A DNA stretch of 64,000 bases. It comes from an uncultured virus (IMG/VR IMGVR_UViG_3300025000_000001) (taxonomy: Duplodnaviria > Heunggongvirae > Uroviricota > Caudoviricetes). The stretch lies in IMG/VR virus record IMGVR_UViG_3300025000_000001. One strand, written 5' to 3'. Of the stretch, positions 1 through 64,000 are shown in pieces. The position numbers and the translations under genes were made by a program. The notes beneath the pieces were generated by a model that ran no database searches, was not told the DNA's origin, and worked only from the letters and a program-made list of their open reading frames with translations. The first letter of the stretch is position 1, and the number at the start of each line of letters is the position of its first letter.

Positions 1-127
1 TGGTACTGGCGCATGCTGCGCAGAGCCACCATCGGGCTCTTAGGCTCTGGTACTGGCGCATGCTGCGCAGAGCCACCATCGGGCTCTTAGGCTCTGGTAC
101 TGGCGCATGCTGCGCAGAGCCACCATC
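1..127. repeat. Perfect 47-bp tandem repeat, 2.7 copies visible, runs off the window edge
   Basis: Unit tggtactggcgcatgctgcgcagagccaccatcgggctcttaggctc at 1-47 and 48-94, partial at 95-127; no spacers. Confidence 0.97.
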
Positions 128-502
128 ACAAGCACTTTTTAATCTCCCTTCCCTTTTGTCTTAAATCTACAATTCGATATTCTTAGACACCGGCACTTGT
201 CGTAAAACGACAATTTTATAGTCTTTTTTGTGCTTTTAAGACGTGCGTCTACAATGACTTGTGTTAAATTTAACCGTAAAATGTTGGATGATACCAAACG
301 ATCATAATATTGTAGACTGGCGCGCCCAACATGACATAGTTAAATGTGGTATACCTAATATACGCTTGATTTTATGCAGAATCCTTTAACATTAGTACAA
401 TCATACACCTTACAAAAACGTTAAGATTAATATCGTTTTTTTAGGTTAAAATTGGATTGTAACCAATTCAATTTTAGATTACTTTTCAAAAGGAGTTTTA
501 CC

Positions 503-643
503 ATGTTAAAGAATTTAGCTTCTCTCGTTCTCTTGACCGCTGCGGGTGCGCATTTCATCTATACCTTAGACTTTGCAAGCTTTGGTATCCTGATTTGTGT
601 TATCTGTGTCGTTTTTTTCATCAATTCAATCATCAGCAAATAA
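503..643 (+). CDS. Small membrane protein (46 aa)
   Basis: SD AAGGAG before ATG 503; two hydrophobic stretches. Confidence 0.65.
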   Translation: MLKNLASLVLLTAAGAHFIYTLDFASFGILICVICVVFFINSIISK

Positions 644-658
644 GGATAGGGTAAAATC

Positions 659-949
659 ATGGAAACAGTTCAAATTGCAAATTACAAGAATGGCAATGGC
701 TTGACAATTGAATCTGATGTAACCGATAAGGTAAGCGTCACAATTGAAACAACTTATGACGGTGTAACAAGTCGCTATACGAATCACTTTGGGGTTATTA
801 CTCTGATTGGCTGTAAACACTACGTTAAAGGTTTAGAATTAGGGGAGCAAATGTTTTATTATCTGATTAACGCAGAAGTCTACAATGCTTTGCGCTTTGC
901 AAAAAGCGATACTTATACCACTGTCACAGTGGTGCGCGACTTGTCATAA
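659..949 (+). CDS. Hypothetical protein
   Basis: ORF in tandem with neighbours, purine-rich RBS. Confidence 0.65.
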   Translation: METVQIANYKNGNGLTIESDVTDKVSVTIETTYDGVTSRYTNHFGVITLIGCKHYVKGLELGEQMFYYLINAEVYNALRFAKSDTYTTVTVVRDLS

Positions 950-985
950 AACAGTAAACTTATCAGACAAAAAGGATTAACCAAC

Positions 986-1228
986 ATGAAAAAAATCTAC
1001 TCGAATAAAGACGCCGATATAGAAATTTATATTCTCTTTTCAGTCTGGACTAAGTTCCATTATCAGGATACCCGATTCTCTGCTAAAAACGTTTTAATCA
1101 ACTGGGGTCAAACGGTTAAAATTTTTGACAGCTTAGATGACGCTATCAATTGTGACGCTATGGAATGGTTATCACCCGATAATAAAGCAATTGCTCAGGC
1201 AAAATTGACTCTCGCATGGTTGAAATAA
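986..1228 (+). CDS. Hypothetical protein
   Basis: AAAGGA RBS; followed by terminator. Confidence 0.65.
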   Translation: MKKIYSNKDADIEIYILFSVWTKFHYQDTRFSAKNVLINWGQTVKIFDSLDDAINCDAMEWLSPDNKAIAQAKLTLAWLK

Positions 1229-1267
1229 GGATTTTATTACAGATTAAACCTTAACCTTCCCTTCCCT

Positions 1268-1298
1268 AAAAAGTCTACCCTAAACAGGTAGACTTTTT
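1268..1298. terminator. Intrinsic terminator, probably bidirectional
   Basis: aaaaagtctacc-ctaaaca-ggtagacttttt. Confidence 0.8.
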
Positions 1299-1499
1299 GC
1301 TTTTAACCCAGCTCTTTTCAATTGTTCACTTTTCTAATTATCTCTTTTCGCCTGGACAGATCGCAGCCAACAAATCTATATCAGACTAAACATATCGGAA
1401 TAGGAATTGTTCATTTGCAGAACAAACTTTTAGCCACATTTAAAAACATTGCCGATTCGGAAATAAAAGAGTATCTTTTTGTAGTTTTAATACAATATA

Positions 1500-2550
1500 T
1501 TAGTAATATATTGTAGTAATCGGTACTATTTGTTAGATGATCTAATTATACTATTTCTATCTGTTTACAAATGATTAATGATTGTTCTCTTACTGAATTA
1601 TCTATTGAGCATACTCTAAGATAATTAGATAATCTAATTATATATAGTTAACTAATCTAATTATCTATAACTTATACCCTATATATAGGATATCTCGCGC
1701 ACGTGTGCGTACATATAGGGGATATACAGGATATAATAGTTTAGTAAGTAAACAAATAAAGAAGATAGGAATAGTCATATACGTAGATTTGGTCTGTAAA
1801 ATGGCTCTTTTTTAGGCATGACTAAATTGTAGATTAGGATAGATGAATATTAGATGTTAGTATGTACTAATATTTAGTGTTAGTATAAGGTAAGATTAGA
1901 TGTAAGTATGATGTAAGTACAATGTAAAGTAAAGTATACATGATGTAAGATAGATTTTACATTTGATAGCGTATAGATATAAAATACTATGTCCAGACCT
2001 AAACTGTTACTAGTATGATTATTGATATTATCAATGTTACTATCAATAATATCAATATTTTAGTTAAAATAAATAAATATTATCAATATCGATATCAATT
2101 ATTCTTATGATCATAGCAGAGTATAAGAGCCTGTTTCAATGATCATTGCCTACACACTATCTATTTATAGTGTAGAGTAGATTGTATACATATACGCAAT
2201 TCATATGATGATTGTAACGATAGGGGTTATTTTACATGACAGGTCGCAGCACGTTCACATAGGCCGGTATAGCACATTAATCTCTATAGCATCATTACCA
2301 AAAATCTACAACTAAAATTCCTACAAACTAAAACTAAAATATCAAAAAATAATATCAAAATCTCATCAAAAAATCAACGTTTTATCATCCCAAAATCCAC
2401 TAAAATCTATCATTTTCTTATCTAAAACTACTCAAAAACAGCTATTATTCCAACAAAAACTATAGTTTAGAAGCATTAAAATAGTATATAGTAGAAGCCA
2501 CTAAACGATGATTTAGCTCGTAAAACAACAGAATTCGAGCTAATGTAAAA
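1500..2550. other. AT-rich non-coding region, candidate origin or packaging/terminus region
   Basis: No ORFs; short repeat families tctaatta, gatgtaag, tatcaat; palindromes; switch to an A/C-rich strand after ~2280. Confidence 0.5.
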
Positions 2551-2558
2551 TGGTATAA

Positions 2559-2591
2559 AAATAGCTCCTATTTAGAATATAGGAGCTATTT
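2559..2591 (-). terminator. Hairpin terminator downstream of helicase
   Basis: aaatagctcctat-ttagaat-ataggagctattt. Confidence 0.65.
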
Positions 2592-2692
2592 AAAGTATTC
2601 AATTGTGATAACTTTCACTACTGCCAGCAATCTGGTCAAAAATGCTTATATATACCTCAATTTGCTGGCAAATACTGGCAAATAAACTGAAG

Positions 2693-4165
2693 TTAAATTC
2701 TTTCTACAATCCAATATCTTTTGGAATAATTTGAATCTCCCCTATCCCAGCATTCTTTTAAAACTATTCTGTATGGAAGTTTATCTTCTTCAATGTGTTC
2801 TTGGATGCCAGGAAGATTTCTTGCTTTGATTCCTTTTCTTGGAATCACATCAAACATTCTGCCATAAAAATCTTTCTTGAATTTTTCCTTGTCTTCGCCA
2901 AATATCCTTTTACCAACATATCCTTCTAAAAGTTCAGAAATAGTTTTTCTTAAAATAACTTTATCCAAAATTACAGCAAAGGAAGTTCGTATTCCTAAAT
3001 AACTCATAATGTAATCGACATATCCGTTTTCTTCTTCCGAGGAAAACATTTTGATTGCCATTTCGGTAAAATATTCAGAGTAATCTTTCTGAGCAGAATT
3101 TACCTCTCCATTGACATAGAACACTGGATATAGCTTAGTTTTGGTATAAATCAAACTATTCAAATATTCTGATGGGGTTTCGTAATTTTTACTTCTCTCT
3201 ACTTCTTTTAGATAGGCCGTGTGTTTTTTATTTTGAACAACTATTTGTCCGTAGTTATTTTGAATGTATAGCTCCAATTTATCTTCTGAATTTGTCCAGC
3301 GCCATCTCCCCAAACATTGAACTATATCTATTGGATCAATCATATCAATGTAGATTTTAGAGATTGAGGAATCAATAATTGAAACTCCGTTATCCATTAC
3401 TTTAGTTGTACAAAGAACTTGGCAACTAAATTTGTTTGTATCAATGATTTCTTCCATTGTCTCTTTGCTTGATCGATTATAATTCTTTCTATTGCCATCA
3501 GAGCAGATAAATTTAGCTGAAATTCCAACATCGGTAAGGCGATTTACAATGTTTAAACAATCTGTAGTGTTGCCAAAGTAAATAACCTTTTCTTCTGAGC
3601 CTAAAGATTCTAACGAGGGAAATATGGTTGCAATTCCACCGTAAAAGAAAATCTTATTGATATAAGAATAATCTTTTGGCAAAGTGTATCGCTTATCAAA
3701 TTTGCTTATTCCTAGCTTTAGAACATCTGGAGTTGCTGAAAGAAGAATGAAGGTGCAATCAAGGTTGTGATTCTTTATTGTGTCGTAAAACATTGATGAT
3801 GAAATATTAACATCTCTATCTGAGGAAGTATAGTGAATTTCATCTCCAACCACAAATTTATATCCACTCAACTCCTCCCGTATAGAAGAACCTTGTTTTA
3901 CGGCTGACTCAATAGACTGGTAACTTACAATCTTTATTACGTTCGGATCACAACCTATGAAATCTTTTTCTATTTGTTTTCTTAGGAGCGATCTATTTAT
4001 TAGATATAAAATTTGATATCCATTGTCTTGAGCGTATGGATAAAGAATTTTTCTGATGAAGGTAGTTTTTCCGCTGCCGGTCTGAGATTCTATTAAAATT
4101 CTCAGATCGTCTTTCCAGGTTGGAACATCTTCTTTTGGTATAATGGAATCGATGTATTTTTGCAT
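2693..4165 (-). CDS. Superfamily 2 (DExH) helicase
   Basis: Walker A SQTGSGKTT, DEIH, motif III SAT, TKVMDNGVSI, QCLGRWR. Confidence 0.9.
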   Translation of the reverse strand: MQKYIDSIIPKEDVPTWKDDLRILIESQTGSGKTTFIRKILYPYAQDNGYQILYLINRSLLRKQIEKDFIGCDPNVIKIVSYQSIESAVKQGSSIREELSGYKFVVGDEIHYTSSDRDVNISSSMFYDTIKNHNLDCTFILLSATPDVLKLGISKFDKRYTLPKDYSYINKIFFYGGIATIFPSLESLGSEEKVIYFGNTTDCLNIVNRLTDVGISAKFICSDGNRKNYNRSSKETMEEIIDTNKFSCQVLCTTKVMDNGVSIIDSSISKIYIDMIDPIDIVQCLGRWRWTNSEDKLELYIQNNYGQIVVQNKKHTAYLKEVERSKNYETPSEYLNSLIYTKTKLYPVFYVNGEVNSAQKDYSEYFTEMAIKMFSSEEENGYVDYIMSYLGIRTSFAVILDKVILRKTISELLEGYVGKRIFGEDKEKFKKDFYGRMFDVIPRKGIKARNLPGIQEHIEEDKLPYRIVLKECWDRGDSNYSKRYWIVERI

Positions 4166-4180
4166 AGTACAGATTCCATT

Positions 4181-4969
4181 TTACCTAGAACGCTTCCTAG
4201 ATTTTTTAGTTGTTTCCTTATTTTTAGTTGGAATATGGCCGACCCAATAATCATTTTCCTGGAAAAAGAAAATACCAACTCCCAAATATTTCATATGGGC
4301 GTTTAGCTCATCGAAACTTGGGTACAAATCATCTATTATTCCTGGGAATAAAATAAACTCATTTCTGACATATGGAATTTGATAATCCATCATGTAAGAT
4401 AATTCGTTTGCAAAATTTACAGTTGGGGTATATCCTTCTAATCCAAACTCAACTGTTGACCTAAACATTTCTGCAATCATTTCAGCGTTATAATTGTAAG
4501 AAACATCCTTTAGAGTTTTTCCATTCGTTAAAAGCAAATTCTTAGAAGGCTCTAAAATTGAAAAATGTTTTAAAGCTAAGTTATCCCAACTTTTATCTAT
4601 TCCAGATTCTCCACCTTCAGTCAGAAACATTCCACAATCTGGGCAGAAGAAAAAGTCAAACCTATTATTTCCAGAGCCATTGAGAAATATTGGATTCCAA
4701 GCCTCCCTAACGGCCTTTCTATCTATAAGGTTCAATTCATCTTCCTCTAGTTCTTCGTATGGTTTGCCAAGTTGATTCAATGACTGGACTCTTAAACACC
4801 GAGCCAACATTTCGTGGTATTCTGGTGAATATGGATTAAGGTCATCTGTATTATTACAAAACCTACAGTGACCATCTCTGGCATTGTTTCTCAAGAATTC
4901 TCCATCCTCGGTTTTGAACGATCTCTCAAACCAAAAATGATCTCCGAACATATTAAATTTGTTCTGCAT
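4181..4969 (-). CDS. Hypothetical protein with two CxxC pairs
   Basis: CRFC and CPDC; SD AAGGAGG; same operon as helicase. Confidence 0.75.
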   Translation of the reverse strand: MQNKFNMFGDHFWFERSFKTEDGEFLRNNARDGHCRFCNNTDDLNPYSPEYHEMLARCLRVQSLNQLGKPYEELEEDELNLIDRKAVREAWNPIFLNGSGNNRFDFFFCPDCGMFLTEGGESGIDKSWDNLALKHFSILEPSKNLLLTNGKTLKDVSYNYNAEMIAEMFRSTVEFGLEGYTPTVNFANELSYMMDYQIPYVRNEFILFPGIIDDLYPSFDELNAHMKYLGVGIFFFQENDYWVGHIPTKNKETTKKSRKRSR

Positions 4970-5121
4970 AAAAACATCCCTCCTTTTGGGGGTTTCTCGA
5001 TGCCGATTGAATTAAATAAATAGGGAAGAGATTATCGGCAAGGAGGTTGAAAAATCCAATCTCTTATCAGTCGGGTTTATAACTCCCAACCTATCCCTAT
5101 TCTTTTGGAACAAACTCGCGT

Positions 5122-5160
5122 TCCCTTTCTTATTATATATTTGTGTTGTAAATCGTAACA
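5122..5160 (-). promoter_or_regulatory. Conserved motif copy 1, candidate phage-RNAP promoter or operator
   Basis: Minus strand tgttacgatttacaacacaaatatataataagaaaggga; near-identical to 14037-14074. Confidence 0.55.
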
Positions 5161-5196
5161 CGCAACACAATAGAATCGAAGCATTGTTCCTGGATA

Positions 5197-5225
5197 ATAG
5201 TACCACAAAAAGGCGAATTTGTCAA
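5197..5225 (-). promoter_or_regulatory. Sigma70-type promoter, leftward
   Basis: TTGACA-17 nt-TACTAT with extended -10 TG. Confidence 0.75.
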
Positions 5226-5269
5226 TAGGGAATTTGTGGCCGAGTTTATATATTCCCCAATATTGCCTC

Positions 5270-5298
5270 TTGACAAAATGCAAATTTTATGGTAGAAT
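5270..5298 (+). promoter_or_regulatory. Sigma70-type promoter, rightward (early)
   Basis: TTGACA-17 nt-TAGAAT with extended -10 TG. Confidence 0.85.
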
Positions 5299-5319
5299 AT
5301 TTATAGTAAAAGGAGTAAA

Positions 5320-6228
5320 ATGAAAAACTGGAATCCTGCTGAATATCTAATTTTTGAAACCGTTACAGGTTCTCATTTGTATGGAACTTCTACACCTGAT
5401 AGCGATGTTGATTTACGAGGAATTTGCATTCCACCAAGAGAAGTTATGTTGAATCCATTTCAGGGGTTTGAACAGAAAGACTCTGGATTCGAGGAAGAAG
5501 ATCGTGTGATTTACGGGCTAGAGAAATTTGTAAAACTTTGTGCTGATGCAAATCCGAACATCATAGAATTACTTTTTGCTCCAAAAGATTCTTGGAAGTT
5601 TATTGATTTGAGGGGAAAAACTCTTTTAAGAAATTACACTCTCTTTTTATCTAAGAAGATCAAACACACCTTTACGGGCTATGCTTTTTCTCAGTTGAAT
5701 GATATCAAACGTCATCGGCAATGGTTTCTTGATCCACCAAAACAAAAACCTAGCAGAAAAGAATATGGTCTTGGAGAAACACCTATTGTTAGCGGAGATT
5801 CTTTGTCAGCACTTTCTAATCGTTTAGACTTACTCAAAGAAGATGTTCGAGATGAAATTAAAAGAGAACTTTCTTACAGAGAAGCTAAAATTCGTTGGGA
5901 TAATTATTGGTCTTGGAAAGTCAATCGTAATCCAAAAAGAATGCAGATGGAAGAAAAATTCGGTTATGATACCAAACACGCAATGCACCTTGTTCGTTTG
6001 ATGATTGAAGGAAAAAATCTTTTGTTAGACGGATACCTGGAATTTCCACTAGAAGATTCTGCTTGGTTGATTGCAATTCGAAATGGAGAATATACCTATG
6101 AGCAAATTTTAGATTTGGCAACAAACATGGAGGCTGATTTTGATCTATGGTATGAAAAATCATTTCTTCCTAACGGGCCAGACAGAGAGGCGATCAGTGA
6201 GATGTATTTATATTTGACGAAGGAGTAA
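5320..6228 (+). CDS. Pol-beta superfamily nucleotidyltransferase (Nuc-transf/RlaP-like)
   Basis: GSHLYGTSTPDSDVDLRG, NPNIIELLF, KHAMHLVRL. Confidence 0.88.
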   Translation: MKNWNPAEYLIFETVTGSHLYGTSTPDSDVDLRGICIPPREVMLNPFQGFEQKDSGFEEEDRVIYGLEKFVKLCADANPNIIELLFAPKDSWKFIDLRGKTLLRNYTLFLSKKIKHTFTGYAFSQLNDIKRHRQWFLDPPKQKPSRKEYGLGETPIVSGDSLSALSNRLDLLKEDVRDEIKRELSYREAKIRWDNYWSWKVNRNPKRMQMEEKFGYDTKHAMHLVRLMIEGKNLLLDGYLEFPLEDSAWLIAIRNGEYTYEQILDLATNMEADFDLWYEKSFLPNGPDREAISEMYLYLTKE

Positions 6229-6231
6229 AAT

Positions 6232-6657
6232 ATGTTAAAATTTATACGGAAGTTATTTTTTCTTATTGCTGGTGTCGGTATAGGAGTTGGAATTGCTCTT
6301 GCTGCAATTCTTGCTATTCCCGTTTATGCAAGTACAGAGAATCCAGATAATTACTACTGGAACAGCGGTCAATTTGTTGGCTCATTGATTTTAGAAGAAG
6401 GTTCAGTTTACTGTTTTCTTGAAGGCGAAACTAATCTGAATTGCTATCATTACTCAAATGAACCTTATGTAATTTACAGCAATCAAGTAAGTGATTCTAA
6501 GTTTATTCGATTTGATGGCTGTAATAAAGACGGTTGGATTACTGTTTTAGGTAACGGTACTACTACAATGAAATTTGAACTACCTTCAAAAGTAGTTTCT
6601 TGTAGTAGTCAAAATAACGCAATATTTTACCCGATTATAATGACAGGAGGAGAATAA
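6232..6657 (+). CDS. Exported or membrane-anchored protein
   Basis: N-terminal basic plus hydrophobic segment ending VYA; C-terminus IFYPIIM. Confidence 0.75.
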   Translation: MLKFIRKLFFLIAGVGIGVGIALAAILAIPVYASTENPDNYYWNSGQFVGSLILEEGSVYCFLEGETNLNCYHYSNEPYVIYSNQVSDSKFIRFDGCNKDGWITVLGNGTTTMKFELPSKVVSCSSQNNAIFYPIIMTGGE

Positions 6658-6659
6658 TT

Positions 6660-6939
6660 ATGAAGAAATCAGAAATTGACCAAACTGGTAGAAACAATGC
6701 GAGAACACCTTGAGATTTTAGAGGCTGAAATTGTAAGGCAAGGTTTAGAGATTGAGGATTTGAAAAAGGGTCGAATTTCTCTTTGCGAACCAGGAGATTC
6801 TGAGGAATATCATTGGACTAACTTTAGCGCTAAACGATGCCCTATTTGCAAGCAATTGATTAGACCCGATAGAATTCATACCTGTTGGGCTTTCAAACCA
6901 TATGAGACTATTTGTAATGATGATAGGTGGTGGTGGTAA
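6660..6939 (+). CDS. Hypothetical protein, apparent +1 frameshift at ~6675
   Basis: SD plus ATG at 6660 (MKKSE) is one base out of frame with ORF 6676-6939. Confidence 0.55.
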
Positions 6940-6940
6940 A

Positions 6941-7183
6941 ATGGAAGATAATATTTGGCAAGACACTATAAATTTACCTGGAAGATGGGCTGTTAGAGCC
7001 AGAATTGGTGATTATCGTTGGGAATACTGGACTATTCTAGTTTATGCCGGTGGCGGAATTAGCGAAGAAAATGAAAATGGCGAAGGTATGGGTACATACT
7101 ATTCTAGTTTTGATGCGCTGATCGCGCAACTAGAAAAAGATGGTTGGACTAAATATGGTTTTCAAAAAGTAAGGGATGTCTAA
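6941..7183 (+). CDS. Hypothetical protein
   Basis: Tightly packed ORF. Confidence 0.65.
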   Translation: MEDNIWQDTINLPGRWAVRARIGDYRWEYWTILVYAGGGISEENENGEGMGTYYSSFDALIAQLEKDGWTKYGFQKVRDV

Positions 7184-7480
7184 ATGACGGAAGAAAGATT
7201 AACCTATACTATGGATGAAGTCTTCGAAGAAATTCGAAAAGACCCAGAGTATCAAAAAATTTACAGAATGCAAAAACCATACTATGATATTGTTTCTGGT
7301 ATTGTTGGCTTGATGATTAAGACTGGTTTTGATAGAGAGAAGATTTCTGAACTCTCTAAGATCAAACCGAATCGCCTGGTAAAAATTATCTCTGCTGATT
7401 GTGATCCTAAGATTAGTGAGTTAGTGATGATTGCTGAGGCTTTGGGAGCTAGTTTAGAAATTGAATTTAAGGAGTTTTAA
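7184..7480 (+). CDS. XRE-family HTH protein
   Basis: ISELSKIKPNRLVKIISADCDPKISELVMIAEALG. Confidence 0.8.
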   Translation: MTEERLTYTMDEVFEEIRKDPEYQKIYRMQKPYYDIVSGIVGLMIKTGFDREKISELSKIKPNRLVKIISADCDPKISELVMIAEALGASLEIEFKEF

Positions 7481-7481
7481 C

Positions 7482-7703
7482 ATGATCTGGATTGATAAAC
7501 CAAATAAAGTCGGCTGGTGGCTCGTAAGATTTGAAGATGAAGATATTCGTGATGGTCGGTACTATGAAGTTTTATTTATGGATAAAGACGGTTGCCTATC
7601 AGAAGCAGACGAAGAAGAAGTTTATGAGAATGCAGAAGATTTCCTGGACTGTTGTGTTCCCTGGAATAGCATTTTATTTTCTTTAATTGAAGAAGGAGAG
7701 TAA
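7482..7703 (+). CDS. Hypothetical protein
   Basis: SD AAGGAG before ATG 7482. Confidence 0.65.
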   Translation: MIWIDKPNKVGWWLVRFEDEDIRDGRYYEVLFMDKDGCLSEADEEEVYENAEDFLDCCVPWNSILFSLIEEGE

Positions 7704-7705
7704 TA

Positions 7706-8044
7706 GTGAAGACTTATTTAAATCAAATTATAAACGGAGTTATGGTTGATGATATACATTGGGACGATGAAGAAACGCTGGATGAAGAGACAATTCTCGA
7801 ATTTGTCAAAAAGAAATTGTCTGGACGTTGGGATGCGCTTTTATCTGTTTCAAAGAGTCAGAAAGTATTCGTTCCGGTTAGAATGTTTGGATGGAACGAA
7901 ATTTTAGGCTGGAATTTTGAAAATGTTTCGATCAGGTTCTATTCTGGAGTAGAAGAAATTCAGATAAACGCTACCGCTTACATTCCAAAGAAAAGACTTT
8001 ATAGCAATAAAAAAATCAAGAGATTGTTCTATGCCAGGTTCTAG
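7706..8044 (+). CDS. Hypothetical protein
   Basis: SD plus GTG, packed operon. Confidence 0.65.
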   Translation: MKTYLNQIINGVMVDDIHWDDEETLDEETILEFVKKKLSGRWDALLSVSKSQKVFVPVRMFGWNEILGWNFENVSIRFYSGVEEIQINATAYIPKKRLYSNKKIKRLFYARF

Positions 8045-8267
8045 GAATAAAACTTGCGTTGTATGCGGAGAGATTACGGTTGGCTCTTACTATGGTTTTC
8101 CTGTTTGCTTAGACTGCTATGAGAGTGAGAAACTTCCTGCATGGTTATTTGAGATTTATGTCAACAACAAGATCACTCACTTTGCTTGGCAGGCAGCTAA
8201 AGATCATTACGAGTACAATTATAAAGAGATTATTCAAACTCTATTGGATGGAGATGAGGAATTATGA
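8031..8267 (+). CDS. Small zinc-finger protein
   Basis: CVVC...CLDC. Confidence 0.65.
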   Translation: MPGSRNKTCVVCGEITVGSYYGFPVCLDCYESEKLPAWLFEIYVNNKITHFAWQAAKDHYEYNYKEIIQTLLDGDEEL

Positions 8268-8635
8268 GCAAAGTTTCAAAGAAACTAGAAACATTTAGAC
8301 AAGTTATTCCTTTGGGATATTTTTTATCTTTTGAAAGAGTAGTCGATGAGGTAAGAGATTTAGAAGATTACTACGAAACCGCAATGGAACAAAACTCCGA
8401 TCTATTGAAAAGCCATTTTCTCTTTGAGAAAGTTACAGAGTTATTGGAGATCTTAGAACAAATGAAAGAACTTATAAAAAATCCTGATGGTAAAATTATT
8501 TTCTGCGATAGTGAAGGATGTTGGAAACCCGGAACAAACGGGGTTGTATTTTCTGGTAATATGTGTTATTATTGTGATGAATGCTGGGAAGAATATTTAA
8601 AAGAGGAGAATAAAAATGGAACTAATGATGGCTGA
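8264..8635 (+). CDS. Hypothetical protein, Cys-rich C-terminus
   Basis: ATGA overlap with the upstream gene. Confidence 0.65.
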   Translation: MSKVSKKLETFRQVIPLGYFLSFERVVDEVRDLEDYYETAMEQNSDLLKSHFLFEKVTELLEILEQMKELIKNPDGKIIFCDSEGCWKPGTNGVVFSGNMCYYCDECWEEYLKEENKNGTNDG

Positions 8636-8735
8636 TATTGAACAGATGTGGCTTGAAATCGCCCTCGGAGGATTGCTTTTCTTTGTTGGAGTCAGAATGT
8701 TGATAGTTTGGGCTACTCGCGGGCCATTGCAATGA
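8616..8735 (+). CDS. 39-aa single-TM peptide (absent from ORF track)
   Basis: SD GAGGAG; MELMMADIEQMWLEIALGGLLFFVGVRMLIVWATRGPLQ; ATGA overlap with next gene. Confidence 0.55.
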   Translation: MELMMADIEQMWLEIALGGLLFFVGVRMLIVWATRGPLQ

Positions 8736-8902
8736 AATGCGAACACCAGGGTTGTACCAATTGGGCAAATCACTGTATTTCCTACTGGTTAAATAAGGAT
8801 GCAATGCTTGTTCTTTATTATTGCGAAGAACATGCTCCAGAAGGATGTGAGGAATTTGAAAATCCAGAGGTAGAGGATGCGCAAAACCAAAGTAATCAAT
8901 GA
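8732..8902 (+). CDS. Small Cys/His zinc-binding protein
   Basis: MKCEHQGC...YCEEH. Confidence 0.55.
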   Translation: MKCEHQGCTNWANHCISYWLNKDAMLVLYYCEEHAPEGCEEFENPEVEDAQNQSNQ

Positions 8903-9131
8903 AACTGTTCAAATAACCAAAACGGTAGAACTGATCTGCAATAAGTGTGGAAAGACAGTAAAATTAGATAAAGACGCTTGGCAAAATCAAGAGTCAATTC
9001 AGCACTTTGAAATTCATTTTGGTTTTGGAAGCAGATTCGATATGGAGCGTTGGGAGTTTGATCTTTGTGAAGACTGTATCGAAAAGATTGTAAAACCATT
9101 TAAGTATAAACCCACAAGGAGTTCTGAATGA
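8877..9131 (+). CDS. Zinc-finger hypothetical phage protein
   Basis: CNKCG...FDLCEDC. Confidence 0.75.
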   Translation: MRKTKVINETVQITKTVELICNKCGKTVKLDKDAWQNQESIQHFEIHFGFGSRFDMERWEFDLCEDCIEKIVKPFKYKPTRSSE

Positions 9132-9382
9132 GAATTGAAAACGGCGGAGTGCATGTTACCTGGCAGGACATTGAAAAAAGTCTTGAGAGTGATTTGACGG
9201 TTCCTCTTTCCATCAACAACCAGGCTCGAATGGCAGAATATATCAAAGAGCATGAATTAGACTTTGTAGAGGCTCTGAACAAGTTTTTTATACAGACATA
9301 CGCCAACGGTGAAGCCTGGATGACTGGATTACCGATTGGAAGCACGGACAAACCACAAAATAAGGATAAGAAAAAGCGATGA
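9128..9382 (+). CDS. Hypothetical protein
   Basis: ATGA overlaps on both sides. Confidence 0.65.
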   Translation: MRIENGGVHVTWQDIEKSLESDLTVPLSINNQARMAEYIKEHELDFVEALNKFFIQTYANGEAWMTGLPIGSTDKPQNKDKKKR

Positions 9383-19577: not shown

Positions 19578-20528
19578 ATGGAAGAACAAATTTTTCAGAA
19601 GGCTTTTGAACAATGGAAGAATAGTGATGGGCATACCCCATTCTGGGACAGTCTTGCCTCAGAATGTGGGTATCCGTCCGGGGAAGATATGCGCTTAGTT
19701 TTTAAACGTGAGCGCAAAAAGAGGGGGTTAAGTAAAAACTCTATTTTACCAACAGTCAAACAGAATTCTGGTGCTAAAATATTACTCCTAGATATTGAGA
19801 GCAGTCCGATTGTTGCATTCACATGGGGAGTGTATGATCAGAGAATTAACCCAGATGCAGTAATTCAAGATTGGCATTTGCTATCTTGGTCTGCTAAGTG
19901 GTTGTTTGATACTAAAAAAATGAGTGATGTTTTAACTTCCGAAGAAGCGAAAAATCATGATGACCGAAGGATTGTAGAGAAGATTTGGGGATTGTTAGAT
20001 GATTGCGATGTTGTAATCGCTCACAACGGGAATGGTTTCGATATTAAGCGATTGAATACTCGTTTTTTGAAACATGGCTTTCAACCCCCTTCTCCGTACA
20101 AGCAAATTGATACCCTTTTGGTTGCCAGAAGCAATTTTGACTTTACGAGCAATAAATTAGACTTTATCAATAAGTTTCTAGGATTACGTCATAAAACCGA
20201 TACTGGTTTCGATTTGTGGAAACGCTGTTTTAATGGTGATGAAAAAGCTCTTGCGGAGATGCTTTCATACAATGTAAACGATACGGATATTTTAGAAGAT
20301 TTATATGTTCTTCTTCGTCCCTGGATGAAGAATCATCCTAATTTAGCATTATACAACGAGATTGAAGAATATTGCTGTCCCAATTGCGGATCGATTGAAT
20401 TAGAATCAAATGGTTTTTATTATGGCGGAAGCGCAAAGTATGAATCTTTGAGATGTTCTTGTGGTGCTGTCTCAAGAAAGAAACAAAATTTACTAACTAA
20501 GGAGAAGAGGAAGAGTCTCTTGTCCTGA
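19578..20528 (+). CDS. DEDD 3'-5' exonuclease (RNase_H_2-like) with C-terminal Zn ribbon
   Basis: LLDIES, AHNGNGFD, IDTL, YNVND, CPNCGS. Confidence 0.88.
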   Translation: MEEQIFQKAFEQWKNSDGHTPFWDSLASECGYPSGEDMRLVFKRERKKRGLSKNSILPTVKQNSGAKILLLDIESSPIVAFTWGVYDQRINPDAVIQDWHLLSWSAKWLFDTKKMSDVLTSEEAKNHDDRRIVEKIWGLLDDCDVVIAHNGNGFDIKRLNTRFLKHGFQPPSPYKQIDTLLVARSNFDFTSNKLDFINKFLGLRHKTDTGFDLWKRCFNGDEKALAEMLSYNVNDTDILEDLYVLLRPWMKNHPNLALYNEIEEYCCPNCGSIELESNGFYYGGSAKYESLRCSCGAVSRKKQNLLTKEKRKSLLS

Positions 20529-20545
20529 CATCAAGGAGGCCATCA

Positions 20546-21376
20546 TTGCTTGAGTATCGTGGTATAAAAGAAGTTCAATTATCTCAACAAGATTTAGCGA
20601 ACTTTTATGAAGGCGATTTTAAGTTTGACGACATGGTGGAAAACCAGTATTTGCTTATAAAAGATGAATCTGGAAATTATGTTGATAAATGTAGGTTTGA
20701 TGGTAAAACTCTGAACAGAATAGTAAAACCAAAATTTATCGAATCAAGAATGCTGGATAAGGTGAAAGCCCTTAATATTAGACAAGAAATATACATCGAT
20801 CTATTGCATCAAAAAGATATAACGATTAAATGCGTTCAAGGTTCGGCTGGCGCTGGAAAATCATTTATAGCAATTGCCTATTCCTTGCAAGAACTTGAAA
20901 AGGACAGATCGAAAAAACTGTACATTCTTAGAAATAATGTTCCAATTGAAGGGGTTGAAGAATTGGGGTTTCTGCCTGGAACTGAATACGATAAACTAAA
21001 GCCATATATTATGTATGCTTCAGACGTTTTATCCGAGGGCGGTTTACAAATGATGGTTGAGACTGGAAGAATTGAGATGTTATATCTTGGAACTCTCAGG
21101 GGGAGAAATTTGTCAAACGCAATTGTTCTGTGTAGCGAGTCTCAAAATATGACAGTAGAACACCTTGCCATGATTATTAGCAGAATGGGAAAAGATACAA
21201 TTTCCATATTTGATTTTGACATGGATCAAGTTGACAAAAAGATATTCAGAACAAACAACGGTATGAAAAAAATGTACGAAGTTTTTCCTGGTGAAAAACT
21301 CTTTGGCTGTTGTGAATTGGAAGAAGTAGAACGTTCCGAATCAGCAAAACTAGCAAGAAAATTGTTAAATAAATAG
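20546..21376 (+). CDS. phoH: PhoH-family ATPase
   Basis: GSAGAGKS, LGFLPG, LRGRNL, ESQN, ISRMG, VERS. Confidence 0.88.
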   Translation: MLEYRGIKEVQLSQQDLANFYEGDFKFDDMVENQYLLIKDESGNYVDKCRFDGKTLNRIVKPKFIESRMLDKVKALNIRQEIYIDLLHQKDITIKCVQGSAGAGKSFIAIAYSLQELEKDRSKKLYILRNNVPIEGVEELGFLPGTEYDKLKPYIMYASDVLSEGGLQMMVETGRIEMLYLGTLRGRNLSNAIVLCSESQNMTVEHLAMIISRMGKDTISIFDFDMDQVDKKIFRTNNGMKKMYEVFPGEKLFGCCELEEVERSESAKLARKLLNK

Positions 21377-21383
21377 GTTATAA

Positions 21384-21454
21384 GCCAGTATAGCTCAACG
21401 GCAGAGCAAGTGTTTTGTAAACACTAGATTCGGGTTCAAATCCCCATTCTGGCT
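21384..21454 (+). tRNA. trnT: tRNA-Thr(TGT), no encoded CCA, two stem mismatches
   Basis: D arm GCTC/GAGC; anticodon arm AGTGT-TTTGTAA-ACACT; T loop TTCAAAT. Confidence 0.82.
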
Positions 21455-21462
21455 CTTTATTC

Positions 21463-21488
21463 TCCCTCTTTGCTAAAGAGGGATTTTT
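21463..21488 (+). terminator. Intrinsic terminator after tRNA
   Basis: tccctcttt-gct-aaagaggga followed by ttttt. Confidence 0.65.
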
Positions 21489-21504
21489 GTATTTAGGAGG
21501 TAAA

Positions 21505-22566
21505 ATGCCTAGACCTAGAGGCGTAACTAAACCAATTTCTATTCTTGAAAAACAAGAGTTGGACGGAGAAGAAGAAAATGCGGTTGTTCGTAGAAAGCCA
21601 GTTAAAACAAAAACAGGAGTAGAAGTAACTAGTTGCTATTGTAGAAAATGTATGAGAAATAGAAATCCGAATAGGTTTTTAAAGGCAACCGATCCCCTCT
21701 TAGATTCAAATGGTCTGATGTCGGTTTGTAAAGACTGTATTGCTGATATGTGGATGAACTTTTATTCTACCTCTGAACAAGATATATATAAGGCCATGCT
21801 AAGACTGTGTAGAATTTTGAATGTTCAGTATTCCGTAGATGCTCTTGACGCTGTAAAAAAGCAATATGATAGCAAAGCTATAGCCTATAAAGAAGAAAGT
21901 TTTTTTGGCCTATATAGAACAAAGCTACTCGTAACTCAAAAAGTAGAAAAAATGCAGCGAAATCCTGACGCAGACTTTACTTTTCACGAACCAAACATCG
22001 TGATCAGAGATACTGGCGATCTTGATGAAGTTGACGGAAAAGAAGACTTGGAGGCGTTTTGGGGTGAGGGTTTGGGATTTGGCGATTATGAATTCTTGGA
22101 AAAAGAATTGGCAGAATGGAAACAATCTTATTCCTGCTCTAATAAAGCAGAAGAATTTATACTGAAAGAAATCTGCCATAAACAATTAGAACTAAGAAAT
22201 AAACGCGTTGAAGGACAATCCGTTGACAATATTTTAAAATCCGCAACCGATCTTTTGAAAAACGGTGGCCTGACTCCTGCTCAAGCAAACGCTGCTTCTC
22301 AAGGTAAAAACGTCGATAGCTGGGGAATGATCATCAAAGAGATTGAACAAACTACCCCTGCGGAATACTACAAGGATAAGAAGTTGTTTGCCGATGTGGA
22401 CAAGATTGATAAATATGTCAAAAACTTTATTCTTAGAAGCATAAAGAATTTTATTCTCGGATCGAAAGACTTCAACATATCTGAAGAAGATTCTTCTGAT
22501 GAATATGAGGAGTTCAAGTTCGAGGAGGTAGACGATGCCGACGAGTCCAAGAGCATTTCAGGATAG
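21505..22566 (+). CDS. Zinc-finger protein upstream of terminase, probable small terminase subunit
   Basis: CRKC...VCKDC; overlaps the large terminase start; SPbeta-like synteny. Confidence 0.6.
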   Translation: MPRPRGVTKPISILEKQELDGEEENAVVRRKPVKTKTGVEVTSCYCRKCMRNRNPNRFLKATDPLLDSNGLMSVCKDCIADMWMNFYSTSEQDIYKAMLRLCRILNVQYSVDALDAVKKQYDSKAIAYKEESFFGLYRTKLLVTQKVEKMQRNPDADFTFHEPNIVIRDTGDLDEVDGKEDLEAFWGEGLGFGDYEFLEKELAEWKQSYSCSNKAEEFILKEICHKQLELRNKRVEGQSVDNILKSATDLLKNGGLTPAQANAASQGKNVDSWGMIIKEIEQTTPAEYYKDKKLFADVDKIDKYVKNFILRSIKNFILGSKDFNISEEDSSDEYEEFKFEEVDDADESKSISG

Positions 22567-24340
22567 TTATAGAAAAGATAGCAAGACGCAAGATATTTTT
22601 CGTAAAAGAAAGAACATGGTTTTGTCTAAAGACATTGAGGCAGAACGTAGAGAAAATTATATTCTTTGGAATACCTTCTTTAGAAGAAACATACACCGAT
22701 TTATTGAACAAGTTCTGGGAATAAAATTATTTCCCTATCAGATTATATGGATTTATCTGATGAGTATATCAGATGTGTTTATTTCCATCTGTAGTCGCGC
22801 CGCCGCAAAATCATTTATTGCTGCTTTGTTTTGTTTGGCAAAAGGAATTTTGTATCCTGGTAGTGAGATTATCATCTCGGCATCTACTCTAAAACAGTCC
22901 TCTCTTATTCTTACGAATAAGATTACTACTCTTAGAGATATGTCCCCTGTATTGCAAAGAGAGATTGCCTCAATTGTTAGCTCTCAGAACGATAATCGTT
23001 GCATTTTACAAAATGGATCGGTTATCAAAGTTGTTGCCAGCAATGAAGGCGCTAGAGGTAATCGCGCAACGATGCTTCTAATGGATGAATTTATTCTACT
23101 CGACAAAGAAGTTGTTGATTCTGTTCTGACTCCCTTTCTTTATGTCAGACAAGCGCCATTTATGCTTAAGCAGGAATACCAGGATTATCCTCAAGAAGAA
23201 CCTCAAACGATCAGTATTTCTTCGGCGGGATTCAAATCTCATTGGTCTTGGCGATATATTGTAAATACAATTAAGGGAATGGTTAACGGTAAACGATTTG
23301 GGTTTTTTGCTACTGACTATTTAGTCAGCATCAAATCGGGTATCAAGACTCAAGCTCAGATTGACGCGGAAAGAAGAAACTCTGATCCAGAAACATTTAG
23401 TAGAGAATACGAAAATCTTTATTCTGGTGAAAGCGGCAAATCTTACTTTAAGGTATCTTTATTTGATCGTAAAATAAAACGAGCCTTTTACCCCCTACGG
23501 CAAGACCTAGTAGGCGGAAAAAAGAACCCATATGCCCTCCAGAAGGCCCAGGACGAGATTAGAGTGATTTCATATGATGTAGCCGCCAGGCAGAACAAGG
23601 CGAACGATAACAGCGTTCTTAGTTGTATTCGTTTGATACCAACTCATAAAGGCTATAAACGAAGCGTTCCTTATATGGAATCTTCTCATGGTGCAAACGT
23701 TGTAAGCCAGGCTTTGAGATTAAAAGAAGTTTTCTATGATTTTCAAGCTGACTACATTGTTTTGGATATTCAGCAAAACGGCATTGGTATCTATGATACT
23801 ATGTCTAGCATTACTACCAATGAGGAAAGAGGAATTGAATATCCCGCTTTTGGCGTGATGGAACACAATTCCATCAGTGAAGAAGTTAGAAACGAATTAA
23901 GGGATCGATGTTTGGGGGTGAATCCCCTTCCGGTCGTTTACCCTATTTCAGCAAGCGCAAAGTTGAACAGCGAAATCGCTGTAGCTTTTAGATCGGCTTT
24001 GCAAAAGAAACTGTTTGATTTTCTTGTTAGCGACATTGACGCTGACGATTATTTAACCAGAACGAATAAAGAATTTTTAGAAGTTGAAACTTCTTTACGT
24101 CCCTGGTTTTTACATCCTCACGTTCAAACAAATTTACTAATACAAGAATGTGTAAATCTTGAATTGAATGTTCTAAACGGAATGATCAAACTCACGGAAG
24201 GTACAGGAAGAAAAGACAGATACACTTGCGTTTCATACGCTAATTACTTTGTTTCTGAGGTTCTCGATAGAGAGCTTCTAAAACAAGGTGATAACACGGA
24301 TGAGTGGAGTGTAATCCAGTCTATCAGTTTAGTATACTAA
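22535..24340 (+). CDS. Terminase large subunit
   Basis: LFPYQ, SRAAAKSF (variant Walker A), ARGNRA, LLMDEF, ISISSA, YDVA, RKDRY. Confidence 0.92.
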   Translation: MPTSPRAFQDSYRKDSKTQDIFRKRKNMVLSKDIEAERRENYILWNTFFRRNIHRFIEQVLGIKLFPYQIIWIYLMSISDVFISICSRAAAKSFIAALFCLAKGILYPGSEIIISASTLKQSSLILTNKITTLRDMSPVLQREIASIVSSQNDNRCILQNGSVIKVVASNEGARGNRATMLLMDEFILLDKEVVDSVLTPFLYVRQAPFMLKQEYQDYPQEEPQTISISSAGFKSHWSWRYIVNTIKGMVNGKRFGFFATDYLVSIKSGIKTQAQIDAERRNSDPETFSREYENLYSGESGKSYFKVSLFDRKIKRAFYPLRQDLVGGKKNPYALQKAQDEIRVISYDVAARQNKANDNSVLSCIRLIPTHKGYKRSVPYMESSHGANVVSQALRLKEVFYDFQADYIVLDIQQNGIGIYDTMSSITTNEERGIEYPAFGVMEHNSISEEVRNELRDRCLGVNPLPVVYPISASAKLNSEIAVAFRSALQKKLFDFLVSDIDADDYLTRTNKEFLEVETSLRPWFLHPHVQTNLLIQECVNLELNVLNGMIKLTEGTGRKDRYTCVSYANYFVSEVLDRELLKQGDNTDEWSVIQSISLVY

Positions 24341-24362
24341 AAAAGAAAGGAGGTAAGCCTCT

Positions 24363-25961
24363 GTGACAGAAGATATTAAAGAATTGTTGTCAGAAATACC
24401 GGAAGGTACGGAACTAAGTAAAGATGTGGTCTTTGACGTTCTACGGTTTGCTAGAGAGTTGGGGTATACCGGTTATTTAACTCCAATGCTCGTAAATCAA
24501 AGAATGCAAGACATCTCTATGAATCCTCTTTCGGCCACAAGCGAAGGTTTAACCTCTGCTTTAGCTGATCCGAAAAATAACGAGATTGCATTACAAGGAT
24601 ACTCTGAAGACTTAGAACTTCAATCAATGGTGTATAAACGATTGATCGATTATTGTTCTACTATTCTTTCGTTTGATGTAAGTTATGATGCAATCAATGC
24701 TGAATTTTCGGACTATAAATCACCGAAGTATAAAAAGGATTTAAAAATTGTTGAAGAGTTTTTAGATCGCTTTGATTATAAGAAAGAATTTCAGGGTGTT
24801 GTTAGACAGCTTTTGAGAAATGAAGCCTACTTTGGATTGACTAGATTTGAAGGCCAAAGACACGTTTTACAGGAATTTCCATCTTCGCCAAATTATACGA
24901 AGATTACTGGAAGATCGGATGTTGGTGGATTGCTATGGTCTGCCAATATGTATTGGTTTTTAATTCCGGGCGTCGATTTAAGAATGTATCCTTCATTTTT
25001 TGGTAAGGCATACGAGAACGCTTTTACGGGTAGTTCCAGCAAGTACAATCCATCTTTGCCTGGAGATATGAGAGGTAGTTCTAGTTGGGTTTACTGGCAG
25101 GATATTCCTCTAAGTGTTGGTTGGGCTTTTAAACTAAATCCAGAATTGGCAACCCGAATTCCTTATTTTTCCCCATTGTTGTTGGACTTAGTTCAGCAGG
25201 GAACGGTTAGAAATTTGCAAAGGTCTATTTATATGGCCGCTGCTGCTAAAATTTTGGTTGGAGCAGTTCCTTTGTTGAAGGACACAAAGGCAACGGTTAG
25301 AGATAGTTTAGCCATGTCGCCAGATGTTTTAGCTAAGTTTTTGGCGTTGGTAAAGACGGCTCTCGGTGATTCAATCAAAGTTGCTGCTGCTCCTCTTGAA
25401 GATATGCAACAGATTAACTTTGAAAGCGAAAATATCTATGATCCATTTTTGAAAACTGCTTTGGCTACAAGTGGCATTAATACCAACTTGATCTTTAGTA
25501 GTAATATTAAGCCCAACGCTATTGAAACTCAATTGAGTTTGGAAGTAGATTCTAACATATTGAAGAAGTTATATTCACAGTTCAATGCGTTTATGAATTA
25601 TCACGCAAATCAATATACTTCTAAGTTTAAGTTTGAGTTTCATTTTGAAGGTACTAATTTCTTTACTGATAGAAATGAGAGATTTGAAAAAGTCAATACT
25701 CTTGCAGATAAAGGAATCGTTTTACCTCATAAGATTGCTGCTGCTTTAGGAATGAAACCGGCTGCTTTTCAAAGACAGTTAGATGAAGCTAGGGCTAATG
25801 GCTGGGTTGATAATTTGACTCCAATTGTTTCTGGATTTAATATGAAACAAGGTGGAGAGTTAGAAAAAGGTAGACCAAAAAAAGCAACTGAAGAACTTGG
25901 TGATTCTGGCGCTCAAACTAGAGATTCTGCTTCCAATCTTGGACGCGGTGGAAAGGAGTAA
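24363..25961 (+). CDS. Portal protein
   Basis: Follows terminase; 532 aa; C-terminal KGRPKK tail. Confidence 0.8.
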   Translation: MTEDIKELLSEIPEGTELSKDVVFDVLRFARELGYTGYLTPMLVNQRMQDISMNPLSATSEGLTSALADPKNNEIALQGYSEDLELQSMVYKRLIDYCSTILSFDVSYDAINAEFSDYKSPKYKKDLKIVEEFLDRFDYKKEFQGVVRQLLRNEAYFGLTRFEGQRHVLQEFPSSPNYTKITGRSDVGGLLWSANMYWFLIPGVDLRMYPSFFGKAYENAFTGSSSKYNPSLPGDMRGSSSWVYWQDIPLSVGWAFKLNPELATRIPYFSPLLLDLVQQGTVRNLQRSIYMAAAAKILVGAVPLLKDTKATVRDSLAMSPDVLAKFLALVKTALGDSIKVAAAPLEDMQQINFESENIYDPFLKTALATSGINTNLIFSSNIKPNAIETQLSLEVDSNILKKLYSQFNAFMNYHANQYTSKFKFEFHFEGTNFFTDRNERFEKVNTLADKGIVLPHKIAAALGMKPAAFQRQLDEARANGWVDNLTPIVSGFNMKQGGELEKGRPKKATEELGDSGAQTRDSASNLGRGGKE

Positions 25962-25964
25962 AAT

Positions 25965-26306
25965 ATGCCATTGACTCCTAACGCTCAATTAACTCAGACT
26001 CCGGGCTTACTAGATATAACTATGACTAAGGGGGATAATCTCGCTTTCAATATTGATTTTAATATTGATCTTACGGGCTATACCTTTGTCGCCAAAGTTG
26101 TTTTTTCAGATAAAACAACAGCGCCTTTTACCATTGTTGTTTCTAGTTACCCAAATGGAATTTTGGCCTTATCAATAGATGATAGTGTCAGTTCTATTTT
26201 TCCAGTTGGAGAAATGACTTGGTACTTTTCTTGGACTGGGCCAACTCCAACTTTTTTAGTTAGAAAGGTTTTGGCAGGAAAATTTACAGTTATAGAAGGA
26301 GGATAA
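25965..26306 (+). CDS. BppU-N-like adaptor protein
   Basis: KGDNL..IDLTGYT...GKFTV pattern; resembles 58645-59004. Confidence 0.6.
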   Translation: MPLTPNAQLTQTPGLLDITMTKGDNLAFNIDFNIDLTGYTFVAKVVFSDKTTAPFTIVVSSYPNGILALSIDDSVSSIFPVGEMTWYFSWTGPTPTFLVRKVLAGKFTVIEGG

Positions 26307-28577
26307 ATGACAGATATTGAAATTGTCATAAAAACTCCCAATGCTATAACAGTGGAGCCTTCATTTATAGATGGAGGAGAAACAATAGCTGCCACAGTAG
26401 AGGAAAGACCAATTCTTGTTGAACCTTCCTTTATCTTTGGCGGCGAAACGGTTGATGTGTTTGTTGAAGAAAGACCCGTCGAAGCCTCTGTTATTTTTAC
26501 CGAGGAAACCGTCTCTGTACAAGTAGACGGAAGACCGATTGAGGTTTCTGCCGGTCTTAGCGGTGGCGGGGATGCCCAAACCCTAGATGGTTATGATGGA
26601 TCGTACTATCTTGATTGGGACAATTTTACGGGCACTCCAAATAGTTTGTCGGGATATGGAATTACAGACGCCTATACAAAGACGGAACTTCAAACGAGTG
26701 GACAAGCAATTGTTGATTGGGGAAATATTTCCAATGAGCCTTCGTTTGGAACCGCTGCTTTTGAAGATGTTCCCATTTCGGGAAATGCTTCTGGTACAGA
26801 AGTTGTTGTGGGGAACGACACCAGATTAACGGATTCTAGGACTCCGTTGTCTCACGGTAGCACCCATACTTCCACCGGTGGAGATGCCGTTCCTGACGTT
26901 ATTGCCGCTGGAGCATCGGGATTAATGGGGGGTTCGGATAAAACCAAACTGAACGGAATTGAATCTGGGGCAGAAGCAAACAACATATCCGATGTTGACG
27001 CGACAGATTTAACCGATGGTGGAGATACAACCCTTCACATTCACGATGGAAGATATTATACGGAAACAGAACTTCAAACTTCTGGACAATCCAGTGTTCA
27101 CTGGGGTAACATTACAAACGAACCATCTTTTATAGATGGAACGGGGATTGCGGGAAGGGTAGGCGAATGGTCTGATACCGACAGTTTGCAATCCAGCACC
27201 CTGATCAAATCCGGGGCCGGGGTTTTGACTCTATCGTCGGCTACGAACGCCGGGCTGACCATCGCCGTGACTGCCGCCAAGACCTTGACCCTGGCGGCGG
27301 CGGATAACGCAACCCTGACCGTTCCGGGCGCGGGGGGCACGGCGGCGCTGATGAGCTATGCCAACGCCGGAAACTTCGGCGTAGGGGTAACGCCAACTGC
27401 TTTTTTGCATGTCTTGGGCAATACAACCTCTAACCCACTTCTCGAAATAAAAACGTCGCTCGCCACTACATCCAGGGTTTTTGTTGTGCGAAATTCCAGC
27501 GACGTAATAACACATCAAATGGATGCGGTTAGAGGGCAATTCGCGTTCGGTAATGTTCTGCCAAGCACCCTTCCATCTGGAGCGCCTGGTTTTCAGGTTT
27601 ACGGTAACAATTCTGGCGCAGTAAACAGAATACAAAATTTTTCAAACACAGCTACAACCACATCAAGCGTACAGCTTTATCATTCTAGGGGTACTTATGA
27701 CGCCCCGACACCACCAAACGCGAGCGGCTATTATCTTGGACAACTTACATTTGGTTCCTACCGATCTGCTGGCGTCGCAGTTGCAAGAGCAGCAATACAA
27801 TCACACTCTACCGAAAGTTGGACAGCAACTGTATCGGAGGGCGCTAATTTACTTTTCCAGGTCTGCCCATCTGGAACAGCGACTAACGTGACGCTAATGA
27901 CCTTGCAGGACTCTTACGTTGGTATCGGCGATCATATACCGCTGTATAAATTACACGTATTGGAGTCTGACGCAGCAACCAACGCAATCACAACGACTGT
28001 TACCCTCGACCACAACACCAGCGGCATCGTCGCGGCGTCTGGCCTCGGCAGTCGCATACTCGGACGACTGGAGGACGCCACGACTGCCGACCAGGAGGCG
28101 TTCAGCCTGGACTGGTACTGGACTGACTCGACCCACGCTGCGCAGCACGCCGCGGCAGTTATCCGAGTCAACAAAGCCGGGACGATGACGGAGGTATTTA
28201 GGGCGGGCAGCACAGAGGTTGTCGTCAACGAGACGGGCAGCGCGACCATTGACATGCGGGTAGAGACAGACAGTTACGACGCGCTGTTTGTGGATGCGTC
28301 AAATGACTCTGTCATGATTATGTCCAACGCGGCGGGCAAGGTTGGCTTTTTTGGCGGCGCGGCAGTCGTGCAGCAAACCGCCCTGACCACGCAGCTAACC
28401 ACCCTGACGGCAAGCGCGCCCGGAACACCCGATTATTCAATCCAAGACCTTGTGGCTGGCGGTTTTGGTTTTGTGGCGGCTGATGAGGGGCAAAGCATGC
28501 TGAGTGCATTCATTAATTTACAAACCAGGGTAGCGGAGCTGGAAACCAAACTACAGGCTTACACCCTGTTAGCATAA
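26307..28577 (+). CDS. Long mosaic fibre-like protein
   Basis: P.SLSGYGITDAYTK, GNDTRLTDSRTP.SH, DKTKLNGIE, H.HDGRYYTE fibre motifs; internal repeats. Confidence 0.8.
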   Translation: MTDIEIVIKTPNAITVEPSFIDGGETIAATVEERPILVEPSFIFGGETVDVFVEERPVEASVIFTEETVSVQVDGRPIEVSAGLSGGGDAQTLDGYDGSYYLDWDNFTGTPNSLSGYGITDAYTKTELQTSGQAIVDWGNISNEPSFGTAAFEDVPISGNASGTEVVVGNDTRLTDSRTPLSHGSTHTSTGGDAVPDVIAAGASGLMGGSDKTKLNGIESGAEANNISDVDATDLTDGGDTTLHIHDGRYYTETELQTSGQSSVHWGNITNEPSFIDGTGIAGRVGEWSDTDSLQSSTLIKSGAGVLTLSSATNAGLTIAVTAAKTLTLAAADNATLTVPGAGGTAALMSYANAGNFGVGVTPTAFLHVLGNTTSNPLLEIKTSLATTSRVFVVRNSSDVITHQMDAVRGQFAFGNVLPSTLPSGAPGFQVYGNNSGAVNRIQNFSNTATTTSSVQLYHSRGTYDAPTPPNASGYYLGQLTFGSYRSAGVAVARAAIQSHSTESWTATVSEGANLLFQVCPSGTATNVTLMTLQDSYVGIGDHIPLYKLHVLESDAATNAITTTVTLDHNTSGIVAASGLGSRILGRLEDATTADQEAFSLDWYWTDSTHAAQHAAAVIRVNKAGTMTEVFRAGSTEVVVNETGSATIDMRVETDSYDALFVDASNDSVMIMSNAAGKVGFFGGAAVVQQTALTTQLTTLTASAPGTPDYSIQDLVAGGFGFVAADEGQSMLSAFINLQTRVAELETKLQAYTLLA

Positions 28578-28589
28578 AGGAGCAAACCT

Positions 28590-28910
28590 ATGGCAATTGT
28601 ACTTACATCGACAGCAACAGACCGGATTGTGACGGGCACTTGGCGCGGGGCAAAGGCCAAACTTGACCCGGTCATTGAGGGCGCGGCGGCGTACTGGTAC
28701 AGCCTGGGCTACGGGCAGGTGATGGCGGGCGAGGTACTTACGCCGTTTGCCAGCCTGACCATCGCCCAAAAACTGAACGTGATGGACGAGTTTGTCAAGC
28801 AGCACGTCCTCAAGGCGGCACGCTTAAACCTCAACGCCAACGTGGACGCGGCGAAACTGGCCGCCGAAACGGAAGCCGCGGCAACCGCTGCGGGTTATGA
28901 TTTTAGATAA
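28590..28910 (+). CDS. Fibre-associated hypothetical protein
   Basis: SD AAGGAG; GC-rich like the 3' part of the fibre gene. Confidence 0.65.
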   Translation: MAIVLTSTATDRIVTGTWRGAKAKLDPVIEGAAAYWYSLGYGQVMAGEVLTPFASLTIAQKLNVMDEFVKQHVLKAARLNLNANVDAAKLAAETEAAATAAGYDFR

Positions 28911-28960
28911 CGCGGCGGTAGATAACCAAGAAGACGCTCGGATTCAAAATAAGGAGTTTT

Positions 28961-29660
28961 ATGAATGCTTTAGGTATTGATGTATCAAAATATAATGGGC
29001 CGGTAAACTGGGAAGTTGCCAAAGAAAATGGTGTAACTTACGCTGGAATGCGGGCTTCAATTAGTTGGGGATATCGCGATCCCTGGATTGGATATAACCT
29101 TTCGGAATGTAAAAGACTGGGTATTTTTATTATGCCTTATCACGTCTTGTATCCTGGAGAAAATGTACCCAGACAGGTTGATAATTTTTTGAATGCGTGT
29201 GCTGTTTCTTGGGAGTTTGAAATTCCTGTACTTGACTTGGAACTAACTCACGGACAGTCGAAAGCGACCCATTACTATCGCTGCGGTAGCTTGGCTAGAA
29301 CAGGTCGAAGCCAAAACCGGAAAGAAACCGATTATTTACAGTCGTAAGAGTTGGATCGATTCGTACACCGTAAACGACATGTGGAGAACCCGATATGATT
29401 GGTGGTTGGCTCATTATTTGATGGACAGGACGGTTGAACGTCCGGCTCCACCCGCTATTCCTTCAACAGTTGTTAGCTGGCTAATTCATCAAAACTGTGA
29501 CAAGAAACCGGCTTGGGAAGGATTTGCCGCTTCTAGCAATGACTTCATTAAAACGGTTGACATCAATCGATGGAACGGCGACAATTCTGCCGTAGCAGAT
29601 TATTTCGGTTCAACCGTTCCCCCTGCCCCAGTTTGCAAATGCTGTGGTAAGCCTCTATAA
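28961..29660 (+). pseudogene. GH25 muramidase (endolysin 2), frameshifted at ~29270 (or sequence error)
   Basis: GIDVSKY...VLDLE in the first frame; continues ITIAAVAWLEQVEAKTGKKPIIYS...WWLAHY...VDIN in the +1 frame. Confidence 0.8.
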
Positions 29661-29686
29661 CATAAAAACAATTTAAGGAGGTAAAA

Positions 29687-30055
29687 ATGCCAAAGTGGAA
29701 ATACATCTCCTTAAAAGAATATATTGACGCTAGGCTAGAAGCAATCATTAAATCAGAAAGTGTTGCCTTAGACGCAATGGATCGAAGGATGGATGCTGCC
29801 AACGAACTTAGAGAAGCTCTTCGTGACGTAAATAACAATAGCGTTAGATCAACGGAATGGTTGGCTTTTAAACAAAGAAACATTCAAGATTTAGAAAACA
29901 TCGTTTTAGATATTCGCTCTCTTATGTTGTCTAGGGCAGAACTTGCAGGAAAAGCGAGTCAAGCACAATTAACAATAGTGATGGGAATATCTTTGATTAG
30001 TTTATTAATATCAATAATTACGTTTGTTTTAAAAATAACAAATGTAGTTAAATAA
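29687..30055 (+). CDS. Coiled-coil protein with C-terminal TM helix (lysis cassette)
   Basis: Hydrophobic C-terminal helix; next to lysin. Confidence 0.65.
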   Translation: MPKWKYISLKEYIDARLEAIIKSESVALDAMDRRMDAANELREALRDVNNNSVRSTEWLAFKQRNIQDLENIVLDIRSLMLSRAELAGKASQAQLTIVMGISLISLLISIITFVLKITNVVK

Positions 30056-30078
30056 AACGAGGGAAAAGGAGAAAACAC

Positions 30079-30361
30079 ATGGTAAATGTTGATATCATGC
30101 GTTGGGCATCCTTTATCTTTTCTGTTTTTGGTTTGATTTTATGGGTGTATTGGGGGATAAAACGTAAGAAATATGAATTGGCGTTTGCTTTTTCATCTTT
30201 ATTTACTACACAATGTCTTATATTTAGGATTTATTTTATTTTTTCACCCCACTCACACTCTATATAATCAGTGGTCAGTAATATTGAGATTACATGGAAT
30301 TTTAGTTTTATTTTTGGTTGCAGGATGTTTAGTCATCGAAAAGGAATATAAAAATCTATGA
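30079..30361 (+). CDS. Multi-TM holin-like protein, apparent +1 frameshift near 30190
   Basis: Overlapping ORFs 30079-30267 and 30173-30361 join into one 3-TM protein. Confidence 0.5.
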
Positions 30362-30825
30362 GTGTCGAAAATATTGCTGCCCTAGTTATATCTATCATAG
30401 CTGCCATAGGCAGCGCCATACCTATCATTATTCAAGTTCTAAAACATCGAAATGAAAATAAAATCCTTGATGCAGATGCAAAACTTAAAAAGCAAGAAGC
30501 AGATACAAAAAGAACTGAAAGCGACAGGCTTTTTGTTGAAACAGCAAAGGGGTTAATTGAACCCTTGAGACAACAAATAAAAGAACTAAAAGAAGAAAAC
30601 GTAAGAAAAGATATTGCGCTTTCTGAGTTGAAAGAACAGTTTTCTGCTTTGATGAAAAGAGTTGATGAACTTGAAAATTTGAATCAGGTAAAAGATGAAA
30701 CAATTGAAAAATTGAGTCATCAAGTTCGGTCTTTCGGTGAAGTTCCAATTCACGAAAGAGAAATAAAGAAAATTGACAGGTTTGAAGAACCAAAAAATGG
30801 AAACGGTAAAGAAAACGTCGGATGA
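30358..30825 (+). CDS. N-terminal TM plus coiled-coil protein (holin/antiholin-like)
   Basis: Hydrophobic N-terminus, heptad repeats. Confidence 0.65.
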   Translation: MSVENIAALVISIIAAIGSAIPIIIQVLKHRNENKILDADAKLKKQEADTKRTESDRLFVETAKGLIEPLRQQIKELKEENVRKDIALSELKEQFSALMKRVDELENLNQVKDETIEKLSHQVRSFGEVPIHEREIKKIDRFEEPKNGNGKENVG

Positions 30826-30929
30826 TTTGACTATCGCTTGACATGCGATATGTATTTCTGTATCTTACGCGACGTAAAATTGTATAAAAATAAGTTTCAC
30901 AGATGGCAATGAAATAAGGAGAAAATATT

Positions 30930-32132
30930 ATGACTTTAAGTACGTTGCAGAAAACTCAACTCAATAATATGAATGCCGCCGCGCAGCGAGCGGCTATGGG
31001 AACGCTGCTTGGCAATCTCGAAGCTGGAACTATTTCTGGCGTGACAGCGGGAGTTGTTACCGCAAACAAAACCATTGTTGCTGGGGCCAACAAGAACCTT
31101 GACACACTAGTCATTGCCGATGGCGGTTTCAAACTTGGTGCTGGCGCTGGTACGGCTGTTACCGCTACCGCCGCCGAACTGAATGTTTTGGACGCTGTGA
31201 GTGCCGGGGTTGCTTCTGCCAGCAAAGCCGTGGTGTTGGGGTCTGACAAGAACCTTGACACACTAGTCATTGCCGATGGCGGTTTCAAACTTGGTGCTGG
31301 CGCTGGTACGGCTGTTACCGCTACCGCCGCCGAACTGAATGTTTTGGACGGCGCTCCGTTAGGCGCTACCTTTGTGGTTGGCGTTGAGGGTGCAGATACA
31401 ATCAACGTTGGTGTTCAACTCGTTGACGGGAATTCTGCCGATTTAGCTGTGCGTGGCGCTGTCAAAGCCTATTTGAGCAATGATGCTAACGGCGACAGTT
31501 TGGCTACAACCGCTCCGTCTGGCGGAACTGCCATTGGTACGGACGGTCTTCTTATCGCTTCCGCTCCGACTCTGGGGAATTCTCTGGTCGTGGACGGAAA
31601 TCTGGCGATTGACGCAACTCCTGAGAAGTTCAAGACAACTCAGACCTCTGCCTTCTTAATTAATGGCGTAAGTCATACCAAAGCCGCAACGGTTGAACTC
31701 GTCTTCTCTGCCGCACACGTTGTTACTGCTACGAAATTCGGTGTGGTTCTGGTTCAGATAAATGCTGCCGGTACGGTTAGTACTAAGGTTCCTCTGTCTC
31801 CCCAGATTTACGATGATGCCCCAACCGCTTTGGCTGCTCTTCCCGCTGTTGACGCGGGGAACGTGTCTTTGGGTTACATTGCTATCGCCGCTGGGGTTGC
31901 GGATTGGACTGCTAACACCAGTGACATGACCGATGGTAGTGATCTGACCACTGCCTCATTCAATGATAGCACAGAAGTTGCCATTGGTGCTGCCAAGTCC
32001 TTTGAATTGGTTAGTGAGTCTGACGGCGATATTGACATCGACATTGTTGAATCGGGTGTGGCTACGTGGTATCTCGTTTTGGTTATGCCAAGCGGCAAGT
32101 TGGTTGCCAGTACCGCCATTACGTTTGCGTAA
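30930..32132 (+). CDS. Putative head fibre/decoration protein
   Basis: VTATAAELNVLDG repeats; A/G/T/V-rich. Confidence 0.65.
   Translation: MTLSTLQKTQLNNMNAAAQRAAMGTLLGNLEAGTISGVTAGVVTANKTIVAGANKNLDTLVIADGGFKLGAGAGTAVTATAAELNVLDAVSAGVASASKAVVLGSDKNLDTLVIADGGFKLGAGAGTAVTATAAELNVLDGAPLGATFVVGVEGADTINVGVQLVDGNSADLAVRGAVKAYLSNDANGDSLATTAPSGGTAIGTDGLLIASAPTLGNSLVVDGNLAIDATPEKFKTTQTSAFLINGVSHTKAATVELVFSAAHVVTATKFGVVLVQINAAGTVSTKVPLSPQIYDDAPTALAALPAVDAGNVSLGYIAIAAGVADWTANTSDMTDGSDLTTASFNDSTEVAIGAAKSFELVSESDGDIDIDIVESGVATWYLVLVMPSGKLVASTAITFA
31090..31350 (+). repeat. Exact 105-bp direct repeat, 156-bp period
   Basis: 31090-31194 identical to 31246-31350. Confidence 0.9.
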
Positions 32133-32176
32133 TTGGATTAGTTGATAAAAATGGAGTCTTGCGCTATGTCTAAAAG

Positions 32177-32305
32177 GTGGCGCGAGACTCCATCAAAACT
32201 CAACACCGTATCGACAACAACATAAAATTAATTCGAATCCCTTATACAGAATTCGATAACATCGAACAAATTCTCTATGAAGAACTGTTCGGAAAGGAGG
32301 TGTGA
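32177..32305 (+). pseudogene. C-terminal remnant of a Vsr/DUF559-like homing endonuclease
   Basis: RDSIKTQHRIDNNIKLIRIPYTEFDNIEQILYEELFG matches the C-termini of 32800-33765 and 35869-36783. Confidence 0.75.
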
Positions 32306-32783
32306 TATCAAATTATCACAAGAATTATGTGACTCTTTTTGTAATCAAATGGCTTCAGAGATGGGTAATTTTTACAAGTATACAACTATTCAATCTTACT
32401 TTGAAAACTTACAGTTAAAAAACTTAGCTAAACATTTTAAATCTCAAGCCGATGAAGAAATGAGTCATTACGAGAAAATTTTAGATTACATAAATTCTCG
32501 CGTAGATGGTCAGTATCACTACATTGAGGTTGAACAACCTGAAATCAAAATTAATTCACTTGATGATGTTGGCAGAATTTATCTGGAAACAGAACAAGCT
32601 ACAACAGAATCAATTGAAGATATTTATGGATTGGCTTTAGAAAGTAGATCATTTATTGACCTGCCTTTTATTTCCGAACTGCTTTCATACCAAGTTTTGG
32701 AAGAGCGCGAATCTGAAGAATTTGTGAAAAGATTGACTTCTGTCTCAGACATAATCGTTTTCGATCTAATCATGGGTTCTTAG
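32277..32783 (+). CDS. Ferritin (non-haem, FtnA-like); true start may be ATC 32307
   Basis: E..N...Y, QADEEMSH, EQATTESI, YQVLEE ferroxidase pattern. Confidence 0.85.
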   Translation: MKNCSERRCDIKLSQELCDSFCNQMASEMGNFYKYTTIQSYFENLQLKNLAKHFKSQADEEMSHYEKILDYINSRVDGQYHYIEVEQPEIKINSLDDVGRIYLETEQATTESIEDIYGLALESRSFIDLPFISELLSYQVLEERESEEFVKRLTSVSDIIVFDLIMGS

Positions 32784-32799
32784 TTTATGGTGTTATAAA

Positions 32800-33765
32800 A
32801 TGACAAGAATTGCGTATAATAGAAAGCCGTATCAAGAAGCAGTATTCTTCCTGGAATCAAACGGATATACTCTTATTACAAAAGAAGATGAGTATGCCGG
32901 ATTTGGCTCTCCCGTGTACATATCTGATGTAAACGGATATATTAGTTATACTACTTGTAGCAAGTTCTGGTCTGCGATAAAACGCAATAATATACCAGAA
33001 AAATTTAATAAGGATAATCCGTTTGCATTGTACAACATTGAAAAATGGCTTAAGGAATTTAAAGGTTCGATTTCTTTGAAATCTACGGAATATCTTGGAG
33101 CAAGAGAAAAACTGATGTTTTTCTGTAGCGTTTGTTCTAATGAATTCGATGCCTCTTGGGACACGATGTATGCCAACAAGAAGGGCTGCCCGTATTGTGC
33201 AGGAAAGAGAGTTTCTCCGAACAGGTCGTTTGCTTCGGTTCACTCGGAACTATTGCAAGAATGGGATTATGAAAAGAATAGTAAGAGTCCAGAGGAGTAT
33301 TCCCCCGGAAGTGGAAGGACTGTTTGGTGGAAATGTAATTCTTGTGGACATTCTTGGAAGTGCGACATAAACGTAAGGGTTTATAATTTGGGAAGTGGCT
33401 GTCCTGTGTGCGCCTCCACGTCACGCGGGGAAAATATTGTTTCGAGATTTCTTTTACGCAATAATGTTGAGTTTGAAACTCATAAGTCTATTCTGGGATG
33501 CAAAAGCATAAGGCATTTACCGTTTGACTTTATATTGGGTAGCGGAAACTTTTGTATTGAATATCATGGAATACAGCATTATAAGCCAGTTGACTTCGGA
33601 GGAAAAGGATTTGAACACTCAATTAACTTTTTCAATGATTTAAAAGTTAGAGACTCTATAAAAATAAATTTTTGTTTAGAAAACAATATTAGGTTATTGA
33701 TTATTCCATATTGGGAAATTAAGAATATTGATAAAATATTAATGAAAGAGATTTTTGGAGGTTGA
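32800..33765 (+). CDS. Free-standing putative homing endonuclease (Zn ribbons plus PD-(D/E)xK/Vsr-like domain)
   Basis: GCPYC, EWDYEKN, VWWKC, SRGE, LPFDF, IEYHGIQHY, IIPYW. Confidence 0.85.
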   Translation: MTRIAYNRKPYQEAVFFLESNGYTLITKEDEYAGFGSPVYISDVNGYISYTTCSKFWSAIKRNNIPEKFNKDNPFALYNIEKWLKEFKGSISLKSTEYLGAREKLMFFCSVCSNEFDASWDTMYANKKGCPYCAGKRVSPNRSFASVHSELLQEWDYEKNSKSPEEYSPGSGRTVWWKCNSCGHSWKCDINVRVYNLGSGCPVCASTSRGENIVSRFLLRNNVEFETHKSILGCKSIRHLPFDFILGSGNFCIEYHGIQHYKPVDFGGKGFEHSINFFNDLKVRDSIKINFCLENNIRLLIIPYWEIKNIDKILMKEIFGG

Positions 33766-33975
33766 ATGCTAGTCAATCCTAAAATCATAGAAAACAAACT
33801 TGGTTTCTCAAAGATTATTGCAGACTGGTTACAAAAAGAGAATGTTCCATTATTAGGTATTGACGGTAATGTTTATTATTTTATGAATACCGCAACGCTA
33901 AAAGAATCTTTGAAAAGAATGCCAATTAAGTTGAAAATAAAAAGTGGTTTGATTAAATGGTTGGAAAAATTATAA
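33766..33975 (+). CDS. Small hypothetical protein (DUF5659-like)
   Basis: SD GGAGG; short basic ORF. Confidence 0.6.
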   Translation: MLVNPKIIENKLGFSKIIADWLQKENVPLLGIDGNVYYFMNTATLKESLKRMPIKLKIKSGLIKWLEKL

Positions 33976-33991
33976 GAAAGGAGGTGGATTA

Positions 33992-35626
33992 TTGAATAAG
34001 CACATTAACTTTGAGGTTGAAAGTGCAGACATCATTGAAGAAAATCCAAACTCCCAATTTGCTACTGCGAGAATTTTAGCGTTTAGTTCGTCTCTAAATA
34101 GGCATGATATGAGTTGCTCGGAAGAAGTGTTGAAAAATACTGCTTCAACAATTTATAATAAACCAGTTTTGTATGTTTATGATGCTAGGTTTGATGACCT
34201 AAGTTCTCATGCTGACAAACCTGAGAAATCTTCTATTGCCGGATTTGTTGAACCAAACAGCGCAGAATTTATCAGGGAAGAAAATGGCGGAAGACTGCAA
34301 TTGGTGGTCTTGACTAAAATTTGGAAAAGATATGCCCCTAAAGTTGTAGAATTGTTTCGTTTTTCTGGGGGAAGAAAGAAAGTCAGCGTTGAGATGGAAT
34401 TGATAGAGGCTAAAGAAAGACCTGATGGAATTCTGGAAATGCTAAATTTTGCCTATACTGGCGTCTGTATTTTGGGGGATTTGGTGACTGAAGCCTCAAT
34501 GGGAGCTCACATGCAAATGTTGTCATTCTCTGAGGCCGATAAAGAATATTTAGAAGCATATAAAGCCGAATTCTCATCTCGTTATGATGATATTGATTTT
34601 ACTATTCCTGAAGAAGTAAAGTCAAATACTAAAATGGGTTTGGACTTGCATAAGAAAAAAGGTACAGGTGCAACATCTGTAGCTTTAGCAAATGCACGTT
34701 TTATATCTGGAAAAGATAAAATCACACCAGATAAACTAAGACATACAGCAAAATACCTATCTAGGAAAAGCAAAGAAGATCATAATGATCAAGATTCTAA
34801 TAGTTATGTTTCTTGGATGCTTTATGGTGGTGATGCTGGTTATAGATGGGCTTCATCCTTAGTTGCTAAGATGGATGAATTGGATCAACAGAGGGTGAAT
34901 TATTTTGCAAAGGAGGAAAAAAACATGGATGAAAAAGAAAAGGAAGAATTGAAAAAGGAAGAGGAAATGTCTGCGGTGGCATCTGCGGTCACACCTATGG
35001 CCGCTGAAGAAACTCCTGAAACTCCCAAAGAAGAACCGAAGAAAGAATCTGAGGAAGAAGAAAAACCAAAGGAATTTTCTTTGGACGCTTATCTCGATGT
35101 GGCTGCTGCTTTAGCGTTTTTAGAAGCTGAAACCGAATCCAATGAAGAAATGGTCGGAATGGCTGTTTCAGAATTAAAGAAAGAAGAAGGTAAAGAATTT
35201 GCTAAGGTCGCTGGTGCTATGTTCGCTGTTGCGATGAAGTATGCTTCTAAGGCGAAGGAATTTGAATGTAAGATGTCTGAGTTTTCTGCTAAAATGGCTG
35301 AAAATGAAGAAAAGATGAATTCGTATATGGCTGAGAATGAAAACCTTAAGAAATTTAAGGCTGATGTTGAAGCTAGTCAATTCCAGTTTGAAGTTGAAAC
35401 TACTTTGAAAGAAGTTGAAAATGCTGTTGAAATGCCTAAAGAAGAAATGGCTGCTTTGAGAGAAAAAGCTGCTGAATTCTCGCTTCTGACTCTTGACGCG
35501 TATAAAAACATGGTTAGAGCAAAGGCATTTACTTTTGCTGCTAAAGGTAAGAGTTCTAATGAAGTTAGAATTGGTTTACCGTTTACTAATGTTGATAAAC
35601 CCACAAAGAAAAGTTTGTGGGAATAG
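33992..35626 (+). CDS. Prohead protease/scaffold protein
   Basis: NRH, KKVSVEMEL, YTGVCILG; acidic coiled-coil C-terminal half; precedes capsid genes. Confidence 0.8.
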   Translation: MNKHINFEVESADIIEENPNSQFATARILAFSSSLNRHDMSCSEEVLKNTASTIYNKPVLYVYDARFDDLSSHADKPEKSSIAGFVEPNSAEFIREENGGRLQLVVLTKIWKRYAPKVVELFRFSGGRKKVSVEMELIEAKERPDGILEMLNFAYTGVCILGDLVTEASMGAHMQMLSFSEADKEYLEAYKAEFSSRYDDIDFTIPEEVKSNTKMGLDLHKKKGTGATSVALANARFISGKDKITPDKLRHTAKYLSRKSKEDHNDQDSNSYVSWMLYGGDAGYRWASSLVAKMDELDQQRVNYFAKEEKNMDEKEKEELKKEEEMSAVASAVTPMAAEETPETPKEEPKKESEEEEKPKEFSLDAYLDVAAALAFLEAETESNEEMVGMAVSELKKEEGKEFAKVAGAMFAVAMKYASKAKEFECKMSEFSAKMAENEEKMNSYMAENENLKKFKADVEASQFQFEVETTLKEVENAVEMPKEEMAALREKAAEFSLLTLDAYKNMVRAKAFTFAAKGKSSNEVRIGLPFTNVDKPTKKSLWE

Positions 35627-35653
35627 AGTGAACTAATTATATAAAGGTGAGAC

Positions 35654-35872
35654 ATGGTTTCTGTTACGAAAAAATACTTCTTTTGCTATTCGTTTCGGTT
35701 AAAAGAATTTCTAACTGAAAAAACTATTCGTTTTGAATTTACTGGAAATAATCAAACTAACAATAAACCTTATTGGGTTTATATTAGAAATGATTATTTA
35801 GCAGATGCCTTAAGCGAATGGTCTAAATTGAATGGCGTTAAGACTAAATATAATGAGGAAGAAGGAATATGA
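35654..35872 (+). CDS. DUF5659-like small protein
   Basis: FFCYSFRLKEFL...N..TNKPYWVY pattern. Confidence 0.65.
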   Translation: MVSVTKKYFFCYSFRLKEFLTEKTIRFEFTGNNQTNNKPYWVYIRNDYLADALSEWSKLNGVKTKYNEEEGI

Positions 35873-36783
35873 GGAAACTAACAACTGAAGAAGTTAGAAA
35901 CATGGTCTTAGAAATGGGCTACGATATGGTCGGAGAATATACTGGGAGAAGAAACCCTATTGAAATTATATGTAAGTGTGGAAACCACTATTTTCCACAG
36001 GCAGGAAATTTCATATACGGAAAGTCCCTTCGCTGTGATGAATGTGGCAGAAAAAATGTTTCGAAAAGATTTTTGCAAACATACGAAGAGGTTTTTGGAT
36101 ATGTAGAAGATAATGGGAACGGAGATGTTCTATTGTCGGAAAAATATTCTGGAAATGGAAAAATAGAAATTCTTTGCGGAGTATGCGGAAAGAATTATAA
36201 AATACTATTCTCGTCGTTCAAATTGGGTCACAGGTGTTCTCATTGCGGAATAGCGTCTAGGACAAGGAAAAGTAGACTTTCCGCCGAAGAAATATGGTCT
36301 GACCTAAGTAGGCGAGGTTTGATTTTTGTTAACTACCAAACCTACGATGACGTAGATTGGCCCAAAATGACTGTTTCTTGCTCAATTTGCTCGTATACAT
36401 GGGAAACGACTTGGTTGTTTATTCGAGGCAATAGTGCGTGCGGAATGTGCAATCGTTCCCGCGGTGAAAGAAAAATAGAAAATTTTTTAATTGAGAATAA
36501 TATATTTTTTCTTCCTCAACATAAATTTGATGATTGCAAGAACGTTCGAAGGTTGCTTTTTGATTTTTATTTACCGGAACATAATACGGGGATAGAGTTT
36601 AACGGAATGCAACACTATGAAGAAAATGAGTTTTTTGGAGGAACGAAAGGATTCCAAGAAACTATTTTTAGAGACAAAATAAAAGAAGAATATTGTCTTT
36701 CTCAAGGAATAAACCTGTTGGTTATTCCTTATTGGGAAAAAGACAATATTGAACAAATTTTAACAAACTATTTATTTTCTTAG
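35869..36783 (+). CDS. Free-standing putative homing endonuclease
   Basis: Multiple CxxC; SRGE, LLFDFYL, IEFNGMQHY, VIPYW. Confidence 0.85.
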   Translation: MRKLTTEEVRNMVLEMGYDMVGEYTGRRNPIEIICKCGNHYFPQAGNFIYGKSLRCDECGRKNVSKRFLQTYEEVFGYVEDNGNGDVLLSEKYSGNGKIEILCGVCGKNYKILFSSFKLGHRCSHCGIASRTRKSRLSAEEIWSDLSRRGLIFVNYQTYDDVDWPKMTVSCSICSYTWETTWLFIRGNSACGMCNRSRGERKIENFLIENNIFFLPQHKFDDCKNVRRLLFDFYLPEHNTGIEFNGMQHYEENEFFGGTKGFQETIFRDKIKEEYCLSQGINLLVIPYWEKDNIEQILTNYLFS

Positions 36784-36795
36784 GAGGAAAACATT

Positions 36796-37341
36796 ATGTC
36801 CTATGGCGTACTAATCCCGAATCGTGTTGCGAGTATGAATGTTGATTCGTATAATCGCTCTGCGGTTTCTGCTTCTGATCTTGAAAACGGTATGGTCGTT
36901 GCTCTGACCAGCGGAAAATCTGCTACTGCCGGTGAAACCGAACTCTGGACTGCTGTCCAGCCCGCTACGGCAAACCTGGCTTCTGGTCTTTGGATGATTT
37001 ATTCACCAGAACTTGTTCTAACAATTTCTGGTTCGGCACAGTTCTCTGGTATCGACCCGAATCCGCAAAATTTTATCAATAAGGCGACTCGTCCTTTTGA
37101 CATTTTTAAACTTCAGGTTGGCGATATTTTTACCATTACTGGTGATGTTATTACTGGAACCAAGTCAACCAACACCTATATTGTCGCAACCGATTCGGAC
37201 TACCAATTGAATTGGGCTGCTGCTGCCATTTCCGGATTATCCTGCAAACTGCTTGGCACAACCTACATTTCCATTCCTGATGGTGGCGTTAATTCTGGCA
37301 GAGTAACGGCCTATCAGTTTGAAGTTGTCGCTCTGGCTTAA
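36796..37341 (+). CDS. Capsid decoration/stabilising protein
   Basis: DLENGMVV motif; directly upstream of major capsid gene. Confidence 0.7.
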   Translation: MSYGVLIPNRVASMNVDSYNRSAVSASDLENGMVVALTSGKSATAGETELWTAVQPATANLASGLWMIYSPELVLTISGSAQFSGIDPNPQNFINKATRPFDIFKLQVGDIFTITGDVITGTKSTNTYIVATDSDYQLNWAAAAISGLSCKLLGTTYISIPDGGVNSGRVTAYQFEVVALA

Positions 37342-37375
37342 TTATCAAAAAAAACTAAATTAGGAGGAATATTTT

Positions 37376-38479
37376 ATGACTAAAGTTACTGATGGTCTTA
37401 TTAAATTTGCTGGTGGCGAAGCCAATCTTGGCGTGTACAAGATGTTCGCTGATTACTGGAATCACTATCGCTCTCTAAACGGCTCTAAAGGTGTTGAGTT
37501 TGATAACACCATTTCTTTTTCCGAGAAAGAAGACAAGATGAACGCCGCTCTTCGCAAGGAAATTCTACGCGTTTCTGGGCAAAACCTGGTCGAATTACCC
37601 CTAGAACACTGGGCGTCTAACCCGATGGTGAAGTGGGCAAGTTTCGCGGTTACAAATATGCTCATAGATTTTGTTCTTCCGAGTTCGATCATCGACTCGA
37701 TTGGGGCATACACTGACGTTAGAACTATTGGATGGGGCGATTCTGCGGCGTTCGAAGTTAAAAGCAGAGACTTATTTACAGTTAGCAAGGCTGGTCGCGG
37801 TCAGCGTTCAACGGAATTACACAAACAGTACGCTGGACTTGTCACGGTAGTTCCGGTTATGAGAGAACTTTCTGTGTTTGTGTCTTTGTATCGCGTTTTG
37901 GCGGGGAAGGAATCTCTGGCTGAATTTGTTGCCAAAGCCGTTCGCTCTCTGGAAACCGCCGTTACTGTTGACGTGTATAATTTGATGAGTACAACCATGA
38001 ATGCCCTGGTGAACACTCCCGCCGCCGCAGCCCTGCGCGTTAGCGGATACACTCAGGCCGACTTGATTTCTTTGGCGCAGAAGGTTCAGGCATGGAATGG
38101 CGGCGCTGAAGCCGTCATTGTTGGTACGAAAGCAGCTTTGGGAAATATTGTCCCATTAGACCCAAACTATCGTTATGATCTCGTAGATAGTCCTTATGTC
38201 AAGATGGGCTATGTCCCAACGGCCTTCGGTTATTCGATGCTAATGCTCCCGCAGGTTGCCGATTGGGAAACCCCCTTCCAACTAAAATTGGCCGATGATC
38301 GCGTTTGGCTTCTTTCTCCTTCTTCGCAGAAGATTGTGAAGTTGGTTCTGGAAGGCGCTACCATGAGTAACACCACGGACGTTTATCAAAACGCTAACCT
38401 CACTCAGACCAATACCATTTGGAAGTCTTTTGGAACCGCCGTAGCGACCAATGCCGTTGCCGCCACAATCGAACTGTAA
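37376..38479 (+). CDS. Major capsid protein
   Basis: 367 aa; synteny; VIVGTKAAL motif; strong SD; followed by hairpin. Confidence 0.82.
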   Translation: MTKVTDGLIKFAGGEANLGVYKMFADYWNHYRSLNGSKGVEFDNTISFSEKEDKMNAALRKEILRVSGQNLVELPLEHWASNPMVKWASFAVTNMLIDFVLPSSIIDSIGAYTDVRTIGWGDSAAFEVKSRDLFTVSKAGRGQRSTELHKQYAGLVTVVPVMRELSVFVSLYRVLAGKESLAEFVAKAVRSLETAVTVDVYNLMSTTMNALVNTPAAAALRVSGYTQADLISLAQKVQAWNGGAEAVIVGTKAALGNIVPLDPNYRYDLVDSPYVKMGYVPTAFGYSMLMLPQVADWETPFQLKLADDRVWLLSPSSQKIVKLVLEGATMSNTTDVYQNANLTQTNTIWKSFGTAVATNAVAATIEL

Positions 38480-38500
38480 TTTAAAATTACAATATTTTAC

Positions 38501-38528
38501 GAGTGAGGGTTGAAATATACCCTCACTC
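38501..38528 (+). terminator. Hairpin after capsid gene
   Basis: gagtgagggt-tgaaatat-accctcactc. Confidence 0.6.
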
Positions 38529-38556
38529 AAAATATATTCAACAATTAGAGGAGAAA

Positions 38557-39165
38557 ATGAACACTAAATCGGTTACAAAAGAAGCGGAATACGACGAATT
38601 AAAAGAAAGAGTTTCACAATTAGAATCTCTTTTGGCTCAATTCTCTGGAACTCCGCTGCCAAAAAATGAAAATGACTCCGTCAAGCCTGAAGACTATGTT
38701 CAAATTATGAGTCTGACAAATGATCGCCTCAATCTTTCAACTGAAGGTTTTGGAAAGGGAAAAAAATACACATTCACAAAATTTGGTGAAGTAAAAAGAA
38801 TTATCTACAAAGAAGTCGCTGACATCATAGAAAATCAACAGCACTTTCTTACTCGCGGGTTATTTTTTATTTTGGACAGAAGAATCATTAGGCTTCACGG
38901 CCTAGACGATCTCTATGCAACTCTTTTGACTAAAGATAAAATGGAGAGCATCATTTTCGGAGTAGGCAAATCGCAGGATTTAGTGGAACTCTATAAGTCT
39001 GCAAATGATCGTCAAAAAGAAATCATCAACGACATGATTGTTGAAAGAATCACGAAAAACGAAGACGTGGACTTAAATATTGTTGCTCAAATTTCTAGGA
39101 TTGCAAAAATTGATTTGGTTGCTAAGGCAGAAGAATCAAAAGAATATGCAAATCTGGCGGCATAA
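38557..39165 (+). CDS. Hypothetical head-module protein
   Basis: YTFTKFGE motif; synteny. Confidence 0.65.
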   Translation: MNTKSVTKEAEYDELKERVSQLESLLAQFSGTPLPKNENDSVKPEDYVQIMSLTNDRLNLSTEGFGKGKKYTFTKFGEVKRIIYKEVADIIENQQHFLTRGLFFILDRRIIRLHGLDDLYATLLTKDKMESIIFGVGKSQDLVELYKSANDRQKEIINDMIVERITKNEDVDLNIVAQISRIAKIDLVAKAEESKEYANLAA

Positions 39166-39201
39166 TTTAAAAACTAAAACTTAAAAAAAGGAGGTCTATA
39201 A

Positions 39202-39669
39202 ATGGCAGTGAATATAACAGACGTAATTGACCTCTTTATGACACAAATTGACGATTATCGTCTTACAGCATTATATCAAAGCAGTGAAACTGATTTTACG
39301 GTCTATCTAACTAGTTTCCTAAACTTTGCAATTGTAGAATTTACTCCAATTTGTACTCAGTCTTTAGTGTATGATGGTACTACAAAAAACTTCACCGATA
39401 CTCTGACATTAGAAAATCAAGTTATCTTGGCTCAACTAATGGTAAAATATTGGCTGAATAAAGAAGTACAAGATATTACGCAGATGTCCATACACATCCG
39501 CGACAAAGATTTTTCCATCCATAGTGAGGCCAACAACTTAAAAGAAAAATCAGCCTACCTAATGACTGTCAAAGAAAATCTTTCACAGATACTAAACGAT
39601 TATTCATATCGTAATCAAGATTGGAGTCTATGGATTAATCAATCATTCAATGGCTACACAGGGAGTTAA
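39202..39669 (+). CDS. Head-tail adaptor
   Basis: ILAQLM..YW, DKDF..HS.AN; synteny. Confidence 0.7.
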   Translation: MAVNITDVIDLFMTQIDDYRLTALYQSSETDFTVYLTSFLNFAIVEFTPICTQSLVYDGTTKNFTDTLTLENQVILAQLMVKYWLNKEVQDITQMSIHIRDKDFSIHSEANNLKEKSAYLMTVKENLSQILNDYSYRNQDWSLWINQSFNGYTGS

Positions 39670-39671
39670 AT

Positions 39672-40958
39672 ATGGCTTACACATATTTAAAAGCCCAAAT
39701 GCCTATGATTGGTAAAAGCCAAAAAGACAAATATGTTGATCTTTTTCAGGAAACTCTAAATCGCCAGTTTACAAATGCTTCAGACGTTTGGACTATCCAA
39801 GAAGAATTGCCCTATGCCGGTGATGTTTGGTATGAATCTGAAGTTAGAGTTATAACCCACGTTATTAACAACGAAACGGGCGATAAACTGGGTGATGATT
39901 ACCGAAAGATAATGTTTAAAGACATTGATCACGCTACTGGCCCAGGGTATATGTATTACTTTGATGAAAACTATTGGGTGGTAATCAATGCAGACATTCA
40001 CAAAAACTTGGCTGCTTCCTGCGTGGTAAAACGCTGCAATAACGTTCTACGATGGACTGATCCAGATGGGGGTTATTTTGAAGTTCCCTGTTCGATTGAT
40101 TATCTGATCAAAGAAAATCGTGACTTCGCTACTGCTGGTACTGCTTTAGTGGCTCCTGCTGCTCAGTTGGAAGTTCTCTGTCAGTGGAACACAAAATCCA
40201 ATAGAGTTAGACCAAATCAAAGGTTTTTGTTTGGTAACGCCAATAACTGGAATGCTTTTAGAGTCTTAGGTGGTGGCGTAAACAACTATAACAACATGCA
40301 GACCGAAGATAATTTATCTGCCGGTCTTTTACGTTTAAGTATGATGGCAAACTACGTCAATCCTGATACAGATGATCTAACCAATGGTATTGCAGACATT
40401 GTTCAATACACTTACGACATATCAGTAGAAGAAGACCCATTGACTATTCAAACAGGTTTAACCAGACAATTCCATGCTACAGTTACGGTAAATAATCAAG
40501 TTGCCCCTAGAACAATTATTTGGGCTAGCGACGATGAAGATGTTGCCACAGTTAGCAGCACAGGATTGTTGACTGCTGTTGCAGTTGGTACTTGTACCGT
40601 AAGAGCAACTCTTGAAAATAACACAGATGTCTATGAAGATATCACTGTTACTGTTCAATCGGCTCCAGTTGTTGAGTCTGAAATTTTGATTAATCCGAAC
40701 GTGAATTATGTTTTGGAAGGTAAAACTACAACCTTTACTGTTGGACTATACGAAAATGGTGTTTTACAAGCCGATGCTTTTGTGTTTACTCTTGATGCAA
40801 GAAGTATCCCGTATGATCACTATGTTTATACAACTTTGGGCAATGCTTTCACTGTTGAAAATGTGGAAAGATTCTTGACTGATTACTTAGAAGTAACTGG
40901 CACAACAACCGGGCCTTTAAGTAGAACGTTTAGAGTATATCTGAAAGGGATGTGGTGA
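39672..40958 (+). CDS. Head closure protein with Ig-like (Big_2) domain
   Basis: CNNVLRW; WASDDEDVATVSSTGLLTAV. Confidence 0.72.
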   Translation: MAYTYLKAQMPMIGKSQKDKYVDLFQETLNRQFTNASDVWTIQEELPYAGDVWYESEVRVITHVINNETGDKLGDDYRKIMFKDIDHATGPGYMYYFDENYWVVINADIHKNLAASCVVKRCNNVLRWTDPDGGYFEVPCSIDYLIKENRDFATAGTALVAPAAQLEVLCQWNTKSNRVRPNQRFLFGNANNWNAFRVLGGGVNNYNNMQTEDNLSAGLLRLSMMANYVNPDTDDLTNGIADIVQYTYDISVEEDPLTIQTGLTRQFHATVTVNNQVAPRTIIWASDDEDVATVSSTGLLTAVAVGTCTVRATLENNTDVYEDITVTVQSAPVVESEILINPNVNYVLEGKTTTFTVGLYENGVLQADAFVFTLDARSIPYDHYVYTTLGNAFTVENVERFLTDYLEVTGTTTGPLSRTFRVYLKGMW

Positions 40959-40963
40959 TATAG

Positions 40964-41518
40964 ATGACGCAAAACTTTAACTCTCCCGATTTTGCTTATA
41001 ATAAGTTTTATAGATTTGCGGATTTTTCTTATAACTGCATTGTAAAAATTTTAGAATCCGATGAATTAATTTGGAAACTTTTAAAAGATACAACCGCAGA
41101 TGCTTGGAATATTCCAAATCTTACCTATGAGGAAAAAACATCTTTAATTTATTCCGGTCAAGAAGATTCATCTCTCTATCGCGTTTTCATGGATACCAGA
41201 AATGATTCCGTGTTTACAAGAGAAGAGTGCATTTTGCGTATTTCTCCCTATAAAATTGTTCCAAGAAATAGAACTACTGGTTCGGTAATTATGGGGATGG
41301 AAACATATGCTCATTATAAGGTAAACACCCTTTCAAACTATAAGACTAGAATTGGGATGATCACTCAAAAGTTGATTGAGGTATTCAACGGAACGAACAT
41401 CGATGGGCTTGGTGTTTTATACTTTGACTATTTAAGAGATCAGGGCGACTTTACAACGCCTTCGGGTACAGTTCCGACACCGGGCTATATCACGTACTTC
41501 ACAACAAACGTAGGATGA
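40964..41518 (+). CDS. Tail completion/terminator protein
   Basis: Synteny; LIWKLLK. Confidence 0.6.
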   Translation: MTQNFNSPDFAYNKFYRFADFSYNCIVKILESDELIWKLLKDTTADAWNIPNLTYEEKTSLIYSGQEDSSLYRVFMDTRNDSVFTREECILRISPYKIVPRNRTTGSVIMGMETYAHYKVNTLSNYKTRIGMITQKLIEVFNGTNIDGLGVLYFDYLRDQGDFTTPSGTVPTPGYITYFTTNVG

Positions 41519-41521
41519 CAA

Positions 41522-42307
41522 ATGTCAAAATATGACAACTATTATATCTTTGACGATCCTGTTCCTTATCGTAATCTAAAACTATATCCAGTTAGAATGA
41601 GAGATTACCTTCTTTTTCATTACTTCGCCAATGTACTTGTTTTAGACAAAAACTCCATTCCTGATTTCAAAATCATTACAATGACTTATCTTGAATGGTT
41701 ATTTCATGAAACTGAAACAGATATGGAAAATAAGCCTTACATTTTATGGCTTGATCGTCTTTTAGAAATGGTATTAAAAGATGATGAAAGTTTTAGTGAC
41801 ATGAATAAAAGCGTACAACGCTATCGCAGAGATGAAAAAGGAAAACCATATATTCTGATTGGTGATCAGAAGTACGATTCTTCAGATTTTGAAGAAATAA
41901 AAATGATCATTGCTGAACAAAACGATCTTGATTTACCAGATGAGTCTATTCAAAAGGAACTTCGAGATAGCATTGAAGAAGCAAATCGTATTCGTCAAAG
42001 GTTAAACAAAACGAGAATTGCTCCCTTAGAAGAGCAAATAGTGGCCGTTAGTATTTATACTGGATGGCCGCTAGAACAAATTTATGATCTGACTATTCGT
42101 AAATACGGAATGGTAATACAAAGATCAGATCATTTATTGCATTATAAAATCTACCTGACAGCTTCTTTGTCAGGAATGGTTGAGTTTAAAGACAAATCAA
42201 TTATTAAACACTGGTTATCTGATTTAAAAAAAGATCGCTTTGGTGGTGCTTTGATTGAATCTGAAACTGTGAAAAATAAGATTAGTCTATCGGACAAACT
42301 AAAATAA
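41522..42307 (+). CDS. Tail-module protein
   Basis: LYPVRMRD, IYDLTIRK, IKHW; synteny. Confidence 0.6.
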   Translation: MSKYDNYYIFDDPVPYRNLKLYPVRMRDYLLFHYFANVLVLDKNSIPDFKIITMTYLEWLFHETETDMENKPYILWLDRLLEMVLKDDESFSDMNKSVQRYRRDEKGKPYILIGDQKYDSSDFEEIKMIIAEQNDLDLPDESIQKELRDSIEEANRIRQRLNKTRIAPLEEQIVAVSIYTGWPLEQIYDLTIRKYGMVIQRSDHLLHYKIYLTASLSGMVEFKDKSIIKHWLSDLKKDRFGGALIESETVKNKISLSDKLK

Positions 42308-42327
42308 ATCTTTAGGAGGTTTAAAAT

Positions 42328-43365
42328 ATGACAAAGAAATTTCTTGTCTCTGTAGCTAATGTTTTTGGCTACGATCAGGAGAACGGCGATTTGGTCTTTG
42401 TTGGTAAAACTCTATTGGATTCTTCGATTGAAACCGCTCTAAACGCGACTGATGTTCGTGGTGGGCGGGGCAATCAGCTTCAATATGTGTATTACAATGG
42501 GGCCGACATGACCATTGCGGTCAATGATGCTCAGTTCAACCTGGACTTCTTGGCTAAAAATGTTGGCTCTGCTGTTGCAACCAGCAATAACATCTGGACT
42601 GAGGAAACTGTTGTTTTGGACGCTGGTTCAGAGGGCGATGTTACTGGGACTCCGATTGCAACCCCATTTACTTCGGTTTATGGTTGGGTCGCTTTTGGTG
42701 ATGGAACCACTCAGAAAGTTACCTTCAGCGCCACAACTCACTTTGCCGTTTCCGGTCATGCCAGCGAAACCGTTTGTGTTCGTTATTATGCACTAGATGC
42801 GGCTTCCCGTAGTCTGACAATTCCTTCCAATATTATTCCGAGCATTGTTTACTTGGTCATGGAGGCTCAGTTGGCCTCCGCTGATGAAACTGCCAACGTT
42901 ATTGGTAAGGTTCAGATCATTGTCCCGAAGGCCACCATGACTGGGGCTTTTTCGATGAGCATGACCGCCGATGGTGTTGCCTCAACTCCGTTGAACGCTA
43001 GAGCTTTAGCCTACGAGGAAACCACAACTGGGGCTTGCACCAACGCTCCTTATCTTGCTAAGATTATCGAAATTTTGGATACCGCCAATTGGTATGATAA
43101 CGTGATCGCTCTGGCTATTTCCGGGGGAGACTTTGCTTTGACTCATCCCGACACCAGACTGTTGCAGGTTTGGGCGATTCCGTCTAGTGGAGCGGCTTTC
43201 CTTCCCCCAGTTGCAGACTTGACTTTCGCTTCGTCCACCGTTGGCGCTGCTACGGTTGACGCTGCGGGCCTTGTGACAACTGTTGCCGCTGGAACGACAA
43301 CGGTGAAGGCTTCAATTACTGCGGTGGCAACAATTGATGCCAACGTTATTGTAACCGTCAGTTAA
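42328..43365 (+). CDS. Major tail tube protein with C-terminal Ig domain
   Basis: KTLLDSSI, DVRGGRGN, DAQFNL; ATVDAAGLVT. Confidence 0.8.
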   Translation: MTKKFLVSVANVFGYDQENGDLVFVGKTLLDSSIETALNATDVRGGRGNQLQYVYYNGADMTIAVNDAQFNLDFLAKNVGSAVATSNNIWTEETVVLDAGSEGDVTGTPIATPFTSVYGWVAFGDGTTQKVTFSATTHFAVSGHASETVCVRYYALDAASRSLTIPSNIIPSIVYLVMEAQLASADETANVIGKVQIIVPKATMTGAFSMSMTADGVASTPLNARALAYEETTTGACTNAPYLAKIIEILDTANWYDNVIALAISGGDFALTHPDTRLLQVWAIPSSGAAFLPPVADLTFASSTVGAATVDAAGLVTTVAAGTTTVKASITAVATIDANVIVTVS

Positions 43366-43376
43366 GTTTTTTATTA

Positions 43377-43406
43377 TAGAGAGTACCTAGAAATAGGTAC
43401 TCTCTA
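43377..43406 (+). terminator. Hairpin after tail tube gene
   Basis: tagagagtaccta-gaaa-taggtactctcta. Confidence 0.7.
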
Positions 43407-43428
43407 CCTTTCAATAATTGGAGGTAAA

Positions 43429-44454
43429 ATGGCAAGAATATTTACCGATGGTGCTGAATTTGGAGATATGTTATTTTGGAATGGCGGAACGAGCGGAACA
43501 GCCGATGTTAGTTCTGTTGTCAAAAGAACCGGAAATTATTCATATACCTCCAACTCAAGCGGTGCAAACTCTGGCGAAATGGTTAGACTGTTAGATTCCG
43601 CTATCAGCGCCGGATACCTTCGTTTTGGCTTGAACATCGCTCCTGGTGGGGGCGAGAATACAATTTTGAAGTTTAGAAAAGGCTCAACGGTTATAGATTC
43701 CTTGAGATACGACGAATCTGTCAATCTATTGAAGGCATATCGGGGAGATGCTGCTAATCTTTTGGGAACCTCATCTATTCCTCTATTAGACAATACTTGG
43801 CATCTGATTGAAATTTATCTAAATATTCACGATACAACAGGTGTGTTTGATGTAAAAATCGATGGAACTGCCGCAATTACAGCAGAGAATGTTGACACTA
43901 AGCCGGGGGCAGACGCAGATTTTGATAACCTATCATTCTTAACTCCCGCTGGTTCTTTTGAATTTATGTATCTCGATGACCTTGCGTTAAACGATACGAC
44001 TGGAGGTTCCGACAATTCTTGGTGTAATGACGGCTATGTTATTGCGATTGACCCAGACGGAAACGGAGATGTTAGTCAACTCACAAACTCTAATGCCACA
44101 AGTGTTGATAATTATTCGTATGTAGATGAAACTCCTCCCGATGGGGATACGAGTTACGTTGAAGGAACAACTGCTGGTCATCAAGACTTATATACTATTG
44201 CTGATTATTCTGGAACGGGAAAGACAATTCGCAGAGTCTTTGTGGAATCTAGGGCAAAATCTACTGGCGCTGTTGGCGATCTTATGAAACTGATTTTAAA
44301 AACTGGCGGAACTGTTTATGCTTCTTCAGATATTTCTTTGGGAGCGGCTTACACCGCTGTAGTTGGCACAGACCACACAGTAAATCCAGCAACAGCAGTC
44401 GCTTGGGTTGAAGCCGATATTGATGCTCTGCAAATAGGTGAGGAAGTGGTATAA
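43429..44454 (+). CDS. Two-domain beta-sandwich (ConA/LamG-like) virion protein
   Basis: WHLIEI, YLDDLAL, P.GNGD, VDETPPDGDTSYV, NPAT..AW...DIDALQIG. Confidence 0.65.
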   Translation: MARIFTDGAEFGDMLFWNGGTSGTADVSSVVKRTGNYSYTSNSSGANSGEMVRLLDSAISAGYLRFGLNIAPGGGENTILKFRKGSTVIDSLRYDESVNLLKAYRGDAANLLGTSSIPLLDNTWHLIEIYLNIHDTTGVFDVKIDGTAAITAENVDTKPGADADFDNLSFLTPAGSFEFMYLDDLALNDTTGGSDNSWCNDGYVIAIDPDGNGDVSQLTNSNATSVDNYSYVDETPPDGDTSYVEGTTAGHQDLYTIADYSGTGKTIRRVFVESRAKSTGAVGDLMKLILKTGGTVYASSDISLGAAYTAVVGTDHTVNPATAVAWVEADIDALQIGEEVV

Positions 44455-45704
44455 TGGCTAGACGTTCTACTGCGACTAAGACAAATGTTGAATATTCGCA
44501 GTCTACGACTTATAGAAGATCAACGTCTACTAAAGCCGAAGTAGAATACACGAATACTCTCACCTATAGGAGATCGACTGCAACAAAATTGATGTTGGAA
44601 TATGAAATTCCACCAATTCCATATCCGAGAATAACATCTTCTAAATTAATAGTAGAATATTCATATCAACCATTTTCACCAATCAAACCCTATAAGAAAT
44701 TTTTGATTTCTGTCGCTGATGTTTACGCTTATGATTCTAGCGGAAATCTTGTCTTATCAGGGAAAACCATGATGGATACCGGAATTGAACTCTCTTTATC
44801 TGTTACCGATGTTTATGGTGATAGAGGCGCTCCAACAGAGTTTGTCTACTTCTCAGAACCAGATTTAACAATCACTATTGAAGATAGTCAATTTAATTTG
44901 GCTATGATATCTGCAACTACAGGAAAAGATATAGAAACTGGAAGTGACATTTATGAGGATGAGAGAGTTGTAATTGAGGCGGGCGGAATCGGTGAAGTTT
45001 CAAAAACACCCATTGCAAATGGTTATGCTTGGATAACTTTACCAAACGGAACCTTTGAAAGATCATTGTTTACTGGAAATCAATTTACTTCTACTGCAAC
45101 CGAAGGAAGTGTTGTTGACGTTTTATATCTAACAAACGTTTCAACGGCAGAAGTAATCACCATAGATGGTGAAATTGATCCTATGGAAGTTTATTTAGTT
45201 TTAGAGGCAACTTTAGCAATTGGAGATAGAACTTATAATGAATTTGGTAAAATTCAAGTAGAAATTCCAAAAGCAATTCTTTCTGGAAATTTTATTTTAA
45301 CTATGTCGCCAGATGGAGTTTCTAGTACAGACATAGAAGCTAGAGCCTTGTCTTATGATACATATGAATCCGGAGTTGGATACTATTCAATCTACGGAAC
45401 AATAAAAGAAACGATTCCGTTTAGAAATTGGTACGATGAAATTTCAGGAATATATATTGCCAACGGCGACTTTTCTCTTGCTTCAGGATCAACGAAACAA
45501 TTGGTTGTAAAAGCGATTCCAAATACTGGTGCGGCATTTAGTCCGCCAATTTCAGATATTGAATTTACCTCAGATAATCCACCTTCTGCTACGGTGAATT
45601 CGTCTGGTTTGGTAACTGGAATTTCTGTTGGGAATAGTGGCATAAGAGCAAGAGTTATAAACCGAAGAGAAATGACAGATGTGGTTGTAGCAACTATAAC
45701 ATAA
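44454..45704 (+). CDS. Tail tube paralogue with four N-terminal RxT/SxxKxxxEY repeats
   Basis: From residue 81 (KKFLISVADVYAYD) aligns end to end with 42328-43365. Confidence 0.85.
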   Translation: MARRSTATKTNVEYSQSTTYRRSTSTKAEVEYTNTLTYRRSTATKLMLEYEIPPIPYPRITSSKLIVEYSYQPFSPIKPYKKFLISVADVYAYDSSGNLVLSGKTMMDTGIELSLSVTDVYGDRGAPTEFVYFSEPDLTITIEDSQFNLAMISATTGKDIETGSDIYEDERVVIEAGGIGEVSKTPIANGYAWITLPNGTFERSLFTGNQFTSTATEGSVVDVLYLTNVSTAEVITIDGEIDPMEVYLVLEATLAIGDRTYNEFGKIQVEIPKAILSGNFILTMSPDGVSSTDIEARALSYDTYESGVGYYSIYGTIKETIPFRNWYDEISGIYIANGDFSLASGSTKQLVVKAIPNTGAAFSPPISDIEFTSDNPPSATVNSSGLVTGISVGNSGIRARVINRREMTDVVVATIT

Positions 45705-45716
45705 AAGGAGTCTTGT

Positions 45717-45977
45717 ATGCCTAGAAAAAAGAAATCAGAATTAGAGCCAATTGATGAACTTGTTGAGGATATTTTTTCAGATGAAACAGAAGAAGAATAT
45801 TCAGGCATGGTTGTCGAGATGGTTGTTGAAGAAAAAAAGCCTCAATCTAAAAGGACGGGCGTGGTTCACGCTGTCAGAGTAAATTCTATCTTCGTTAGAA
45901 ATGATGGTGGAACTTTGACTTGGATTCCAAGAGAAAAAGGCGTTGCTTATAAAGTTGGAGAAGTTATTCTTTACTAG
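45717..45977 (+). CDS. Hypothetical protein
   Basis: SD AAGGAG. Confidence 0.65.
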   Translation: MPRKKKSELEPIDELVEDIFSDETEEEYSGMVVEMVVEEKKPQSKRTGVVHAVRVNSIFVRNDGGTLTWIPREKGVAYKVGEVILY

Positions 45978-45984
45978 AGGAAAC

Positions 45985-46578
45985 ATGGAAAATATTGAGA
46001 AGGTAGTTCTTAAAAAGAAGTTAGAAAACAGAATCGTCATCATAGGTGGTCAATCAGTTATTATGAAGCCATATCTTAGTTATACTGAGCAAGGCGCTCT
46101 AATAACTAAATACCTGGAAACCTCTTTTGAAAATCACGCAATTGAAATTGAGGGAACATCGAGAGATTTTCTTGGCGCTGAATTAAATTTGATGATGAGT
46201 ATTGCCGACCTATGCACAAACATTGATGTAGACTCTTTAGAAGTTGATGATTTTGATGCTTATGATTTTTGGAGTTATATTGAAAAGAATGTCGAAAACT
46301 ATTATGACTTCAGAAGTCGGCTTTCGGATGCTGTTTCAGCGAAAGAAGAGGAGATTAGACTAGAAAAATCTATTGGTAATGTCATAGATAGTTTGTCTGC
46401 TAAACTATTTGACGCTTTAGATAAGTTTTCGGCATTATCTCCAGAAGATTTGGAAACAGTCACAACTCAAAGTCGATCTTTGTTAAAAGCTCTTGAGGAA
46501 TCTTCTTTGACTGCTGTCTTAGCAGATAAAGAAAAAGAAGAAAAGCCGAAACGCAAGCGGAGTACAAAGGCGGAATAA
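45985..46578 (+). CDS. Putative tail assembly chaperone
   Basis: Acidic helical protein between tail tube and tape measure; KPYLS motif. Confidence 0.55.
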   Translation: MENIEKVVLKKKLENRIVIIGGQSVIMKPYLSYTEQGALITKYLETSFENHAIEIEGTSRDFLGAELNLMMSIADLCTNIDVDSLEVDDFDAYDFWSYIEKNVENYYDFRSRLSDAVSAKEEEIRLEKSIGNVIDSLSAKLFDALDKFSALSPEDLETVTTQSRSLLKALEESSLTAVLADKEKEEKPKRKRSTKAE

Positions 46579-46865
46579 TGTCTCTTGGAAAATTGAAAAA
46601 AACGCTGTCTGAACGCTGCCCTGATTGTAAAAGCAATTTGACTTTGAGGACAGTTCAGGTTGAAGCAATCGAAGATGGCGAAGAAATTCTGCTAAATAAA
46701 GATGTGATTGTTTGTCCTAATTGCGGATACGAAAAGGAAGTTGAAGAAAAGCGAGTTCGGCGCAAGGAGGATGATTATGATGGCAACACTGATAAAAAAT
46801 TCTCAAATTCTAAGAGCGGTTTTAGAAACGGCGATAGAAGAGGTAATTCGAGAGGTTTCCGATAA
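46578..46865 (+). CDS. Zinc-ribbon protein
   Basis: CPDC...CPNCGY. Confidence 0.65.
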   Translation: MSLGKLKKTLSERCPDCKSNLTLRTVQVEAIEDGEEILLNKDVIVCPNCGYEKEVEEKRVRRKEDDYDGNTDKKFSNSKSGFRNGDRRGNSRGFR

Positions 46866-47325
46866 AGTCTCGAAGAGACTAAAAGAAAACATCAACGAAT
46901 ATACTTATTTTTTTGATTATTATCCGAACCAGATTTATTATAACGGAACCAGAACGGCGACTCATGAATTTAGGGATAAGGCATGGACTTGGACTGACAT
47001 TAGAAAGTCTAGCAATTCAATCAAACGAAAACTTTTTTATGATTGGAAACAATTGTCCAAGATGGGTTCCGGCGAAGATACATGGAAACATGGTAGCTTG
47101 ATTGAAGGTTGGGGTAGAGACGGTAGACAATATCTGGCAGAAAACCTAAACATTGAAGGCCATCGTTCTAGTTTAAGAGTTGGAAACAGATTTTTCGATA
47201 AAGAGCGCCGTGCATTCTGGGATATAACGATCAAAGAATTATTTGATGAAGGTCAACTTGAAAAATGGCTCATAGAAGGTTTTACGAAACGTGGGCTACA
47301 AGTATCTAAAGGTATAAAAAAATAA
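46777..47325 (+). CDS. Putative tail completion protein
   Basis: SD AAGGAGG at 46764-46770; RT.T.EF and R.AFW motifs. Confidence 0.55.
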   Translation: MMATLIKNSQILRAVLETAIEEVIREVSDKVSKRLKENINEYTYFFDYYPNQIYYNGTRTATHEFRDKAWTWTDIRKSSNSIKRKLFYDWKQLSKMGSGEDTWKHGSLIEGWGRDGRQYLAENLNIEGHRSSLRVGNRFFDKERRAFWDITIKELFDEGQLEKWLIEGFTKRGLQVSKGIKK

Positions 47326-47333
47326 GGAGAAAT

Positions 47334-47624
47334 ATGAACGAATTTTTTACTTGGCTCGTCTATGGTGGCGGGTCTATTATGGCCGTGAGTTTTATTCTTG
47401 AACGCTTTGAAAAGTATCAAGAACTATCTGCTGAAACTAAAAAGTGGGTATTCTTTATTTTTGCTGCTGTTTTGTCTTTGGGATCATATGCAATTGTGAC
47501 GTTTGTTCCATCCGAAGTTGTAGAAGCAATCAATCCGTTCTTTGCTATTATTTCCGGATTGTTTTATAACTTGTTTCTTGGCAAGAGTTTTCATGCTGCT
47601 GACAAGAAACCTTCTTCGCAATAA
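47334..47624 (+). CDS. Holin-like 3-TM protein
   Basis: Three hydrophobic segments, charged C-terminus. Confidence 0.65.
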   Translation: MNEFFTWLVYGGGSIMAVSFILERFEKYQELSAETKKWVFFIFAAVLSLGSYAIVTFVPSEVVEAINPFFAIISGLFYNLFLGKSFHAADKKPSSQ

Positions 47625-47646
47625 AGAATATAACAACAACAAATTC

Positions 47647-47682
47647 AAAATGAGACGGACTAACAATCCGTCTTATTTTTTT
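47647..47682 (+). terminator. Intrinsic terminator
   Basis: tgagacgga-ctaacaa-tccgtctta followed by T-run. Confidence 0.7.
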
Positions 47683-47701
47683 ATTATCTTGGAGAATAAC
47701 A

Positions 47702-48157
47702 ATGAGCATATGGGCATTTGATATTAGTATGTCAAATACTGGAATATGTATTTTCGATAATGATGCAAAGTTAATTCATGTAACCAGCATAGATACAAAG
47801 AGCGAAAAAGAACATCCGAAAAGATTAAAAATTATCGCTGATAAACTATTAGAATTACGAAAAACATACACTCCAGACCTTGTTTTATTTGAACAAGGAT
47901 TTTATAGATATCCAGGCAGTACAGAAGCAATTTACAAAGTTTTTGGTGTGGTTCAATATTTGTTTGCAGATATAAAACAGCTTTTTTACCCCCCAATGAC
48001 AGTCAAGAAAGCCGTTTTAGGGCGTGGAAATGCCCCCAAAGAGGCTGTCAGAGACGTTATTACGAGTTTTTATTCAAATATGACCTTTAACAACCTAGAC
48101 GAGACTGACGCGGCTGCTGTGGGCTTGTGTCATTTTCACAAAGAAGGAATTTTATAA
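47702..48157 (+). CDS. ruvC: Holliday junction resolvase, RuvC-like
   Basis: AFDISMSNTG, VLFEQ, VKKAV.G.GNA.K, DETDA. Confidence 0.88.
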   Translation: MSIWAFDISMSNTGICIFDNDAKLIHVTSIDTKSEKEHPKRLKIIADKLLELRKTYTPDLVLFEQGFYRYPGSTEAIYKVFGVVQYLFADIKQLFYPPMTVKKAVLGRGNAPKEAVRDVITSFYSNMTFNNLDETDAAAVGLCHFHKEGIL

Positions 48158-49173
48158 TGAGCGTTGAAAAAATTGAAGAAGTAAGTGATGAACAATGGAA
48201 TTTAGTCAATCCTAAAAATAGAAAAATGGCTGAAGAATTCTTACGAGAATCGGTTCAACTCAGTCCACAAACATTGAAGCAATATTCATCTGCTATTAAA
48301 ATTTATTTTCTGTGGGTAAAAGATAATCTTGAAGATAAGAATTTCTACGATATTAAGTCAAGAGATTTTTTGATGTATCAAAATTTCTTAGTTCGTAGAG
48401 GTTTATCTTCTGCTGCCATTAGATTGAAAAGAAGTGTGATTTCTAGTTTCAACGGATATATCGAATTATATTATCAAGAAGAATATCCGATGTTTAGAAA
48501 TTACATCAACAAAAAGATTGCTCCCCCACCTCCTGCTTTAGTTAGAACTAAGGAACCACCCAATCTCGCTGAGATTGAAATGATTTGTGAAGAATTAGAA
48601 AAGCAAGAAAGATGGCAGTTGATCGCATATCTTAGATTTAGTTTTTCGACTGGTGCTAGAAGAAATGAAGTAAGACAACTTTTGAAAGAAGTTGTTCATT
48701 ACGAGCCGAAAGTTTCTATCGTAGAAGTCAAGTCAGAAAACGGAATAATCGAAAAGAAAGAATCTCGATCTTACATCACTCATATTATTCGTTGTAAAGG
48801 TAGAGGAATCGAAGGAAAGAAACGAACTTTGCAGTTTGATGAGAAAACCATGAAGGCGATCAAAAAGTGGTTAGAGATTAGGGGTGAAGATGATTGCCCT
48901 TATGTTTTTGTGATTAGAAGCATTGAAGGAAACTGGCATCAGGTAGCAGAATCTACTTTCAATATCTGGAGTGAAAAATTTATCACCCCAATTCTGGGAA
49001 GAAGATTTCACCCCCATGCTATTAGAGAAGCAAGAGCTACTAGTTTAGTAATTGAACAAGGTAAAGATATTAAGGTTGCTCAAAAACTTCTCGGACATGA
49101 AAGCAGTACAACTACTGAGATTTATGTTATCAATAAGGAAAAAGATGATTCGGATGAGGCATTTTTAGATTAG
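48157..49173 (+). CDS. Tyrosine recombinase
   Basis: STGARRNE, CKG, HPHAIR, LGHES..TT.IY. Confidence 0.92.
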   Translation: MSVEKIEEVSDEQWNLVNPKNRKMAEEFLRESVQLSPQTLKQYSSAIKIYFLWVKDNLEDKNFYDIKSRDFLMYQNFLVRRGLSSAAIRLKRSVISSFNGYIELYYQEEYPMFRNYINKKIAPPPPALVRTKEPPNLAEIEMICEELEKQERWQLIAYLRFSFSTGARRNEVRQLLKEVVHYEPKVSIVEVKSENGIIEKKESRSYITHIIRCKGRGIEGKKRTLQFDEKTMKAIKKWLEIRGEDDCPYVFVIRSIEGNWHQVAESTFNIWSEKFITPILGRRFHPHAIREARATSLVIEQGKDIKVAQKLLGHESSTTTEIYVINKEKDDSDEAFLD

Positions 49174-49198
49174 TGCCTCTAATTGAAAGGAGGTGCTA

Positions 49199-52100
49199 AT
49201 GGCTGGACAGAATTTTACGGTTTTAATTGAAGCCAGATTAAAAAGTCAGATCGAAGCGCAAATAAAGGCTTTAGCAGAAAAGCAACAGCAAATTCAACTT
49301 TTTGTTAAGTTAAAACTAGAAGACATTGGGGCAACTTTACCAAAAGACGTTGCTGATCAAATTGAAAAAATACGTCAAGAGGCGAAAAGCCTAAGTAGTT
49401 TACACGCTACAGAAATAGAAGACGCTGAGGGTAAGAGAAAGATACAGCAATATACTCTTGAGTATATTAGCAAAGAAAATGAAACAAGAAAGGCGATATT
49501 CAATCTTACTCAGAGAGAAAGCGTTGTAACCAAACAGAAAGAAGAGTTTTACAAACGCTCTGATAGATACAGCAAAGATTATCTTAAAACAATAAGAGAG
49601 TCTGAGAAACTAGAACAAGATCAACTAAGAACTCAAGAAAAATTAGATGCTCTATATGCTAGAAGAGCGGATCAAATGAAGAGTATGCAAATTCAGGCTC
49701 AGAAATTTGATGAAAGAGCGAAAACGTTATCTCAGACACCACAAGTTAGAGAAGCCCGTTCTATCGCAAAGCAGATGATCGACAGCGACGATCCTCAGAG
49801 AGTTGCTGAACTTAATGATAAATTACAAGTTTTAGACGCCGGAATTAGGCAATCCGGTAAAGCGACTTGGTCTTGGGCGGAACAAATGAAGGTTGCCATT
49901 AAAAGAACTATAGAGTGGGGAGCGGCCACAGCGGTTTTATATGGCGCTTATAGGCAACTCAGAGAAGGCATTCAGTATGTTATAGACTTGAATAAAGAAC
50001 TGACAAATATTCAAGTTCTACAAACAACCGGAGCCAAAACAAACGAACAGATTCAAGACTTAGCGAATTCCTATAATGATTTGGCGATTGAGATGGGTGT
50101 AAGCACTTTGGAAATTGCCAGGGGCTCTACAGAATGGCTCAGGAGCGGCAAGAGCATTTCTCAGACTAAAGAATTGCTTAAATCAACTTTGATGCTCTCA
50201 AAGTTAGGTGCAATTGAAGCCGCAGACGCTACAAAGTATTTAACAGCGATTATGAATGGCTTCAATATGGAAGCGGAAGAATCGGAATCTGTTGTAGATA
50301 AATTGGTTCAATTGGACAACAACTATGCTACTAGCGTTTCGGAAATAGCTCAAGCAATGCAGAGGTCATCTGCTTCTGCTCAAATGGCTGGAGTTGAATT
50401 TGATCAACTTGCAGCATATATAACTGTTGTTTCTTCCGAAACAAGAAGAAGTGCGAGTACGATTGGTGAAGCCTTTGATTTTAGAGGCTTTGCGGCATAA
50501 TAAATAAACCGCAAAGAAAATTTTCTTTTATGATTTATGCGACAATGTCGCATAATGCTTGGAAACCCTTTTGGCGGGGCGACAAGGACGAAGCGAGTGT
50601 GTTTTCTCATTATCTTCCCGAAAGTGAGATATTTTTATGAAGAGATGTTTGAATTGTAATAAAGAAATTCCGAATGCAGTTTCTTTTAAAAAATTTTGTT
50701 CTATAAAATGTAGAAATGAATATAGAACTGTTCAAGATCGAGGAAAATATAAATATTTTTGTGATTTCTGTGGTGAGTATTTTGAGGTATCTTATAAAAA
50801 GAAAGGTGAGCATGTATTTTGTTCTAAGGAATGTAATTTTGCATTTGTTTCAAGAGAAGGAAGAAAAGTAACAATTTGCGAATCTTGTGGGGAAGAATTT
50901 GTTCAACCAAGACATGAAAATCACAGGTTTTGTTCTACTGCTTGTGTCGGAATAGGAAAAAAGAATTTGGTGGGAGAAAAAAGCCCCAGTTATATGAAAA
51001 ACTATTCCGAAGATGATCGAACGTTTTTATGTAAAGTGTGCGGAGAAAAAATAAAAAGACCTTTTCGAAGAAACAGAATCCCAAAACATTGTTCTAAGAA
51101 GTGTGCGATGGCAGCCATGATCAATTCTCTCACTAAGCCCCACGTGGCAGTCTGCAATATGCTGGATGAATTAGGGTTTGAATATTTGATAGAGGAGAAA
51201 ATAAATGGATTTTTCGCAGACGTTTTGATTGGAAGTTTGGTAATTGAGGTTATGGGAACCTACTGGCATTGTGACGTTAGAAAATATAATCAAACAATAA
51301 ACGACAAGCAGCAGAGAAATGTAGAAAGAGATTGTCGAAAGAAACATTCTCTAAACGATTCTGGATACAAAATATTATATTTATGGGAAGATGATATAAT
51401 TAAAAATTCAGAAATGTGTTCTAAATTACTAGAATTCTTTGTGCTTAATAATGGAGACATAGATAACCACCATTCCATGAATTATCATTTTGAGGGTGGA
51501 ATATTGTTCTATAATGATGTTGTCTGGGTTCCGTATTTTGAATATGACACTTGCGCGTTGAGAGACTAAATAAGAAAACACCATATTTAGATGGTGATGA
51601 GATAGTCCGAACTGCGATATAAGCCAATAAAAGAAATCGCAGAAGAATACTCAGGTGTAAAGACACCTTAAAGAAGTAGTATTCTCACTCCAAACCGGAG
51701 TAGTAACATAATGTAAAACCATTTTTGCTCGTATGGAAAATATTAAATTAGGAAAAGTTTTTGAGGATGACGCTACCAATATCAATGACGTTGAAAAGGC
51801 ATTGTCGTTGGTTGGAATTCGTCTTAGGGAGGAAGAGGGCGGATTCCGATCTATGGCCGATGTTTTGGATGAACTGTCCTCCAAATGGGATCAGATTGGT
51901 GAATTGGAACAGCGGGCCGTTGCAACCGCCATTGGCGGTTTGCGCCAGAGAGAAGTTTTGCTGACTCTTTTGGGAGAGCAAGAAAAAGTACAAAAAGCCA
52001 TGATTCTTCAACAGGCCGCAGAGAACCTAGCACAGAAACGTTATGCTATTTATCTTGAAAGCGTTGAAGCTGCTCAAGAAAAATTCTTGGCAACAAAACA

Positions 52101-54939
52101 GAAATTATGGCAAAACTTTATCCCCAGCGATCTTGTAAGAGATGTAATTGATCTCGGAACCGGAATATTGACTCTGATTGATCAAATTGGCGGTTTGAGT
52201 TCAATTATTGTGGTTGCCACTGCTGCCCTAGTCTTATACAATTCTCAACACGTTTTAGCATTTGGAACAAACTTAACCTCTGCAATAGCATCTATTCCCA
52301 GATTGATCGCAGGAATAAACGCATATACCTTTGGTTTAAATGCTGCAACAATTGCAACAGCTAATCTTGCAATAGGAATAAGCGGGTTAGTTGCCGCATT
52401 TTTGGTTTATAGAAAGTTACAAAAAGATGCCGAAGACGGAATTAAAAATGTTGCCTCAGCGTGGGAAGAAGCAAACAGAAAGTTAATCGAAGTTGAGGCA
52501 AGCAACACAGAAGTTCTTGACAGATATCGCAAAGCGATGGATAATACAAATGCTGTATTAGACAAGCAGTGGTTTTATCTGAGGGCGCTGATTGACGAAG
52601 AAAAGTTACGGGAAGACCTAGCTAAAGTAACAATTGAAACGCTAGGTAAAACATCTAAAACATTTGAAGAATATTCTAGGGCATTGAAAGAAACTGCTCT
52701 TTATCTAGGATATTCGGTTGATGAAACAGGAAGGTTTTATACTCTCATTCCGACAGTTGATGGAATAGTCAAAGAATATTCGAATTCTCTCTGGGGACTT
52801 AGTGACGCAGAGTTTGAGGCCGGAAGAATATCTGGAATTCTTGGAGAAGAAGTGGAGTTTGTTGGTGGTGCTTTCAGAGAATTTTCGGATGTCTTAGACG
52901 GCATTCAAGATAAAATAACGGTCATAGATGATGCAATAACTTCCTTTGGAAAGGGAGAATTCGGTGTTGAAGATATTCAAAAGTTGGCTGAAGCCTATCC
53001 AGAATATTTAGAGGCTCTTGAAATTGAGGGAGATAGTCTTACTTTAAACACTGAAAAGTTAAAAGAATACAAGAAAGAGTTGATTGAAACCGCTATAGCG
53101 GCAATCAAGGCGGCAGGCCCACTTACCGAATCTGCTGCGAAACAGGTTGAAATTCTTGAATTCATGCTTAAGACTATGGATAAAATGCCATCTGAATCTG
53201 GTGGGTTTTTTCTAACCGGATTCGAAGAAGAAAGAGAACGACTTGATGAAACTTTAACTGGTTATCAGGCTCTTAGTGACGCAATCGGACAATTCGGAGA
53301 AACATCTCAAGAGGCATATGAAGCATTACAGAAATTCTTAGGTGAAGGCGCAGACATTCAAAACTTTCTAACCGAAGAAGGCGCTGTAAACATAGACGCC
53401 TTGAAGTCTCATACAGAAAGTTATTTTTCCTGGCTGAATGACGCAATCATAAACTCAACCGAGTTGTCGGAAGAAATGAAAGCGGCACTACTTGGTCTGT
53501 TGAATGAAACTGCTAATGCTATATCAAATATTCAGGGTAGATTAGTTGACGGAATTTATTTAAACCAATATCAATTCCAACAATTTGCAACTGATGTTTC
53601 TCAAGTTTTATTTGATGCTGCTAATAACGCGAAAATCGTTTTAGTTGATATTGCTGGTAATACTCTGAATTCTGCTGAAAACGTAAAAGTTGCCCTGATG
53701 AATAAGATGATCTCATATGATCAACTTATGGCTCAACTGAAAAATTCATCTTTTGGATATCTAACTCAAGTTGCAGAGTATGGTGCACAATTAACTGGTT
53801 TTCTAACCGGTGGGACTCCGTATAAACCTGTTGCACCAAATTACACAACTCTTGGAGGAGGTGGGGGCGGAAGCGGTGGAAGTCAAGCCGAATCGCCAGA
53901 AAAGAAGCGAATTCAAGCAGACATAGACGAACTTCTTCGAAAGAAAAAAGCATTACAAGATAATCTTAAGGCTTTCAAAAAGTATATTGATCTTCAAAAA
54001 GAATCTCTGAAACTTCTAAAAGAAGAAAAAGAGTTCAACGATTCCTTACAAAAGAAAAATAAAGAACTTGGTGATCTGAAAACAGAAATCATGATTCTTG
54101 GCCTAGACGATAGCGAAGAAGCTAAAGCCAAACGATTGCAACTTGAAGAAGAAGCGATGCTTTTGGAAGAGGAAATCAACAAAGATTCCGAAGATCGTAA
54201 ATATGAACTTCAAATTCAGGCTCTTGAAAAACTAGAAAGCGAATATCAAGAAGGAATTGAATATCAAATCGAACTGATTGATATGGAAATTCAAAGACTG
54301 AAAGATGAAGCCGAAGCATTGAATTCTGTTGGTGGAGGAGTTTCTTCGGTTACTTCGCAGTATCAATATCAAGGGAGTGTTGTTGCGCAAGTAGTTGATT
54401 CCATAATTGCAAAATTAAAAGAAAACAAAGACAGCGTTGCGGCAGTAGAATCAGAAATGAGAACTTTGATTACCTCTTGGGTGTCTGCCGGTTTGAGTGC
54501 AGATGAGGCGTATGCTAAAGCTGTTCGCTATTATGATTATCTCTCTTCTATGGGTGGTGGTGGCAATTGGCAAACAAACGCTCCAAGCGCAACCACAGGA
54601 ACGGGGGCGGTTGCTGCGGTTCCTCATCACAGCGGCGGTTTTGTTGGTGGATTGAAAAGCAATGAAGAATTTGCCAAACTTCTTGATGGCGAATTGGTTG
54701 TAACTCAATCCCAAATGGATAAGTTTATGAAATATACATTGCCAGGAATGGCTAAAACCAAATCGGTTCAAAGTTCTTCCGGAAGCGTAAAAATAGATAA
54801 ACTTTTAAACGTTGAGGGAAATTTAGATTCTTCAGTTATGCCAAACGTTGAAAAACTTTTGAACGCCGCTGTTGAAAAATTAAATAGCACCATGTTAAAA
54901 CGTGGATTTCTCAGACAAACAAACAGTTTTAGCACATGA
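49199..54939 (+). CDS. Tape measure protein; exons 49199-50475 and 51714-54939, 1500 aa spliced
   Basis: TP901-type core (WLRSG, VDKL...DNNYA); splicing restores TIGEAF|KTIFARM; C-terminal HHSGG. Confidence 0.9.
50476..51713 (+). mobile_element. Group I intron, 1238 nt, with endonuclease ORF in P6
   Basis: P1 AAGCCUU/GAGGCUU with U.G; P10 tttta/taaaa; R ttgagagacta; S gagatagtcc; P8 caccat/atggtg; terminal G51713. Confidence 0.92.
50637..51569 (+). CDS. Intron-encoded homing endonuclease (Cys repeats plus Vsr/DUF559-like nuclease)
   Basis: Repeated CxxC...FCSxxC; FADV, IEVMGTYWH, GYKILYLWE. Confidence 0.87.
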   Translation: MKRCLNCNKEIPNAVSFKKFCSIKCRNEYRTVQDRGKYKYFCDFCGEYFEVSYKKKGEHVFCSKECNFAFVSREGRKVTICESCGEEFVQPRHENHRFCSTACVGIGKKNLVGEKSPSYMKNYSEDDRTFLCKVCGEKIKRPFRRNRIPKHCSKKCAMAAMINSLTKPHVAVCNMLDELGFEYLIEEKINGFFADVLIGSLVIEVMGTYWHCDVRKYNQTINDKQQRNVERDCRKKHSLNDSGYKILYLWEDDIIKNSEMCSKLLEFFVLNNGDIDNHHSMNYHFEGGILFYNDVVWVPYFEYDTCALRD

Positions 54940-54958
54940 TAATAATTAAGTATAAAAC

Positions 54959-54984
54959 GAAGAGGGGTTTAAAAGCCCCTCTTC
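54959..54984 (+). terminator. Hairpin after tape measure gene
   Basis: gaagagggg-tttaaaag-cccctcttc. Confidence 0.6.
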
Positions 54985-55012
54985 AAACATCTTTTGTGAA
55001 AGGAGGTACAAA

Positions 55013-55813
55013 TTGTTCTACGGACGATCTTTTACTATTTCGGATCAACCTTCAGAGTTTTTCAATATATTAATTAGTAGTCCTGAGGGGGGCGATGTTT
55101 CTACTAATGCCTCAAATGACGTTGAACTAATGACTGAAAGTATTTACAGAAGACCGAAGGTTTATCTTTTGGGAGTAAAGCAATCACCTGTTTTGGAATT
55201 TGATGTACACTTCAATACTCCAACCGAATTAGATGCCTCCGAAGCCGCCAATGCTAGTCGCTGGTTGTTTGGCTCTCAAACGTATCGAAAGTTACAAATT
55301 ATGCAACCCGATATGGACACGGTTTATTTCAATTGCTTTTTGACCAATCCTCAGATCAAGCGTGTTGGGAATATTGTTAGAGGGTTTTCTGCTACGGTTG
55401 TCTGCGATGCTCCCTGGGCTTGGGAGTTTGAAAAAACATATTCCTTTACTGCGAGCGCACCCGCTCCCGCAGGCTATCCTTCTGGAAACGTATATTATCA
55501 TTATAATGAAACAGATTCTTCAACCTACATTTATCCAAACGTCGAATTTACAACAAATATTTTCGGAGATGATGTTTCAATCATTAACATTTCAGACAAT
55601 GCTAGAAATTTCGAGTTTACGGGGTTGAATGCTTCTGAAACGATCACAATCAATGGAGAAACTAAAATCTTAGCATCTGACAGTTTGCTGAATCGCTTGG
55701 GTAATTTCAATAAAAATTTCTTGAGACTGGTTCCTGGGTTAAATAGACTCTTTTATTCTAGTTCGTTTTCTTCTTTGGAAATGTCGTATTCTACACCAAA
55801 GAAAGTTAGTTAA
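55013..55813 (+). CDS. Distal tail protein (Dit)
   Basis: Follows TMP; CDAPWAW, FLRLVPGLN. Confidence 0.82.
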   Translation: MFYGRSFTISDQPSEFFNILISSPEGGDVSTNASNDVELMTESIYRRPKVYLLGVKQSPVLEFDVHFNTPTELDASEAANASRWLFGSQTYRKLQIMQPDMDTVYFNCFLTNPQIKRVGNIVRGFSATVVCDAPWAWEFEKTYSFTASAPAPAGYPSGNVYYHYNETDSSTYIYPNVEFTTNIFGDDVSIINISDNARNFEFTGLNASETITINGETKILASDSLLNRLGNFNKNFLRLVPGLNRLFYSSSFSSLEMSYSTPKKVS

Positions 55814-55822
55814 GGAGTTAAA

Positions 55823-58633
55823 ATGATTGTAAATTTTGACTTCATGAATCAATTGGAAAAACCATATATAATTCTGTGTAATCCCAACAAAGAAGAACTT
55901 CTATCTCTGGATGCCGTTTGCTATAACACTAAATTGAATTGGAAATTCAACGCTCTTTCAGAATTGGAGTTCGACTATCCAGAGTCAATAAATTCTGGAT
56001 CGCCATCAGAACCAATCGTAACAGAAATAACTCTTGGTGCTTATGATGCCTTAACCTTAGAAGAACTTGATGGAAAAATATTGGGAAATATTGACGCTGT
56101 TGTGCAACCCACATCTGCGTTTTCATATCTGAAGTCCAAAAGACTTGTAAAAGTTGAGAATTTTGGATATTTTACTATCTTGGAAGCCGAAGACGAATTT
56201 GATGGTGCAACGCCAATAAAAAAAGTAAAATGTGTTTCTTTAGAGGGAGAACTTTTATACAAAAAATTAACTGCGTTTGGGGGCCAATGGCAGTTTTATA
56301 GCGCCGTTACACCAGAAGATAGCTTGATGGGTCAAATTATATTGTTACTGCCAGGCTGGAGTATCGGTTCGATAGACGGAGAATTATCTACAAAACAACG
56401 AAGTTTTGATGTTTCTGATACAACAATTTATTCCTTTCTGATGAATGACGTAGAACAAACTTTTGGTTGCGTGTTTACGTTTGATACAGTTAACAAAACA
56501 ATATCTGCGGAACTAATAGACAATGTTGTAGATGATACATCTATCTTTCTTAGTTTCGACAACGTTCTAAAAGAAGGAAAATTTAAAGAAATATCGGATG
56601 AGATTTCTACCGCTCTGTATGTTTATGGCGGAAATGACTTAGACATTCGATCAGTAAATCCTCTCGGAACAAACGTCATTTATAATTTTGACTATTATGT
56701 AGAAAATGGGTGGATGGGAGATGATTTATCTGCCGCTGTAACAAATTGGCAAATTCTTTTGGATTCTTATCAATCTGCATATTCTGAACTTCTGACTCTT
56801 TTGAGAGAAAAAAACACAGAAATGGGAGTTTTGGAAACCGAACTGACAACCTTAGAGGGAAATTATGTTGCAGATGAAACAACTTTAAAAGGCTTAATCG
56901 AGCAGAATGCTTCCAGTGAAGACATAGCGGCGGCGAATGCGATTTTGCTTTCTGACCAATCTTTGGTTGATGGTAAAAATGAAGATATCACCGCCAAACA
57001 ATCAGAAATTGATTCTGTCTTAGCACAGATAGTAGTCATTAATGAAACTGTTTCGTTTGATCAAAATTTCACGCCTTCGCAATTAATTGAATTACATTCT
57101 TTTATTTTCGAAAACACTTATCTGAATGAAAATATCATTCAAACGGACATAATGACCGCTGCTCAAATTCAAGATCAGGCTCAAGAGCTATATGATCAGG
57201 CTCAAATGGTGCTTGGAAGAGTGTCTCAACCCAGATATGAGTTTAATACTGAGGCAATCAACTTTACCGCTTTACTAGAGTATCAAGAATTTACCGATCA
57301 ACTAGAACTCGGAGACTCGGTAACAATTCAGTTGAGCGACAATTACACAATAACTGCGGTTTTACTTGAAGTTTCAATGGACTTAGATGATCCTTCTGAT
57401 TTTTCTTTAACTTTTAGCAATAGATTAAGACTAGATAATGGGTCATTTATTTATTCTGACTTGATGGGTCAAATCGTAAAAACAGGAAAGAGCGTTTCGT
57501 TTGATAAATTAAAATGGAATGACTGGACTTCTGATTATAAAAACGATGTGACAACATTTATAACTTCTGCTTTGAACGCTGCTAATAATCAACTAATAAA
57601 TTCTGATAATCAAGAAATCACAATCGGTAAGAACGGGTTAAAGGGTCGCCAGGCAATTCTTGATGTAAATGGGACTGTTACTGGATATGAAGATACTCAA
57701 GTGTGGCTGACCAGCAGCATTCTTGCGTTTACAAATGACGCTTGGAATAGTGCGGGCTTGGCTATCGGTAAGATAAAAATGAATGAAGACGATCCAGATG
57801 GTTCCGAACAATTTGGAGTTGTTGCTGATTATCTGGTTGGTCACTTAGTGGCGGCAAATAATCTTATTATTTCAAACGACGCAAACACCTTCACTGTAGA
57901 TGAAAATGGGGCAACTCTTTTAAATGCCAGTTTTACGATTGAACAAAATGACACTCGAATTGTTCTTGATCCTTCTGTTGGCATAAAAATAGAATCCAAA
58001 CCTGAAGGAACATGGAACCCCACGTTCTTTGTTGATGGAACAGGAAATCTAAACTTTGCTGGAAATTTAGCAGGAGCAACAGGAACGTTTTCTGGTTCCA
58101 TCTCTGCCACTAGTGGTACTTTTGGTGGGTGGGAACTTACCGAATTTGGCTTTAAAAAAGGCGAAGAATTATACATCAACAGCAACGGAAATCTGAAGTT
58201 TGGGGGACTAGAAATAACTGGATCAACCGCAAAGTTTTCTGGTGACATTTGGGCAAACAGTTTTCACGGAAACGTAATTACAAATGAAAACATCGTGTCC
58301 ATTAATGCCGAAAAGATCAACGCTGGTTCAATCAATGGTTTTCAGATTTACGGAACATATATTGAAGGCGGAAGGATTTATGGAACTGTTTTAGAATGGG
58401 CTGACGTTACAATGCAAGCTACCGCTACTGGTGTTGCAGACATATATGCCGGATCAACAATAGAGATGAGAACGCGAGGAGGGGCAATTACGATTAATTC
58501 TTCTGGTTTGTTTTTGGGCGGCTACATATACCTTAACCCTGCTTATAATTTTGTGTTTTCGTCAGTCGGAAAATCTGGATACAACGGAACAATTAGCGGA
58601 GTTCAATTTATCAACGGTCTTGCCGTGTCATAG
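55823..58633 (+). CDS. Baseplate hub/tail tip protein (Tal-like)
   Basis: FNALSELEF, FDTVNKTI, IRSVNPLG, coiled coil, beta-rich C-terminus. Confidence 0.82.
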   Translation: MIVNFDFMNQLEKPYIILCNPNKEELLSLDAVCYNTKLNWKFNALSELEFDYPESINSGSPSEPIVTEITLGAYDALTLEELDGKILGNIDAVVQPTSAFSYLKSKRLVKVENFGYFTILEAEDEFDGATPIKKVKCVSLEGELLYKKLTAFGGQWQFYSAVTPEDSLMGQIILLLPGWSIGSIDGELSTKQRSFDVSDTTIYSFLMNDVEQTFGCVFTFDTVNKTISAELIDNVVDDTSIFLSFDNVLKEGKFKEISDEISTALYVYGGNDLDIRSVNPLGTNVIYNFDYYVENGWMGDDLSAAVTNWQILLDSYQSAYSELLTLLREKNTEMGVLETELTTLEGNYVADETTLKGLIEQNASSEDIAAANAILLSDQSLVDGKNEDITAKQSEIDSVLAQIVVINETVSFDQNFTPSQLIELHSFIFENTYLNENIIQTDIMTAAQIQDQAQELYDQAQMVLGRVSQPRYEFNTEAINFTALLEYQEFTDQLELGDSVTIQLSDNYTITAVLLEVSMDLDDPSDFSLTFSNRLRLDNGSFIYSDLMGQIVKTGKSVSFDKLKWNDWTSDYKNDVTTFITSALNAANNQLINSDNQEITIGKNGLKGRQAILDVNGTVTGYEDTQVWLTSSILAFTNDAWNSAGLAIGKIKMNEDDPDGSEQFGVVADYLVGHLVAANNLIISNDANTFTVDENGATLLNASFTIEQNDTRIVLDPSVGIKIESKPEGTWNPTFFVDGTGNLNFAGNLAGATGTFSGSISATSGTFGGWELTEFGFKKGEELYINSNGNLKFGGLEITGSTAKFSGDIWANSFHGNVITNENIVSINAEKINAGSINGFQIYGTYIEGGRIYGTVLEWADVTMQATATGVADIYAGSTIEMRTRGGAITINSSGLFLGGYIYLNPAYNFVFSSVGKSGYNGTISGVQFINGLAVS

Positions 58634-58644
58634 GAGGACAAGCA

Positions 58645-59004
58645 ATGTCTTATACATCTTATAGCTCAATTAACAATTTGGAGGAAATTTCTTTTGTCGC
58701 TGGAACAAAATACACTTTGCATTTTAACTTCTATGATTCTGCTGGCGCTGCTATTGATATTTCCTCATTTACTTGTAAATGGCAAATTGCTCCAGTTGGC
58801 AGAGCGCACGAAGGAATTCCGACTCTTGATTTAACTGGAACAATAGAATCTACAAATGGTTTTTATATTAACTTAGATGAAAATACTGCCTCATTATCAG
58901 GAAAGTATATTCACCAACCGATTTTAATAGATATAAATGCAGACGAGCAAAGGCCAGTTCAAGGAATAATCACAATTATTCCCAAAATTGTTCCAGTCGC
59001 ATAA
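58645..59004 (+). CDS. BppU-N-like baseplate adaptor
   Basis: IDIS, TASLSGKYIHQ, QGIITI. Confidence 0.65.
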   Translation: MSYTSYSSINNLEEISFVAGTKYTLHFNFYDSAGAAIDISSFTCKWQIAPVGRAHEGIPTLDLTGTIESTNGFYINLDENTASLSGKYIHQPILIDINADEQRPVQGIITIIPKIVPVA

Positions 59005-59016
59005 AGGAGAATAAAA

Positions 59017-59421
59017 ATGGCTATTACTTATTACGCGTCCAATAAAATTTTGGATTTAAACTTCGGATCAACGGCTTATTCTGTTCCTGGAACTTTATAT
59101 GTCGGTCTTTCTACTACTGCAATTGCGGCAAATGGCACGGGGTCAACCGAGCCAGTAGCAATGGGTTATGCTAGAGTTGCAGTCACAAACAACAAAACAA
59201 ACTGGGATACTGCCGCAAATGGAACTCTGAGTAACCTCACCGCCGTAGAATTTGCAATAAGCACCGGAAATTGGGGTACAATTACTCACGTTTTCTTGGC
59301 AGATGCCGCAAGCGCGGGAAATATTTGGTTTTCTCAGGCTTTAGCCTCTAGTAAAAATGTTCAAACCGACACCGTTGTTAGATTTGAAATTGGGGCCATC
59401 GACATTTCGATGACTAACTAA
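59017..59421 (+). CDS. Small baseplate/tail fibre protein
   Basis: LYVGL, GYARVAV, NWGTITH..L.DAASAGN. Confidence 0.7.
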   Translation: MAITYYASNKILDLNFGSTAYSVPGTLYVGLSTTAIAANGTGSTEPVAMGYARVAVTNNKTNWDTAANGTLSNLTAVEFAISTGNWGTITHVFLADAASAGNIWFSQALASSKNVQTDTVVRFEIGAIDISMTN

Positions 59422-59423
59422 AC

Positions 59424-59924
59424 ATGCCAACCATCAACACATCGAAAACCTTTACTGTTACAGCGATAACGGAAAAGATTTTCAGTGTTATAGGCGATCT
59501 AAATATCATACCGACATGGCTGCTAAATCTTCAAGTTCCGAGCATTAATTTGTCTTTCGACATGAAATTAATAAAAAGACTCGAAGTATCTCTGACTATT
59601 CCGACCATTGTTGTCAACACAGAATTTTTGATTCCTCAGATGGATGTTATGCCACAAAATTATGTCATATCCATTCCGGTTCCGAGTTTTGACATCATTC
59701 TAAGTCAGATACAGAAATTTAGCATAGCTGTGAGTAGCGGATTGGCGATTTCTCCTGAAATGACCCTAAATCAGATTGTTTCAACCGCTCTAGTTATTCC
59801 GGTTGTTGATATTTCTTGGGATATTTTTGTCGGAATATTATATGTTTTAGATGACTATGACGCTGATACTCTGGCCGACATGGATTTTCAGCAACTTGGC
59901 GATTTAGATAAAGTTGCTTCATAA
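59424..59924 (+). CDS. Beta-strand-rich tail protein
   Basis: Ile/Val/Ser/Pro periodicity; tail operon position. Confidence 0.6.
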   Translation: MPTINTSKTFTVTAITEKIFSVIGDLNIIPTWLLNLQVPSINLSFDMKLIKRLEVSLTIPTIVVNTEFLIPQMDVMPQNYVISIPVPSFDIILSQIQKFSIAVSSGLAISPEMTLNQIVSTALVIPVVDISWDIFVGILYVLDDYDADTLADMDFQQLGDLDKVAS

Positions 59925-59945
59925 TGTTTTTTATAGGAGGATTTA

Positions 59946-61415
59946 ATGCCTAGCGCATCCACGTATTACAATTTGGCTCTGTATAATAGCACCACAGACG
60001 CCACTCAAACATTTTTAGACTATCGTTTGGCTCAAAGCGGCGATGCTCTAACGTCAAACATGAACATTCTTGATGGAGCCCTGCATCAGCATGATCTTAG
60101 TATTTCCGCACTCGGTAATGTAAGAGGTCTGATCCGAGTTTCTTTACTGAAAAGCACCAGTAACCACTACACGGCAACGGGTGTGAGTGCTTTAACAACT
60201 TACACAAATTCCCAACTCCTTGTAAACCTTGATTTTGACTACGCCGGAGATGGTGGTGCTAATCCAATGAGCATCAACATTAACTCTCTTGGCGCAGTAG
60301 AGGTTGTTAGGCAAGATGAGACTGATGTTATGCCCGGAGAACTATTTGCAGAAAAAAATTATATCTTATATTTCGACGGAACAAAATACAGGCTTGCCAG
60401 TCCAACTTTTTATTCCGATTTAAGTTATGAGAACGCCAACGAGTCGATGATGATTGGCAAGGTTTTGGATAATGTTGCCGCCCATTATCAAGATTGTGTT
60501 TCTCTTGGATATGGGGCAACTCCTGGTAGCGATGTGAACATTGGTAACGTTGCCATTGGACACAATGCCCTCTCTTCTGTTGGAATGACAACCAATGATG
60601 ACTATAACGTTGTTATTGGGTGGAATTCTGGAGATAGCGGCAGAATTGCAAAATCTGTTTTGGTTGGCGCAGATATTGACTTAGGAGTGTCTTCAACTAG
60701 TGATGTCAGAGTTGGTTATCAGGCTGCAACCGGAGTTGCCGGAAGTTGGAACGTGATTGCGGGTTATCAGGCCGCAAGTCCAACCGCAAACTCCATTCTA
60801 AATAAATCGGTCATCCTGGGTTATACTGCTGCTGCAAACGCCGGAAGTTCTTTGTATTCTACGGAAAACGCCGTTGTTATCGGTTATGAAGCCGGAGAGG
60901 GAGCGACCAGACTCAACGGGTCTGTCGTAATCGGCTATCAGGCGGGTAAAACCAACGCAACGCAGAATGAACTATGGATTTCCAACTCCAACACGGCAAC
61001 CCCTTTGATCTACGGCGTATTCTCTGGCGCAACAGCGGGCATAACAATTTATTCTCAGGATGACGCTGGCGTACCTTTGAGAGTAAAGGGAACTGCGTCT
61101 CAGACTGGAAATCTGTTTGAGTGGCAAACAAATACTGGTACTCCCTTGTTGGTTCAGGCAGACGGCGATCTGGAATTTGATGACGCTACAGACATTGTGT
61201 TTGACACCACAACTGGTACTAAAATTGGTACTGCCACTTCTCAAAAACTATCTGTGTGGAATGCAACCCCAATTGTTCAACCGACAACTGGCGTAGCGGA
61301 AGCGGCATTTACTGAAAATGCCGGTGGTACTGCTGTAAATGTTGATAGCACCTTTGGGGGCTATACAATTCAACAAGTTGTTCAGGCTCTACAAAACATT
61401 GGTTTATTGGCTTAA
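59946..61415 (+). CDS. Tail fibre/spike with beta-helix repeats
   Basis: SNMNILD; repeated NVAIG/SVVIGYQA; C-terminus ALQNIGLLA. Confidence 0.8.
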   Translation: MPSASTYYNLALYNSTTDATQTFLDYRLAQSGDALTSNMNILDGALHQHDLSISALGNVRGLIRVSLLKSTSNHYTATGVSALTTYTNSQLLVNLDFDYAGDGGANPMSININSLGAVEVVRQDETDVMPGELFAEKNYILYFDGTKYRLASPTFYSDLSYENANESMMIGKVLDNVAAHYQDCVSLGYGATPGSDVNIGNVAIGHNALSSVGMTTNDDYNVVIGWNSGDSGRIAKSVLVGADIDLGVSSTSDVRVGYQAATGVAGSWNVIAGYQAASPTANSILNKSVILGYTAAANAGSSLYSTENAVVIGYEAGEGATRLNGSVVIGYQAGKTNATQNELWISNSNTATPLIYGVFSGATAGITIYSQDDAGVPLRVKGTASQTGNLFEWQTNTGTPLLVQADGDLEFDDATDIVFDTTTGTKIGTATSQKLSVWNATPIVQPTTGVAEAAFTENAGGTAVNVDSTFGGYTIQQVVQALQNIGLLA

Positions 61416-61426
61416 AATTTAATATA

Positions 61427-64000: not shown

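Follow-up and report, generated by a model that had tools for sequence, protein, structure and literature searches.

In chaperone-usher pili a beta domain is completed in trans by a strand from the N-terminal extension of another polypeptide. Each pilus subunit donates one strand to the next, which gives a head-to-tail polymer, and a periplasmic chaperone and an usher are required; the subunit is held by the chaperone and the strand is then exchanged. In phage tails the tube itself can expose domains of carbohydrate-binding type, as in the frameshift-extended tube protein of SPP1 and the Ig-like domains on tube proteins of the lambda type, and tube proteins commonly use N-terminal arms between rings.

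Strand completion is also described in phage fibres. In the rope-and-bead fibres of GP4, VP1 and A1002 and in the collar-whisker of Bas63, a rope completes the incomplete sandwiches of tandem subunits (PMC12609058, PMC13730344), and the completed sandwiches are seen by cryo-EM in Bas63 (PMC12609058) and A1002 (PMC13730344). In the Felixounavirus Bas63 a virion ring protein has the rope at its N-terminus and the whiskers are arranged like beads on a string, with the rope in their grooves; the carrier is an Ig-like collar protein of a myophage neck, and the small whisker beads form dimers via N-terminal helices, two dimers per rope (PMC12609058). The authors call this rope apparently homologous to the separate rope protein of GP4 (PMC12609058). 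The podophages GP4, VP1 and A1002 have chain-like fibres, where the rope contains tandem docking sites and forms an augmented beta-sheet with each fibre unit; the ropes are part of nozzle or collar proteins and the beads, of 140-171 aa, are bound as dimers (PMC13730344). In GP4 the rope is a separate protein, and in A1002 it is the fibre-dock domain within gp39, a nozzle-rope protein, with two different bead proteins (gp40-41) on one rope (PMC13730344).

Here we analyse a pair of genes in a stretch of 64,000 nucleotides from an uncultured virus of the Caudoviricetes (from here on, the window). We consider it likely that the pair encodes a rope-and-socket tether, in which a tube paralogue holds lectin-like subunits by means of tandem strands. 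The original prediction likened the pair to the pilus. The nearest known analogue is instead found in the phage rope-and-bead or whisker fibres.

The gene pair and the two tube genes

The pair lies among phage head, tail, tape-measure and nuclease genes. No intron-type RNA was found around the split tape-measure gene with Rfam. Neither gene of the pair occurs in the nearest record (G001, 31 kb). An identical copy is present on an independent IMG/VR contig. The features are the following:

42328..43365, + strand: gene of the major tail tube protein, 345 aa, whose C-terminal domain is Ig-like (Big_2-type) (phmmer against PDB; phrog_2729)
43377..43406, + strand: perfect hairpin, stem of 13 bp, directly 3' of the major tube gene (folding)
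43429..44454, + strand: gene of the socket ("bead") protein, 341 aa, ending ...AWVEADIDALQIGEEVV (ORF)
43429..44040, + strand: N-terminal ConA-like/LamG-like jelly-roll domain of the socket, residues 1-204 (AF2, VIA, Foldseek)
44041..44454 (TAA at 44452-44454), + strand: C-terminal beta domain of the socket, residues 205-341, with the predicted strand-binding site (complex prediction)
44454..45704, + strand: tube paralogue gene, 416 aa (ORF)
44454..44693, + strand: rope region, the N-terminal extension of the paralogue, residues 1-80 (alignment with homologues)
44460..44495, + strand: strand repeat 1, residues 3-14 (sequence; contacts socket copy 2 in the prediction)
44514..44549, + strand: strand repeat 2, residues 21-32 (sequence; antiparallel to socket residues 268-276 in the prediction)
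44568..44603, + strand: strand repeat 3, residues 39-50 (sequence)
44625..44660, + strand: strand repeat 4, residues 58-69, more divergent than the other copies (sequence)
44694..45704, + strand: the paralogue's tube module, residues 81-416 (40% identical with the major tube protein)
45474-45650, + strand: Big_2 Ig-like domain of the paralogue, residues 341-399 (Pfam E 7.7e-7, above cut-off)

Residues 6-233 of the major tube protein matched two tail tube proteins of solved structure, 8k98_A (E 2.5e-9) and 9jgh_A (E 2.7e-9; phmmer against PDB), and the protein is 58-66% identical to the related proteins P0122-P0124. Both the major protein (E 4.3e-21) and the paralogue (E 9.1e-21) match phrog_2729. 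The precomputed label for the family of PDB 8k98/9jgh is PF27173, a model outside the Pfam set that we searched. The original prediction of a full second copy of the tube gene at 44454-45704 was right: BLASTP aligned 328 residues of the two proteins at 40% identity (E 6e-82), the match beginning at residue 81 of the paralogue, and both copies have the C-terminal Big_2 domain. In an alignment of 10 tube-family sequences, including the paralogue (A6), the latter retains all the 17 invariant columns. The motif KKFLxS is the start of the 8 other homologues (8/8) in A6 and is preceded in the paralogue by the extension of 78-80 aa; homologues cover only 75-81% of its 416 aa. This N-terminal rope is missing from all the other members of the tube family that we found, and no tube-fused rope was found at the other 78 related tube loci.

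The TAATG overlap also predicted is in the sequence, the stop TAA of the socket gene (44452-44454) and the ATG of the paralogue (44454) having one A in common. Sequences like Shine-Dalgarno sites precede both genes. The frame of the paralogue is -1 with respect to the socket gene; it opens only at 44442, being closed by a TGA at 44439-44441, and there is no slippery site. Therefore, a frameshift fusion of the 341-aa and 416-aa genes was ruled out and we read the two genes as translationally coupled, not fused.

The strong hairpin that was placed between the pair and the main tube gene is real. The stretch of 76 nt at 43360-43435 has a minimum free energy of -24.1 kcal/mol (z -4.1), and 0 of 200 shuffles were equally stable. 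Nevertheless, it is not specific to the pair, because 36 of the 50 distinct stretches downstream of related tube genes reached -15 kcal/mol or better; it is a lineage-wide trait after the tube gene and nothing particular to these two genes. No T-run follows the hairpin at 43377-43406 and a terminator scan did not call it. The situation of the pair behind the hairpin and its TAATG coupling suggest that both products are probably less abundant than the major tube protein and roughly matched to each other.

The same position, behind a strong hairpin, would also fit a recent cassette, poorly or not expressed and with no role in the virion, which would consist of the lectin gene and the rope-tube paralogue. 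Actually, the pair is present in 0 of the 78 other related tube loci, and the paralogue fell outside the clade that holds the major copy, with a long branch, in a midpoint-rooted FastTree tree without support values. We consider this very unlikely, because both ORFs are intact, with Shine-Dalgarno-like sites and the coupling by TAATG, the paralogue has lost none of the 17 invariant columns, the strand repeats are kept in the protein with no repetition of the DNA, which points to selection, and the identical copy comes from an independent contig.

The socket protein, the rope and their relatives

The original prediction described the product of the gene at 43429 as a beta-sandwich, lectin-like protein, and the AF2 model agrees with it: the model is all-beta and lacks an N-terminal helix, with a pLDDT of 93.8, a pTM of 0.90 and no block below 83. 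As the model is confident throughout, the fold is not visibly incomplete, which counts against the tether proposed below. Residues 1-204 form a ConA-like jelly roll, with VIA matches to the glucuronan lyase 2zzj (Z 19.7, rmsd 2.5 Å, 188 aligned residues) and to Cip1 3zyp (Z 18.9), and 278 chains had a Z of at least 8. The Foldseek matches included lyases, CBM66 and lectin-type domains, and the Atlas gave a structural match to PF14099 (Polysacc_lyase) for residues 1-202. The receptor-binding domains of clostridial neurotoxins appeared among the fold matches only through the common jelly-roll fold. We take this domain as probably glycan-binding; the jelly-roll fold alone is no proof of function. 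The whole-model searches (Foldseek against PDB, VIA wide) were dominated by the jelly roll, so they are uninformative about residues 205-341.

Regarding sequence searches, the 341-aa protein had no match in the Pfam copy searched, nor did the profile of the C-terminal domain (A5) or the rope. The profiles of the whole socket (A1), of its C-terminal domain (A5) and of the rope (A2) found no significant chain in a PDB set that may omit the GP4 and Bas63 entries. The socket family is very large: at E<=1e-3 it comprises 27,858 representative clusters, and at E<=1e-30 still 5,650. Its members begin straight at the jelly-roll domain, and the 39 aligned ones (39/39) end in ...DALQxGxEV. The norm of the family is to end at this motif and to have the strand in the next gene, a fusion being the exception.

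Two such fusions were found, gp11 of the Streptomyces phage Galactica and the protein P0201, each carrying, about 10 residues beyond the domain, a strand of the same type. They confirm the final strand that the original prediction attributed to related phage domains and for which it proposed a search. A query with residues 310-416 of P0201 matched only P0201 itself.

The four repeats announced at a spacing of 18-19 aa are there. They are 12 aa long, are 18, 18 and 19 aa apart and follow the motif basic-basic-x-T-x6-E-Y. Tandem Repeats Finder gave 0 rows for the DNA, so the repeat is maintained at the protein level and does not come from a recent duplication. The pattern also goes beyond chance. 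Defining it as [TS]x6[EQ][YFWH] occurring at least 2 times, 15-22 aa apart, we found it in 39 of the 2,491 six-frame ORFs from the window and the lectin-centred loci; almost every one of these lies directly downstream of a lectin gene. Of the 3,363 ORFs of the tube-centred loci, 5 had it, one being this gene's own copy in locus L042. The rope region of the paralogue aligns with the free rope proteins of related loci (A2). On its own, the free rope is predicted as disordered (Atlas pLDDT 0.42), as expected of a segment that folds upon binding.

The gene order is conserved in the relatives. In 17 of the 20 distinct lectin arrays of IMG/VR (duplicates merged and the window's own array counted), the last lectin gene is followed by an ORF that opens with 2-7 strands of the same type and starts from -4 to +25 nt from the end of that gene. 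The arrays without a strand-repeat ORF were L015-17, L030 and L031. In the relatives the rope is either a free protein of 53-134 aa, often with a GPPxQV-like tail at the end, or the N-terminus of unrelated proteins of 144, 178, 215, 240, 261 and 977 aa. Being found both free and on unrelated proteins, it acts like a portable adaptor.

The strand subtype goes with the lectin subtype. The TQ[VI]L strand subtype was present in 4 of the 4 arrays with the lectin subtype that has an "AA" insertion at 200-209 and an altered segment at 272-278, and in 0 of the 13 other rope-bearing arrays; these counts represent few independent lineages, and the ropes of L024 and L027 are identical. Locus L008 has both lectin subtypes and one rope with both strand subtypes (4+3), and in L012 there are two lectins and the strands are of two subtypes (3+2). 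One alignment of lectins with short ropes (A3) was discarded, since the ropes were scattered over the lectin columns.

Predicted docking of the strands

As the original prediction had proposed, we modelled the socket with the repeats, using two socket copies and residues 1-38 of the rope (repeats 1-2). The ipSAE was 0.90 (0.91, 0.89 and 0.90 in the runs), compared with 0.53 for the best of three controls and 0.01 and 0.00 for the others. Of 157 solved complexes, 116 came up to that mark, as did 2 of 215 mismatched pairs; these counts hold only roughly here, where our own alignments were used. The runs had at least 97% of the contacts in common and the pLDDT of the partner was at least 82.

In this prediction each repeat takes one socket monomer at an identical site in the C-terminal domain (2 copies, 2 repeats). 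The interface predicted in both copies comprises residues 200-209, 232-247, 255-262, 264-281, 284-290, 304-311 and 326-341, and the lectin segments that vary between subtypes fall inside it. Repeat 2 runs antiparallel to socket residues 268-276 and also touches 204-208, 243-245, 255 and 336. For repeat 1, residue 12 of the rope contacts residue 270 of socket copy 2. The control with 0.53 was an unrelated 38-residue peptide with 176 confident contacts, therefore the site, or the predictor, tolerates generic peptides to some degree. Conservation at the predicted interface did not significantly exceed that in the remainder of the C-terminal domain (Mann-Whitney p = 0.13). In the AF2 fold of the natural fusion P0201 (alignment A4), the four cis strands were left undocked, as low-confidence helices with a pLDDT of 26-60; this region had only single-sequence coverage, and the model gives no support either way.

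The anatomy of the genes, their conserved coupling, the co-occurrence of subtypes and the predicted interface are all results of computation alone. The central claim, that each repeat donates its strand in trans to a single lectin-like subunit and that a tube paralogue thereby carries several of them, is supported in silico by four independent lines that agree with it, namely synteny, subtype co-occurrence, cis fusions and the complex prediction.

These lines also bear on a different role for the extension, which could be an arm by which a specialised tube ring makes tube-tube, tube-terminator or tube-baseplate contacts, without binding the socket protein and with an incidental adjacency to its gene. 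This would be in keeping with the inter-ring contacts that N-terminal arms commonly make in tube proteins, with an arrangement that is unique to this phage (0 of the 78 other tube loci) and with the lack of docking in the AF2 fold of the cis fusion. However, the strand motif follows the lectin genes in 16 of the 19 other distinct arrays, which have no attached tube gene, strand and lectin subtypes co-occur, and the complex reached 0.90 against 0.53 for the best control. Thus, we regard an arm of this kind as highly improbable.

Another possibility, which we consider unlikely, is that the repeats are a transient chaperone for assembly or folding, keeping the socket open or soluble until it is handed to its final site (e.g. 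baseplate or fibre), the tube paralogue being a mere carrier or having a separate function. The free ropes are indeed tiny (53-83 aa) and predicted to be disordered, the pilus system works by a chaperone followed by exchange, and an exchange is conceivable at a site where an unrelated peptide reaches 0.53. Nevertheless, the proteins that carry a fused rope include large structural-looking ones and the tube paralogue, strand and domain are permanently joined in the natural cis fusions, and the N-terminus of the 341-aa family showed no second acceptor strand. Moreover, in the solved analogues the rope remains in the virion (PMC12609058, PMC13730344).

The proposed tether compared with known systems

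According to the rope-and-socket reading that we favour, the socket protein would have its ConA-like domain facing outward and its C-terminal beta domain accepting one extended strand. Each strand of the rope would insert antiparallel to residues 268-276 of one socket subunit, so one tube-type subunit could bear up to four lectin-like subunits; for this the N-terminal extension of 80 residues would have to pass out of the tube lattice. The paralogue may enter the tube sparsely or build a dedicated ring, and the tail would gain a set of weak sugar-binding modules that help to hold on to the host surface. From the evidence above we infer the actual binding, the occupancy of all four strands, the incorporation into the tail and the binding of carbohydrate; the paralogue would then be a minor tube subunit and the socket protein an adhesin.

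A wider reading, to which we give slightly less than an even chance, is that the socket family and the strand arrays form a very widespread, unannotated plug-and-socket system of tailed phages, with a lectin-type socket made to be gripped by a short strand from the next gene, portable N-terminal adaptors on whichever virion protein is to bear the lectins, and two orthogonal cognate pairs on one rope, the adaptor being grafted in this phage onto a tube paralogue; a hexamer could then carry up to 24 lectin modules. In the literature searched we found no description of non-covalent multivalent tube decoration in siphophage-type tails, nor of this family in the works on donor-strand or strand complementation in phage tails or on the Pam4 cryo-EM.

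If the tether is true, one of the larger phage families of "hypothetical proteins" would receive a function and a partner, and the tiny adjoining repeat ORFs, ignored by gene callers and annotators, would have a role. The rope-and-bead principle, so far known from a few cryo-EM structures, of podophages and one myophage, would reach other families and a tail-tube carrier. The host-surface-binding modules would be swappable between virion positions by means of an adaptor of 20-80 residues, and the strand and socket subtypes, apparently cognate, would make up natural orthogonal pairs of peptide and domain. A lectin gene followed by repeats of basic-basic-x-T-x6-E-Y could then be read in metagenomes as the sequence rule of a tether.

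Regarding the pilus, the likeness that stands is the strand supplied in trans by the N-terminal extension of another polypeptide. The head-to-tail donation and the chaperone and usher do not apply: here several tandem strands are on one carrier, the socket itself lacks a donor extension, and neither a chaperone nor an usher gene was found among the neighbouring genes. We therefore rejected the pilus-type exchange as the class of this system, the strands being in tandem on a different protein.

As in SPP1 and the lambda-type tubes, domains of carbohydrate-binding type would be displayed along the tail by tube subunits or appendages, which is here a proposal. The extra domain is covalent in those tubes, whereas here it would be a separate protein, held non-covalently by an inserted strand and with several copies on each carrier, which has a paralogous gene to itself.

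The phage rope fibres are nearer. The tethering principle is already known from them; here it would be realised with unannotated and very widespread protein families. Like their ropes, the one described here has tandem segments (18/18/19 aa) and homologues both free and fused, as happens with Bas63 and GP4, and their sheet augmentation is found here by prediction only (ipSAE 0.90). The rope of A1002 with two beads resembles the loci L008 and L012, with two lectins and two strand subtypes. Compared with Bas63, a siphophage-type tail provides the carrier, a paralogue of its tube protein, the bead has 341 aa, with a ConA-like domain in addition and without an N-terminal helix in the model, and one monomer is predicted per 18-aa repeat (2 copies and 2 repeats modelled). 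Compared with GP4, VP1 and A1002, the beads are twice as long and have a lectin-type domain, the anchor is a tube paralogue and the repeat has a clear motif, basic-basic-x-T-x6-E-Y.

The tail tube gene, its paralogue and the gene between them

The region contains the following features:

42328-43365, + strand: gene of the 345-aa protein, a tail tube protein by sequence match
43377-43406, + strand: 13-bp perfect hairpin between the 345-aa and 341-aa genes
43429-44454, + strand: gene of the 341-aa protein, whose TAA shares its A with the next ATG
44454-45704, + strand: 416-aa ORF, a tube paralogue from residue 81 on
Residues 3-14, 21-32, 39-50 and 58-69 of the 416-aa protein, + strand: four 12-residue repeats within its first 80 residues (the rope)

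The original prediction had described these genes, the hairpin, the TAATG overlap, the four repeats and the paralogy, and all of this agrees with the sequence. The 345-aa protein matched the solved tail tube proteins 8k98_A (E 2.5e-9) and 9jgh_A (E 2.7e-9) as well as phrog_2729, and its C-terminal end is an Ig-like domain. Furthermore, the gene context suits a long-tailed phage, with capsid-side genes upstream and the tape measure, Dit-like and minor tail proteins downstream.

From residue 81, the 416-aa protein was 40% identical to the 345-aa protein across 328 residues (E 6e-82). It matched the same PHROG and had a Big_2 domain above the Pfam cut-off, and in an alignment of ten family sequences it kept each of the 17 invariant columns. 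The other eight homologues aligned there all start at a KKFLxS motif and therefore the 80-residue extension of the paralogue is an addition. Among 79 tube-homologue loci, a second tube copy, an adjoining lectin gene or a rope on a tube protein was found only in the window's own contig; two related contigs carry the lectin array around 25 kb away from the tube gene. In a midpoint-rooted FastTree tree without support values, the paralogue was a long branch outside the clade of the major copy and its closest relatives; it may have arisen by an old duplication or by transfer, or may be evolving fast. Tandem Repeats Finder detected no DNA-level repeat in the rope region, thus the periodicity of the four repeats is kept at the protein level. 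A frameshift fusion of the 341-aa and 416-aa genes is unlikely, because a slippery site is absent and the downstream frame is closed up to 12 nt ahead of the ATG.

The 76-nt stretch around the hairpin folds at -24.1 kcal/mol (z -4.1), and none of 200 shuffles was as stable. The hairpin is not followed by a T-run and was not among the terminator scan calls. Actually, a strong stem-loop directly behind the major tube gene is frequent among these phages (L043-L120, tube-centred loci): of 50 distinct stretches downstream of a tube gene, 36 have a folding energy of -15 kcal/mol or lower, the 50 including the paralogue's own, which folds at -6.1 kcal/mol. As the hairpin is a habit of the lineage, the lectin and paralogue cassette was inserted behind an element already present. 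The hairpin had been taken as a sign of lower expression of the pair; it does fit expression below that of the major tube protein, but, being lineage-wide, it was not made for the pair.

We also observed other features in the window. The tape measure gene is seemingly split within 49193-54939: two pieces (49193-50500 and 51733-54939) match successive parts of phrog_4211 (positions 393-773, then 787-1008), with an HNH/homing endonuclease ORF (50637-51569) between them, and Rfam gave no intron family there at the gathering threshold. A second HNH/homing endonuclease (35869-36783; phrog_559, E 1.3e-63) is flanked by a 544-aa protein (33992-35626; PHROGs of unknown function) and head genes. Within the tail module (47702-49173), between the genes past the tube paralogue and the tape measure, lie a RuvC-like resolvase (phrog_159, E 1.3e-31) and a tyrosine-integrase-like gene (phrog_1, E 2.6e-36). 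The GC content was 0.47-0.49 at 26001-30000, a stretch containing a 756-aa ORF (26307-28577), versus about 0.36-0.39 elsewhere.

Strand repeats after lectin genes

The 341-aa protein had no Pfam match. Its AF2 model (pLDDT 93.8, pTM 0.90) has two beta domains, and residues 1-204 have the ConA-like jelly-roll fold (VIA against glucuronan lyase 2zzj: Z 19.7, rmsd 2.5 A over 188 aligned residues), with many lectins, CBMs and lyases among the structural neighbours; the fold-search lists of the whole model were filled by this domain and not by residues 205-341. The family is very large: a profile search returned 27,858 representative clusters at E<=1e-3, and at E<=1e-30 still 5,650. Almost all members are 320-345 aa long, and the 39 aligned ones share the ...DALQxGxEV end position.

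The decisive observation was the next gene after the lectin. In 17 of 20 distinct arrays (IMG/VR loci with a homologue, identical duplicates merged; leaving out the contig of the window, 16 of 19), the last lectin gene is followed, at -4 to +25 nt, by an ORF that begins with 2-7 window-type repeats, that is, basic-basic-x-T, six residues and E-Y, with a period of 17-19 aa. The exceptions were L030, L031 and L015-17, the last having no more than one strand, which opens a 661-aa protein. Searched for as two or more copies spaced 15-22 aa apart, the pattern occurred in 39 of 2,491 six-frame ORFs of the lectin loci and the window, almost all of them the rope ORFs themselves, and in 5 of 3,363 ORFs of the tube-centred loci, one being the window gene's own copy in L042.

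The window repeats align column for column with the rope proteins of related loci. Ropes occur as free proteins of 53-134 aa, several with a GPPxQV-like tail, and also as the N-terminal part of unrelated proteins (144, 178, 215, 240, 261 and 977 aa); therefore the strand repeats behave as a portable N-terminal adaptor, which in the window sits on a tube paralogue.

Several side observations concern these ORFs. The free ropes of L005, L008, L011, L019, L024, L026 and L027 share the C-terminal tail G-P-P-x-Q-V/T-M/I, which may be a second docking peptide fixing the rope to the virion. A short motif, AYL-x-G, has many copies in the 977-aa protein (L010 7827-10760), which also starts with two rope strands; it recurs at the N-terminus of the L010 rope protein (6018-6740) and in the 15-residue C-terminal tail of the lectin homologue P0042, and may be another strand type. 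In Tetraselmis viridis virus S20 (L121 3200-4957), a 585-aa protein after the lectin homologue has four tandem strands R-x-S-Q-V-V-I-Q-A-L with a period of about 14 aa, internal as opposed to the N-terminal E-Y strands elsewhere. The record LR756511.1, an uncultured 595-kb phage, matches the lectin family in three places; its locus L122 has family genes of 340 and 363 aa, with an 85-aa ORF between them that has no canonical strand motif.

Predicted pairing of strand and socket

The original prediction was that each repeat completes one lectin-like subunit in trans, and complex prediction agreed with it for repeats 1-2. Two 341-aa copies (whole-protein alignment) and rope residues 1-38 (rope alignment) gave an ipSAE of 0.90 (runs 0.91, 0.89 and 0.90). 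Of the solved complexes used for calibration, 116 of 157 attain that mark, as do 2 of 215 mismatched pairs, though with user-made alignments and several copies these counts are approximate. The runs had at least 97% of their contacts in common, and the partner pLDDT was at least 82. One copy was placed on each repeat, at the same C-terminal-domain site, with predicted interface residues 200-209, 232-247, 255-262, 264-281, 284-290, 304-311 and 326-341. The contact register (276/23, 274/26, 272/28, 270/30 and 268/31, 341-aa protein/rope) is that of an antiparallel strand, and alternate rope residues also contact 207 and 336.

Four results speak against strand pairing. The best of three controls, an unrelated peptide, scored 0.53 (the others 0.01 and 0.00); the AF2 model of the 341-aa protein alone has no poorly folded region; conservation was not significantly higher at the interface than elsewhere in the domain (p = 0.13); and AF2 left the cis strands of P0201, a metagenomic protein, undocked (extension pLDDT 26-60, in a region without alignment depth).

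A final strand continuing after the domain, as the original prediction described for related phage domains, does exist in natural fusions, which are the exception. Streptomyces phage Galactica gp11 (1,103 aa, annotated minor tail protein) has a same-type strand around 10 residues past the domain, and P0201 (416 aa), a singleton from one 3.1-kb contig, has four strands in cis after it. Furthermore, TQ[VI]L strands were present in all four arrays in which the lectin carries two inserted residues at 200-209 together with an altered 272-278 segment, and absent from the other 13 arrays with a rope; these subtype-distinguishing segments fall inside the predicted interface. L008 has both lectin subtypes and a single rope, with four strands of one subtype and three of the other, and L012 has two lectins and 3+2 strands. 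That strand subtype tracks lectin subtype is suggestive and not statistical proof, because only a few independent lineages contribute (L024 and L027 have identical ropes).

Proposed mechanism and known rope systems

Computation thus supports the strand-socket pairing, its conservation across relatives and its modularity. In the window, all four repeats would be occupied, and the paralogue would be built into the tail, either dispersed or gathered in a single ring; going by the Bas63 collar, a ring of its own is at least as likely. The 80-residue extension would reach the outside of the tube, and the jelly-roll domain would bind host surface sugars.

Our literature search gave no directly relevant description of a donor-strand system on a phage tail. 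Nevertheless, the inferred mechanism already exists in phages. According to PMC13730344, podophage A1002 carries eleven fibre dimers in tandem on the fibre-dock rope of its nozzle-rope protein, every dimer forming an augmented beta-sheet with the rope, and one rope carries two different fibre proteins; in GP4 the rope is encoded separately, and VP1 is similar. PMC12609058 describes a collar protein with an N-terminal rope domain in myophage Bas63, whose whisker dimers sit on the rope "like beads on a string", the rope completing incomplete sandwiches. The families here seem to differ from those of A1002, GP4, VP1 and Bas63: the lectin, its C-domain and the rope gave no sequence match to a Pfam model or to a chain in the PDB sequence set searched. 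The bead is twice as long as those of the known phage ropes and has a lectin-type domain, and the complex prediction suggests one monomer per repeat, whereas A1002 and Bas63 have dimers. Finally, unlike the known rope carriers, the carrier here is a tube paralogue.
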